Assembly: GCA_000296795.1 (NCBI GenBank)
Contig: BAFH01000003.1
Location: 1,747,290 to 1,779,289 of the forward strand
Direction of reading: 5' to 3'
DNA: 32,000 nucleotides
Origin: Candidatus Jettenia caeni
GTDB taxonomy: Bacteria > Planctomycetota > Brocadiia > Brocadiales > Brocadiaceae
Part shown: in pieces, positions 1 through 32,000 of the stretch
Numbering within the stretch: the first letter of the stretch is position 1
How the letters are laid out: every line of letters starts with the position of its first letter
Made by a program: the position numbers and the translations under genes
The notes under the pieces: model-generated
Told to the model about the DNA's origin: nothing
Seen by the model: only the letters and a program-made list of their open reading frames with translations
The model's database searches: none

Positions 1-1
1 G

Positions 2-583
2 GAAAAGGATATTGCGGGCCGAATTAAAAAAGAAGGTGACCGCATAGCCACGATAGTCAGCCGCCTTCTTATGTTTACCTGGCCTATAAATCAGGAGAGA
101 AAGAGCAAGGTTAAGACCTGTGATATTATAAAAGATACGCTGATTTTATCCGAGGCACAACTACGAAAAGAGGGTATTCACATCCGGGTAACTATTCCTC
201 AAAACCTGCCTGAATTACATACCCACCCCCAGCAGCTCGAACAGGTATTTCTCAATATTATCAGTAATGCCCGATATGCCCTGAACCAAAAATATCCGGA
301 AACCCATGATAATAAACTCCTCGAAATTACGGGTGAAGAGATAACGATAGATGATCTTCGCTACGTCAGGATTACCTTTTACGATCACGGTACGGGTATA
401 CCTGCCGGGATAAAAGATAAGGTAATGACCCCCTTTTTTACCACAAAACCGAGAGGTATAGGAACGGGATTAGGGTTGAGCATAAGCCACGGTATCATCA
501 ATGACCACGGTGGCAAGCTTCTGATTGAGAGTGTGGAGGGAAAATTTACCAAAGTTTTCATCATCCTTCCGGTGATATCTTAA
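2..583 (+). CDS. Sensor histidine kinase, C-terminal fragment (5' end outside window)
   Basis: Frame 2 is open from nt 2 (EKDIAGRIKKEGDRIATIV...) and runs into listed ORF 71..583. HATPase_c motifs are present: N-box [13 protein letters not shown]1 YDHGTGIP, G2 GTGLGLSIS. By eye about 70% identical to the C-terminus of the kinase at 3645..5297. Confidence 0.85.
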   Translation, partial: EKDIAGRIKKEGDRIATIVSRLLMFTWPINQERKSKVKTCDIIKDTLILSEAQLRKEGIHIRVTIPQNLPELHTHPQQLEQVFLNIISNARYALNQKYPETHDNKLLEITGEEITIDDLRYVRITFYDHGTGIPAGIKDKVMTPFFTTKPRGIGTGLGLSISHGIINDHGGKLLIESVEGKFTKVFIILPVIS

Positions 584-671
584 GGTTGAAAGTCCGATGT
601 AGGGCAAGGTTTTAGAGACTGCCCGGAAAGCCCTCCAGAGTGCTCTGTTAGGAGCTAATAAATATATTATG

Positions 672-740
672 TATAGGAATTTCAAAGTTTTTCGTTATAC
701 CGTTTCATAATGTAGGGGCGGGTTTCAAACCCGCCCCTAT
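672..740. repeat. TATAGGAATTTCAA linker (672-685) followed by a GC-rich perfect hairpin taggggcgggttt/aaacccgccccta (712-740)
   Basis: The same linker recurs at 10604, 10729 and 10868. A near-identical hairpin (gtaggggcaggtt/aacctgcccctac) lies at 3464-3492. Confidence 0.8.
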
Positions 741-1342
741 GGTGCTTGAATTGTGGTATGTTCGATTTGTACTATAAGTTTACCTGATAAGGTATTAAAA
801 GCCATTATCCAATGATAAAGAAAGTGGGTATTCGGGCTTTTTGCAAGGCTGAAGCCTTACCCTACGTATTTATTTGTAAGTCCTGAGTATTCATTTGCAA
901 GGTTGTTGGGAATATGTTTTGCGTTGTAGTGGGTTTAGATGCTTTAATTATTAACTTGCCTTTTGTACCATTTCGATACAAAATATATAAGAATATCCAG
1001 ACAGGATATAGATAAATTCATGAGAATTATGGTATATCCTGGTTTACAATCTCATGTAAGGATGTGTTCGGTTTCATCTTTTGGATACTATAGTCCGTAG
1101 AATAACGAAATCGATTCGGTCTGTTGTGTTGACGAGTCTGCCAGGGAATGACAAAGCCCAGACCTTTTATTCATCCCTTGAGATACCGTGTTGTAGTTCT
1201 TTTAACTAGGTCGCTTACTATAATGTTATTGTGTAAAAGCTATGAGTTATTGCATGATAAAAATTATAACACAATCTCAGAAAAAAAGGAAGTTTACTCT
1301 ATAAATTGATGAAAATTATAATACATACGAGAAAGTACTGAA

Positions 1343-3451
1343 ATGGCGATCCAGTGGAAGAAGTCAGTATGCCCGTATTGCGGTATAGGGTGCGGGTTAA
1401 TGGTAGGTATTGAAGAGGGAAAGGTCGTTAACATCCACGGAATGAAGGAGCATCCCGTTAACTGTGGCGAATCCTGCACACTTGTGCATAATTTCGCGCC
1501 TCTCTTTACTGACAGGGACAGATTGACACAGCCTATGATTCGCCGTAATGGTACCTTACTGCCCGTTACGTGGGATGATGCCATTATGTATGTTGCCCAT
1601 GAATTTCATCGTATCATTCGGGAATACGGACCAGGTGCAATTGCCTTCTACGGTGGAGCTGCCGCTTTTAATGAAGAATACTATCTCATAAATAAACTCA
1701 TGAAGGGATATATTGGCACAAATCATGTGGAGTGTACCTCCCGCTTATGTATGGCAAGTACCGCAATGGGATTTATTTCTACCTTCGGCGCTGATGCCCC
1801 GCCTACCTGCTATGCCGACATCGAAGAGGCAGACCTGTTTCTTATTGCCGGCATGAATATGGCAGTATCATTGCCTGTTATATTCAACCGTGTGTGCGCT
1901 GCGAGGAAAGCCAAAGGCGCCAGGACTATTGTTATTGATCCCCGGAAAACAGAAACTACTGCCATTGCAGATGTCCATCTTCAAATCAGGCCTGGCACTG
2001 ATGTTGCTCTTAATAATGCCCTGGCCTATATTCTTCTTGAAGAAGGTTTTGTGCACGAAGAGGAGGTAGCGCACTATACCACCGGGCTTGATGATTTAAA
2101 ATTGATATTAAAAGAATATTCGCCATCGCGCGTTGCCAGGATTACGGGTTGTACACAAGAGCAGATCTTCAAGGCTGCGCATCTCATCGGTCATGCGAAA
2201 GCAATGCTAACCTTTTGGCTTCAAGGTTACAACCAGTCAACCCAGGCGGTCTTCAAAAATAATACGTTACACAATTTATCATTATTGACAGGGAATTTTT
2301 GTCGTCCCGGGGCTGGCCCATTATCTATTGCGGGCGAGTCAAATAGTTTGGGCAGCCGGTGGATGGGCGTACAGTCGCATCTTTTGCCCGGCATGCGCTT
2401 TGTTACCAATCCCGTGCATCGGCAAGAGATCGCTGATTTTTGGGGCATTCCGGCTGAAAAAATTCAATCCACTCCCGGTCGTTCTATTATTGATATTATC
2501 AAGGGACTCCATACGGGTGAAGTCCGTGCATTATGGGTTATGTCTTCCAATCCTGCAGCCTCTCTTCCTTATACCCAATGGGTAACTGAAGGGCTTGAGA
2601 AGGCAGAGTTTCTGGTCGTTCAGGATATACTTCATCCTACAGAAACAACCGTACTGGCAGACGTAATTCTCGCTGGCGCCCAATGGTCCGAAAAGACCGT
2701 TACCCTTGTCTCGTCTGAGCGGCGTATCGAGCTGGCAGAAAAGATTCTTGAGCCGCCGGGAATGGCAAAGCCTGACTATGAGATCATTTGCCTCATCGCA
2801 GGGGCTATGGGATTCAGTAAGGAATTTTCTTATACTTCGGGTGAGGAGGTGTTTGAAGAATTGAAGGAGATTACCCGCGGACGTATCTGTGATATGAACG
2901 GTGTGAGCTACGAGCGACTCAGGAATACGATAGGTCCGCAGTTGCCTTGTCCCAAAACGGACCATCCGGGTACGGCAAGGTTGTTTTCTGACATTCGGTT
3001 TCCGAGGCCGGACGGTCGCGCTGCGCTGCTTGCCCGGGATTATAGGAAACTAGCCGAAACGGCTGATGATGATTATCCTTTTATCCTTATCACTGGTCGC
3101 CTTGCCAGTCAATTCAATACCGGTACCCGTACCCGCCGCATTAAAAAGCTTACCGATATTGAACCAAATAATTTTGTGGAGATTCATTCCGCAGATGCTC
3201 AACGTCTCGGAATTATTGAAGGGGATGAGGTTGAAATGGCCTCACGTCGGGGTAGTATTCGATGTATTGTCCATATTAAAGACCATGTACTCGAAAGTAA
3301 TGTCTATATGAATTTATGTTGTGGTAATTCACCTTTGTCCGAAGATGATAAACAAGTCAATTTTGTTTGCAATACGGTTTATGATGCTCATTCCAAACAG
3401 CCTGAGCTGAAGTGCTGCGCCGTTAAGATAACGAAAGTTGCATCAATATGA
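1343..3451 (+). CDS. Cytoplasmic bis-MGD molybdopterin oxidoreductase, assimilatory/periplasmic nitrate-reductase-like catalytic subunit (Nas/NarB/Nap clade)
   Basis: 702 aa. N-terminal Fe4S4 motif CPYCGIGCG (C-x2-C-x3-C) with a fourth Cys in VNCGESC. SRLCMASTAMGF matches the Mo-ligand Cys context (CMAS) of Nap/Nas enzymes rather than the U/C-H of formate dehydrogenases. No twin-arginine signal. C-terminal molybdopterin-binding beta-barrel region (FVEIHSADAQRLGIIEGDEVEMASRRG). Confidence 0.8.
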   Translation: MAIQWKKSVCPYCGIGCGLMVGIEEGKVVNIHGMKEHPVNCGESCTLVHNFAPLFTDRDRLTQPMIRRNGTLLPVTWDDAIMYVAHEFHRIIREYGPGAIAFYGGAAAFNEEYYLINKLMKGYIGTNHVECTSRLCMASTAMGFISTFGADAPPTCYADIEEADLFLIAGMNMAVSLPVIFNRVCAARKAKGARTIVIDPRKTETTAIADVHLQIRPGTDVALNNALAYILLEEGFVHEEEVAHYTTGLDDLKLILKEYSPSRVARITGCTQEQIFKAAHLIGHAKAMLTFWLQGYNQSTQAVFKNNTLHNLSLLTGNFCRPGAGPLSIAGESNSLGSRWMGVQSHLLPGMRFVTNPVHRQEIADFWGIPAEKIQSTPGRSIIDIIKGLHTGEVRALWVMSSNPAASLPYTQWVTEGLEKAEFLVVQDILHPTETTVLADVILAGAQWSEKTVTLVSSERRIELAEKILEPPGMAKPDYEIICLIAGAMGFSKEFSYTSGEEVFEELKEITRGRICDMNGVSYERLRNTIGPQLPCPKTDHPGTARLFSDIRFPRPDGRAALLARDYRKLAETADDDYPFILITGRLASQFNTGTRTRRIKKLTDIEPNNFVEIHSADAQRLGIIEGDEVEMASRRGSIRCIVHIKDHVLESNVYMNLCCGNSPLSEDDKQVNFVCNTVYDAHSKQPELKCCAVKITKVASI

Positions 3452-3463
3452 ACCATACAAGTT

Positions 3464-3492
3464 GTAGGGGCAGGTTTTAAACCTGCCCCTAC
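3464..3492. repeat. GC-rich palindromic (REP-like) hairpin immediately after the molybdoenzyme stop codon
   Basis: gtaggggcaggtt-tta-aacctgcccctac. No downstream T-run, so not a classical intrinsic terminator. Paralogous to 712-740. Confidence 0.8.
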
Positions 3493-3644
3493 CTGATGTT
3501 AAAGAGTAAAAGAATAACAATGGAGCATTTCTCCTTAAGGTATCTATAATTCCTTTAGCATAGGGTAATGTGGCTCTTAATACCCTATCGGCAAACCGAA
3601 AGGTTTGCCTCACATATGGGAACTGAAGGGTAAAAATTCATACA

Positions 3645-5297
3645 GTGGAAAATTTCATGATTGGACAGGATAAAAAAAAGAACAAAGAGCTTGCCCAGCA
3701 TACCATTAAATTTTTTGAGAAGCTGCTGCGGGCATCAAGTGATGGAATTGTGATTACCGATGCAGCGCATAATATCATTGTTGTCAATGAGGCGTTCTGT
3801 GATTTCTTTGGACGGCAACATCGTGAGGTCATCGAAACAGATCTGTTCTTTTGGTTAGAACAACTTGGTACCAGTAGTCTCAAACGCTGGGCTGAAATGG
3901 AGAGCCATGTCCATAGTGAAGGCTCATGTCATGATACAGAATTTACCCTGATGGCACACGAGGGGATAAAATACTTAAGTGTCAATGCCTCTCTTATGGA
4001 AAAAGTCGGCGCCGAAGAATCTGGTACGATAATTAGTATCTGGCGGGATATTACAAAACAAAAGCGGATTGAAGAAGAGTTAAAAATCCTCAATAAGTCC
4101 CTGGAAGAGCGGATAATTGAAAAGACACTGGCGCTGATAGAATCAAACAAAGAACTTCGTGAGAAAATTGCAGAACAGAAATTGTCTGAAGAAGCGCTGC
4201 GTACGAGTGAGAGCAAGTATCGGTTGCTTCTGGAGAATCTTCCCCAGAGAATCTTTTATAAAAATAAAGACTCAATGTATATATCCTGTAATGAGAATTA
4301 TGCCGGGGATATACGCATCAAACCGGATGAAATCCGGGGAAAGACGGATTATGATTTCTTTCCGAAGGCGCTTGCTGAAAAATACCGGGCAGATGACAAG
4401 AGAATTATGGAATCAGGGAAAGCTGAGGAGATTGAGGAAAAATACGTCAAAGATGGGCAGGAATATATTATCCATACCGTGAAAACTCCTATGAAAGATG
4501 AAAAGGGCGCTATCATCGGCATATTGGGTATCTTCTGGGATATCACGGAAAAGATAGCTATGGAGAAGGAGGCTATACGCTCCAGACATCTGGTATCACT
4601 GGGTGAACTGGCGGCAAGTGTTGCTCACGAAGTGAATAATCCCATAACCGGTGTTATCAACTACGCCCAGATACTGTGTAATAAAAGCACTGAGGGAAGC
4701 AAGGAAAAAGATATAGCGAACCGGATTATCAGGGAAGGCGACCGTATAGCAAGCATAGTTCAAAGCCTTCTTTCTTTTGCCAGGATCAGTGATAAAAAAG
4801 AGAAAAAGAGTATCATCAGTGTTCATGAAATATTATCTGACACCCTTATCCTGACAAAGGCGCAGTTGCGGCAAGAGGGTATCAGAATAAAATTAGATAT
4901 TCCTCAAAGATTACCTGAAATAGTTGCAGACCCCCAACAAATACAGCAGGTATTTTTGAATGCCATAAGTAATGCACGATATGCCTTAAATCAAAAATAT
5001 CCGGAGACGCATGACAACAAAATCCTCGAGGTCTTAGGCGAAGAGATGACTATAGATAATCAACAATGTGTAAAAATTACCTTCTATGATCATGGTACGG
5101 GTATACCTGCTGAGATACGAGACAAGATAATGGACCCGTTTTTTACCACAAAGCCCCGTGGCAAGGGAACAGGTTTGGGATTAAGCATTAGTCAGAGTAT
5201 TATACAAGATCATCATGGTAAACTCACCATCGAGAGTATTGAAGGTGAGTTTACCAAAGTTGCAATTATTTTTCCGGTAATAGTGAAAACCGGGTAA
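3645..5297 (+). CDS. Soluble multi-PAS sensor histidine kinase
   Basis: 550 aa with no obvious transmembrane segment. Two PAS/PAC-like blocks separated by a coiled coil ([38 protein letters not shown]). H-box [13 protein letters not shown]. HATPase_c N, G1 and G2 boxes. GTG at 3645; the in-frame ATG at 3657 is an alternative start. Confidence 0.9.
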
Positions 5298-5835
5298 CTA
5301 CCTAAATATGGTATAAAACTATGAATTAAGATTTTTAAAATTAGCATACGATATATTGTGCTTGTAAATATGATATGAACAATAAATGGTATCCTTAAAA
5401 TTCTTAATTACATTCTCGGACAACCTGTTTAGCCTTGCACACCCCCGCTTGAATACCCGCACAGGGACAAGCACCTCTAAAGGGTTACCCTGCAATCCAA
5501 CGATTCCAGGCAAGAATTTTAATAGACCCTTATTTTAATAGATTCTTAAGTAACTTGGTTATATCATATTACGATAGTTTTGATTTGATTATGGAGTAGT
5601 TTGTGTTATTATAAGGGAACTTAATCAAGTTGGCGCTTGTTCTACCACCATAGAAATGATTATGTTAGAAATATTTAAGGTATAAAAAAGTAAATACATA
5701 GTGTATAATTAGCACTAATAGTGAATAATTTTTATTTGGTTTACTGGAGAAGGAAATGGTTAATTTTAAAATTTCTATGAGAGAGATCAGACATCAAACT
5801 TACCTTCAAAGGTTTTTAGAAGGGAGGGGGATGAT

Positions 5836-7539
5836 ATGAAGGCTAAAATTCTTATTATCGATGACGAAGAAAACATCAGATTTACCTTTGAGAGTTTTCT
5901 TTCGGACGAGGGGTATGATGTAAAAACTGCCAGCAATTACCATGAGGCAATAAACTCGATCGGTACCTCTGATTTTGATTTAATTTTTGCTGATATTATC
6001 CTGGAAGGTAAAACCGGAATTGACATTCTAAAAAAAGTTAAGGAAAAAAAACTTGCATGTCCGGTTGTTATGATTACCGGGGCTCCTAATATCGAAACAT
6101 CCTTAGATGCGCTGAGATTAGGCGCCTTTGACTATATTCTCAAACCGGTGCGGCAGGAAACCCTCCTGCACGTTACCGAAAAGGCATTACAGCACAAAGT
6201 ATTGGTGGATGAAAAGGAACGATATCGATCAAACCTCGAGGCAATCTTTAGCAGTGTCAAAGATGCAATTGTTACCGTAGATAAGGAATTGATTGTGCTT
6301 GAGGTTAACGAAGCAACAAAAGGTATGTGCAATTTATCCCGCAACGCAATTGGAAAACCCTTCGCTTCCTTTCCGAAATATTGCAATGAAGAGTGTCTCC
6401 ATGCACTTGAGAAAACCATTCAAACAAAACAACCGGTAGAAATATATCGCCTGGAGTGTAAACATGAGCTTCGTCCACACCAGGTGGTAAATGTTACGAC
6501 ATATCCTCTCCTGTACAATAAAAGTATATTTGCCGGGGCAGTGCTGGTAATAAGAGACGAGACGCACCTGGTAGATCTTGAGCGGGATATGAAGGAACGT
6601 CAACAGTTACATAATATCGTAGGCAAGAGTGATAAAATGCAAACGATTTATTCCCTCATAGAAAACTTATCGGATGTTCAGACAACCGTCCTCATTACGG
6701 GAGAAAGCGGAACCGGCAAGGAGTTAGTTGCTGAGGCGCTCCATTATAAAGGGGGAAGGGATAAGAAGCCCTTTGTAAGGGTAAACTGTTCAGCTTTATC
6801 GGAGAATTTGCTTGAGAGTGAGCTTTTTGGACACGTGAAAGGCGCTTTTACCGGTGCTGTCAGCAATAGAGTGGGCAGGTTTGAAAAGGCAAATGGTGGA
6901 ACCATTTTTTTAGATGAAATAGGCGATATTACACCCCGTACACAACTGCAGCTCTTGAGAGTATTACAGGAAAGAGAGTTTGAAAAAGTTGGCGATTCAA
7001 CTCCCATTAAAGTGGATGTTCGCGTCATTGCTGCTACGAACCAGAATCTGAAGGAAAAAATCGAGCGCGGTGAATTCCGGAAAGATCTTTACTATCGTCT
7101 CAAGGTTGTTGAAATAACCTTGCCACCATTAAGAGATCGTCGGGAGGATATACCGCTCCTGGTGAATTTCTTTTTAAATAAGTTCAATAAAAAATTAAAT
7201 AAAGAGATTACCGGTATTTCTTCCGATGTTCAAAAGATATTCATGGAATATCAATGGCCTGGCAATGTCAGAGAGCTGGAGCATATCATAGAGCATGCCT
7301 TTGTCCTTTGCCATCAGGATACCATAACCGTGAATCATCTTCCGCCTGATTTAAAGGAATTTCTCGGGCAAAAAATCTCTTTCCTTGGAGATATGAAAGT
7401 TGATGAACCAAAGGCAATTCTTCAGGCGCTGAAAAAGACCTCATGGAATAAGGTCATGGCTGCGCATCTGCTCGGTATGAGCCGAAGAACTATTTATCGG
7501 AAAATCCATAATTACAAGATAAAGATGAGGGATTCATAG
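5836..7539 (+). CDS. Sigma-54-dependent response regulator (REC-PAS-AAA+-HTH, NtrC family), paralog 1
   Basis: 567 aa. REC with DDEE and FAD acceptor region. PAS-like middle domain. Walker A GESGTGKE. Sigma-54 contact loop GAFTGA (HVKGAFTGAV). ESELFGH. R-finger region. C-terminal Fis-type HTH (LLGMSRRTIYRKI). RBS gggaggggg lies 4 nt upstream of the ATG. Confidence 0.95.
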   Translation: MKAKILIIDDEENIRFTFESFLSDEGYDVKTASNYHEAINSIGTSDFDLIFADIILEGKTGIDILKKVKEKKLACPVVMITGAPNIETSLDALRLGAFDYILKPVRQETLLHVTEKALQHKVLVDEKERYRSNLEAIFSSVKDAIVTVDKELIVLEVNEATKGMCNLSRNAIGKPFASFPKYCNEECLHALEKTIQTKQPVEIYRLECKHELRPHQVVNVTTYPLLYNKSIFAGAVLVIRDETHLVDLERDMKERQQLHNIVGKSDKMQTIYSLIENLSDVQTTVLITGESGTGKELVAEALHYKGGRDKKPFVRVNCSALSENLLESELFGHVKGAFTGAVSNRVGRFEKANGGTIFLDEIGDITPRTQLQLLRVLQEREFEKVGDSTPIKVDVRVIAATNQNLKEKIERGEFRKDLYYRLKVVEITLPPLRDRREDIPLLVNFFLNKFNKKLNKEITGISSDVQKIFMEYQWPGNVRELEHIIEHAFVLCHQDTITVNHLPPDLKEFLGQKISFLGDMKVDEPKAILQALKKTSWNKVMAAHLLGMSRRTIYRKIHNYKIKMRDS

Positions 7540-7834
7540 TATATAAAAGCTGTCTCCATCGAAAATGAGGTGTAAGAGTATCCATTCCTCAGGAAACAGG
7601 TTTTAGTAATACCGTTACTGCCAGGGCGTTATTTCTTTTCCTACGAAATTCTCTATCCAGCATGGACAGACCATTCCCTGTTTAAAGGCCTAACAGTATA
7701 AGGTTTGTCCATGCCACCTCAAAGAACAAAGATATGGGTAATGACGGGCCTGACATCGAATCGGTAAGCTGATCAAAATCTTTACCTGTCTGACATTCGA
7801 GTTTTGGATTTGCATAATCTACGATAGTCCTCCC

Positions 7835-7867
7835 TGTCATTCCCGAATGCCTTTATCGGGAATCCAG
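7835..7867. repeat. 33-nt palindromic element tgtcattcccgaatgcctttatcgggaatccag
   Basis: A second copy lies at 15059-15091 (tgtcattcccgaatgtctgtatcgggaatccag), differing at about 3 positions. Stem attcccga/tcgggaat. Confidence 0.85.
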
Positions 7868-7966
7868 TGTGCAGAAGGAAAGTTCAATTTACAAAATTGA
7901 ACCCGCAAGGGGTATAGGTAAATAACATTCCCCGGCTTACCTCTTTCCCATGAGTTATACCGTTTT

Positions 7967-8012
7967 GTGCCATGTCGCATTCTCGCAATGACACATCTTT
8001 GTGACGTGGCAC
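7967..8012. promoter_or_regulatory. Imperfect inverted repeat gtgccatgtcgca-N20-tgtgacgtggcac; candidate enhancer (UAS) for the adjacent EBPs
   Basis: Arms match 11/13 as reverse complements. They share the core CCA(T/C)GTC(A/G)CA with the palindrome at 10073-10117. The repeat lies about 320 nt upstream of the EBP paralog 2 start. The spacer contains a solo arm (ctcgcaatgacaca) of the 12359-12439 hairpin family, so a REP origin is an alternative. Confidence 0.3.
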
Positions 8013-8245
8013 GTTTTTTTAATGTATCATATGGACTATTTCATTACGTGCCAATTAATTCGATTAAATTTCAATTATACCAGCAATAAAGTAGCTCTTT
8101 GGACAAAAACGACTCAAGGAGTGTTACTGATCTCGTATGAGAGTCTGAGGAGAGAGAATGTTTTCCATGTATAATTTTCAAAATAAAAGAATTTACAGGC
8201 ATCTCACAATAAAAATTTAATTATTCTTTGCTCCTTATATACCAT

Positions 8246-8261
8246 TGGCACAATTTTTTCT
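8246..8261 (+). promoter_or_regulatory. Weak sigma-54-like element TGGCAC-aattt-TTTCT upstream of EBP paralog 2
   Basis: Perfect -24 TGGCAC with correct spacing, but the -12 position reads TC instead of the conserved GC. About 75 nt upstream of the ATG at 8335. Confidence 0.25.
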
Positions 8262-8334
8262 ATATAAGCTGTGTAGAAAAATTAAAAGTATCTTTTGAAG
8301 AGTATATAGTTTGTTTTAATCTTAGGGAGGATTG

Positions 8335-10038
8335 ATGAAGGCAAAAATTCTTGTAATCGATGACGAAGAAAGTATCCGTTTTACCTTTGAAAGATTCCTT
8401 CAGGATGAGGGATATGAGGTAATTGCTGTCAAAGATTATAATGAAGCTTTACGAAAGGTCTTGGATTCAAATTTTGATTTAATATTTGCAGATGTTATCC
8501 TGGAGAACAATACAGGGATTGATTTCCTGAGAGAAATCAGAAAGAAAAGTTTTAATTCTCCGGTTGTTATGATAACGGGAAGCCCCAATATCGAGACTGC
8601 ATCCGATGCCCTCAGATTGGGCGCTTTTGATTATATTCCAAAGCCTGTGCGCCAGGAAACCTTGTTGCGCATTACCAAAATAGCATTGCAGCACAAGGAG
8701 TTAGTCGATGAAAAGGAGAAGTACCGGTCAAATTTAGAGGCCATTTTCAGTAGCGTCAAAGACGCAATTATTACGGTAGATAAGGAACTGCTTGTACTTG
8801 AAATTAATGAAGCGGCAAAAGGCATTTGTAATTTATCACGGGATGCTATCGGTCAGCCGTTAGGCTCCATATCAAAATTCTGCAACGGACAGTGTCTCAA
8901 TGCGCTTGAGGAAACGATTAAGGAAAAACAGCCGGTAGAAATATATCGTTTAGAATGCAAACATAAATTCCATTCGCAACAGGTTGTGAACGTTACCACC
9001 TATCCGCTCCTGGATAATAAAGGCGTATTTTCCGGGGCAATATTAGTGGTGCGGGATGAGACACATCTGGCAGATCTTGAGCGGGATATGAAAGAGCGTC
9101 AGCAATTTCATAATATCATAGGAAAAAGTGAAAAGATGCAGTTGATTTACTCTCTGATGGAAAACCTGGCAGATGTGCAAACAACAGTTCTGGTTACCGG
9201 AGAAAGTGGAACAGGCAAGGAGTTGGTTGCTGAGGCGCTCCATTATAAAGGCGAGCGTAATAATAAGCCTTTTGTTAAGGTAAACTGCTCGGCTTTATCA
9301 GAGAATTTGCTTGAGAGTGAGCTTTTTGGACACGTGAAAGGCGCTTTTACCGGCGCTGTTCAGGATAGAATCGGCAGGTTTCAAAAGGCAAATAGCGGAA
9401 CTATCTTTTTAGATGAGATAGGAGACATATCACCCCGGATGCAATTACAGCTCTTAAGGGTATTGCAGGAAAGGGAATTTGAGAGGGTTGGAGACTCGAC
9501 GCCTATCCGTGTGGATGTCCGGGTTGTTGCTGCTACCAATCAAAATTTAAAGGAAAAAATACGGCGCGGTGAGTTCCGTGAGGATCTGTATTACCGTCTG
9601 AAGGTAGTAGAAGTGAATTTACCACCATTAAGAGACCGGAGGGAGGATATACCACTCCTGGTTAATCATTTCTTAAATAAGTTCAATAAGAAGTTAACGA
9701 AGGAAATTGTAGCAGTTTCTTCCGATGTTCAAAAGATATTCATGGAATATCAATGGCCTGGTAATATCAGGGAACTGGAGCATACCCTTGAACATGCGTT
9801 TATTCTTTGTCGCCAAAAGACCATTACCGTTAATCACTTACCAAGTGCGTTTAAGGATTTTGTTGGAACAAAGACATCCTTTCTGGAAGATATGAAGATT
9901 GATGAGCCTCAGGCCATCCTTCAGGCATTGAAAAAAGCATCATGGAATAAAGCAATGGCAGCCCGCTTATTGGGAATGAGCCGACGTACCATATACCGAA
10001 AAATTCATGATTACAAAATAAAAATACAGGACTTATAA
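8335..10038 (+). CDS. Sigma-54-dependent response regulator (REC-PAS-AAA+-HTH), paralog 2
   Basis: Same architecture and length as 5836..7539, roughly 80% identical by eye. The ATG at 8335 (MKAKILVIDDEE) is preferred over the TTG at 8332; RBS gggagg at 8325-8330. A 53-nt stretch (9301-9353) is identical to 6802-6854. Confidence 0.95.
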   Translation: MKAKILVIDDEESIRFTFERFLQDEGYEVIAVKDYNEALRKVLDSNFDLIFADVILENNTGIDFLREIRKKSFNSPVVMITGSPNIETASDALRLGAFDYIPKPVRQETLLRITKIALQHKELVDEKEKYRSNLEAIFSSVKDAIITVDKELLVLEINEAAKGICNLSRDAIGQPLGSISKFCNGQCLNALEETIKEKQPVEIYRLECKHKFHSQQVVNVTTYPLLDNKGVFSGAILVVRDETHLADLERDMKERQQFHNIIGKSEKMQLIYSLMENLADVQTTVLVTGESGTGKELVAEALHYKGERNNKPFVKVNCSALSENLLESELFGHVKGAFTGAVQDRIGRFQKANSGTIFLDEIGDISPRMQLQLLRVLQEREFERVGDSTPIRVDVRVVAATNQNLKEKIRRGEFREDLYYRLKVVEVNLPPLRDRREDIPLLVNHFLNKFNKKLTKEIVAVSSDVQKIFMEYQWPGNIRELEHTLEHAFILCRQKTITVNHLPSAFKDFVGTKTSFLEDMKIDEPQAILQALKKASWNKAMAARLLGMSRRTIYRKIHDYKIKIQDL

Positions 10039-10072
10039 CCATTCCTTAGCCTATATCTTCCTCACGTATATG

Positions 10073-10117
10073 TGTCATGTCACAGTATGTGACAAGACAC
10101 TTCTGTACCATGTCACA
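10073..10117. promoter_or_regulatory. Palindrome tgtcatgtcaca-gta-tgtgacaagaca (core TGTCAC-N5-GTGACA, 10078-10094) plus a third half-site ccatgtcaca (10108-10117)
   Basis: Read directly from the sequence. TGT-N11-ACA dyad geometry resembles the UAS sites of NtrC/NifA-family activators. It starts 35 nt after the EBP paralog 2 stop codon. Confidence 0.35.
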
Positions 10118-10539
10118 CCTCATGTTGTTAAATATGTACGATAATCTGATCTTGAAAGTGTCTGTAGATAGTTTTATCTATTTATTACAAAATGAGATAA
10201 GAACAGTCTATTCCGGTGATATATAATGAATTCATGACGAAATTCATCGTGTAGGTTAAGAGTCAATTCTGGCTAAATGTTGTGCCATCTTACCCATGAT
10301 TCAGGGTTATCGATCATGTTGGAAAAATCATACTTATGTAACCTTATGATTTAGTATCTTGTAGCACAAAAGGTATGGAAGGCCTGTCCCTACAGTACAG
10401 TAAATGAAATTTCATAAGGTTATATATTAGTTGGATTTATGTACATACCATATTGAAATTCTGTCAAAATCTAGTGCTTTAAATTAACGATGTAAAGCCT
10501 TTTTCTTTTCTCTATTTCCTCTTTGCGTTTGTACATTAA

Positions 10540-10555
10540 TGGCCTGTTTTTTGCT
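10540..10555 (+). promoter_or_regulatory. Sigma-54 promoter candidate TGGCCT-gtttt-TTGCT
   Basis: GG at 10541-42 and GC at 10553-54 have exactly the canonical 12-nt offset, with a -12 TTGCT. The next + strand gene is the PAS/HD-GYP CDS about 515 nt downstream. Confidence 0.45.
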
Positions 10556-10603
10556 TAAAACTACGAGAAGTAAGCTGCGTTTTAATAAAAACTTAAGAAC
10601 ATG

Positions 10604-10999
10604 TATAGGAATTTCAAATTTAGCCACGAATGTTCACGAATAGACACGAATATTATGAAAATAAAAGATTTGTGCTCATTTCGTGTTCATTCGTGGCCTA
10701 AAAGAGTGTCCGAATGCCTAATTTAACGTATAGGAATTTCAATATGTGTTGTAGGGTCGAAGCATTTGTCGTTATTGGCCTAAAATACTATGTATACGTT
10801 GAACGGCAAATGCTTCGCCCCCTACGCTTGGCCGCAAAATAAAAGTCGCCAAAGACCTAATTTAATGCATAGGAAATTCAAACAAAGAGTTCCTCCCCCT
10901 TGAGGGGGGAGGTTAGGTGGGGGTGAAGGAAAAGGACAACCACCCTCCCCTGGCCCCTCCCATCAAGGGAGGGGAAAAGGTCGCCGAAGGTCTAGTTTA
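10604..10999. repeat. Tandem array of three linker-plus-hairpin modules
   Basis: A conserved linker (cctaatttaaYgYataggaa(a)ttcaa) occurs at 10604-10617, 10729-10742 and 10868-10881. Each copy is followed by a different long hairpin: 10623-10697 (gccacgaatgttcacgaa.../...ttcgtgttcattcgtggc), 10751-10825 (gtagggtcgaagcatttg.../...caaatgcttcgccccctac) and 10891-10980 (C/G-tract double hairpin). Each hairpin is followed by a related aaaagtcgcc(a/g)aag..cta.ttta flank. Confidence 0.8.
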
Positions 11000-11070
11000 T
11001 TTGTTATTAAGCGTATGATACTGGTAGATTATCAAAGTTCCGGTAAGAAAAATACCTTTATTGTCCTGTT

Positions 11071-12249
11071 TTGTATATTGGAGATTTCAGATTGGAGATA
11101 TCAAAATTTATTTATACATTGACTGAAAATGAACAGGCAAGGCTATTGCTCGCTGGCTTGAATGACCTTGCGTATATCTATGATACAGAGGGAAATATTG
11201 TATTTGTAAACAAAGTATTTGAGAAGCTGACAGGACATAAAGCGGAAGAATTCTTTGGAAAACCATTCACGTCCCTTTTTGAAGAAGATGATATAAAAAA
11301 GGCACTGGATACTTATACAAGAACGCTTCAGGGGGAGAGCCCACACTATGAAATCTATTTTAGAAATACAAAAGTATTCTGTGAGTATAAAAATTCTCTT
11401 TTGACAGATGAGAGGGGAAATATAATTGGAGTTGCTGGTATTGCCAGAGATATTACCCTTCGTAAGGAACGCGAAGAAGAGTTGAAAGCACTTAACAAAT
11501 CTTTAGAAAAACGGGTAGTTGAACATTCAACAAAACTTATGAAGATAAATGAAGAATTAACAGAAGAAATGAACGATCACAAACGGATAGAGGCGGAATT
11601 CAAACAAGATATTGAGAAGTTACAGAGGTCTTTAAGGATAATTATTCATATCCTTGCCTCTGCGATTGAGTCGAAAGACATCTTTGCGGTTGATCACCAA
11701 AAACGTGTAACCCGGCTTGCCCGATGTATAGCAGAAGAGATGGGTCTTTTAAAGGACAGGGTTGATAGTATCTGTTTGGCAGCCGCTCTCCATGATATAG
11801 GAAAAGTGTCTGTGCCGGCAGAGATCCTTGGAAAAGTTGAGCAGCTTACCGAGAGCGAGTTGAATGTGCTTAAGGCTCATTCGAGGGTAGGCTATGATAT
11901 AGTAAGAGAAATAGAATTTCCTTCCCCTGTTGCTCAAATTGTGCTTCAGCATCATGAAAGAATTGATGGTTCCGGATATCCTATGCGTCTGACAAGTAAA
12001 GATATACTTTTGGAAGCCAAGATTTTAAGTGTGGCCGATGTTGTAGAGGCGATATCCTTTCCTCGTCCTTATCGGTCAACCTTTGGTCTGGATAATGCGC
12101 TGGAGGAGATCTCCCGAAACAAGGGCATTCTTTACGATTTTAATGTGGTGAACGCCTGTCTGACTGTTTTTCATGAAAAAGGATTTACCTTTGAACAGGA
12201 ATTATACTCAAATGTAAAACTTCTCGACGATGTTTTATTGAGGAGATAA
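11071..12249 (+). CDS. PAS-domain HD-GYP c-di-GMP phosphodiesterase
   Basis: 392 aa. N-terminal PAS (GNIVFVNKVFEKLTGHKAEEFFGKPF...IARDIT), then a coiled coil, then an HD-GYP domain with HDIGK and HHERIDGSGYP. The start is uncertain: TTG at 11071, other in-frame TTGs at 11092 and 11116, and no clear RBS. Confidence 0.85.
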   Translation: MYIGDFRLEISKFIYTLTENEQARLLLAGLNDLAYIYDTEGNIVFVNKVFEKLTGHKAEEFFGKPFTSLFEEDDIKKALDTYTRTLQGESPHYEIYFRNTKVFCEYKNSLLTDERGNIIGVAGIARDITLRKEREEELKALNKSLEKRVVEHSTKLMKINEELTEEMNDHKRIEAEFKQDIEKLQRSLRIIIHILASAIESKDIFAVDHQKRVTRLARCIAEEMGLLKDRVDSICLAAALHDIGKVSVPAEILGKVEQLTESELNVLKAHSRVGYDIVREIEFPSPVAQIVLQHHERIDGSGYPMRLTSKDILLEAKILSVADVVEAISFPRPYRSTFGLDNALEEISRNKGILYDFNVVNACLTVFHEKGFTFEQELYSNVKLLDDVLLRR

Positions 12250-12358
12250 TTTTGTTGTCTAATAGCGGGACACAGATTAACACAGATAAGTACAAAATGT
12301 AGCGAAAGTTGATCTTGGGTTGTATGCAAATGTAGGGAACATACGGAACCTTAAACAT

Positions 12359-12439
12359 GTCATTGCGAGGGGTATTTCCCGAAGCAATCTCTTTTGAAAT
12401 GTCTAAAGGATTACTTCGGACAATACCCCTCGCAATGAC
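12359..12439. repeat. 81-nt near-perfect long hairpin (MITE/REP-like)
   Basis: Outer arms gtcattgcgaggggtatt (12359-12376) and aatacccctcgcaatgac (12422-12439) are perfect complements. Inner arms ccgaagcaatc/gattacttcgg match 10/11. A solo arm copy ctcgcaatgacaca lies at 7982-7995. Confidence 0.8.
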
Positions 12440-12584
12440 ACAGCCCCATGCAGTTGAACCGATACAAACCGTATTATCATGAATTCTATTGACAGTGTAC
12501 CGGGCGGATCAGAACGTTCGGTATCGTCGTATTTTGTAACACAAGTTTAAAGTCTGGAGTACCTTCGAAAGAGGATAATAGTAC

Positions 12585-12863
12585 ATGAGAACCAATAAAT
12601 TCTTTGTATGTCCAAACTGTGGTAATATCAAAAAATTTAAAGTATTTACGAGTAATTTTCAAATAGTTACACAATCCCCGGAATTAGGAATACGCATGAA
12701 TGAAAGCGGTGTTTTGCCTAATTTGCGGCAGGCGGATAATTATATTGAGTGTCAACTGTGTTTTAAAAAATCAGAATACGACGCAGCAGTAAACCTTGGT
12801 GAGAAATATATCAAAGACATATCAAATCAGTCCAGGGAATTAAGGCGGTATACTGAGATGTAA
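12585..12863 (+). CDS. Small zinc-ribbon protein (two CxxC pairs), function unknown
   Basis: 92 aa with CPNC (residues 9-12) and CQLC (56-59). Good RBS agagga 8 nt upstream of the ATG. It sits between the HD-GYP and GGDEF genes. Confidence 0.6.
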   Translation: MRTNKFFVCPNCGNIKKFKVFTSNFQIVTQSPELGIRMNESGVLPNLRQADNYIECQLCFKKSEYDAAVNLGEKYIKDISNQSRELRRYTEM

Positions 12864-12889
12864 AAAGTAGCTAATTTGGCAAAGCAAAA

Positions 12890-12906
12890 TGTATGCTATA
12901 CATACA
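12890..12906. promoter_or_regulatory. Palindrome TGTATG-ctata-CATACA (TGT-N11-ACA), with an extra TGTATG half-site at 12911-12916
   Basis: Perfect dyad about 230 nt upstream of the sigma-54 promoter at 13134, with the same dyad geometry as 10078-10094. The AT-rich context raises the chance expectation. Confidence 0.25.
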
Positions 12907-13133
12907 GTGCTGTATGATTTAAAAACAGATAAATATGCATATAAAGATTTTATTTTAGAATACTTATGATAATTTATAAGTAAAACAGTATGAATAACAT
13001 ACAGGCAGTACAAGTGAAAATTTCTCTTTATGGAAAAGGGATACTACAATAAACTAAATATATGTAGTGTAATAAGTTATATTTTAAATAGTTATATATT
13101 ATTCTTATAAAAATTTTCACATAAGGCATTTCC

Positions 13134-13149
13134 TGGCAAGTACATTGCT
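13134..13149 (+). promoter_or_regulatory. Sigma-54 promoter candidate cTGGCAA-gtaca-TTGCTa
   Basis: Matches the consensus TGGCAC-N5-TTGCW at all but one position. GG at 13135-36 and GC at 13147-48 have the exact 12-nt offset. It lies 55-90 nt upstream of the two candidate starts of the GGDEF gene. Confidence 0.65.
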
Positions 13150-13203
13150 AATGATGGGATGGCAATGTTATACAGCATTAAAAATAATTTTGCATGATAT
13201 CTT

Positions 13204-14244
13204 GTGTTTGGTGTCTGTTTGAAGAAATATACAAGATTAATGAAAGATGCAATGAAACTGCTTGAGAACTATAAAAAAATAAGAGTTGTGAATAAAGTGT
13301 TAAATATAGCGCCAAATCATATGAAGATGAAAGTAAATCATTATGCCCTTGTTGAAACATTTGTAGATGCTATTATATCGGCAAATCAGGAAGGGTGTAT
13401 TGTTTATTGTAACCCTGCAGCAAAAAAGATGTTTGGATATCAGGAAGAGATCATTGGTTGCGATATTACTATCCTTATGCCTGAACGATATCGGCTAAAA
13501 TATCAAATAGGTATGACGAAGTACATAAATACAGGGCTAACAAGGATTATGGGACAAACCATAGAGTTAGTTGGTTTAAAGAAGGATGGTATTGAATTTC
13601 CCATAGAGTTATCTGTATCGGCATGCATGGTTGATAATCGATATTTTTTTACCGGTATTATCCGGGATATTACTGAAAGAAAGTGTACGGAGTTTAAACT
13701 CCTCGAGTCTAATAGGAAATTACAAGAACTTTCTATTAAGGATAGTTTAACGAATTTATATAATCGGCGTCATACTTTTCATGTAATGGAAATTGAATTC
13801 AACAGGGCAAAAAGATATCAAAAATCTCTCTCATGTTTAATGATCGATATAGATTATTTTAAAAATATCAATGATCTCTATGGTCATCCCTTTGGAGATA
13901 AAGTACTCGTACATTTTTCCTCCTTTTTACTCAATATGATACGCTCTACCGATATAGTTTCCCGATATGGAGGTGAGGAGTTTCTTGTTATTCTTCCCGA
14001 TGTAGATATAAAGGGTGCTATGGACTTTGCTGAAAGATTACGGGAGGCCGTGTCTAAACATACTATAGAGGATAAAGAAAGGAATATAAATGCAGCATTG
14101 AGCATCAGTGTTGGAGTCAGCTCTTTTACAGATAGTACACTTAATAAAGAAGAAATAATAAGCCAGGCAGATAAAGCCCTTTACGAGGCCAAGCGATCGG
14201 GAAGAAATAGAGTTTGCTGTATTCAAACTTGTAAGACTGTTTAA
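13204..14244 (+). CDS. PAS-domain diguanylate cyclase (GGDEF)
   Basis: 346 aa. PAS (GCIVYCNPAAKKMFGYQEEIIG...IIRDITERK). GGDEF domain with active-site RYGGEEF and an upstream I-site RSTD (RxxD, 5 residues before GGEEF). GTG at 13204; the in-frame ATG at 13240 is an alternative start. Confidence 0.9.
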   Translation: MFGVCLKKYTRLMKDAMKLLENYKKIRVVNKVLNIAPNHMKMKVNHYALVETFVDAIISANQEGCIVYCNPAAKKMFGYQEEIIGCDITILMPERYRLKYQIGMTKYINTGLTRIMGQTIELVGLKKDGIEFPIELSVSACMVDNRYFFTGIIRDITERKCTEFKLLESNRKLQELSIKDSLTNLYNRRHTFHVMEIEFNRAKRYQKSLSCLMIDIDYFKNINDLYGHPFGDKVLVHFSSFLLNMIRSTDIVSRYGGEEFLVILPDVDIKGAMDFAERLREAVSKHTIEDKERNINAALSISVGVSSFTDSTLNKEEIISQADKALYEAKRSGRNRVCCIQTCKTV

Positions 14245-14335
14245 AAAGAATAACGGTATCCGTATCTTCAAAACACTAAGGGGAGCACAAAACGTGGAGG
14301 CGCAAGATTGTGCGTCTCTCCAGAGGAATGAACTC

Positions 14336-14412
14336 CATATGCATCAAGCTAACATGAGGAAACGGTGAAGAATAACAAACCATCCATAATCCCCCTTTAG
14401 AAAAAGGGGAAA
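14336..14412. repeat. Direct repeat copy A (catatgcatcaagctaacatgaggaaacggtgaagaataacaaac...) ending in a cccccttt-aga-aaagggg mini-hairpin
   Basis: About 60 nt nearly identical (2-3 mismatches) to copy B at 14739. Confidence 0.8.
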
Positions 14413-14491
14413 TCTCTCGTTCCCCCCTTTTCTAGCTTATCATTTACCCACATCTTTCTCTTTCGTACACCCTATATTCCATAAGAAGTAA

Positions 14492-14672
14492 GCGATAAGT
14501 GGGCAGATATTCTCGTTCCAAAGGAAGAACAGGGTGGCACTGACAAACTCTGTTTGTCAGTGTGGTGTATTCCCTATCTACGGATGTATTCAAACAACAC
14601 GGACAAAAGATCCCCGTGTTCAAGACATACGGGGACATGGTTTGTCCGTGCCATCCTGTTTCGTCTTATCGC
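14492..14672. other. Nested multi-hairpin island (possible structured RNA or clustered REPs)
   Basis: Closing stem gcgataag (14492-99) / cttatcgc (14665-72). Inside it are an 11-bp perfect stem cactgacaaac-tct-gtttgtcagtg (14538-14562) and a two-tier stem: cacggacaaa (14598-607) / tttgtccgtg (14641-50) enclosing ccccgt (14612-17) / acgggg (14629-34). No match to an RNA family that I recognise. Confidence 0.3.
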
Positions 14673-14738
14673 ACTACTCAAACTTACCTCTTTTTTGACT
14701 TGTGGGTAAAGATAAGTTTTTAAAGGGGAGGTTAGGGG

Positions 14739-14826
14739 CATATGCATCAAGCTAACATGTGGAAACGGTGAAGAATAACAAATCACCCATAATCCCCCTT
14801 GGTCCCCCTTTAGAAAAGGGGGAAAT
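14739..14826. repeat. Direct repeat copy B, followed by further ccccttt-aga-aaagggg type hairpins through about 14960
   Basis: catatgcatcaagctaacatgtggaaacggtgaagaataacaaatcaccc..., 403 nt downstream of copy A. The motif ggggaggttagg also recurs at about 10906, 14722 and 14935. Confidence 0.8.
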
Positions 14827-15058
14827 GCATAATCTCCCTTAGTCTCCCTTTAGAAAATGGGGAAAAGTTTGATATGTTTGATCAGACAAACTTTTCTCAA
14901 GAGGAAATCTTTCCTCCTTTCCCCTCTTTTTTAAAGGGGGGTTAGGGGGGATTAGAGGGGTGCATGAACACATATTACTCTTTTTCCAGGGAAATACTTT
15001 TTTTTCAGGGATAGCAAACCTAAAAGTTTTTCCTATACAATTGAATTTCCTAAACATT

Positions 15059-15091
15059 TGTCATTCCCGAATGTCTGTATCGGGAATCCAG
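15059..15091. repeat. Second copy of the 33-nt tgtcattcccgaatg..atcgggaatccag palindromic element
   Basis: See 7835-7867. Confidence 0.85.
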
Positions 15092-15252
15092 ACTCCATTC
15101 CCGTTTTTCTTCCGCTTTTCTTCCTCATGCCGGGATTTCCAAGATCAGATTATCGTTCGAATATCAGGTTCCATAATAATAATGCAAGCCTGAAGAGCTG
15201 CATGATTATAGAGAATGCACTACGGGAGGATTTTAAGCAGTTGAAATTGTCA

Positions 15253-15281
15253 TTGACATTAATTTTGTAAACTTGTAAAAT
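15253..15281 (+). promoter_or_regulatory. Sigma-70-type promoter TTGACA-N17-TAAAAT for the acpS/radical SAM operon
   Basis: ttgaca at 15253-15258, a 17-nt spacer, and taaaat at 15276-15281. About 70 nt upstream of the ATG at 15353. Confidence 0.6.
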
Positions 15282-15352
15282 GCCGTTTTCTCAGTAACAG
15301 ATACTTGTATGATAAGTAGTTACAATAATTCCCATTATTGCATGGAATACGT

Positions 15353-15730
15353 ATGTACATTGGCATTGATATAATAGAAATAAAACGTATTGAAAGGTTA
15401 TTTTCTTCTAATGAGGGTTTTTTGAGGAAAATTTATACGGAAAAAGAAGTAGAATACTGTAATCAAAAAAAGAATAAATATCAGCATTTTGCAGCACGCT
15501 TTGCTACCAAAGAGGCTGTATTCAAGGCATTAGGGACAGGCTGGATAGGCGCTATGAAATGGACAGACATTGAGTTGTTGAACGACGAAATGGGAAAACC
15601 GTATTTGAACCTTTATGGAAGTGTAAAAGAACTGGCAAACAAAAAGAATATTAACAATATTTCTGTATCAGTATCCCATTGCCGGGATTATGCTATTGCT
15701 CAGGTATTATTAGTGCCGGGGAGTATGTGA
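15353..15730 (+). CDS. acpS: Holo-[acyl-carrier-protein] synthase (4'-phosphopantetheinyl transferase, AcpS type)
   Basis: MYIGIDIIEIKRIE... N-terminus, FAARFATKEAVFKALG motif and a C-terminal SVSHCRDYAIAQV, all typical of AcpS at about 125 aa. The ATG at 15353 is preferred over the listed TTG at 15338. Confidence 0.85.
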   Translation: MYIGIDIIEIKRIERLFSSNEGFLRKIYTEKEVEYCNQKKNKYQHFAARFATKEAVFKALGTGWIGAMKWTDIELLNDEMGKPYLNLYGSVKELANKKNINNISVSVSHCRDYAIAQVLLVPGSM

Positions 15731-15820
15731 AAATCTCAAACAGGGAGAAGTATAAAGGGTATCGGTGTGATTTTTATAGATAAGTTTTGACAATACCTAC
15801 TAACACCAGAGGGAACTTTC

Positions 15821-17299
15821 ATGAAAAAACTCGTACTGATTAATCCTCATCCGGTTGGAAATGTTGGGGAAGAAAATGTTTCTGTGCTAAATCAGATGCC
15901 GGTGAATCTCGGTTATCTTAAGAGGTTGACGCCGCAGCATTGGCAGGTTGATATTATTGATGAGACCCAGGAGCTTGCTATTGATAGCGCAGGGAATATT
16001 ACTTTCAGTGGGGCAGATCTGGTGGGTATTACATCGGTAAGTTATCAGGCTCATCGCGCCTACCAAATAGCTACTGCCTGCAAAAAAAAAGGCATACCTG
16101 TCATTATGGGTGGAATTCATGCTACGAGCTATCCGGAAGAGGTTGCAAAATATGTAGATTGTGTTGTTACCAGAGAGGCTATAACAACCTGGGAAAAGAT
16201 ACTGGCTGATTTTGAAAATGGTGTTCTTCAAAAGAGATACGATGGTGATCTGACACCCATGGAGCTTTATCGTGATCTGAGGTCCGATAGGGAATATTTG
16301 AAGAATAAATACAAATATAGATATTCAGGCATCATAACGACGGCCGGATGTCCGTTTAGTTGCGAGTTTTGTTCTGTCCCTCAGTTTCAGGGTAAAAAAT
16401 ATCGGGAAAGGCCTATTGAAGATGTCCTGGATGAATTAGAATCCATTAAGGGTCAATATCGTGGCCTGATATTAACGGATGAAAACTTTTATGGCCATAG
16501 TAAAAAATCCAACGAGCGTGTTCGTGCACTTTTCAAGGGTATGGTGGAAAGAGGTATTTATCAAAATTGGTTTGGTTTTACCTCTCTTAATATTTACTCG
16601 GATGATGAAACCCTTGAATATATGGTCAAGAGCGGATGCGTTGGGGTGCTTATCGGAATTGAATCTATCAACGAAGAAGCCCTGAAAACCATGAATAAAA
16701 ATGTGAATTTGCGTATCTCAATAGAGAAGTACTTCGAGGCAATTGCTAACATCCGTAAACATGGTCTTGCTGTATGGGGGACTATGGTTTTCGGAAACGA
16801 TGCCGATACGCCTGAGACATTTAAGCAAGTTGCTGATTTTGTTTTAGATTCTCATGTAGATGTTATGACGTGCGGTATTTTATGCCCATTTATTAACACA
16901 CCGCTTTATCATAGGTTAAAAAGTGATAATAGACTTTTTCGGACAAATTTTCCTGAGGATTGGAAGTACTATACATCTCATCACCTTACCTATATCCTCA
17001 AGAATATGTCTCTCCAGGAGCTTATTGATGGCTTTCAGTATCTCTATGATAAAATTTATGCTACGGAGGTGTTACGACAAAGATTCCAGAATGCTAAGGA
17101 CGTGTTGAGCAAGAATATGAATGCCGCTATGTTTGCATTCAGGGTCAATTTAGATTGGCAGAACGTGTATCAACACTTGATCCAAAATTTAAAAGAATTG
17201 CAGGCATCGGGATTTTACGATGAGGTCCTGAAGCTCTATAATGAATCGGAAAGACAAGGGAAAAAGACATCATTGACGCCAATTGAGGTCCCATCATAA
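15821..17299 (+). CDS. B12-binding-domain radical SAM enzyme (class B-like)
   Basis: 492 aa. The N-terminal cobalamin-binding-type Rossmann region (LVLINPHP...ADLVGITSVSYQAHRAYQIATACKKKGIPVIMGGIHAT) is followed by the radical SAM cluster motif CPFSCEFC (CxxxCxxC). Confidence 0.85.
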   Translation: MKKLVLINPHPVGNVGEENVSVLNQMPVNLGYLKRLTPQHWQVDIIDETQELAIDSAGNITFSGADLVGITSVSYQAHRAYQIATACKKKGIPVIMGGIHATSYPEEVAKYVDCVVTREAITTWEKILADFENGVLQKRYDGDLTPMELYRDLRSDREYLKNKYKYRYSGIITTAGCPFSCEFCSVPQFQGKKYRERPIEDVLDELESIKGQYRGLILTDENFYGHSKKSNERVRALFKGMVERGIYQNWFGFTSLNIYSDDETLEYMVKSGCVGVLIGIESINEEALKTMNKNVNLRISIEKYFEAIANIRKHGLAVWGTMVFGNDADTPETFKQVADFVLDSHVDVMTCGILCPFINTPLYHRLKSDNRLFRTNFPEDWKYYTSHHLTYILKNMSLQELIDGFQYLYDKIYATEVLRQRFQNAKDVLSKNMNAAMFAFRVNLDWQNVYQHLIQNLKELQASGFYDEVLKLYNESERQGKKTSLTPIEVPS

Positions 17300-17358
17300 A
17301 ACCTGTCAATGATGGAAGCTTATTCTCATGGTCTTTTTACGTTATATTAACAATTAAC

Positions 17359-17409
17359 AGGTCAACGTATCCACGGGAGATGGGTGAATACGTTGACCTC
17401 TGTTGTTTT
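17359..17409 (+). terminator. Intrinsic terminator-like hairpin after the radical SAM gene
   Basis: Perfect 12-bp stem aggtcaacgtat (17359-70) / atacgttgacct (17388-99), a 17-nt loop, then ctgttgtttt. Confidence 0.55.
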
Positions 17410-17484
17410 ACCAGTTAGAATAGATACATCAGCAGCGTTCATAATTATAGAAAATAGCGCACGGACAAGAATGGAGCATAGGTT

Positions 17485-18138
17485 ATGCCATCTACAAAGG
17501 ATAGGGTTGATAATCTCGAGAGGGTACTTGAAGAATATATTAAAAATATCGGCAATGCTCAGATGCAGACCGAAAGAGAAATTCGGGAATTCAAGGGAGA
17601 GGTGAAAGAGTTTAAAGATGAGATGAAGGAGTTTAAAGATGAAATGAAGGAATTCAAAGACGAGATGAAGGAATTTAAGGATGAAATGAGGGAAGATAGG
17701 AGAAATATGAACAAAAAGTGGGGTGAAATTGCCAATAAAATGGGGACGGTGGTAGAAGATATCGTAGCGCCCAATATCCCACGGATTGCACAAGAATACT
17801 TTCAATGCGAAGATGCGGAATTTTTTGGGTTAAGGGTAACGAAAAGAAATTCAAAGGATAAATCAAGAAGCAGGGAGTTTGATATAATCGCTGTATACGA
17901 TGATAAGATACTTATAAACGAAACTAAATCTTCACCAAGTATTGATTACATCAACGAATTTACCGAGGTACTGAAAGAGGTTTACGATTACTTTCCCGAG
18001 TATAAAGGAAAAAGAATAATTCCTATATTTTCTTCCCTTTATATTCCGGAAAATGTGGTAACGTATCTTACCAAAGTGAAAATTTACGCCATGGCTATGA
18101 AGGATGATGGTATGGAGTTATTGAATCCCCATATTTGA
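17485..18138 (+). CDS. Coiled-coil protein with heptad tandem repeat and a C-terminal PD-(D/E)xK nuclease-fold-like domain
   Basis: 217 aa. The N-terminus contains (K/R)EFKDEM x5. The C-terminal domain has REFDIIAV...ILINETK, fitting a D...ExK restriction-endonuclease-like motif. RBS-like aggtt precedes the ATG. Confidence 0.6.
   Translation: MPSTKDRVDNLERVLEEYIKNIGNAQMQTEREIREFKGEVKEFKDEMKEFKDEMKEFKDEMKEFKDEMREDRRNMNKKWGEIANKMGTVVEDIVAPNIPRIAQEYFQCEDAEFFGLRVTKRNSKDKSRSREFDIIAVYDDKILINETKSSPSIDYINEFTEVLKEVYDYFPEYKGKRIIPIFSSLYIPENVVTYLTKVKIYAMAMKDDGMELLNPHI
17584..17694 (+). repeat. 21-bp tandem repeat (about 5 copies) encoding the heptad K-E-F-K-D-E-M
   Basis: Units start at 17584, 17605, 17626, 17647 and 17668. 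The copies differ mainly at synonymous positions (gag/gaa, ttt/ttc, aaa/aag, gat/gac). Confidence 0.9.
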
Positions 18139-18199
18139 TATAACGGGCAATCTCCTTTTGATAGATACGCATCAATTTTAAAAATATTCAAATGAGGTA

Positions 18200-19438
18200 T
18201 TGTTTCTGATTACTGAAAAAAATAAGTCAAAAGTGGTAATTACCGGATTAGGACTGGTTACCCCTGTTGGGATAGGTGTTCAAAAAAGTTGGGAATCCTT
18301 TATCCATGGCTGCGATGGAGCTAATGAGATGAAGTCGTTCGATACCTCCCAGTACAAGGTTCACCGTTCTTGTGAGGTAAAGGATTTTCATCTGGATGTT
18401 GAATTAGAGAATCAAATAAAGGAAAACACCATCCATAAATATGTTTATTATGCAGCCCGGGAGGCATTACAGGAAAGCGGTTTGTCGCATGATAAGAGCA
18501 GCTTCAATAAGGAACGTTTTGGTATTGCTATGGGAACCTTAGCTGCTGAATTAACACCTCATGAAAGACTTTTACGATTACATACCTCAAAAAAAGATAA
18601 CGGTTTTGATAAGATTGTTGCTGCTGTTTATCCTCCGAATTCTATTACGAATATCCTCGCTCAATATTTTCACTTTGAGGGGCCTACCATGGTCTCGCTG
18701 AATGCCTGTTCTTCAGGTAATCATGCCATTGCCTGGGCTTACGACCTTCTTATAGAGAATAAGGTAGATGTTGTAATGGTTGGCGGAGGGGATATGATCC
18801 CTCAAACGGAATTTACTCATTTCCATAATCTCAAAGCGCTTGCTCCTGAGCATTGTCAGCCCTTTGATAAAAACAGGCAAGGACTTATGATCGGAGAAGG
18901 AGCCGGTATCTTGATCATGGAACGTTATGAATTTGCCAGGAAAAGGGGGGCGGTTATTATTGCTGAAATGGCGGGTTATGGATTAAGCTGTGATGGATTC
19001 CATATGACAGCGCCTCATCCGGAGGGTGAAGGTGCTGTAAAATGTATGGGTGATGCGCTAAAAATGGCAAGGCTTTCTCCGTCTGATATCGGCTATATCA
19101 ATGCACATGGTACGGGTACGCCACATAATGATAAGGCGGAGACTATTGCTATAAAGCACTTGTTCAGGGATCATGCTTATAACATTCCCTGCAGTTCCAC
19201 AAAATCCATGATAGGTCATCTTATGGGTGCAGCGAGTGCTGTAGAATCTGTTATATGCTGCCTTGCATTACGATACGGAATATTGCCTCCAACAATTCAT
19301 TACCATACACCTGATCCGGAGTGTGACCTTGATTATATACCTAACAGGGCGCGGGAGTTAACCGTTAAGCATGTTTTAAATAACTCATTTGCCTTTGGTG
19401 GTAATAATGCTACCACGATATTCAGTAAAATAGAATAG
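18200..19438 (+). CDS. Beta-ketoacyl-ACP synthase (FabF/KS-alpha-like, catalytically intact)
   Basis: 412 aa. Active-site Cys in SLNACSSGNHAI, His in INAHGTGTPHND, and His in KSMIGHLMGAAS. TTG start at 18200; the exact start is uncertain (GTG at 18233 would give VVITGLG). Confidence 0.9.
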   Translation: MFLITEKNKSKVVITGLGLVTPVGIGVQKSWESFIHGCDGANEMKSFDTSQYKVHRSCEVKDFHLDVELENQIKENTIHKYVYYAAREALQESGLSHDKSSFNKERFGIAMGTLAAELTPHERLLRLHTSKKDNGFDKIVAAVYPPNSITNILAQYFHFEGPTMVSLNACSSGNHAIAWAYDLLIENKVDVVMVGGGDMIPQTEFTHFHNLKALAPEHCQPFDKNRQGLMIGEGAGILIMERYEFARKRGAVIIAEMAGYGLSCDGFHMTAPHPEGEGAVKCMGDALKMARLSPSDIGYINAHGTGTPHNDKAETIAIKHLFRDHAYNIPCSSTKSMIGHLMGAASAVESVICCLALRYGILPPTIHYHTPDPECDLDYIPNRARELTVKHVLNNSFAFGGNNATTIFSKIE

Positions 19439-19451
19439 TCTTCACATACTT

Positions 19452-20681
19452 ATGAAACGAAGGGTCGTAGTTACAGGAATAGGGATTGTATCACCTCTTG
19501 GATTTACCAAAGATGATTTTTGGAATAACCTCGTAGAGGGAAAATTGGGCATTGCGCCAATGACATCTCTTGATCTCTCACCATATACATGCAAGCTTGG
19601 CGGAGAGGTTAGAGACCTTCGTCCCGAAATCTATCTTGGCAATAAAGGTTTGAAGTACTTGCATAAAGGCACAAGGTTCTTAGGATCGGCCACGAAGATG
19701 GCGCTTGATGATGCAAAGTTACCGCAGGATAGTTCTTTATCGGATCAAATGGGTGTGGTTGTTGGATCGTCTTTAGGCAATTTTTCTGAAACAACAGATT
19801 ATTTCTATGAGATTATCAGAAATAATCCTTCAGAATTATCGCCGATGGTCAGCTATGATGTTGCATTAAATTCTTCAATTAACTACGTTTCTGTTACCTT
19901 TAAGATAAAGGGACTTGCACGGACTATATCAGCAGGTTTCACATCAAGCGCGGATGCGATAGGGAATGCATATGGTATAATTCAGCGAGATATGGCCAAA
20001 GTTATTATTGCGGGCGGGGTCGAGCAGATTTCTATCGATCTGTATCTCATATTTTATCTGCGAGGTCTCTTATCAGGTCTCGATGGCACAAAGGAGGCTG
20101 GTTTACCCTTCGATAATAAAAGGAATGGTTTTGTAATGTCTGAAGGCAGTTATGTGGTTATTCTCGAAGAGCTTCAGCATGCTCTGGACAGGGGAGCGCC
20201 TATCTACGCAGAAGTAAGAGGCTTTGGAAATACCTTTGTAGGTGGTAAAAATTATTCGAAAGAGGAAAGGGCGCGCCGTGTTGAAAGGGCTATGTACAGC
20301 GCCTTGGAGGAAGCAGATATTCAGAAAGAAACTATTGATCTTATCAGCGCAAATGCAAATGGATGCAAGATGCAGGATGCTATTGAAGCACAGGCAATCC
20401 AATCCTTTTATGGCTCAAAGGGCAATGATATTCCTGTCTCGGCAATAAAATCGAATATGGGTGAATCTTATGGCGCCGCAGGTGCTGCTCAGTTTATTTC
20501 TACTGTCATGTCTATACATACCGGCACAATACCTCACATCATCAATCACAACGAAAAAGACCCGAAAGTTAATCTAAATCTTATCCTGCAGAATCCCGTC
20601 AGGAAAGAAATTCAAAATGCACTGGTAAACACCATGGATTACGATGGAAATAATTCATGTTTGGTGATAAGTAAATTATGA
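19452..20681 (+). CDS. Ketosynthase paralog lacking the Cys-His-His triad (chain-length-factor / KS-beta-like)
   Basis: 409 aa with a KS fold (RRVVVTGIGIVSPLG...). Aligned by eye to the upstream KS, the catalytic positions read ISAGFTSSADAIG (Cys to Phe), ISANANGCKMQD (His to Asn) and KSNMGESYGAAG (His to Glu). The gene starts 13 nt after the KS stop. Confidence 0.85.
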   Translation: MKRRVVVTGIGIVSPLGFTKDDFWNNLVEGKLGIAPMTSLDLSPYTCKLGGEVRDLRPEIYLGNKGLKYLHKGTRFLGSATKMALDDAKLPQDSSLSDQMGVVVGSSLGNFSETTDYFYEIIRNNPSELSPMVSYDVALNSSINYVSVTFKIKGLARTISAGFTSSADAIGNAYGIIQRDMAKVIIAGGVEQISIDLYLIFYLRGLLSGLDGTKEAGLPFDNKRNGFVMSEGSYVVILEELQHALDRGAPIYAEVRGFGNTFVGGKNYSKEERARRVERAMYSALEEADIQKETIDLISANANGCKMQDAIEAQAIQSFYGSKGNDIPVSAIKSNMGESYGAAGAAQFISTVMSIHTGTIPHIINHNEKDPKVNLNLILQNPVRKEIQNALVNTMDYDGNNSCLVISKL

Positions 20682-22699
20682 GCAAACTGTTTGAAGAAAT
20701 ACCTGTCGGTCAGATGACAGTAAAAAACAGGATAATCATGTCTGCTATGGATTTGGGATTTACTTCTGACGGTACAGTGAATGACCGGATTGTTCGTTTT
20801 TATGAGGATCGTGCCAAAGGCGGTGTTGGCCTCATTGTTGTAGGTGGTTGTTATCCGGAAATGAATGGTAAGGTTTGGAAGAGTATTATTGGATTAGACA
20901 AGGATGAGCTTATTCCGGGATTACGAAGATTAACCGATACTGTTCATGCCTATCAGGTGCGTATCGCCGCTCAGTTGCTTCACGGTGGCCGCAGCGCCTC
21001 ATCCTTCTTTACAAAAATGCAGCCTGTTTCTCCCTCTCCCCTGGTGCACAGAAGTATCAAACAGGAACCGCATGCCCTGACAGTCTCAGAGATTAAAACA
21101 GTTATCGGTAATTATGTCAGCGCAACCGTAAGGGCAAAGAAGGCCGGCTTTGATGCCGTGGAGCTTCACGGTGGTATGGGATACCTCATTAATCAATTCC
21201 TTTCAAAGGCTACCAATAAGCGTGATGATGGGTATGGTGGAAGTCTTGAAAACAGGGTTCGTTTTGCCAGGGAAATAATAATCGCCATAAAAGAAGCCGT
21301 TGGGAAGGACTACCCTATCATCTTTCGGATGTCAGGAGATGATCTTGTTGCGGAGGGACTCAAAATAGATGAGAGTCTGGAAATTGCCCGGATGTTAGAG
21401 CAATCAGGCGCTGATGCCTTTAACGTATCTCCTGGCTGGCATGAGAGCAGAACGCCTATCCTATCAATGATTATTCCACGGATGGCTTATACCTTTCTTT
21501 CACAAAGAATCAAATCATGCGTAAAAGTTCCGGTAATTGCCTCAGTCAGAATAAACGATCTTACCCTGGCCGAAGAGGTCTTAGACAATGAGCAGGCAGA
21601 CATGGTATCCCTTGGCAGACCACTCATCGTAGACCCTGATCTGCCGAATAAATATAAAAACGGGCAATTTGATGATATCAGAACATGCATTGCCTGTAAT
21701 CAGGGTTGCTTTGATTCTTTGCTGAATTTTAAATCCGTTTCCTGTACGTATAATGCAATGGCAGGGCATGAAGGTGAGTATAAAATAATTCCATCAAGCA
21801 AACCGAAAAAGGTGGTGGTCATAGGCGGGGGACCTGCCGGTATGGAAGCTGCCCGTGTTTTGGCATTACGGGGACACAGGGTTACCTTGTATGAGAGGAA
21901 AAAACATCTGGGCGGTCAATTACGGTATGCCTTTATTCCTCCGGGACGTGAAGAAATACAAAATATTATTACCTACCTGGAAAAACAGATTTTCAGGCTT
22001 AAGGTACATATAAAAACCGGAAAAGAGGCTGATTTACAAATGTTACAGGAGGAACAACCCGATGCCATAGTTGTAGCCACAGGTGGATATCCTGTCATGC
22101 CTGATCTTCCCGGTATAAAAGGGAAACAGGTGTATACAGCAAGTACTATACTGGAGGGAAAAGTTTTATCGGGAAAGGACGTGGTCATACTTGGCGGTGG
22201 AACTGTAGGATGTGAGGTGGCGCTGCACATAGCCAAACAGGGAACAATGAGGCCTGATGTGGCTTGTTTTCTGCTAAAACACAAGGTGCTCAGCGACAGG
22301 GATGTCATTGAATACACTACCAGGGGAAGTAAGGATATCACCATTCTGGAAATGAAAAAGAAAATAGGTGGCGGATTTGGTATTTCCACACGATGGGTTA
22401 TTCTCAATGAGTTAAAAGACGCTGGGGTAAAAGAAATAACAGAAGTGCGGGTGAAGGAAATAATAAATAATGGCGAAAATGGCAGAAAAACGGAAGGCGT
22501 CGTTTATGAAAAGGGCGGAAAAGATTATTTTATCAGGGCCGATACCGTTATTATTGCTGTCGGGTACAGTCCTTATAACGCTATGCAAAAGCAGATAGAA
22601 GGAAAGTTTCCGGAGATATATTGTATTGGTGATTGCGTTAAGGTTCGCACTGCATTAGAAGCTATTCACGAAGGTTTTGAAGTTGCCTTAAAGATATAA
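20678..22699 (+). CDS. 2,4-dienoyl-CoA reductase-like flavoprotein (OYE FMN barrel + 4Fe-4S + FAD/NAD(P) domain; FadH family)
   Basis: 673 aa. OYE motifs are present (NRIIMSAM, RAKGGVGLIVVGG, ELHGGMGYLINQFLS..NKRDDGYGGSLENRVRF). Cys cluster CIACNQGCFD...C. Dinucleotide fold VVVIGGGPAGMEAA. The start overlaps the upstream stop codon (ATGA). Confidence 0.9.
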   Translation: MSKLFEEIPVGQMTVKNRIIMSAMDLGFTSDGTVNDRIVRFYEDRAKGGVGLIVVGGCYPEMNGKVWKSIIGLDKDELIPGLRRLTDTVHAYQVRIAAQLLHGGRSASSFFTKMQPVSPSPLVHRSIKQEPHALTVSEIKTVIGNYVSATVRAKKAGFDAVELHGGMGYLINQFLSKATNKRDDGYGGSLENRVRFAREIIIAIKEAVGKDYPIIFRMSGDDLVAEGLKIDESLEIARMLEQSGADAFNVSPGWHESRTPILSMIIPRMAYTFLSQRIKSCVKVPVIASVRINDLTLAEEVLDNEQADMVSLGRPLIVDPDLPNKYKNGQFDDIRTCIACNQGCFDSLLNFKSVSCTYNAMAGHEGEYKIIPSSKPKKVVVIGGGPAGMEAARVLALRGHRVTLYERKKHLGGQLRYAFIPPGREEIQNIITYLEKQIFRLKVHIKTGKEADLQMLQEEQPDAIVVATGGYPVMPDLPGIKGKQVYTASTILEGKVLSGKDVVILGGGTVGCEVALHIAKQGTMRPDVACFLLKHKVLSDRDVIEYTTRGSKDITILEMKKKIGGGFGISTRWVILNELKDAGVKEITEVRVKEIINNGENGRKTEGVVYEKGGKDYFIRADTVIIAVGYSPYNAMQKQIEGKFPEIYCIGDCVKVRTALEAIHEGFEVALKI

Positions 22700-22756
22700 C
22701 ACGTTTTTACCCCGGATAGACACAGACAAGCATAGATAACAATAAAGGTTTTGACA

Positions 22757-23563
22757 ATGAAAGATATCCGCATGAATCGTGGTGATAACTCCGGTTATGA
22801 TCACATTGAATCCGAAGAAATCAGGGCTCATAATGGTAAGGCCATCGGTATTATTTATCTGAAAAAACCTCCACGAAACTCTATAGGCTCATGGCTTCTG
22901 GATGCCCTCTATGATAAGATGGATCAGTATGAGGGTGATGAAAGAGTGGGCGCTATTATTATTGCCAGTAAACTAAGGGGCGTCTTTAGTGACGGCGCTG
23001 ACCGTGATGAGCTCTTTGGCACCTGGATATCGGGTCTTGTAGCTGATAAGAACTATGAACGGTTTCATCGCGCTCATGAGATGTTTGTGGAGATTGAAAA
23101 TTGTAAAAAGCCTGTTATTGCTGCCATAAACGGAGTTACGATCGGCGCTGGTTTAGAGCTTGCTATGCTGTGTGACCTGCGTATTGCGTCTGAACTTTCC
23201 TTTTTCAGCCTGCCAGAGGCAAAACCTGAACTGAGTATTATTCCCGGTCTTGGAGGTACACAGCGTTTGCCCCGTTATATCGGTATGGCGCGTGCTAAGG
23301 AGATGCTGTTTTTAGGAAAGATGATCCGTGCTGAGACCGCTTTGGAATGGGGTCTCGTTAATCAAATTTCACCTCATAAAGAGGTTATAAACCATGCCAT
23401 AGTTTTGGCAGAAACGTTGTTAGAACGAGATGCAAGGGCGCTCAAAGAGATGAAGAAATGTATCAATTTTGCGGGAGAGAACGATATCCTGAAAGGTATC
23501 GAATATGAGGTGGGTCTCTTTGCAGAGATGATGCGATTAAAATTTTCGAATAAGGGTAAATAA
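22757..23563 (+). CDS. Enoyl-CoA hydratase/isomerase (crotonase superfamily)
   Basis: The oxyanion/catalytic segments NGVTIGAGLELAMLCDLRIA and LPEAKPELSIIPGLGGTQRLPR retain both Glu positions. The ATG at 22757 (RBS aaagg 8 nt upstream) is preferred over the TTG at 22751. Confidence 0.85.
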   Translation: MKDIRMNRGDNSGYDHIESEEIRAHNGKAIGIIYLKKPPRNSIGSWLLDALYDKMDQYEGDERVGAIIIASKLRGVFSDGADRDELFGTWISGLVADKNYERFHRAHEMFVEIENCKKPVIAAINGVTIGAGLELAMLCDLRIASELSFFSLPEAKPELSIIPGLGGTQRLPRYIGMARAKEMLFLGKMIRAETALEWGLVNQISPHKEVINHAIVLAETLLERDARALKEMKKCINFAGENDILKGIEYEVGLFAEMMRLKFSNKGK

Positions 23564-23634
23564 GGCATATTTTTGAAAGCGCTTCCCATGTTTTTTACCT
23601 TATAGAGAAACGAACTAATCAAAAGGAGGTAATT

Positions 23635-24378
23635 ATGGAGTTCAAGGATACCGTAGCAATTGTTACGGGTGGTACCCGGGGTATAGGCAAGTCAATCGCA
23701 TTAGAACTGGCAAAAAACGGCTGCAACATAGCCTTTAACTACAATAAAAATACCGATGCTGCCCATCTTCTGGTAAAGGAAATTGAATCGATGGGTGCAA
23801 AGGCCATTTCTTTCCAGGTAAATGCAGCCAGTTTTGAAGGCGCTAAGAATATGGTAAAAGAAGTGAAGGATAGATTTGGAAAGATTGATTTCCTGGTAAA
23901 TAATGCCGGTATTACCCGTGATAAACTCCTCGCTTTAATGGCAGAGAATGATTGGGATGATGTTATCAATACCAATCTCAAAAGTGTTTATAATTTTTCT
24001 AAATCGGTGATTACCCAGATGATCAAGCAAAAATCAGGTAGCATCCTGAATATAACCTCAGTAAGTGGAATAACGGGAATAGCAGGTCAGGTAAACTATT
24101 CTTCCTCCAAGGCTGGTATGATAGGATTTACCAAGGCCCTTGCCAAAGAGGTGGGGAAGGCAAATATTACGGTAAATGCGATAGCCTGCGGCTTTATTGA
24201 AACAGACATGACGGCAGTTTTGCCTCAGGAATATAAGGATAAAATGATTGAGATGATTCCGGTAAGAAGATTTGGCACACCTGATGATGTTGCCAAAGCG
24301 GCGATTTTCCTGTTATCAGACCATGCTAAATACATTACTGGTCATGTAATTAGCGTCGATGGCGGTTTAGCAATGTAG
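23635..24378 (+). CDS. fabG: 3-oxoacyl-ACP reductase (short-chain dehydrogenase/reductase)
   Basis: 247 aa. TGGTRGIG cofactor motif, NNAG, catalytic S...YSSSK, C-terminal ITGHVISVDGGLAM. RBS aaggagg upstream. Confidence 0.9.
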   Translation: MEFKDTVAIVTGGTRGIGKSIALELAKNGCNIAFNYNKNTDAAHLLVKEIESMGAKAISFQVNAASFEGAKNMVKEVKDRFGKIDFLVNNAGITRDKLLALMAENDWDDVINTNLKSVYNFSKSVITQMIKQKSGSILNITSVSGITGIAGQVNYSSSKAGMIGFTKALAKEVGKANITVNAIACGFIETDMTAVLPQEYKDKMIEMIPVRRFGTPDDVAKAAIFLLSDHAKYITGHVISVDGGLAM

Positions 24379-24456
24379 AAAGAGAATGGGAGTCCTGATT
24401 CCTGCAGGAAACGTTACCGCACCGTTGCAACTATTGTAAATTGAAAGGTAAAGACT

Positions 24457-24768
24457 ATGCTATTTTTATTAAAAGTTGAAATAAAGCAGATGCCCCCTTT
24501 GCCGGTAAAAGACTTTTTGGAATATGTTATAAAAGAATGGGAATATTTTTCACGATTTCAAAGGCGTGGTAAGATTATAGCGGGTGGGAAATTAGCTGGT
24601 AAGAGGGGGGCTGCGGCTATAATCGATGCTGAATCCAATGAAGAGATGGAAGATATCGTCTCAAAATTACCGCTCTTTCCGTTCTTTACCGATATAGAAA
24701 TCACGCCTCTTGTGCCTATGGAGAAGGCGCTTCTGGATACCAAGAGGATTCATTCGCTGATGAAGTAG
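24457..24768 (+). CDS. Muconolactone delta-isomerase-family small protein
   Basis: 103 aa. MLFLLKVEIK... at the N-terminus and AAIIDAESNEEMEDIVSKLPLFPFFTDIEITPL closely parallel the CatC-type pattern as I recall it (MLF.V.m......a..iFDv.S.eel..il..LPLFPymdieV.PL). Confidence 0.65.
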   Translation: MLFLLKVEIKQMPPLPVKDFLEYVIKEWEYFSRFQRRGKIIAGGKLAGKRGAAAIIDAESNEEMEDIVSKLPLFPFFTDIEITPLVPMEKALLDTKRIHSLMK

Positions 24769-24773
24769 CGGCG

Positions 24774-26066
24774 TTAATGTTGAGGGTGGTCCGTATGATG
24801 GAAAATTCCAAATAACTTTTTGATGGTTTCTACGTATCGATATCCACCTCCGTTTTTCGCCTCTTGTTTTGCTACCTTTGCCGGGTGGTGAAGGAGTTTG
24901 TTAATGGTACGTTCAATAGCATAAACAACTTGTTCCCATTCTCCATCTTGCATGTTTTTCAGTTTTGGTTTTAAACGATTTAACTCTTCCCTGCCGATTG
25001 CATGGAAATGATTCCGCAACAGGGTTATTGCAGGTTCTATCTTTATTTCCTCCAGCTTTGCCATAAAATGTTCTACTTCCTCTTCAATAATACTACGGCA
25101 TTTTTCTATCTCTCTGGTTCGCTCATCGATGTTTTGGCTTACGACAGATTGTAAATCATCAATGTTGTAGAGATATACATTGTCAATTTTGGCAACATCA
25201 GGTTCAATGTCCCTTGGAACAGCGATATCTATGAGGAATATAGGATTTCCCCTCCGGTGTTTGATGGCCTCTTTTATCTGCTGGGCATGAATCACATAGT
25301 GAGGAGCGGAGGTGGAGCTGATAATAATATCAGCCTTTGCGAGATATTCTCCCAGTAATTCATATTTAATGGCCTGGCCATGATATGTGTGAGCAAGTTC
25401 CTGTGCACGTTCAAATGTGCGGTTTGCAACCACGAATGTACGCGCTCCTTCTTCATACAGATGCTTTATGAGGAGTTCGCACATTTCACCGGCGCCTACC
25501 ACGAGAACCATTTTTCCGGTAAAATCCTGAAATATTTTCTCGGCAAATTCTACTGCTACAGAACTTATAGAGACCTTTCTCTTTCCAATGGAAGTTTTCG
25601 TATGCACGATTTTAGCGACATTGAGCGCCTGCTGAAATAGCTGATTAAGAACCTTTCCCGTGGATTCCTGCAAAGACGCTATGGTGTAGGCTTCTTTAAC
25701 CTGCGACAGGATTTGTGATTCTCCTAATACCATAGAATCAAGGCTGGTAGTGACAAAGAAAAGATGATTAACCGCCCGGTCATCCTTGTTATGGTACATA
25801 TAAGGGGAAAAAACAGGTAACTCAACCTTGTGGAAATCAGCAAGGAATGAAAGGACATCCTCTGCCTGAATAGCGCCATCCAGAGAGGATACATATATTT
25901 CAACACGGTTACAGGTCGATAAGATAACAGCTTCTGCCTTTTGATATTTTTGGAGAAAATAAGATAAAGCAGTGGGAATATTATTAGCATTAAAAGCAAG
26001 TTTTTCTCTAACCTCTACAGGGGCTGATTTATGGTTCAACCCTACAACTAAAATACTCATGTCCAA
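24774..26066 (-). CDS. hemA: Glutamyl-tRNA reductase
   Basis: 430 aa. ILVVGLNHKSAPVEVREKLAF, catalytic-Cys motif STCNRVEIY, NADPH-binding VLVVGAGEM, and the dimerisation tail. Confidence 0.95.
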   Translation of the reverse strand: MDMSILVVGLNHKSAPVEVREKLAFNANNIPTALSYFLQKYQKAEAVILSTCNRVEIYVSSLDGAIQAEDVLSFLADFHKVELPVFSPYMYHNKDDRAVNHLFFVTTSLDSMVLGESQILSQVKEAYTIASLQESTGKVLNQLFQQALNVAKIVHTKTSIGKRKVSISSVAVEFAEKIFQDFTGKMVLVVGAGEMCELLIKHLYEEGARTFVVANRTFERAQELAHTYHGQAIKYELLGEYLAKADIIISSTSAPHYVIHAQQIKEAIKHRRGNPIFLIDIAVPRDIEPDVAKIDNVYLYNIDDLQSVVSQNIDERTREIEKCRSIIEEEVEHFMAKLEEIKIEPAITLLRNHFHAIGREELNRLKPKLKNMQDGEWEQVVYAIERTINKLLHHPAKVAKQEAKNGGGYRYVETIKKLFGIFHHTDHPQH

Positions 26067-26115
26067 TCCTTAGTCAAATAGAAACGATATAGAATTTCGG
26101 TTGCAGCCTAATTTT

Positions 26116-26985
26116 TTATTGAATATGTAAAATCTTTGTATGAGATTGTTCGTTGACATTCTGAAAGGCATGTTTGGATCCCATAAAGAAGGTACCGATA
26201 AAGGTAAAAAGCACAAGGCAAAAACCTGCAATAGTCAAACATGCGATCTTTGTGCCATGAAAAGATGCGACAAGGCGCATATGCAACAGCGCTGCGTATA
26301 TGAGCCAGGTTGCCAAACCAAGAATAACCTTGTAATCCAAATACCACATCTCGCCTAAAATATTTTGTGTTTTTACCCAAAAAGTACCGAATACAAGTCC
26401 TAAGGTAAGGAGAGGAAAGCCAAAAGAAATTGTTTTCCACATAAGCTTGTCAATTCCTTCCAATGAGGGCAATCTATTAAAAAGAGGGCCAAATAGCTTA
26501 TGTTTTAATTGTCTTTGCTGCGTTAAATACATGATACTCAGGCTAAAGGATATGGTAAAGGCGGCGTATCCTACAAATATGGGGATAATATGCGCTATAA
26601 GCCAAAAGTTCTGAAGATGTACGGTAATGAGCAGATTTCCCCCATCAAATGTAAGCGCCCATAGTGAAAGCGCTGTAACAACAGGCATTAAAAAAGTATC
26701 TAAAGAGGGTAATTTGTAAAGATAATCCAGATTGATGTAAACAAAGAGAATGCACCAGAGTAATGATATGAAGGATTCGTATACATTGGTTATCGGGATA
26801 TTGCTCGATTCAAAACCCAGGAATACCAGAAAACCGCTGTGAATAAAGAATCCCATCATCATAGACCACTTAACTACTTTCCTATTGAAAGCATGTGGTT
26901 TTACGATGGATCCTATAGACCATACCGAAGATATGAAATAGAGGACTATAACAATTATAAAAGGAATATGTGGTAACGATATCAT
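26116..26985 (-). CDS. CcsA/HemX-family cytochrome c assembly-like integral membrane protein
   Basis: 289 aa, polytopic and hydrophobic. The region GTFWVKTQNILGEMWYLDYKVILGLATW aligns to the CcsA W-rich (WWD) segment but is degenerate. The gene lies 49 nt upstream of hemA, as in hemA-hemX type arrangements. Confidence 0.7.
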   Translation of the reverse strand: MISLPHIPFIIVIVLYFISSVWSIGSIVKPHAFNRKVVKWSMMMGFFIHSGFLVFLGFESSNIPITNVYESFISLLWCILFVYINLDYLYKLPSLDTFLMPVVTALSLWALTFDGGNLLITVHLQNFWLIAHIIPIFVGYAAFTISFSLSIMYLTQQRQLKHKLFGPLFNRLPSLEGIDKLMWKTISFGFPLLTLGLVFGTFWVKTQNILGEMWYLDYKVILGLATWLIYAALLHMRLVASFHGTKIACLTIAGFCLVLFTFIGTFFMGSKHAFQNVNEQSHTKILHIQ

Positions 26986-27066
26986 ATCCTAAATAATTTA
27001 AGAGATAAACATTCATTAATCAACCAAAATCTTAAAACATCATCTTGATTTTTGCATTTTTTTTAT

Positions 27067-27095
27067 TTGACAAAGGCACGGTTGTCCGATAACCT
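27067..27095 (+). promoter_or_regulatory. Possible sigma-70 promoter TTGACA-N17-TAACCT for the Fe-S/sulfur operon
   Basis: ttgaca at 27067-72, a 17-nt spacer, and taacct at 27090-95. About 60 nt upstream of the ATG at 27156. Confidence 0.3.
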
Positions 27096-27155
27096 AGGAT
27101 TCTGTCGTACTATGAACGTAATTATCTGAAATAATGTTCATAATAAGGAATTATC

Positions 27156-27380
27156 ATGGATGAAAATATAAAGAAGATAACGAAAAAGACCAGTATTGGG
27201 GATGTGATTAAGCAATATCCTGAGACGGAACCTGTTATAAAAAAATATTTCGGTTCCGGTTGTTTTACATGTCCAGGCTCAAAGATGGAAGATATTTCAT
27301 TTGGCGCCACGATGCATAATATTGATCCTGAAGTAATTATTAAAGAATTGAATGAAGTTATTAATAAGAAAAAGAGTTAA
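27156..27380 (+). CDS. DUF1858 / hybrid-cluster-protein-associated redox-disulfide-type small protein
   Basis: 74 aa. IGDVIKQYPETEPVIKKYFGSGCFTCPGSKMEDISFGATMHNIDPE has the CxxC and overall pattern of this family. Confidence 0.6.
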   Translation: MDENIKKITKKTSIGDVIKQYPETEPVIKKYFGSGCFTCPGSKMEDISFGATMHNIDPEVIIKELNEVINKKKS

Positions 27381-27412
27381 CTATTTCATAACATAATCAA
27401 GGAGATTGATCA

Positions 27413-27631
27413 ATGAGAGAAAAAGTAGAAGAAGCGCTTAATCATATTAGACCTGCGCTCCAGGCGGATGGCGGTGATATTGAATTAGTGGATATAGAGG
27501 GAGGTGTTGTGAAGGTGCGTCTGAGAGGGGCTTGTGGAACTTGCCCAAGTGCGCTCATGACGCTAAAGTATGGTGTGGAAGAACGTCTTAAAGAAGAGAT
27601 CCCTGAAGTAGAATCTGTGGAACTTGCATAG
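27413..27631 (+). CDS. NifU C-terminal (Nfu-like) Fe-S scaffold/carrier domain protein
   Basis: 72 aa. IRPALQADGGDIELVDIEGGVVKVRLRGACGTCPSALMTLKYGVEERL with the CxxC motif. RBS aaggag upstream. Confidence 0.85.
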   Translation: MREKVEEALNHIRPALQADGGDIELVDIEGGVVKVRLRGACGTCPSALMTLKYGVEERLKEEIPEVESVELA

Positions 27632-27795
27632 TTTGGCTTCATTTTGCTGCATAGTTTACCGCAGAGTTATGGAAAATCTTATAGAAAAGATAACAAATGA
27701 ATTGTGTGCTTCTTTAAGAAAAACAAATTCTTGTATTGCATTATCCTCTGCGGTAGGCTTATCCTTATGAGAATACTACTATTAAGGAGTTTTAC

Positions 27796-28473
27796 ATGAG
27801 TTTAGTACTTGGCCCCATACATCATTGGATGTACGGGAAAATAAAAACCACGGAGGCGCGGGAGTCTGCCATTATTTCTGCATTTAAATCAAAGTACGGT
27901 GCAGAAGCGGATGATCTTCTTGTACAGGTATATAAAAAGTATCCAAAATCGAGTGTTAACAAACCGCTTGAAGAATTATTGGCCAACAAATCAATTCATC
28001 AGGGAATACAAAGCCTCATTATAGAGGTGGAGACGAGAGAAGCTGCTGTGATTGCTGCTTTCTGTTCCAAATATCATGATGCTGCAAAAGTAGCCGCAGA
28101 GGCTGCGCATAAACACGGAATAACCTGTGGTAAAGAGGCCATCAAGAGCAAAGGACTATCAGGAGCCGATTGCAACAATACATCAAAAGCATTTGAGGTA
28201 ATGGGAGATTATCACAGTGATGGGATGCCCTGTGACCGGGGAGCGCAGATAATATCAGAATCTGACAAACGTACCTTATGGGATCACGAAAGTTGTATTC
28301 ATGAGCAATACTGGAAGAACGCAGGAGCAGATTTTTTAACCATGTGTACTATCATTAATGAATGGATCGCAGGGTTTGGCGAAGGAATACAGAGTAAGAT
28401 CAGATATAAGAGAGAAAAAGCTATTGCAGCAGGTGATCCATCCTGTTTAGGTAGTTTCGAAATTAAAGACTAA
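27796..28473 (+). CDS. Hypothetical Cys-rich protein with an internal helical repeat
   Basis: 225 aa. RBS aaggag upstream. Repeated segment TEARESAIISAFKSKYG / ETREAAVIAAFCSKYHD. The C-terminal half has conserved-looking Cys/His (MPCDRG, HESCIHEQYW, TMCTI, GDPSCLGSFEI). I recognise no family with confidence. Confidence 0.5.
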   Translation: MSLVLGPIHHWMYGKIKTTEARESAIISAFKSKYGAEADDLLVQVYKKYPKSSVNKPLEELLANKSIHQGIQSLIIEVETREAAVIAAFCSKYHDAAKVAAEAAHKHGITCGKEAIKSKGLSGADCNNTSKAFEVMGDYHSDGMPCDRGAQIISESDKRTLWDHESCIHEQYWKNAGADFLTMCTIINEWIAGFGEGIQSKIRYKREKAIAAGDPSCLGSFEIKD

Positions 28474-28480
28474 ATAAGGC

Positions 28481-29506
28481 ATGTCAGAACGTTATGTCCG
28501 GCAGACAATGTTTTATGGTATAGGCACTCATGGCCAAAAAATACTTATGGATAAGTCTGCCGTGCTTATCGGTTGCGGTGCCTTAGGCTGCACCTCAGCA
28601 AACCTTCTTGTCCGCAGCGGAATTGGATGCCTGAAAATTGTAGACCGTGATTATATTGAAGAAAGTAACTTGCAACGCCAATCGTTATTTGACGAAGAAG
28701 ATATAAAAAAAAACCTCCCCAAATCTGTCGCCGCACAAAAAAAACTTCAAGCAGTGAATTCCCATATCCGGATTGAATCCTGTGTTGCTGACCTTAATCC
28801 ATCGAATATAGGATCCCTTTTAGAGAATACCGATATTGTTATTGATGGAACTGATAATTTTGAAACACGGTTCCTGATAAATGATTATTGTGTGAAAAAA
28901 GAGATACCCTGGATTTATGGGGCATGCATCGGATCTGTGGGTTTAATCATGGATATTGTTCCGTCAAAAACGCCCTGTTTGCGGTGCCTGCTTGAGCATA
29001 TCCCGCCTTTTGGTACCACAGAAACATGCGATACGGCAGGGATTATTGCACCCATTGCCAGTATTATTGCTTCTATCCAGGTAGCAGAAGCATTAAAGAT
29101 CTTAACAAACAACTTTGATGCCTTAAATAACGGTCTTTTAAAGATAGACATCTGGCAAAATGAGATAAAAAGATTGCATATCGGGGATATCAAAAGGAAG
29201 TCTGACTGTGTAACATGCAAACAACATTATTATGAATTCCTGTCCAAAGATAACTATTCAATGGCCACCTCTTTGTGTGGCAGAAATGCCGTACAAATTT
29301 TACATCCCAACAGATCAAAATTAGATTTAACGCAGCTTGCAGCACGACTTGAAAAAGTGGGAACAGTCTCTTTTAATAATTTTTTATTACGGTTAAAGAC
29401 AGAAAAATATGATATAACAATATTTCCTGATGGGCGCTCAATTATTTCTGGCACAAATGATATGTCTTTAGCAAAAGGGCTTTACGCAAAATATATAGGA
29501 ATGTAA
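28481..29506 (+). CDS. ThiF/MoeB/HesA-family E1-like adenylyltransferase with a C-terminal extension
   Basis: 341 aa. RY.RQ start, nucleotide loop LIGCGALGC, DRDYIEESNLQRQ, and zinc-type CxxC pairs (CLRC, CVTC). The extra roughly 90-aa C-terminal domain ends IFPDGRSIISGTNDMSLAKGLYAKYIGM. Confidence 0.85.
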   Translation: MSERYVRQTMFYGIGTHGQKILMDKSAVLIGCGALGCTSANLLVRSGIGCLKIVDRDYIEESNLQRQSLFDEEDIKKNLPKSVAAQKKLQAVNSHIRIESCVADLNPSNIGSLLENTDIVIDGTDNFETRFLINDYCVKKEIPWIYGACIGSVGLIMDIVPSKTPCLRCLLEHIPPFGTTETCDTAGIIAPIASIIASIQVAEALKILTNNFDALNNGLLKIDIWQNEIKRLHIGDIKRKSDCVTCKQHYYEFLSKDNYSMATSLCGRNAVQILHPNRSKLDLTQLAARLEKVGTVSFNNFLLRLKTEKYDITIFPDGRSIISGTNDMSLAKGLYAKYIGM

Positions 29507-29512
29507 TACATC

Positions 29513-30661
29513 ATGATCTATCTCGATAATGCAGCAACGACATTTCCAAAACCGGAAATTGTCTATAAGACAATGAACACATTCTATCGGACCTTAGGTG
29601 CGAACCCCGGCCGCTCGGGTCATAGGATGGCTGTGGCAGCAGAAAAAGAAATTGAGGATACACGCAGTGTTGTTGCACAATTATTTGGTATTAAGGATTC
29701 GCGGCGATTTATTTTTACGTTTAATGCCACTGATGCGATAAATATGGGAATTAAAGGATTACTCAAAACGGGCGACCATGCCATTACAACTCATCTTGAA
29801 CATAATGCTGTATCCCGGTCTCTTTATAGTCTTGAGAAAAAGGGCATCATCACAATAACCAAGGTTAAAAATTCTCCGGAAGGTCTTATTGATCCAAATG
29901 ATATTAAGACTGCTATTACGTCCAAAACCCGATTAATCGTTATGGCGCATGCTCCTAATGTTCTGGGTACGATTCAACCAATTAAGGAAATTGGCTGCAT
30001 TGCAAGAGAACATGATATTTTGTTTATGGTAGATGCTGCTCAAACGGCGGGGGTATGTGAAATTGATGTTAATAAATATGCCATCGACATGCTTGCCTTT
30101 ACAGGACACAAGGGTACGTTAGGGCCAACAGGGACTGGCGGATTGTATGTAGGAGAGCGATTAACGCTTGACCCCTGGCGGGAAGGCGGTACAGGTTTTG
30201 AGCCTGCATCATTATCACAACCGGAAGAGTTACCGTTCAAACTCGAGAGTGGGACACCCAATACGGTGGGTATAGCAGGTCTGAGGGCCGGTATTGAATA
30301 TATTGCATCCACAGGTATTCACACCATCAGAATGCATGAACAAAAATTAATCAATAAACTCATACAGGCACTAAAAGATGATCAGCGTTTTATCCTGTAT
30401 GGAACACAGGAGATATCGAAGAAAGTAGGCATTCTTTCTCTCAATGTAAAAGGATTTAAGCCGGCGGAGATTGGAGCCATCCTTGATCAGTCTTTCGATA
30501 TTGCGGTGCGTCCGGGTCTTCATTGTGCTCCTTTTGCACATCAGATGATGGGGACATTTCCCAATGGAACCGTAAGGATAAGCCCCGGATGTTTTACTAC
30601 AGAGGAAGAGATAGATCAACTCATAGCTGCATTCGGTCAAATTGCGAGTGAGGAAATATAA
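29513..30661 (+). CDS. Class V aminotransferase-fold cysteine desulfurase-family protein (short N-terminus subtype)
   Basis: 382 aa. IYLDNAATT start, PLP-Lys context FTGHKGTLGP, and catalytic-Cys loop VRPGLHCAP. Confidence 0.85.
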   Translation: MIYLDNAATTFPKPEIVYKTMNTFYRTLGANPGRSGHRMAVAAEKEIEDTRSVVAQLFGIKDSRRFIFTFNATDAINMGIKGLLKTGDHAITTHLEHNAVSRSLYSLEKKGIITITKVKNSPEGLIDPNDIKTAITSKTRLIVMAHAPNVLGTIQPIKEIGCIAREHDILFMVDAAQTAGVCEIDVNKYAIDMLAFTGHKGTLGPTGTGGLYVGERLTLDPWREGGTGFEPASLSQPEELPFKLESGTPNTVGIAGLRAGIEYIASTGIHTIRMHEQKLINKLIQALKDDQRFILYGTQEISKKVGILSLNVKGFKPAEIGAILDQSFDIAVRPGLHCAPFAHQMMGTFPNGTVRISPGCFTTEEEIDQLIAAFGQIASEEI

Positions 30662-30780
30662 TCAGGCAGGAAGGATGAGGTTTTTGCAAAAAAGCGTAAA
30701 GATATAGCTGTTTTTATTATAGTATTCTTCAGTTTCATCTATTGGATGCTATAATTTCACAATAAAATAATATTTTCTGT

Positions 30781-30810
30781 TTGCATTATTTCCTTTTGTT
30801 CATGTATAAT
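30781..30810 (+). promoter_or_regulatory. Possible sigma-70 promoter TTGCAT-N18-TATAAT
   Basis: ttgcat at 30781-86 and tataat at 30805-10. An extended -10 TGcTATAAT also occurs at 30747-55. Both lie upstream of the ORF at 30991. Confidence 0.3.
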
Positions 30811-30990
30811 CCACGTTCGATAGGCAGATAGGTTGTTCGCTTAGATAATTTACAAGTCATTTTTTGTCTGATTTGGTTTTATAGGTTTTGCTCTTTTCTG
30901 GAAGTGAAGTACTTAAGAATAATTGTAGTTTGAGGTATCATGTATAAACTTTGTATATATCGGGAAACTATAATATCCTAATACGGTAAA

Positions 30991-32000
30991 GTGAATAATC
31001 TAATAAAATATTTTAAGACAACATCCTTATCCTTCGTAGTTTTTTTTGCAGCTTTTTTTATAGCTGCCAATCCAAATGCTTATTCTTTTGACTATCACGA
31101 GCCAGTTCTCTCAATTACCAACTTTCTTGATTCACTCTCGTATGATTATAAGGGTTTTAACATAAAACTTACAGGAATATCAGTTGGTGAGACCTATGAT
31201 GATAATGTTACCTTTGAAAATGAGAATGAAGAAGACGATTTTATAACGGATGCGAGTATCGGATTCGGTATAAGCTACGTGGGTAAAGCCAGTAGTTTTG
31301 AATTGGTGGGTAATTTACACAGTCAGGCATTTATGAAGAATAATGAATTCAACAATATCTCTGAAGACATTGATTTTAGTTTTAATCATGAATTCTCAGA
31401 AAATGATCGCTTGAGTGTAAAAAATTTCTTTGTTTATTCAGAGGCTCCTCTCTTTTTCCGGGATGACTTTTTTGATGAGCAGTTTGTAAGAGAAGGGGGA
31501 CGATTTAAACATTATACAAATCGTTTCAATATTGACTATACAAAGGATATCAGCAAACAGATTTCTGTTACCGTACGATATATGAATGATCTAAACGCAT
31601 TTTCTGAGGTTGATATACAAACTTCATATCTCAATAGTGGGGGTTTTGAAATAGGTTACTTATTAAGTTCTGCTACCCGTTTCTCTGTATCGTATGATAT
31701 CCTTCACAGACAATTTGAAAATGCTGAGGATGCCTTAGTAAACACCATTACTACGGGAATAAGGCAATATATAACGAAAAAGCTTTATTTTGATGGTGGA
31801 GTTGGTGTCGATTTTATAGATTCTTTTGACGATAAAAACTACACCAGACCGCTTTATTTCGCATCAGTTACGTATGAAGTAGATGAAAGAACGAGTGCAG
31901 GCATTTCATTCTTAAAGAAAAATAGTACCAATGCTTATACCGCAGATATTTTTAATGAGTGGAGGACAGCAATTAACTTCGAACGGCAAATTTTAGAAAG
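30991..32000 (+). CDS. Secreted/outer-membrane beta-barrel-like protein, 3' end outside window (not in the supplied ORF track)
   Basis: I translated it manually. GTG at 30991 follows an in-frame TAA at 30979-81, and the frame stays open for 336 codons to the window edge. The N-terminus VNNLIKYFKTTSLSFVVFFAAFFIAANPNAYS looks like a signal peptide. The body is rich in alternating aromatic/polar strands (ISVTVRY, FEIGYLL, RFSVSYD, LYFDGGVGVDF, ASVTYEV). Confidence 0.65.
   Translation, partial: MNNLIKYFKTTSLSFVVFFAAFFIAANPNAYSFDYHEPVLSITNFLDSLSYDYKGFNIKLTGISVGETYDDNVTFENENEEDDFITDASIGFGISYVGKASSFELVGNLHSQAFMKNNEFNNISEDIDFSFNHEFSENDRLSVKNFFVYSEAPLFFRDDFFDEQFVREGGRFKHYTNRFNIDYTKDISKQISVTVRYMNDLNAFSEVDIQTSYLNSGGFEIGYLLSSATRFSVSYDILHRQFENAEDALVNTITTGIRQYITKKLYFDGGVGVDFIDSFDDKNYTRPLYFASVTYEVDERTSAGISFLKKNSTNAYTADIFNEWRTAINFERQILE

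Follow-up and report, generated by a model that had tools for sequence, protein, structure and literature searches.

Eight of the nine co-oriented genes found in the window (the whole 32,000-nucleotide stretch of DNA that was analysed) appear, judging by conserved gene order, to be an ancestral operon of anammox bacteria, and we consider it moderately probable that the Jettenia copy of this operon and the gene set known as Cluster I make up one specialised ACP-dependent lipid pathway, most probably that leading to ladderanes. The source organism, left open in the original prediction, is an anammox bacterium, Candidatus Jettenia: the window proteins were 96-100% identical to Candidatus Jettenia proteins. 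The AcpS-radical SAM-KS-KSmut core corresponds by orthology to kuste2802-2805 of K. stuttgartiensis, which belongs to the published FAS-like radical-SAM clusters suggested for ladderane synthesis (PMC2649909, PMC4790861, PMC9204698), and the suggestion that such anammox clusters are ladderane candidates thus applies to this locus. Because the first four conserved genes correspond to the published cluster, the core was already known. The implied novelty was therefore lost: kuste2802-2805 has been in the literature as a ladderane candidate since 2009, and when it was expressed in E. coli in 2016 the protein was insoluble and no new fatty acid appeared (PMC4790861). The locus is a rediscovery of a known ladderane-candidate cluster, and its function is a candidate function only.

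All nine ORFs lie on the + strand (Table 1), and profile HMMs agreed with the families that had been proposed for them. The genes stand close together, with intergenic distances of -4 to 185 bp, and no convincing + strand terminator was found between the nine genes. Position 15253, which had been taken as the start of the cluster, falls on the -35 hexamer of the promoter-like site listed in Table 1, which is the top-scoring sigma-70-type match within 14200-25200. The number of sigma-70-type sites in this region (35) was close to that expected from a shuffle (29), thus the site at 15253 is to be regarded as a consensus match only. The predicted lack of ACP, FabD, FabH, FabZ/FabA and FabI was borne out: none was found in the window by Pfam scans, which included the other large ORFs, and a phmmer search of the six-frame window translation with three ACPs, amxFabZ and a PDH-like protein gave a best E of 0.07.

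Table 1. Positions and family assignments of the genes and of the promoter-like site in the window
Feature	Position	Strand	Family or motif evidence
Promoter-like site TTGACA-17 nt-TAAAAT	15253..15281	+	upstream of acpS, 11/12 consensus matches
AcpS-type phosphopantetheinyl transferase (holo-ACP synthase), Kuste2802 orthologue	15338..15730	+	PF01648 (E = 7e-20), TIGR00516 (103.6 vs cutoff 59.8)
B12-binding radical SAM enzyme, Kuste2803 orthologue	15821..17299	+	PF02310, PF04055, DUF4070
217-aa coiled-coil protein, inserted gene	17485..18138	+	no specific family
Active beta-ketoacyl synthase (KS), Kuste2804 orthologue, amxFabF2 paralogue	18200..19438	+	Pfam KS N- and C-terminal domains
Catalytically dead, chain-length-factor-like KS (KSmut), Kuste2805 orthologue, amxFabFmut paralogue	19452..20681	+	
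FadH/OYE-type Fe-S flavoenzyme (2,4-dienoyl-thioester or enoate reductase type)	20678..22699	+	Oxidored_FMN + Pyr_redox_2
Crotonase-family enoyl-thioester hydratase/dehydratase	22751..23563	+	PF00378 (E = 4.5e-48)
FabG-type 3-oxoacyl-ACP reductase	23635..24378	+	TIGR01830 (321.7 vs cutoff 297.75)
Small muconolactone-isomerase-family protein (MIase-like), putative double-bond isomerase	24457..24768	+	PF02426

In the active KS the Cys/His/Lys/His set is intact (active-site columns C/H/K/H); the protein scored above the NF005589 cutoff (400 vs 387) and below that of the fabF equivalog (TIGR03150, 409.5 vs 493.75). KSmut, which follows after a 13 bp gap, has Phe/Asn/Lys/Glu at the corresponding positions, and its residues Phe163/Asn298/Asn300/Cys302/Lys328/Glu333/Gln342 match those listed for Kuste2805 in PMC2649909 (Table 2). 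In an NJ tree the active and dead subunits formed separate sister clades. The best PDB matches of KS and KSmut were chain B (409 bits) and chain C (305 bits) of 9s5h, respectively, and the pair ranks as the closest relative of the crystallised amxFabF2/amxFabFmut KS/CLF-like heterodimer (preprint 10.64898/2026.05.19.726425). These matches support the proposed KS/CLF-like pair. By itself such a pair is nothing unusual: many non-anammox FAS-like clusters also combine a KS with a triad-less KS.

The combination of a KS, a dead KS and a FabG-like ketoreductase is reminiscent of highly reducing type II PKS and aryl-polyene systems, and there were sub-threshold matches in the same direction (KS vs NF005490, 184.8/445; FabG vs flexirubin FlxB, 267/340). 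It is nevertheless very improbable that the locus makes aryl polyenes, an alternative raised in the original prediction, or represents another polyene-forming type II PKS cluster. Every such family cutoff was missed, the window contains no ACP, FabA/FabZ-type dehydratase pair, acyltransferase, LolA or export genes, the Cys position of KSmut is occupied by Phe, where PKS chain length factors typically have Gln, and the distribution (anammox bacteria plus one Blastocatellia lineage) contrasts with the broad Gram-negative spread of aryl polyenes. Taken together, these four observations effectively refute an aryl-polyene cluster.

The true start of AcpS is probably the ATG at 15353 (MYIGIDIIEI...), as suggested by comparison with the orthologue in locus L085. 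In K. stuttgartiensis Kuste2802 is given as the sole acpS (PMC2649909). The radical SAM enzyme carries a CPFSCEFC motif at residue 177 and is 50-53% identical to the Cluster I-type radical SAM enzyme, the two being sister types in the tree. It reached no NCBIfam equivalog (TIGR04072, 80 vs 360), and a close solved structure was not found.

The FadH-like enzyme matched E. coli 2,4-dienoyl-CoA reductase 1ps9 over its full length (382 bits) and contains the 4Fe-4S motif CIACNQGCFDSLLNFKSVSC. The end of KSmut and the beginning of this gene share 4 bp in the window, and in L085, L086, L087, L093 and L094 the two lie immediately side by side. The two catalytic Glu residues of the crotonase can be placed tentatively in GAGLELA and SLPE by manual alignment to rat ECH. 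FadH and crotonases usually act on CoA esters, not on ACP esters. FabG displays the motifs GGTRGIG and YSSSK. The isomerase-like protein matched residues 1-86 of the 90-position PF02426 model (52.8 vs 26.7) and missed the TIGR03221 equivalog (42.5 vs 130.6); its orthologues (62-92% identity) were Brocadiales-type sequences only, and FabG preceded it in every context examined.

The order AcpS-radical SAM-KS-KSmut is retained in at least 30 Brocadiaceae loci, in which AcpS is 80-98% identical and always has the radical SAM gene directly downstream. An uninterrupted row of all eight genes occurs in the window and in L001, L085 and L094. L086 carries seven of them, acpS being absent, L087 carries seven, the crotonase being absent, and L017 has all eight plus a 3.6 kb insertion. 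Overall, Jettenia and four deep-branching lineages keep the operon in one piece. In Brocadia and Kuenenia the set is found as three fragments, AcpS-radical SAM-KS-KSmut, FadH-crotonase and FabG-isomerase-like. FadH is located ~1.45 Mb from the core in B. pituitae, the FadH-crotonase pair is retained apart from the core in Kuenenia sp. L084, and the FabG-MIase pair survives cluster fragmentation at a separate site in L172. Co-transcription is therefore not required. Thus, of the nine genes predicted to form a unit, eight appear to belong to the ancestral operon, whereas one is a lineage-variable insertion and the remainder are split into three blocks in Brocadia and Kuenenia.

This scattering would also suit a composite row without common function, in which AcpS-radical SAM-KS-KSmut is the sole unit and the adjacency in Jettenia is historical; FadH and the crotonase would then be auxiliary beta-oxidation-type enzymes with acyl-CoA substrates, and FabG and the isomerase-like protein would do something else. 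No FadH follows KSmut in about 18 Brocadia-like loci for which the sequence continues at least 4-10 kb downstream, in other loci unrelated genes are inserted (e.g. for a FapA-like protein), kuste2802-2805 has been regarded as a complete four-gene cluster (PMC4790861), and among solved structures the FadH-like protein is nearest to the CoA-dependent E. coli enzyme. We nevertheless think a composite row improbable. In Jettenia and deep-branching lineages the gene order is conserved, with gaps of 2-97 bp, at a KSmut identity of just 53-58%, and this would hardly be expected without selection. The KSmut/FadH overlap, the retention of all four downstream genes in anammox genomes, dispersed or not, and the fact that the set provides exactly the KR and ER-like functions absent from Cluster I also speak against it.

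Cluster I (amxACP, amxFabZ, amxFabF2/amxFabFmut, a desaturase-like enzyme and a radical SAM enzyme) is the consensus ladderane cluster, itself a candidate. The radical SAM enzyme, KS and KSmut of the window are paralogues of Cluster I proteins; in contrast to the window operon, Cluster I has no ketoreductase or enoyl reductase. In L086, amxACP-amxFabZ-KS adjoin the operon in divergent orientation, the FabZ matching solved amxFabZ structures, and in L087 a full Cluster I lies ~1.2 kb downstream of the operon, in convergent orientation. In the favoured single pathway, KS and KSmut, given their pairwise paralogy to amxFabF2/amxFabFmut, would form a KS/chain-length-factor-type heterodimer that extends acyl chains bound to a trans-acting ACP; this ACP would most likely be the Cluster I amxACP and would be activated by AcpS. 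As their families indicate, FabG would reduce the 3-oxo group, the crotonase and/or amxFabZ would dehydrate, and the FadH-like flavoenzyme would reduce enoyl or dienoyl groups, all on presumed substrates carried by ACP or CoA. The isomerase-like protein may move double bonds, and the cobalamin radical SAM enzyme may carry out uncommon chemistry on the chain, either C-H activation or a C-C bond step. Cluster I would contribute the ACP, a dehydratase, the desaturase-like enzyme, a second KS/CLF pair and a second radical SAM enzyme. The scheme of the original prediction, in which a polyunsaturated chain is first built and then rearranged or cyclised, is a conjecture; according to the literature, polyunsaturated intermediates have gone undetected in anammox bacteria (PMC10139942).

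Whether the module is restricted to anammox lineages, a check proposed with the original prediction, received a divided answer. In a set of more than 120 FabF-centred loci from outside the anammox bacteria, no radical SAM enzyme was at least 45% identical to either type, and orthologues of FadH, crotonase and MIase occurred in none. The radical SAM-KS-KSmut clade was nearly limited to anammox bacteria; however, one soil Blastocatellia MAG encodes orthologues of KS, KSmut and both radical SAM types, adjoined by a lysophospholipid-acyltransferase-family gene, thus the module is not strictly anammox-specific. Blastocatellia are not known as ladderane producers. This occurrence would fit an operon that makes another specialised lipid, e.g. 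acyl chains that carry methyl branches or other modifications, in which case the cobalamin radical SAM enzyme would serve as C-methyltransferase on the ACP-bound chain from the KS/CLF pair. Most class B radical SAM enzymes are methyltransferases, and the best NCBIfam matches of the window enzyme, all sub-threshold, were to class B methyltransferase, cyclase and ring-contraction enzymes (PhpK, BchE, HpnJ, HpnR). Anammox bacteria reportedly contain mid-chain methyl-branched fatty acids of unexplained origin, an observation said to come from Sinninghe Damste et al. in FEBS J in 2005. A product other than ladderane is a possibility of some weight but unlikely, taking into account that two deep anammox lineages have the operon beside Cluster I, that its radical SAM-KS-KSmut clade is almost anammox-only, and that a methyltransferase has no obvious need for its own KS/CLF pair, dienoyl reductase and isomerase.

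The inserted 217-aa protein has a coiled coil in its N-terminal part, where five 21-nt (KEFKDEM) repeats occur, and a C-terminal domain; library searches returned coiled-coil matches only and no specific family, and the C-terminal half of a single-sequence AF2 model was unreliable. Among the orthologous clusters the gene was present only in L020 (62% identity), and a deletion remnant of it was found in J. ecosi. It is a lineage-variable insertion outside the conserved unit.

All nine co-oriented open reading frames of the original prediction are present in the window (see the table), separated by intergenic distances of -4 to 185 bp, and the gene families proposed for them agreed with the Pfam and NCBIfam assignments. 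The claimed absence of ACP, FabD, FabH, FabZ/FabA and FabI from the window was also confirmed, by Pfam assignment of the large ORFs and by phmmer. When the six-frame translation of the window was searched by phmmer with three ACPs, an amxFabZ and a desaturase-like protein, only chance-level matches were obtained. The predicted start of the cluster coincides with the -35 box of the highest-scoring promoter-like site in the region; promoter-like sites were overall near chance (35 found, 29 expected), and only this site was notable. According to Pfam, the other large ORFs of the window encode signalling proteins, a molybdopterin oxidoreductase, HemA, a cytochrome c assembly protein, NifU/DUF1858, ThiF and a class V aminotransferase.

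Features of the window and of the comparison loci, with coordinates as numbered in each stretch
Location	Coordinates	Strand	Feature
Window	71-10038		Two-component gene region
Window	71-583		Histidine-kinase fragment
Window	1343-3451		Molybdopterin oxidoreductase
Window	3645-5297		Full PAS histidine kinase
Window	5836-7539		Sigma-54 response regulator, first paralogue
Window	8332-10038		Sigma-54 response regulator, second paralogue
Window	15253 (start)		-35 box of best promoter-like site
Window	15338-24768		Nine co-oriented ORFs
Window	17393-17421		Promoter-like site TTGACC-17-TAGAAT, upstream of 217-aa gene
Window	17485-18138		217-aa gene
Window	24774-26066	minus	hemA and cytochrome c assembly (CcsA-like) pair, first gene
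Window	26116-26985	minus	hemA (glutamyl-tRNA reductase) and CcsA-like pair, second gene
Window	27156-27631		Small DUF1858 and NifU-like genes
L001 (J. ecosi)	~8575-8691		Deletion remnant of 217-aa gene
L031, L033, L051 (Omnitrophota, 'Planctomycetia' MAGs)	~10000-12500		FabF followed by second KS homologue
L082 (Brocadia-like, GCA_046350575.1)	14311-16380	minus	Short-ORF array downstream of KSmut
L085 (deep-branching anammox)	91-1431		MatE-family efflux gene
L086 (Scalindua-like, 5.1 Mb contig)	10428-12675		HEPN gene, DDE transposase, Pol-beta-type nucleotidyltransferase gene
L087 (Bathyanammoxibius-like)	1137-2486		MatE-family efflux gene
L088/L089 (Blastocatellia)	5133-11467		KS, KSmut, rSAM, DUF374/LPLAT-family gene, rSAM

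The AcpS and FabG proteins exceeded the cutoffs of TIGR00516 (103.6 against 59.8) and TIGR01830 (321.7 against 297.75), respectively, and the SDR motifs GGTRGIG, NAG and YSSSK are present in FabG. The radical SAM (rSAM) enzyme has B12-binding and radical SAM domains, a DUF4070 tail and the cluster motif CPFSCEFC. In the two ketosynthases, whose genes are 13 bp apart, the Cys/His/Lys/His alignment columns are intact in the first (KS) and occupied by Phe/Asn/Lys/Glu in the second, triad-less one (KSmut). Both missed the housekeeping FabF equivalog TIGR03150 (cutoff 493.75; KS 409.5, KSmut 319.1), and KS cleared the looser subfamily model NF005589 (400 against 387). The FadH-like Fe-S flavoenzyme aligned end to end (residues 3-673) with E. 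coli 2,4-dienoyl-CoA reductase (1ps9); Pfam assigned an OYE TIM barrel and FAD/NADPH domains, the 4Fe-4S motif C-x2-C-x3-C-x11-C is present, and no equivalog was reached in the NCBIfam scan. The protein has the architecture of E. coli-type FadH and would act on a CoA or an ACP ester. The muconolactone-isomerase-like (MIase-like) protein passed PF02426 (52.8 against 26.7) and failed the equivalog TIGR03221 (42.5 against 130.6); since only the Pfam family level was reached, it is regarded as a divergent family member, probably with a different substrate.

The window proteins are 96-100% identical to proteins of Candidatus Jettenia ecosi, Jettenia caeni and Jettenia sp., with full synteny to J. 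ecosi in the flanks, which identifies the host as an anammox bacterium. The order AcpS, B12 rSAM, active FabF-like KS, non-canonical KS was also found in at least 30 Brocadiaceae loci and in two deep-branching anammox lineages (L085 and L087). In a one-genome-per-species scan the identity of KSmut was 96% in J. ecosi and 70-80% in about 30 Brocadiaceae genomes, and fell to about 30% in ordinary FabFs; apart from generic FabFs, the peptide patterns used recover only orthologues down to about 70% identity. Kuenenia and Scalindua are outside the reach of these patterns, thus for the state of the cluster in Kuenenia we rely on the literature and on a Kuenenia sp. locus (L084). Homologues of KSmut and FadH, among the matches listed, were all from Brocadiaceae and above 70% identity, and are uninformative on distant relatives.

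The window cluster shares gene order, KSmut substitutions and anammox host group with kuste2802-2805 of Kuenenia stuttgartiensis, to which it is almost certainly orthologous. KSmut residues Phe163, Asn298, Asn300, Cys302, Lys328, Glu333 and Gln342 correspond to the pattern of Kuste2805 (PMC2649909, Table 2), whereas position 392 is, by manual alignment, Tyr in the window and Phe in Kuste2805. The window differs from kuste2802-2805 also by an unrelated 217-aa gene between rSAM and KS, and by the FadH-like, crotonase, FabG and isomerase-like genes, which in Jettenia come straight after KSmut; in Kuenenia the cluster has been described as four genes, and a FadH-crotonase pair is located elsewhere (L084). 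According to Rattray et al. 2009 (PMC2649909), K. stuttgartiensis has only one acpS, Kuste2802, and the B12 radical SAM enzyme Kuste2803 was flagged there as one that might catalyse cyclisation. The four genes were later listed as a complete cluster; when they were expressed in E. coli, the protein was insoluble and no new fatty acid appeared (Javidpour et al. 2016, PMC4790861); anammox bacteria have no genetic system (PMC10139942). In a 2022 review Kuste2803 was named a potential cyclobutane-forming enzyme. The orthology and this literature identify the core of the finding as a known candidate ladderane cluster, distinct from anammox Cluster I (kuste3603-3608), which is now regarded as central. 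The biological context, proposed when the organism was not known, was right; the cluster was nevertheless already described in 2009, and the finding is a rediscovery and not novel.

The inserted 217-aa coiled-coil gene is not part of the conserved unit. It is intact in the window; elsewhere it was found only in one comparison locus (L020), where it is also intact, and as a deletion remnant in J. ecosi. Matches of its product in Pfam, PHROGs and PADLOC were rejected as coiled-coil artefacts, and neither Pfam nor NCBIfam assigned a family. Five tandem 21-nt repeats encode heptads resembling KEFKDEM within a helix about 100 residues long, and the C-terminal domain contains a D...E-x-K-like motif (REFDIIAV...INETK) that is reminiscent of PD-(D/E)xK nucleases; in a single-sequence AF2 model this domain had pLDDT below 50.

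Cluster I consists of genes for amxACP, amxFabZ, amxFabF2, amxFabFmut, a phytoene-desaturase-like protein and a B12 rSAM enzyme (PMC10139942; preprint 10.64898/2026.05.19.726425). The best solved match of the window KS was chain B of 9s5h (409 bits; chain C 178 bits), and that of KSmut was chain C of the same entry (305 bits; chain B 205 bits). In chain C the Cys position is occupied by Val, which the preprint, whose text gives no PDB codes, also describes for amxFabFmut (10.64898/2026.05.19.726425), and from this residue we infer that 9s5h/9s5i represent the amxFabF2/amxFabFmut heterodimer. In a neighbour-joining tree the active subunits formed one clade and the dead subunits another, the window proteins being sister to the Cluster I type in each. 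KS was 44-45% identical to the amxFabF2-type KS of the Scalindua-like and Bathyanammoxibius-like loci (L086 and L087), KSmut was 36% identical to the amxFabFmut type of L087, and the window rSAM was 50-53% identical to the Cluster I-type rSAM, the two rSAM types forming sister clades. The tree and the identities indicate that the window triad of rSAM, KS and KSmut is paralogous to the corresponding Cluster I proteins. Heterodimer formation and malonyl-ACP decarboxylation have been shown for the Cluster I pair (preprint 10.64898/2026.05.19.726425); by homology, a KS/chain-length-factor-like heterodimer is also expected of the window KS and KSmut.

The two clusters are alike in pairing an active with a triad-less KS. 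In contrast to Cluster I, the window cluster does not contain ACP, FabZ or a desaturase-like gene, and has AcpS, FabG, crotonase, the FadH-like reductase and the isomerase-like protein instead. The Cys position is Phe in the window KSmut and Val, Thr or Glu in amxFabFmut. The 'lipid biosynthesis B12-binding/radical SAM protein' model TIGR04072 (rSAM_ladder_B12, cutoff 360) was rejected for the window rSAM, which scored 80.3 bits, as it was for the Cluster I-type rSAMs and for related rSAMs of Blastocatellia (63-82 bits); since all of these score far below the cutoff, TIGR04072 describes a third rSAM type. A Sci Adv paper on membrane-spanning lipids was found to have no bearing on the window rSAM.

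Type II PKS KS/CLF pairs (actinorhodin ActI, 1tqy; ishigamide Iga11/Iga12, 6kxd) also consist of an adjacent active and inactive homologue with a presumed heterodimer, and both chains of 1tqy as well as 6kxd were recovered as more distant homologues of the window pair. The window pair is, however, far less similar to them than to FabF or to the anammox pair, the window contains neither a PKS ACP nor a cyclase or aromatase, and the tailoring enzymes make up a fully reducing, FAS-like set. A type II PKS reading was rejected because the Cys position of KSmut is Phe and not the Gln of CLFs, and because the window has no ACP or cyclase. An aryl-polyene/flexirubin reading was rejected on the scores of NF005490 (184.8 against 445) and NF053542 (267 against 340) and on the absence of ACP, FabA/FabZ-like dehydratase and export genes from the window.

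The extent of the operon varies among anammox lineages. In Brocadia-like genomes AcpS-rSAM-KS-KSmut was always intact, and FadH-crotonase followed KSmut directly, followed it after 0.7-5 kb of unrelated genes, or was absent within 4-10 kb. In B. pituitae the crotonase gene is beside the core and FadH is about 1.45 Mb away; the Kuenenia sp. locus has a free-standing FadH-crotonase pair, and in another genome (L172) a FabG-isomerase-like pair stands alone. This fragmentation in Brocadia and Kuenenia favours a rival explanation, in second place among the alternatives, that the four downstream genes encode functionally unrelated CoA-dependent enzymes. Taken alone, the scatter would suggest a composite, but the deep-branching relatives point otherwise. 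L085 and L094 (KSmut identity 56-58%) contain all eight genes in the same order with a KSmut-FadH gap of 2 bp, L086 (53%) contains rSAM through the isomerase-like gene, and L087 (53%), whose relatives are labelled Candidatus Bathyanammoxibius or Brocadiales, contains AcpS through the isomerase-like gene without crotonase. Most simply, the order of the eight genes would be ancestral, and erosion in the Brocadia and Kuenenia lines would have split it into three blocks that each remain intact.

Cluster I genes adjoin the operon in L086 and L087. In L086 an amxACP-amxFabZ-KS set, whose dehydratase matches solved amxFabZ structures, is located upstream in divergent orientation, and a Cluster I-type rSAM gene is downstream. 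In L087 the full Cluster I lies about 1.2 kb downstream and is convergent.

Some local features of these loci were recorded. The HEPN, transposase and nucleotidyltransferase genes of L086 separate the isomerase-like gene from the Cluster I-type rSAM gene, and may be a mobile or toxin-antitoxin insertion inside a possible former supercluster. The MatE-family genes of L085 and L087 are divergent and immediately upstream of acpS, where Jettenia and Brocadia have PAS/HD-GYP and GGDEF signalling genes and no MatE gene. The array in L082 comprises eight ORFs of 48 aa (one of 44 aa) spaced by about 215 bp or multiples of it, adjoins an ISL3 transposase and looks like a long-period tandem repeat.

Outside anammox bacteria many loci encode KS and a triad-less KS together with FabG, FabZ and a desaturase-like protein, and all of them belong to the Cluster I-like branch. 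In the loci L097-L118 the Cys position of the dead subunits is occupied by F, Y or I, and their second His position by E. In none of the non-anammox loci did an rSAM reach 45% identity to one of the two anammox types, and orthologues of FadH, crotonase and MIase were absent from all of them. These loci are probably the 'ladderane-like' clusters reported by antiSMASH in several phyla. Such FAS clusters (Desulfotalea-type; antiSMASH 'ladderane'; PMC2649909, PMC9902471) have KS, triad-less KS and FabG in common with the window, but their KS pairs are related to the Cluster I pair and not to the window pair. A metagenome scan with the KSmut alignment gave at least three loci (L093, L094 and L122) and many non-anammox Cluster I-like loci; it worked with generic patterns that missed a known Blastocatellia contig, and is thus no census.

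In the three Omnitrophota and 'Planctomycetia' loci of the table, the FabF is ordinary-looking, and the second KS homologue, encoded directly behind it, has Arg or Lys, Asp, Lys and Asn at the Cys/His/Lys/His columns. Nearby are genes for FabG and for a distant B12 rSAM (23-25% identity). These loci indicate that active/dead KS pairs in FAS-like clusters are widespread outside anammox bacteria.

An exhaustive HMMER search with the rSAM among 1.84 billion cluster representatives found the best relative (52% identity) in a Blastocatellia MAG. The cluster concerned (GCA_035652355.1, contig DASRDY010000236.1, proteins HZS47096-47100; also JGI 3300005529) is a block of 6.3 kb. Its KS is 51% identical to the window KS, and its dead KS is 41% identical to KSmut with the same Cys-to-Phe and His-to-Glu changes; the first rSAM is 58% identical to the window rSAM and the second 57-64% identical to the Cluster I type. 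The DUF374 gene of the block belongs to the lysophospholipid-acyltransferase family. These proteins are orthologous to the Kuste2804, Kuste2805, Kuste2803 and Kuste3608 types. The contig has a GC content of 0.50 against about 0.40 and Acidobacteria-like flanks, and belongs by MAG label to a non-anammox phylum. Within 10 kb of the block there was no AcpS, FadH, crotonase, FabG, MIase, amxACP, amxFabZ or desaturase-like gene. Clusters of this type are rare (few soil metagenome contigs), and the next rSAM relative (P0378, 44% identity) is encoded among chaperone genes with no KS nearby. Because of the Blastocatellia homologues, whose taxonomy is by MAG label, the KS/KSmut pair with the two rSAM types is a module that is almost, not strictly, anammox-specific.

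The Cluster I set (ACP, dehydratase, desaturase-like protein, KS/CLF pair and rSAM) is without ketoreductase or enoyl reductase, whereas the window operon has reductases and no ACP. The complementarity of the two sets and their adjacency suggest that they serve one pathway. In such a pathway the KS/KSmut heterodimer would elongate chains carried by an ACP that is provided in trans; the most plausible candidate is amxACP, with AcpS as its activator. FabG would carry out keto reduction, crotonase and/or amxFabZ dehydration, and the FadH-like protein enoyl or dienoyl reduction; the isomerase-like protein could move double bonds, and the cobalamin rSAM would perform an unusual radical step. We consider it highly probable that the window operon encodes a specialised ACP-dependent lipid pathway, and give an even chance to ladderane as its product. 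The combined statement of kuste2802-2805 orthology, specialised ACP-dependent lipid and ladderane is held with moderate confidence. The main rival is a different specialised lipid, such as methyl-branched chains with the rSAM as a methyltransferase, for which the Blastocatellia occurrence and the usual activity of class B rSAM enzymes speak.

Only tentatively do we suggest, and with more doubt than conviction, that the eight-gene operon and Cluster I are halves of an ancestral supercluster of about 13 genes, contiguous in the Bathyanammoxibius-like and Scalindua-like genomes and encoding the ladderane pathway. The FadH-like, crotonase, FabG and isomerase-like proteins would then supply the missing ketoreductase, dehydratase, enoyl-/dienoyl-reductase and isomerase steps, and the KS/KSmut pair with the two paralogous cobalamin rSAMs would make up the minimal set that defines the chemistry. 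As far as checked, the Kuenenia orthologues of the FadH-like, crotonase and isomerase-like genes are outside the listed candidate clusters. If the supercluster existed as proposed, a ladderane-related lipid may also occur outside anammox bacteria, since a soil Blastocatellia lineage carries the minimal set.

The synthesis of ladderanes, which are highly strained molecules, has been an open problem for more than 20 years. To our knowledge, ladderanes are so far unique to anammox bacteria, and we know of no enzyme that has been tied to them. Reconstitution has so far been centred on Cluster I alone, without ketoreductase and enoyl reductase. The window operon offers such reductases as well as another KS/CLF pair and another rSAM, and is joined to Cluster I in deep-branching lineages. 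In the literature search no link of ladderanes to FadH, crotonase or muconolactone-isomerase genes, or to Blastocatellia, was found, and the ancestral eight-gene extent, the Cluster I junction, the paralogous rSAM/KS/KSmut triads and the Blastocatellia homologue were not found in the searchable literature either. These four points could guide reconstitution, and the window locus is a refinement, not a new system. The Blastocatellia homologue may give access to the rSAM chemistry outside anammox bacteria, and it cautions against taking the module to be specific to ladderanes.

Two regions flanking the cluster were noted. Directly downstream, the convergent hemA and CcsA-like pair is followed by the DUF1858 and NifU-like genes; these haem and Fe-S cofactor genes have no evident link to the lipid genes. 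On the upstream side, the molybdopterin oxidoreductase gene lies between the histidine-kinase fragment and the full PAS histidine kinase, and the two paralogous sigma-54 response regulators (78% and 98% identity) have a single match in the J. ecosi flank, which suggests a local duplication or insertion of a two-component module.

Follow-up and report, generated by a model that had tools for sequence, protein, structure and literature searches.

In a 32,000-nucleotide stretch of the Candidatus Jettenia caeni genome (contig BAFH01000003.1, positions 1,747,290 to 1,779,289; hereafter the window), two ketosynthase genes, KS1 and KS2, lie 13 nt apart on the same strand, and the product of the second lacks the catalytic triad. 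The question is what role a triad-less ("dead") ketosynthase can have next to an intact one. The reading that we consider probable is that the two proteins form an obligate heterodimer of the ketosynthase/chain-length factor (KS/CLF) type, in which KS2 would be the non-catalytic, tunnel-shaping subunit, and that the pair serves an ACP-dependent, fatty-acid-like pathway. The genes belong to an operon; Table 1 lists the genes of this region.

Table 1. Genes of the operon region and the predicted tunnel-lining segment of KS2; positions are counted from the first nucleotide of the window.
Feature	Position	Strand	Basis
Holo-ACP synthase AcpS, first operon gene, counterpart of Kuste2802	15338..15730	+	PF01648, 7e-20
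Cobalamin-binding radical SAM enzyme with DUF4070, counterpart of Kuste2803	15821..17299	+	PF02310, PF04055, PF13282
Coiled-coil ORF, 217 aa, between radical SAM gene and KS1	17485..18138	+	21-nt tandem repeat
KS1, catalytic FabF-type ketosynthase, counterpart of Kuste2804	18200..19438	+	Pfam, PDB match, NF005589
KS2, triad-less ketosynthase paralogue, counterpart of Kuste2805	19452..20681	+	Pfam, PDB match, residue signature
KS2 helix-loop-helix, residues 103-140, predicted lining of KS1 acyl tunnel	19758..19871	+	Alignment to amxFabFmut
OYE/FadH-type Fe-S flavoenzyme, 2,4-dienoyl-CoA-reductase-like	20678..22699	+	PF00724, PF07992
Crotonase-fold enoyl-CoA hydratase/isomerase	22751..23563	+	PF00378, 4.5e-48
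3-Oxoacyl-ACP reductase FabG	23635..24378	+	TIGR01830, 321.7 bits vs 297.75 cut-off
Small muconolactone-isomerase-like protein	24457..24768	+	PF02426, 4.5e-14; below TIGR03221 cut-off

Both proteins match PF00109 and PF02801 over their full length (E-values 1e-27 to 1e-39), and both domains are complete in the 409 aa of KS2. The catalytic residues were checked twice, by HMMER against Bacillus subtilis FabF (BsFabF, 4ls5) and by MAFFT with BsFabF and both chains of PDB entry 9s5h. The active site of KS1 is intact, with Cys170 (motif NACSSG, codon 18707-18709), His303 (HGTGT), Lys335, and His340 (GHLMG), and with Phe399 as the gate. At the triad columns KS2 has Phe163 (AGFTSS, codon 19938-19940), Asn301 (NANGCK, 20352-20354), and Glu338 (GESYG, 20463-20465), while the catalytic lysine is retained as Lys333. 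The initial annotation of this DNA had read Cys-His-His in the first protein and Phe/Asn/Glu in the second, and both alignments bear this out column for column. That the catalytic residues of KS2 are present but shifted is rejected, because neither alignment has gaps near the three motifs. With these replacements KS2 is unable to act as a catalytic ketosynthase, as had been supposed. The adjacent genes encode one intact Cys-His-His subunit and one full-length triad-less homologue, and the KS2 stop codon overlaps the start of the next gene, that of the OYE/FadH-type protein, in an ATGA.

KS1 and KS2 are the Jettenia orthologues of Kuste2804 and Kuste2805 of K. stuttgartiensis, matched by a published residue table and by annotation. 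The active-site table for Kuste2805 lists Phe163, Asn298, Asn300, Cys302, Lys328, Glu333, Gln342, and Phe392 (Rattray 2009, PMC2649909); KS2 agrees at seven of these eight positions (Phe163, Asn301, Asn303, Cys305, Lys333, Glu338, and Gln347) and has Tyr in place of Phe392. The genes kuste2802-2805, annotated as acpS, B12-radical-SAM, FabF, and a deviant "FabB" (PMC2649909; Javidpour 2016, PMC4790861), stand in the same order as in the window. The Jettenia locus differs: a coiled-coil ORF separates the radical SAM gene from KS1, and the OYE, crotonase, and FabG genes follow directly after KS2. Kuste2802 is the sole acpS of K. stuttgartiensis, and Kuste2804 and Kuste2805 appeared in 2009 in a list of candidate genes for ladderane lipids (Rattray 2009, PMC2649909). 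Kuste2805 is regarded in the literature as an odd or "non-canonical FabB" with no assigned role (PMC2649909; PMC4790861), and a heterodimer of these two proteins has, as far as we could find, been neither proposed nor tested in print. The Phe/Asn/Glu variant, initially taken for a new flavour, is not new, because Phe163/Asn298/Glu333 were already tabulated for Kuste2805 by Rattray 2009. When cluster representatives at 50% identity were sampled, the residue most often seen at the Cys position of stand-alone dead ketosynthases was Phe, and their general signature was x-[N/S/A/C]-K-E. The basic observation is already on record in the literature, and the mechanism considered below is borrowed, by analogy, from a sister complex.

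The dead signature is kept in evolution. Among 230 anammox orthologues of KS2, Phe and Lys are each present in 230/230, Glu in 229/230, and Asn in 224/230, and the reading frame is unbroken in all of them, from Scalindua and Anammoxibacter to Brocadia and Jettenia. The KS1 orthologues have Cys-His-Lys-His in 28 of the 28 complete sequences. The dN/dS ratio is 0.074 for KS2 and 0.046 for KS1, and KS2 is under strong purifying selection. Because the signature is kept in the anammox orthologues and dN/dS is low, KS2 is neither a sequencing error nor a decaying gene. Its Brocadia orthologues are 73-80% identical, and 151 of its 409 sites are invariant within Brocadiaceae. Conservation of KS2 is high in the N-terminal half, which contains a helix-loop-helix, and relaxed in the once catalytic C-terminal half; in KS1 this is reversed.

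A precedent for such a pair is provided by the Brocadia fulgida heterodimer amxFabF2/amxFabFmut (amxFabFhet; PDB 9s5h, also 9s5i), which corresponds to anammox Cluster I, kuste3605/3606 (bioRxiv 10.64898/2026.05.19.726425). According to this preprint, the two subunits co-purify, are active solely when co-expressed, and resemble a ketosynthase with its chain-length factor; the complex prefers C6-C8, its in vitro product is acetoacetyl-ACP only, and the F135G/V139G mutants of amxFabFmut have an altered chain-length preference. The S. brodae amxFabFmut crystallised as a homodimer (same preprint), so dead subunits can exist alone. The best PDB match of KS1 is 9s5h_B, amxFabF2 (1.4e-121, 409 bits, 47% identity; 178 bits to 9s5h_C), and that of KS2 is 9s5h_C, amxFabFmut (8.5e-90, 305 bits, 40% identity; 205 bits to 9s5h_B). 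Both pairs occur in anammox bacteria and combine an intact FabF-like subunit with a dead one that has Asn/Lys/Glu at the His/Lys/His positions. They differ at the Cys position (Phe in KS2, Val/Thr in amxFabFmut), in gene order, with the dead gene first in Cluster I, and in their neighbours, which in Cluster I are amxACP, amxFabZ, a phytoene-desaturase-like gene, and a different radical SAM gene. KS2 and amxFabFmut appear as exclusive sisters in 0 of 100 bootstrap replicates. Given these identities, the bootstrap result, and the differing neighbours, orthology to Cluster I is ruled out, and sequence comparison places the window pair as a paralogue of amxFabF2/amxFabFmut in a separate clade.

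Within KS2, conservation peaks in the helix-loop-helix (mean column conservation 0.95-0.97), a segment that aligns to residues 110-140 of amxFabFmut, which bear the tunnel residues Phe135, Thr138, and Val139; their counterparts in KS2 are Ser134, Val137, and Ala138, respectively, all invariant among KS2 orthologues, Ser134 and Ala138 in the full set of 230. On the catalytic side, the tunnel residues (Ala, Ala, Cys, Phe, Met, and the gate Phe) are identical in KS1 and amxFabF2 and invariant among KS1 orthologues. An AF2 monomer model of KS2, built from a 30-sequence alignment, is of moderate quality (pLDDT 70.5, pTM 0.80), with low-confidence stretches at residues 33-74, 108-134, 160-163, 193-230, and 335-341; pLDDT falls below 50 at 108-134, within the helix-loop-helix. 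A Foldseek search of the PDB with this model placed FabFs first (TM 0.72-0.78) in a library extending to 2026-04-08 and apparently lacking 9s5h. Heterodimerisation of the Cluster I subunits is attributed to electrostatic asymmetry (bioRxiv 10.64898/2026.05.19.726425). A crude net-charge count over the helix-loop-helix (110-140) and the partner helix (196-206) did not reproduce this plus/minus asymmetry and missed it even for the B. fulgida pair itself. The early suggestion that KS2 shapes the acyl pocket as a non-catalytic partner agrees with both the amxFabF2/amxFabFmut precedent and the conservation pattern of KS2.

By this analogy, KS1 and KS2 would most likely assemble as an obligate pseudo-symmetric heterodimer, in which KS2 takes the place of the second FabF protomer and stabilises KS1. 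When produced from separate operons in Escherichia coli, Kuste2804 and Kuste2805 were found in the insoluble fraction only (PMC4790861), as expected for an obligate heterodimer. Natural fusions that unite an intact and a dead KS in one chain also favour such a dimer. All the chemistry would be carried out by KS1, namely acyl transfer to Cys170, decarboxylation of malonyl-ACP assisted by His303 and His340, and Claisen condensation; KS2 would form no acyl-enzyme and perform no decarboxylation because of the Phe, Asn, and Glu at its catalytic positions. The helix-loop-helix (residues ~103-140) may constitute the far wall of the KS1 acyl tunnel, and KS2 would therefore select the acyl-ACPs to be elongated. 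The tunnel is predicted to be wider or longer than that of Cluster I, because Ser134 and Ala138 replace the tunnel-narrowing Phe135 and Val139. The Kuste2803-type B12-radical-SAM enzyme, which is co-inherited, would act alongside the pair in a fatty-acid-like pathway that depends on ACP, and in Jettenia the operon adds an OYE-type reductase, a crotonase, and FabG. The kuste2802-2805-type cluster is one candidate ladderane-lipid cluster of anammox bacteria. The ladderane link is circumstantial. A Blastocatellia metagenome-assembled genome (MAG) and high-GC metagenome contigs also carry relatives of the module. To our knowledge, Blastocatellia are not known as ladderane makers.

Several other ketosynthase systems invite comparison. 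The thiolase fold of KS1 and KS2 is that of homodimeric FabF (4ls5; E. coli 2gfw), but FabF is a symmetric dimer with two active sites, whereas in the window pair one protomer would be replaced by a dead paralogue. Against the TIGR03150 fabF equivalog (cut-off 493.75), KS1 and KS2 score 409 and 319 bits, respectively, both below; in the FabF subfamily NF005589 (cut-off 387), KS1 passes with 400 bits and KS2 fails with 316, and KS2 stays below every NCBIfam cut-off. The actinorhodin KS/CLF (1tqy) and AntD/AntE (6smo) likewise unite a catalytic KS with a non-catalytic, cavity-shaping homologue. Chain-length factors of type II polyketide synthases (PKS) are known to carry Gln at the KS Cys position. 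With Phe163, KS2 is not a chain-length factor of this classical type, as the initial annotation had recognised. Iga11/Iga12 (6kxd) and ApeO/ApeC (6qsp) are KS/CLF-type heterodimers that operate with KR and DH on reduced chains; their products are polyenes, and their clusters have no B12-radical-SAM partner. Iga11 is the closest structural homologue of amxFabF2 (bioRxiv 10.64898/2026.05.19.726425), and KS1 scores 262 bits against 6kxd_A. ApeC has just one thiolase domain and is half the size (PMC8358021), whereas KS2 is full length, which sets the window pair apart from ApeO/ApeC. An early thought that KS2 might set polyene geometry found no echo in the data: nothing points to a polyene or aromatic polyketide, and the surrounding acpS, B12-radical-SAM, OYE/FadH-type reductase, crotonase, and FabG genes make up a fatty-acid-like operon of an anammox bacterium.

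A different role was proposed by Rattray 2009 (PMC2649909). KS2 would act alone, as a homodimer or monomer, and would be either an enzyme other than a ketosynthase or a protein that binds acyl groups and delivers a moiety made elsewhere, e.g., a ladderane unit, to fatty-acid synthesis. The near-invariance of Lys333 and Glu338 makes chemistry or ligand binding at the old site conceivable, the dead subunit in 9s5h has its own tunnel with a PEG molecule inside, and the homodimeric crystals of S. brodae amxFabFmut agree with such a protein. We nevertheless consider a solitary KS2 unlikely: all orthologues have Phe in place of the nucleophile, both His residues are gone, and the once catalytic half is the least conserved part. 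The sister protein amxFabFmut is inactive by itself in all assays, and the authors of the preprint oppose this model. In 27 of the 30 Brocadiaceae loci, as in L082-L086, the dead KS also follows an intact one on the same strand. This joint inheritance of adjacent genes, which extends over anammox families and to non-anammox loci, similarly argues against KS2 being a promiscuous partner of amxFabF2 or a housekeeping FabF, or an inhibitor that titrates KS1, as do natural single-chain fusions of an intact and a dead KS and the fact that the Cluster I pair already has its own dead subunit. A choice of partners does exist, with about seven FabB/F paralogues per anammox genome (PMC2649909) and the same catalytic-side tunnel residues in KS1 and amxFabF2. 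Moreover, the distance between KS1 and KS2 is variable, reaching 0.3-1.1 kb in several Brocadia loci and 4.4 kb in L021, and L020 has no KS1 within 8 kb upstream of the dead KS. On balance, promiscuity or titration appears very unlikely.

The two-gene layout itself resembles a minimal PKS, and both proteins give weak matches, below cut-off, to NF005490 and the cispentacin AmcF model, which could suggest a type II PKS pair making an aromatic or aryl-polyene pigment. We regard this as highly improbable, since KS2 scores 146 bits against the actinorhodin CLF 1tqy_B vs. 233 against B. subtilis FabF and 305 against amxFabFmut, has Phe rather than Gln, is full length unlike ApeC, and in its structural model is nearest to FabFs; the Pfam search of the window revealed no cyclase, aromatase, ApeH/P-type dehydratase pair, or aryl-starter ligase. 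Finally, the loss of all three catalytic residues might mark KS2 as a functionless leftover of a FabF duplication, but the low dN/dS, unbroken frames, and invariant sites described above contradict this and make it scarcely credible.

Around the ketosynthases, the muconolactone-isomerase-like gene is the final one on the plus strand ahead of the convergent hemA. The OYE/FadH-type protein is related to the FadH/OYE, BaiCD, and bilirubin-reductase families, below their NCBIfam cut-offs. The radical SAM protein scores 80 bits against TIGR04072 (rSAM_ladder_B12), far below the cut-off of 360, which rules out membership in that family. A motif search of the whole window found no ACP gene, and an Rfam scan of it gave no match. 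The coiled-coil ORF, with its tandem repeat at 17599-17694, has no match in NCBIfam and among the compared loci is present only in the window and in L021; it is lineage-specific and probably outside the core module. A promoter-like site at 15253-15281 ahead of acpS scores 11/12, which is weak evidence.

The order acpS, B12-radical-SAM, KS, dead KS on one strand is observed in 27 of 30 Brocadiaceae loci, and the radical SAM protein is 82-90% identical across this family. In non-anammox loci where it again adjoins a KS/dead-KS pair, it is 57-58% identical. An OYE-type gene directly 3' of the dead KS is also found in L082 and L029, and a crotonase gene (44% identity) in the non-anammox L085 and L086. 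Relatives of KS, dead KS, and B12-radical-SAM are clustered in at least one non-anammox bacterium, the Blastocatellia MAG, and occur on metagenome contigs of an unassigned organism with a GC content of 56-58%, compared with 37-43% in anammox loci. A profile search for further non-anammox members of the KS2 clade returned mostly anammox matches, the only addition being Candidatus Hypogeohydataceae.

Ladderane biosynthesis in anammox bacteria is an unsolved problem, with neither in vitro synthesis nor genetics at hand. If the window pair is a second KS/CLF-like heterodimer, anammox cells run two parallel elongases, which share the mapped tunnel residues on the catalytic side and differ in all three mapped residues of the dead subunit. 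The tight linkage to B12-radical-SAM, also outside anammox, may indicate where unusual C-C bond chemistry is coupled to chain elongation. One could go further and imagine KS1, KS2, and the Kuste2803-type enzyme as a conserved three-gene machine of all anammox lineages and, rarely, of other phyla (Blastocatellia), whose enlarged tunnel holds a bulky acyl chain modified by the radical SAM enzyme; in that case the second heterodimer would serve as elongase or scaffold for cyclobutane-bearing ladderane intermediates, leaving Cluster I to produce only the C6-C8 part, which is short and linear. This extended scenario is speculative and, in our estimate, rather doubtful. If it is true, this chemistry could for the first time become accessible to genetics through the non-anammox homologues.

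As for the origin of dead ketosynthases, their monophyly, suggesting a single ancient loss of the triad, is seen in the neighbor-joining tree but is not claimed here, because its bootstrap is 23/100. In one of the single-chain fusions, P0138, the KS domain groups with KS1 and amxFabF2 with a bootstrap of 80/100.

The ketoacyl-synthase domains of KS1, an intact FabF-type ketosynthase, and of KS2, its adjoining triad-less paralogue, are recognized with E-values of 1e-27 to 1e-39, and the two proteins are 26% identical (MAFFT). Catalytic residues were read from a HMMER alignment to Bacillus subtilis FabF (BsFabF) and from a five-sequence MAFFT alignment, which agree. KS1 retains Cys170, His303, Lys335, His340, and the gate residue Phe399. 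The columns of the first four are occupied in KS2 by Phe163, Asn301, Lys333, and Glu338, and the motif surroundings are gap-free. Because both alignments give identical residues in the same columns, the observation of the initial annotation, that KS1 keeps its triad and KS2 has Phe, Asn, and Glu at the aligned positions, is confirmed, and the codons agree. The gap-free motif columns also exclude that the catalytic residues of KS2 are present but displaced.

Features of the KS1/KS2 locus and the surrounding window
Feature	Position	Strand	Remarks
Signalling island	3645-14244		Upstream of lipid operon
Sigma-54 response regulators	5836-7539, 8332-10038		Paralogous
Terminator-like hairpins	14406-14425, 14611-14635		Near 40-nt repeat
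40-nt unit, two copies	14788-14865		Palindromic C5/G5 arms
Holo-ACP synthase (acpS)	15338-15730	+	First gene of cluster
B12-binding radical SAM enzyme with DUF4070	15821-17299	+	Between acpS and coiled-coil ORF
Coiled-coil ORF	17485-18138	+	217 aa; between radical SAM gene and KS1
21-nt tandem repeat	17599-17694		4.6 copies, within coiled-coil ORF
KS1	18200-19438	+	412 aa; full-length N- and C-terminal ketoacyl-synthase domains
KS2	19452-20681	+	409 aa; full-length N- and C-terminal ketoacyl-synthase domains
KS2 Phe163 codon	19938-19940		TTC
KS2 Asn301 codon	20352-20354		AAT
KS2 Glu338 codon	20463-20465		GAA
OYE/FadH-type Fe-S flavoenzyme	Directly 3' of KS2	+	ATG overlaps KS2 stop codon
Crotonase	3' of OYE/FadH-type gene	+	Cluster gene
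FabG	3' of crotonase	+	Cluster gene
Small muconolactone-isomerase-like protein	3' of FabG	+	Last cluster gene; convergent hemA next

The Phe/Asn/Glu combination is not a new flavour, since Rattray et al. 2009 (PMC2649909) had already reported it for Kuste2805 of K. stuttgartiensis, a "putative FabB" whose active site deviates (their Table 2: Phe163, Asn298, Asn300, Cys302, Lys328, Glu333, Gln342, Phe392). In the same cluster, Kuste2802 is acpS and Kuste2803 a B12-radical-SAM enzyme (PMC2649909); Javidpour et al. 2016 (PMC4790861) assigned Kuste2804 as FabF and Kuste2805 as a "non-canonical FabB". Seven of the eight tabulated positions are the same in KS2, the gene order is identical to that of the window cluster, and the window pair is orthologous to the Kuste2804/2805 group. 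Expression of kuste2803+2804 and kuste2802+2805 as separate operons in E. coli gave insoluble protein and no new lipid (Javidpour et al., 2016; PMC4790861). A literature search by locus tag turned up no publication in which Kuste2804/2805 is proposed to be a heterodimer.

The best PDB matches of KS1 and KS2 are chains B (1.4e-121) and C (8.5e-90), respectively, of entries 9s5h/9s5i, which contain amxFabF2 and amxFabFmut of Brocadia fulgida, encoded in the anammox "Cluster I" (kuste3603-3608) and the subject of a preprint of May 2026 (bioRxiv 10.64898/2026.05.19.726425). According to this preprint, which does not mention Kuste2804/2805, the two proteins co-purify and are each inactive singly; joined, they carry out malonyl-amxACP decarboxylation and acetoacetyl-ACP formation. 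The crystal is a pseudo-symmetric heterodimer in which a helix-loop-helix of amxFabFmut gives Phe135, Thr138, and Val139 to the amxFabF2 acyl tunnel, and F135G/V139G mutants lose the preference for C6-C8 over C16 (bioRxiv 10.64898/2026.05.19.726425).

The window pair is a paralogue, not an orthologue, of this complex. KS1 is 47% identical to amxFabF2 and KS2 40% identical to amxFabFmut (MAFFT), and KS2 orthologues are 73-80% identical to it in Brocadia, Loosdrechtia, and related genera and about 54-57% in Scalindua and Anammoxibacter-like lineages. Neighbor-joining analysis of 95 KS domains, taken from 50%-identity cluster representatives, places KS2 in a clade of nine members (bootstrap 99/100) with amxFabFmut outside, and the two are never exclusive sisters (0/100); KS1, amxFabF2, and the KS domain of one fused protein are grouped (80/100). 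The gene order is reversed, the dead-KS gene being first in Cluster I and KS1 in the window. Since identities, clades, and gene order all part the window pair from Cluster I, anammox bacteria carry two separate KS/dead-KS pairs, and the analysis thus shows the window pair to be a paralogue distinct from the solved heterodimer and spread across anammox bacteria.

The tunnel residues of the preprint (bioRxiv 10.64898/2026.05.19.726425) were mapped onto KS1 and KS2 by alignment. On the catalytic side, all six mapped residues (Ala110, Ala164, Cys165, Phe203, Met337, and gate Phe394, preprint numbering) are the same in KS1 and do not vary across the KS1 orthologues, whereas all three mapped dead-subunit residues differ, with Phe135, Thr138, and Val139 of amxFabFmut corresponding to Ser134, Val137, and Ala138 of KS2. 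The preprint's Ile112 could not be mapped; both amxFabF2 and KS1 have Glu in that column, which may mean that the published numbering is shifted by one. Ser134 and Ala138 are found in all 230 anammox KS2 orthologues. Judged from alignment and by analogy with the F135G/V139G mutants, the KS1/KS2 tunnel would be wider or longer than that of the C6-C8-preferring Cluster I complex. An AF2 model of KS2 has moderate confidence (pLDDT 70.5, 30-sequence alignment) and FabFs as its closest folds (TM about 0.75); amxFabFmut is likewise most FabF-like in structure (bioRxiv 10.64898/2026.05.19.726425). Confidence is low at residues 108-134 (helix-loop-helix), 160-163 (Phe163 loop), 193-230 (partner-contacting helix), and 335-341 (Glu338 loop). 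This could be due solely to the shallow alignment; residues 110-130, again the helix-loop-helix, are also disordered where S. brodae amxFabFmut crystallized as a homodimer (bioRxiv 10.64898/2026.05.19.726425).

KS2 is under purifying selection, with a pairwise dN/dS of 0.074 (0.046 for KS1). Phe, Lys, and Glu are invariant among 31 Brocadiaceae orthologues, and the Asn301 column has Asn in 29 and His in two; among the 230 anammox orthologues, Phe is found in 230, Lys in 230, Glu in 229, and Asn in 224. Conservation of KS2 peaks (0.95-0.97) around residues 100-160, where the helix-loop-helix lies, and is minimal in the C-terminal half, the former site of the His residues (0.73-0.83); the KS1 profile is the reverse. 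Such a pattern is expected for a subunit selected on interface and tunnel wall, not catalysis. The orthologues at loci L010 and L014 have His in place of Asn (SAHANGCK) in the column of the first catalytic His, with Phe and Glu kept; one triad position seems to have reverted. Brocadia-type loci differ widely in the distance between KS1 and KS2 (noted for L005, L006, L011, L012, L020, L021, L022, and L027): most have 6-100 nt, several 0.3-1.1 kb, and L021 4.4 kb; in L020, KS1, the radical SAM gene, and acpS are all absent within 8 kb upstream.

Actinorhodin-type chain-length factors (CLFs) carry Gln at the position of the KS active-site Cys. KS2 is not of this type: it has Phe instead of Gln, and no cyclases are encoded nearby. 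It scores 146 bits against 1tqy_B versus 233 against BsFabF, and lies below all FabF cut-offs; KS1 passes only that of the subfamily model. An ApeC-type CLF is also ruled out, ApeC being half-size (PMC8358021).

The core of the initial interpretation, a non-catalytic partner shaping the acyl pocket, is reasonable, and a CLF-like KS1/KS2 heterodimer is a fairly probable reading. The mechanism is that of the sister complex published in 2026 (bioRxiv 10.64898/2026.05.19.726425). KS1 and KS2 would form an obligate heterodimer in which KS1 would load the acyl group, decarboxylate malonyl-ACP, and catalyze the condensation, while KS2, itself non-catalytic, would stabilize KS1 and close and shape the acyl tunnel with its helix-loop-helix. 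Together with FabG, crotonase, and the OYE/FadH-type reductase, the pair could make up a full elongation cycle of a non-canonical kind, and chain modification would fall to the B12-radical-SAM enzyme. A ladderane lipid as the product is clearly less certain than the heterodimer.

Many stand-alone dead KS proteins occur among the 50%-identity cluster representatives, with the signature x-[N/S/A/C]-K-E and Phe most often in place of the Cys (about 16/34). The representative library also contains single-chain proteins of about 750-930 aa (P0122, P0124, P0126, P0138, and about 25 others) with an intact C-H-K-H KS domain followed by a triad-less one; among the 50%-identity representatives, fusions of this layout measure about 800-870 aa. 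These are natural covalent versions of the pair, and by the Rosetta-stone argument such fusions suggest that the two types interact. Each KS2-clade member with a readable contig immediately follows an intact KS and adjoins one to three B12-radical-SAM genes. In the Anammoxibacter-like Brocadiales locus L082, the order is radical SAM, KS, dead KS, OYE. Outside anammox bacteria, it is KS, dead KS, radical SAM, DUF374, radical SAM in a Blastocatellia MAG (50% GC) and a matching JGI metagenome contig (L083/L084); amine oxidase, three radical SAM genes, KS, dead KS, crotonase in L085 (56% GC); SCP2, radical SAM, ACP, FabA-like, radical SAM, KS, dead KS, crotonase in L086 (58% GC); and FabH, KS, dead KS, FabG, radical SAM, amine oxidase on the P0170 contig. 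These clusters (GC 50-58% where read) have dead KS of the Phe/His/Thr type and often include a crotonase, an amine-oxidase/phytoene-desaturase-like gene, an ACP, and a FabA-like dehydratase. Compared with the window proteins, identity is 57-58% for the radical SAM protein, 51-57% for the KS, and 35-43% for the dead KS; over the one to three radical SAM proteins encoded beside each pair, it is 49-58%. Since relatives of the three genes recur together outside anammox, they behave as one co-inherited module, which weakens the "ladderane-specific" label. That ladderane-type clusters are called in non-anammox genomes was already known; the analysis adds that the pair travels with a B12-radical-SAM gene there too.

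Within Brocadiaceae, the core of acpS, radical SAM, KS1, and KS2 is kept, and OYE, crotonase, and FabG are immediately adjacent only in Jettenia and a few other loci. An identical KS2 protein with the same neighbours is found on Candidatus Jettenia assembly GCA_030263775.1. No ACP gene was found in the window. The radical SAM protein is not an rSAM_ladder_B12 member (80 bits against NCBIfam TIGR04072, cut-off 360), and it scores similarly low with the PhpK, BchE, and HpnJ models; it thus belongs to a family without a curated model.

The coiled-coil ORF, whose tandem repeat encodes the heptad EMKEFKD, has a weak DUF8196 match and no NCBIfam family. It occurs in this Jettenia and in L021 (62% identity), whereas Jettenia ecosi (L002) and the Brocadia loci lack it, which suggests that the operon acquired it in a lineage-specific insertion. 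The 40-nt repeat lies in a 1.1-kb non-coding gap between a GGDEF gene and acpS. The dense signalling island comprises a PAS histidine kinase, a PAS-HD-GYP protein, a PAS-GGDEF protein, and the two sigma-54 response regulators, with 0.8-1 kb of non-coding DNA after each of these two. The GGDEF gene also adjoins acpS in L002, L010, and L026.
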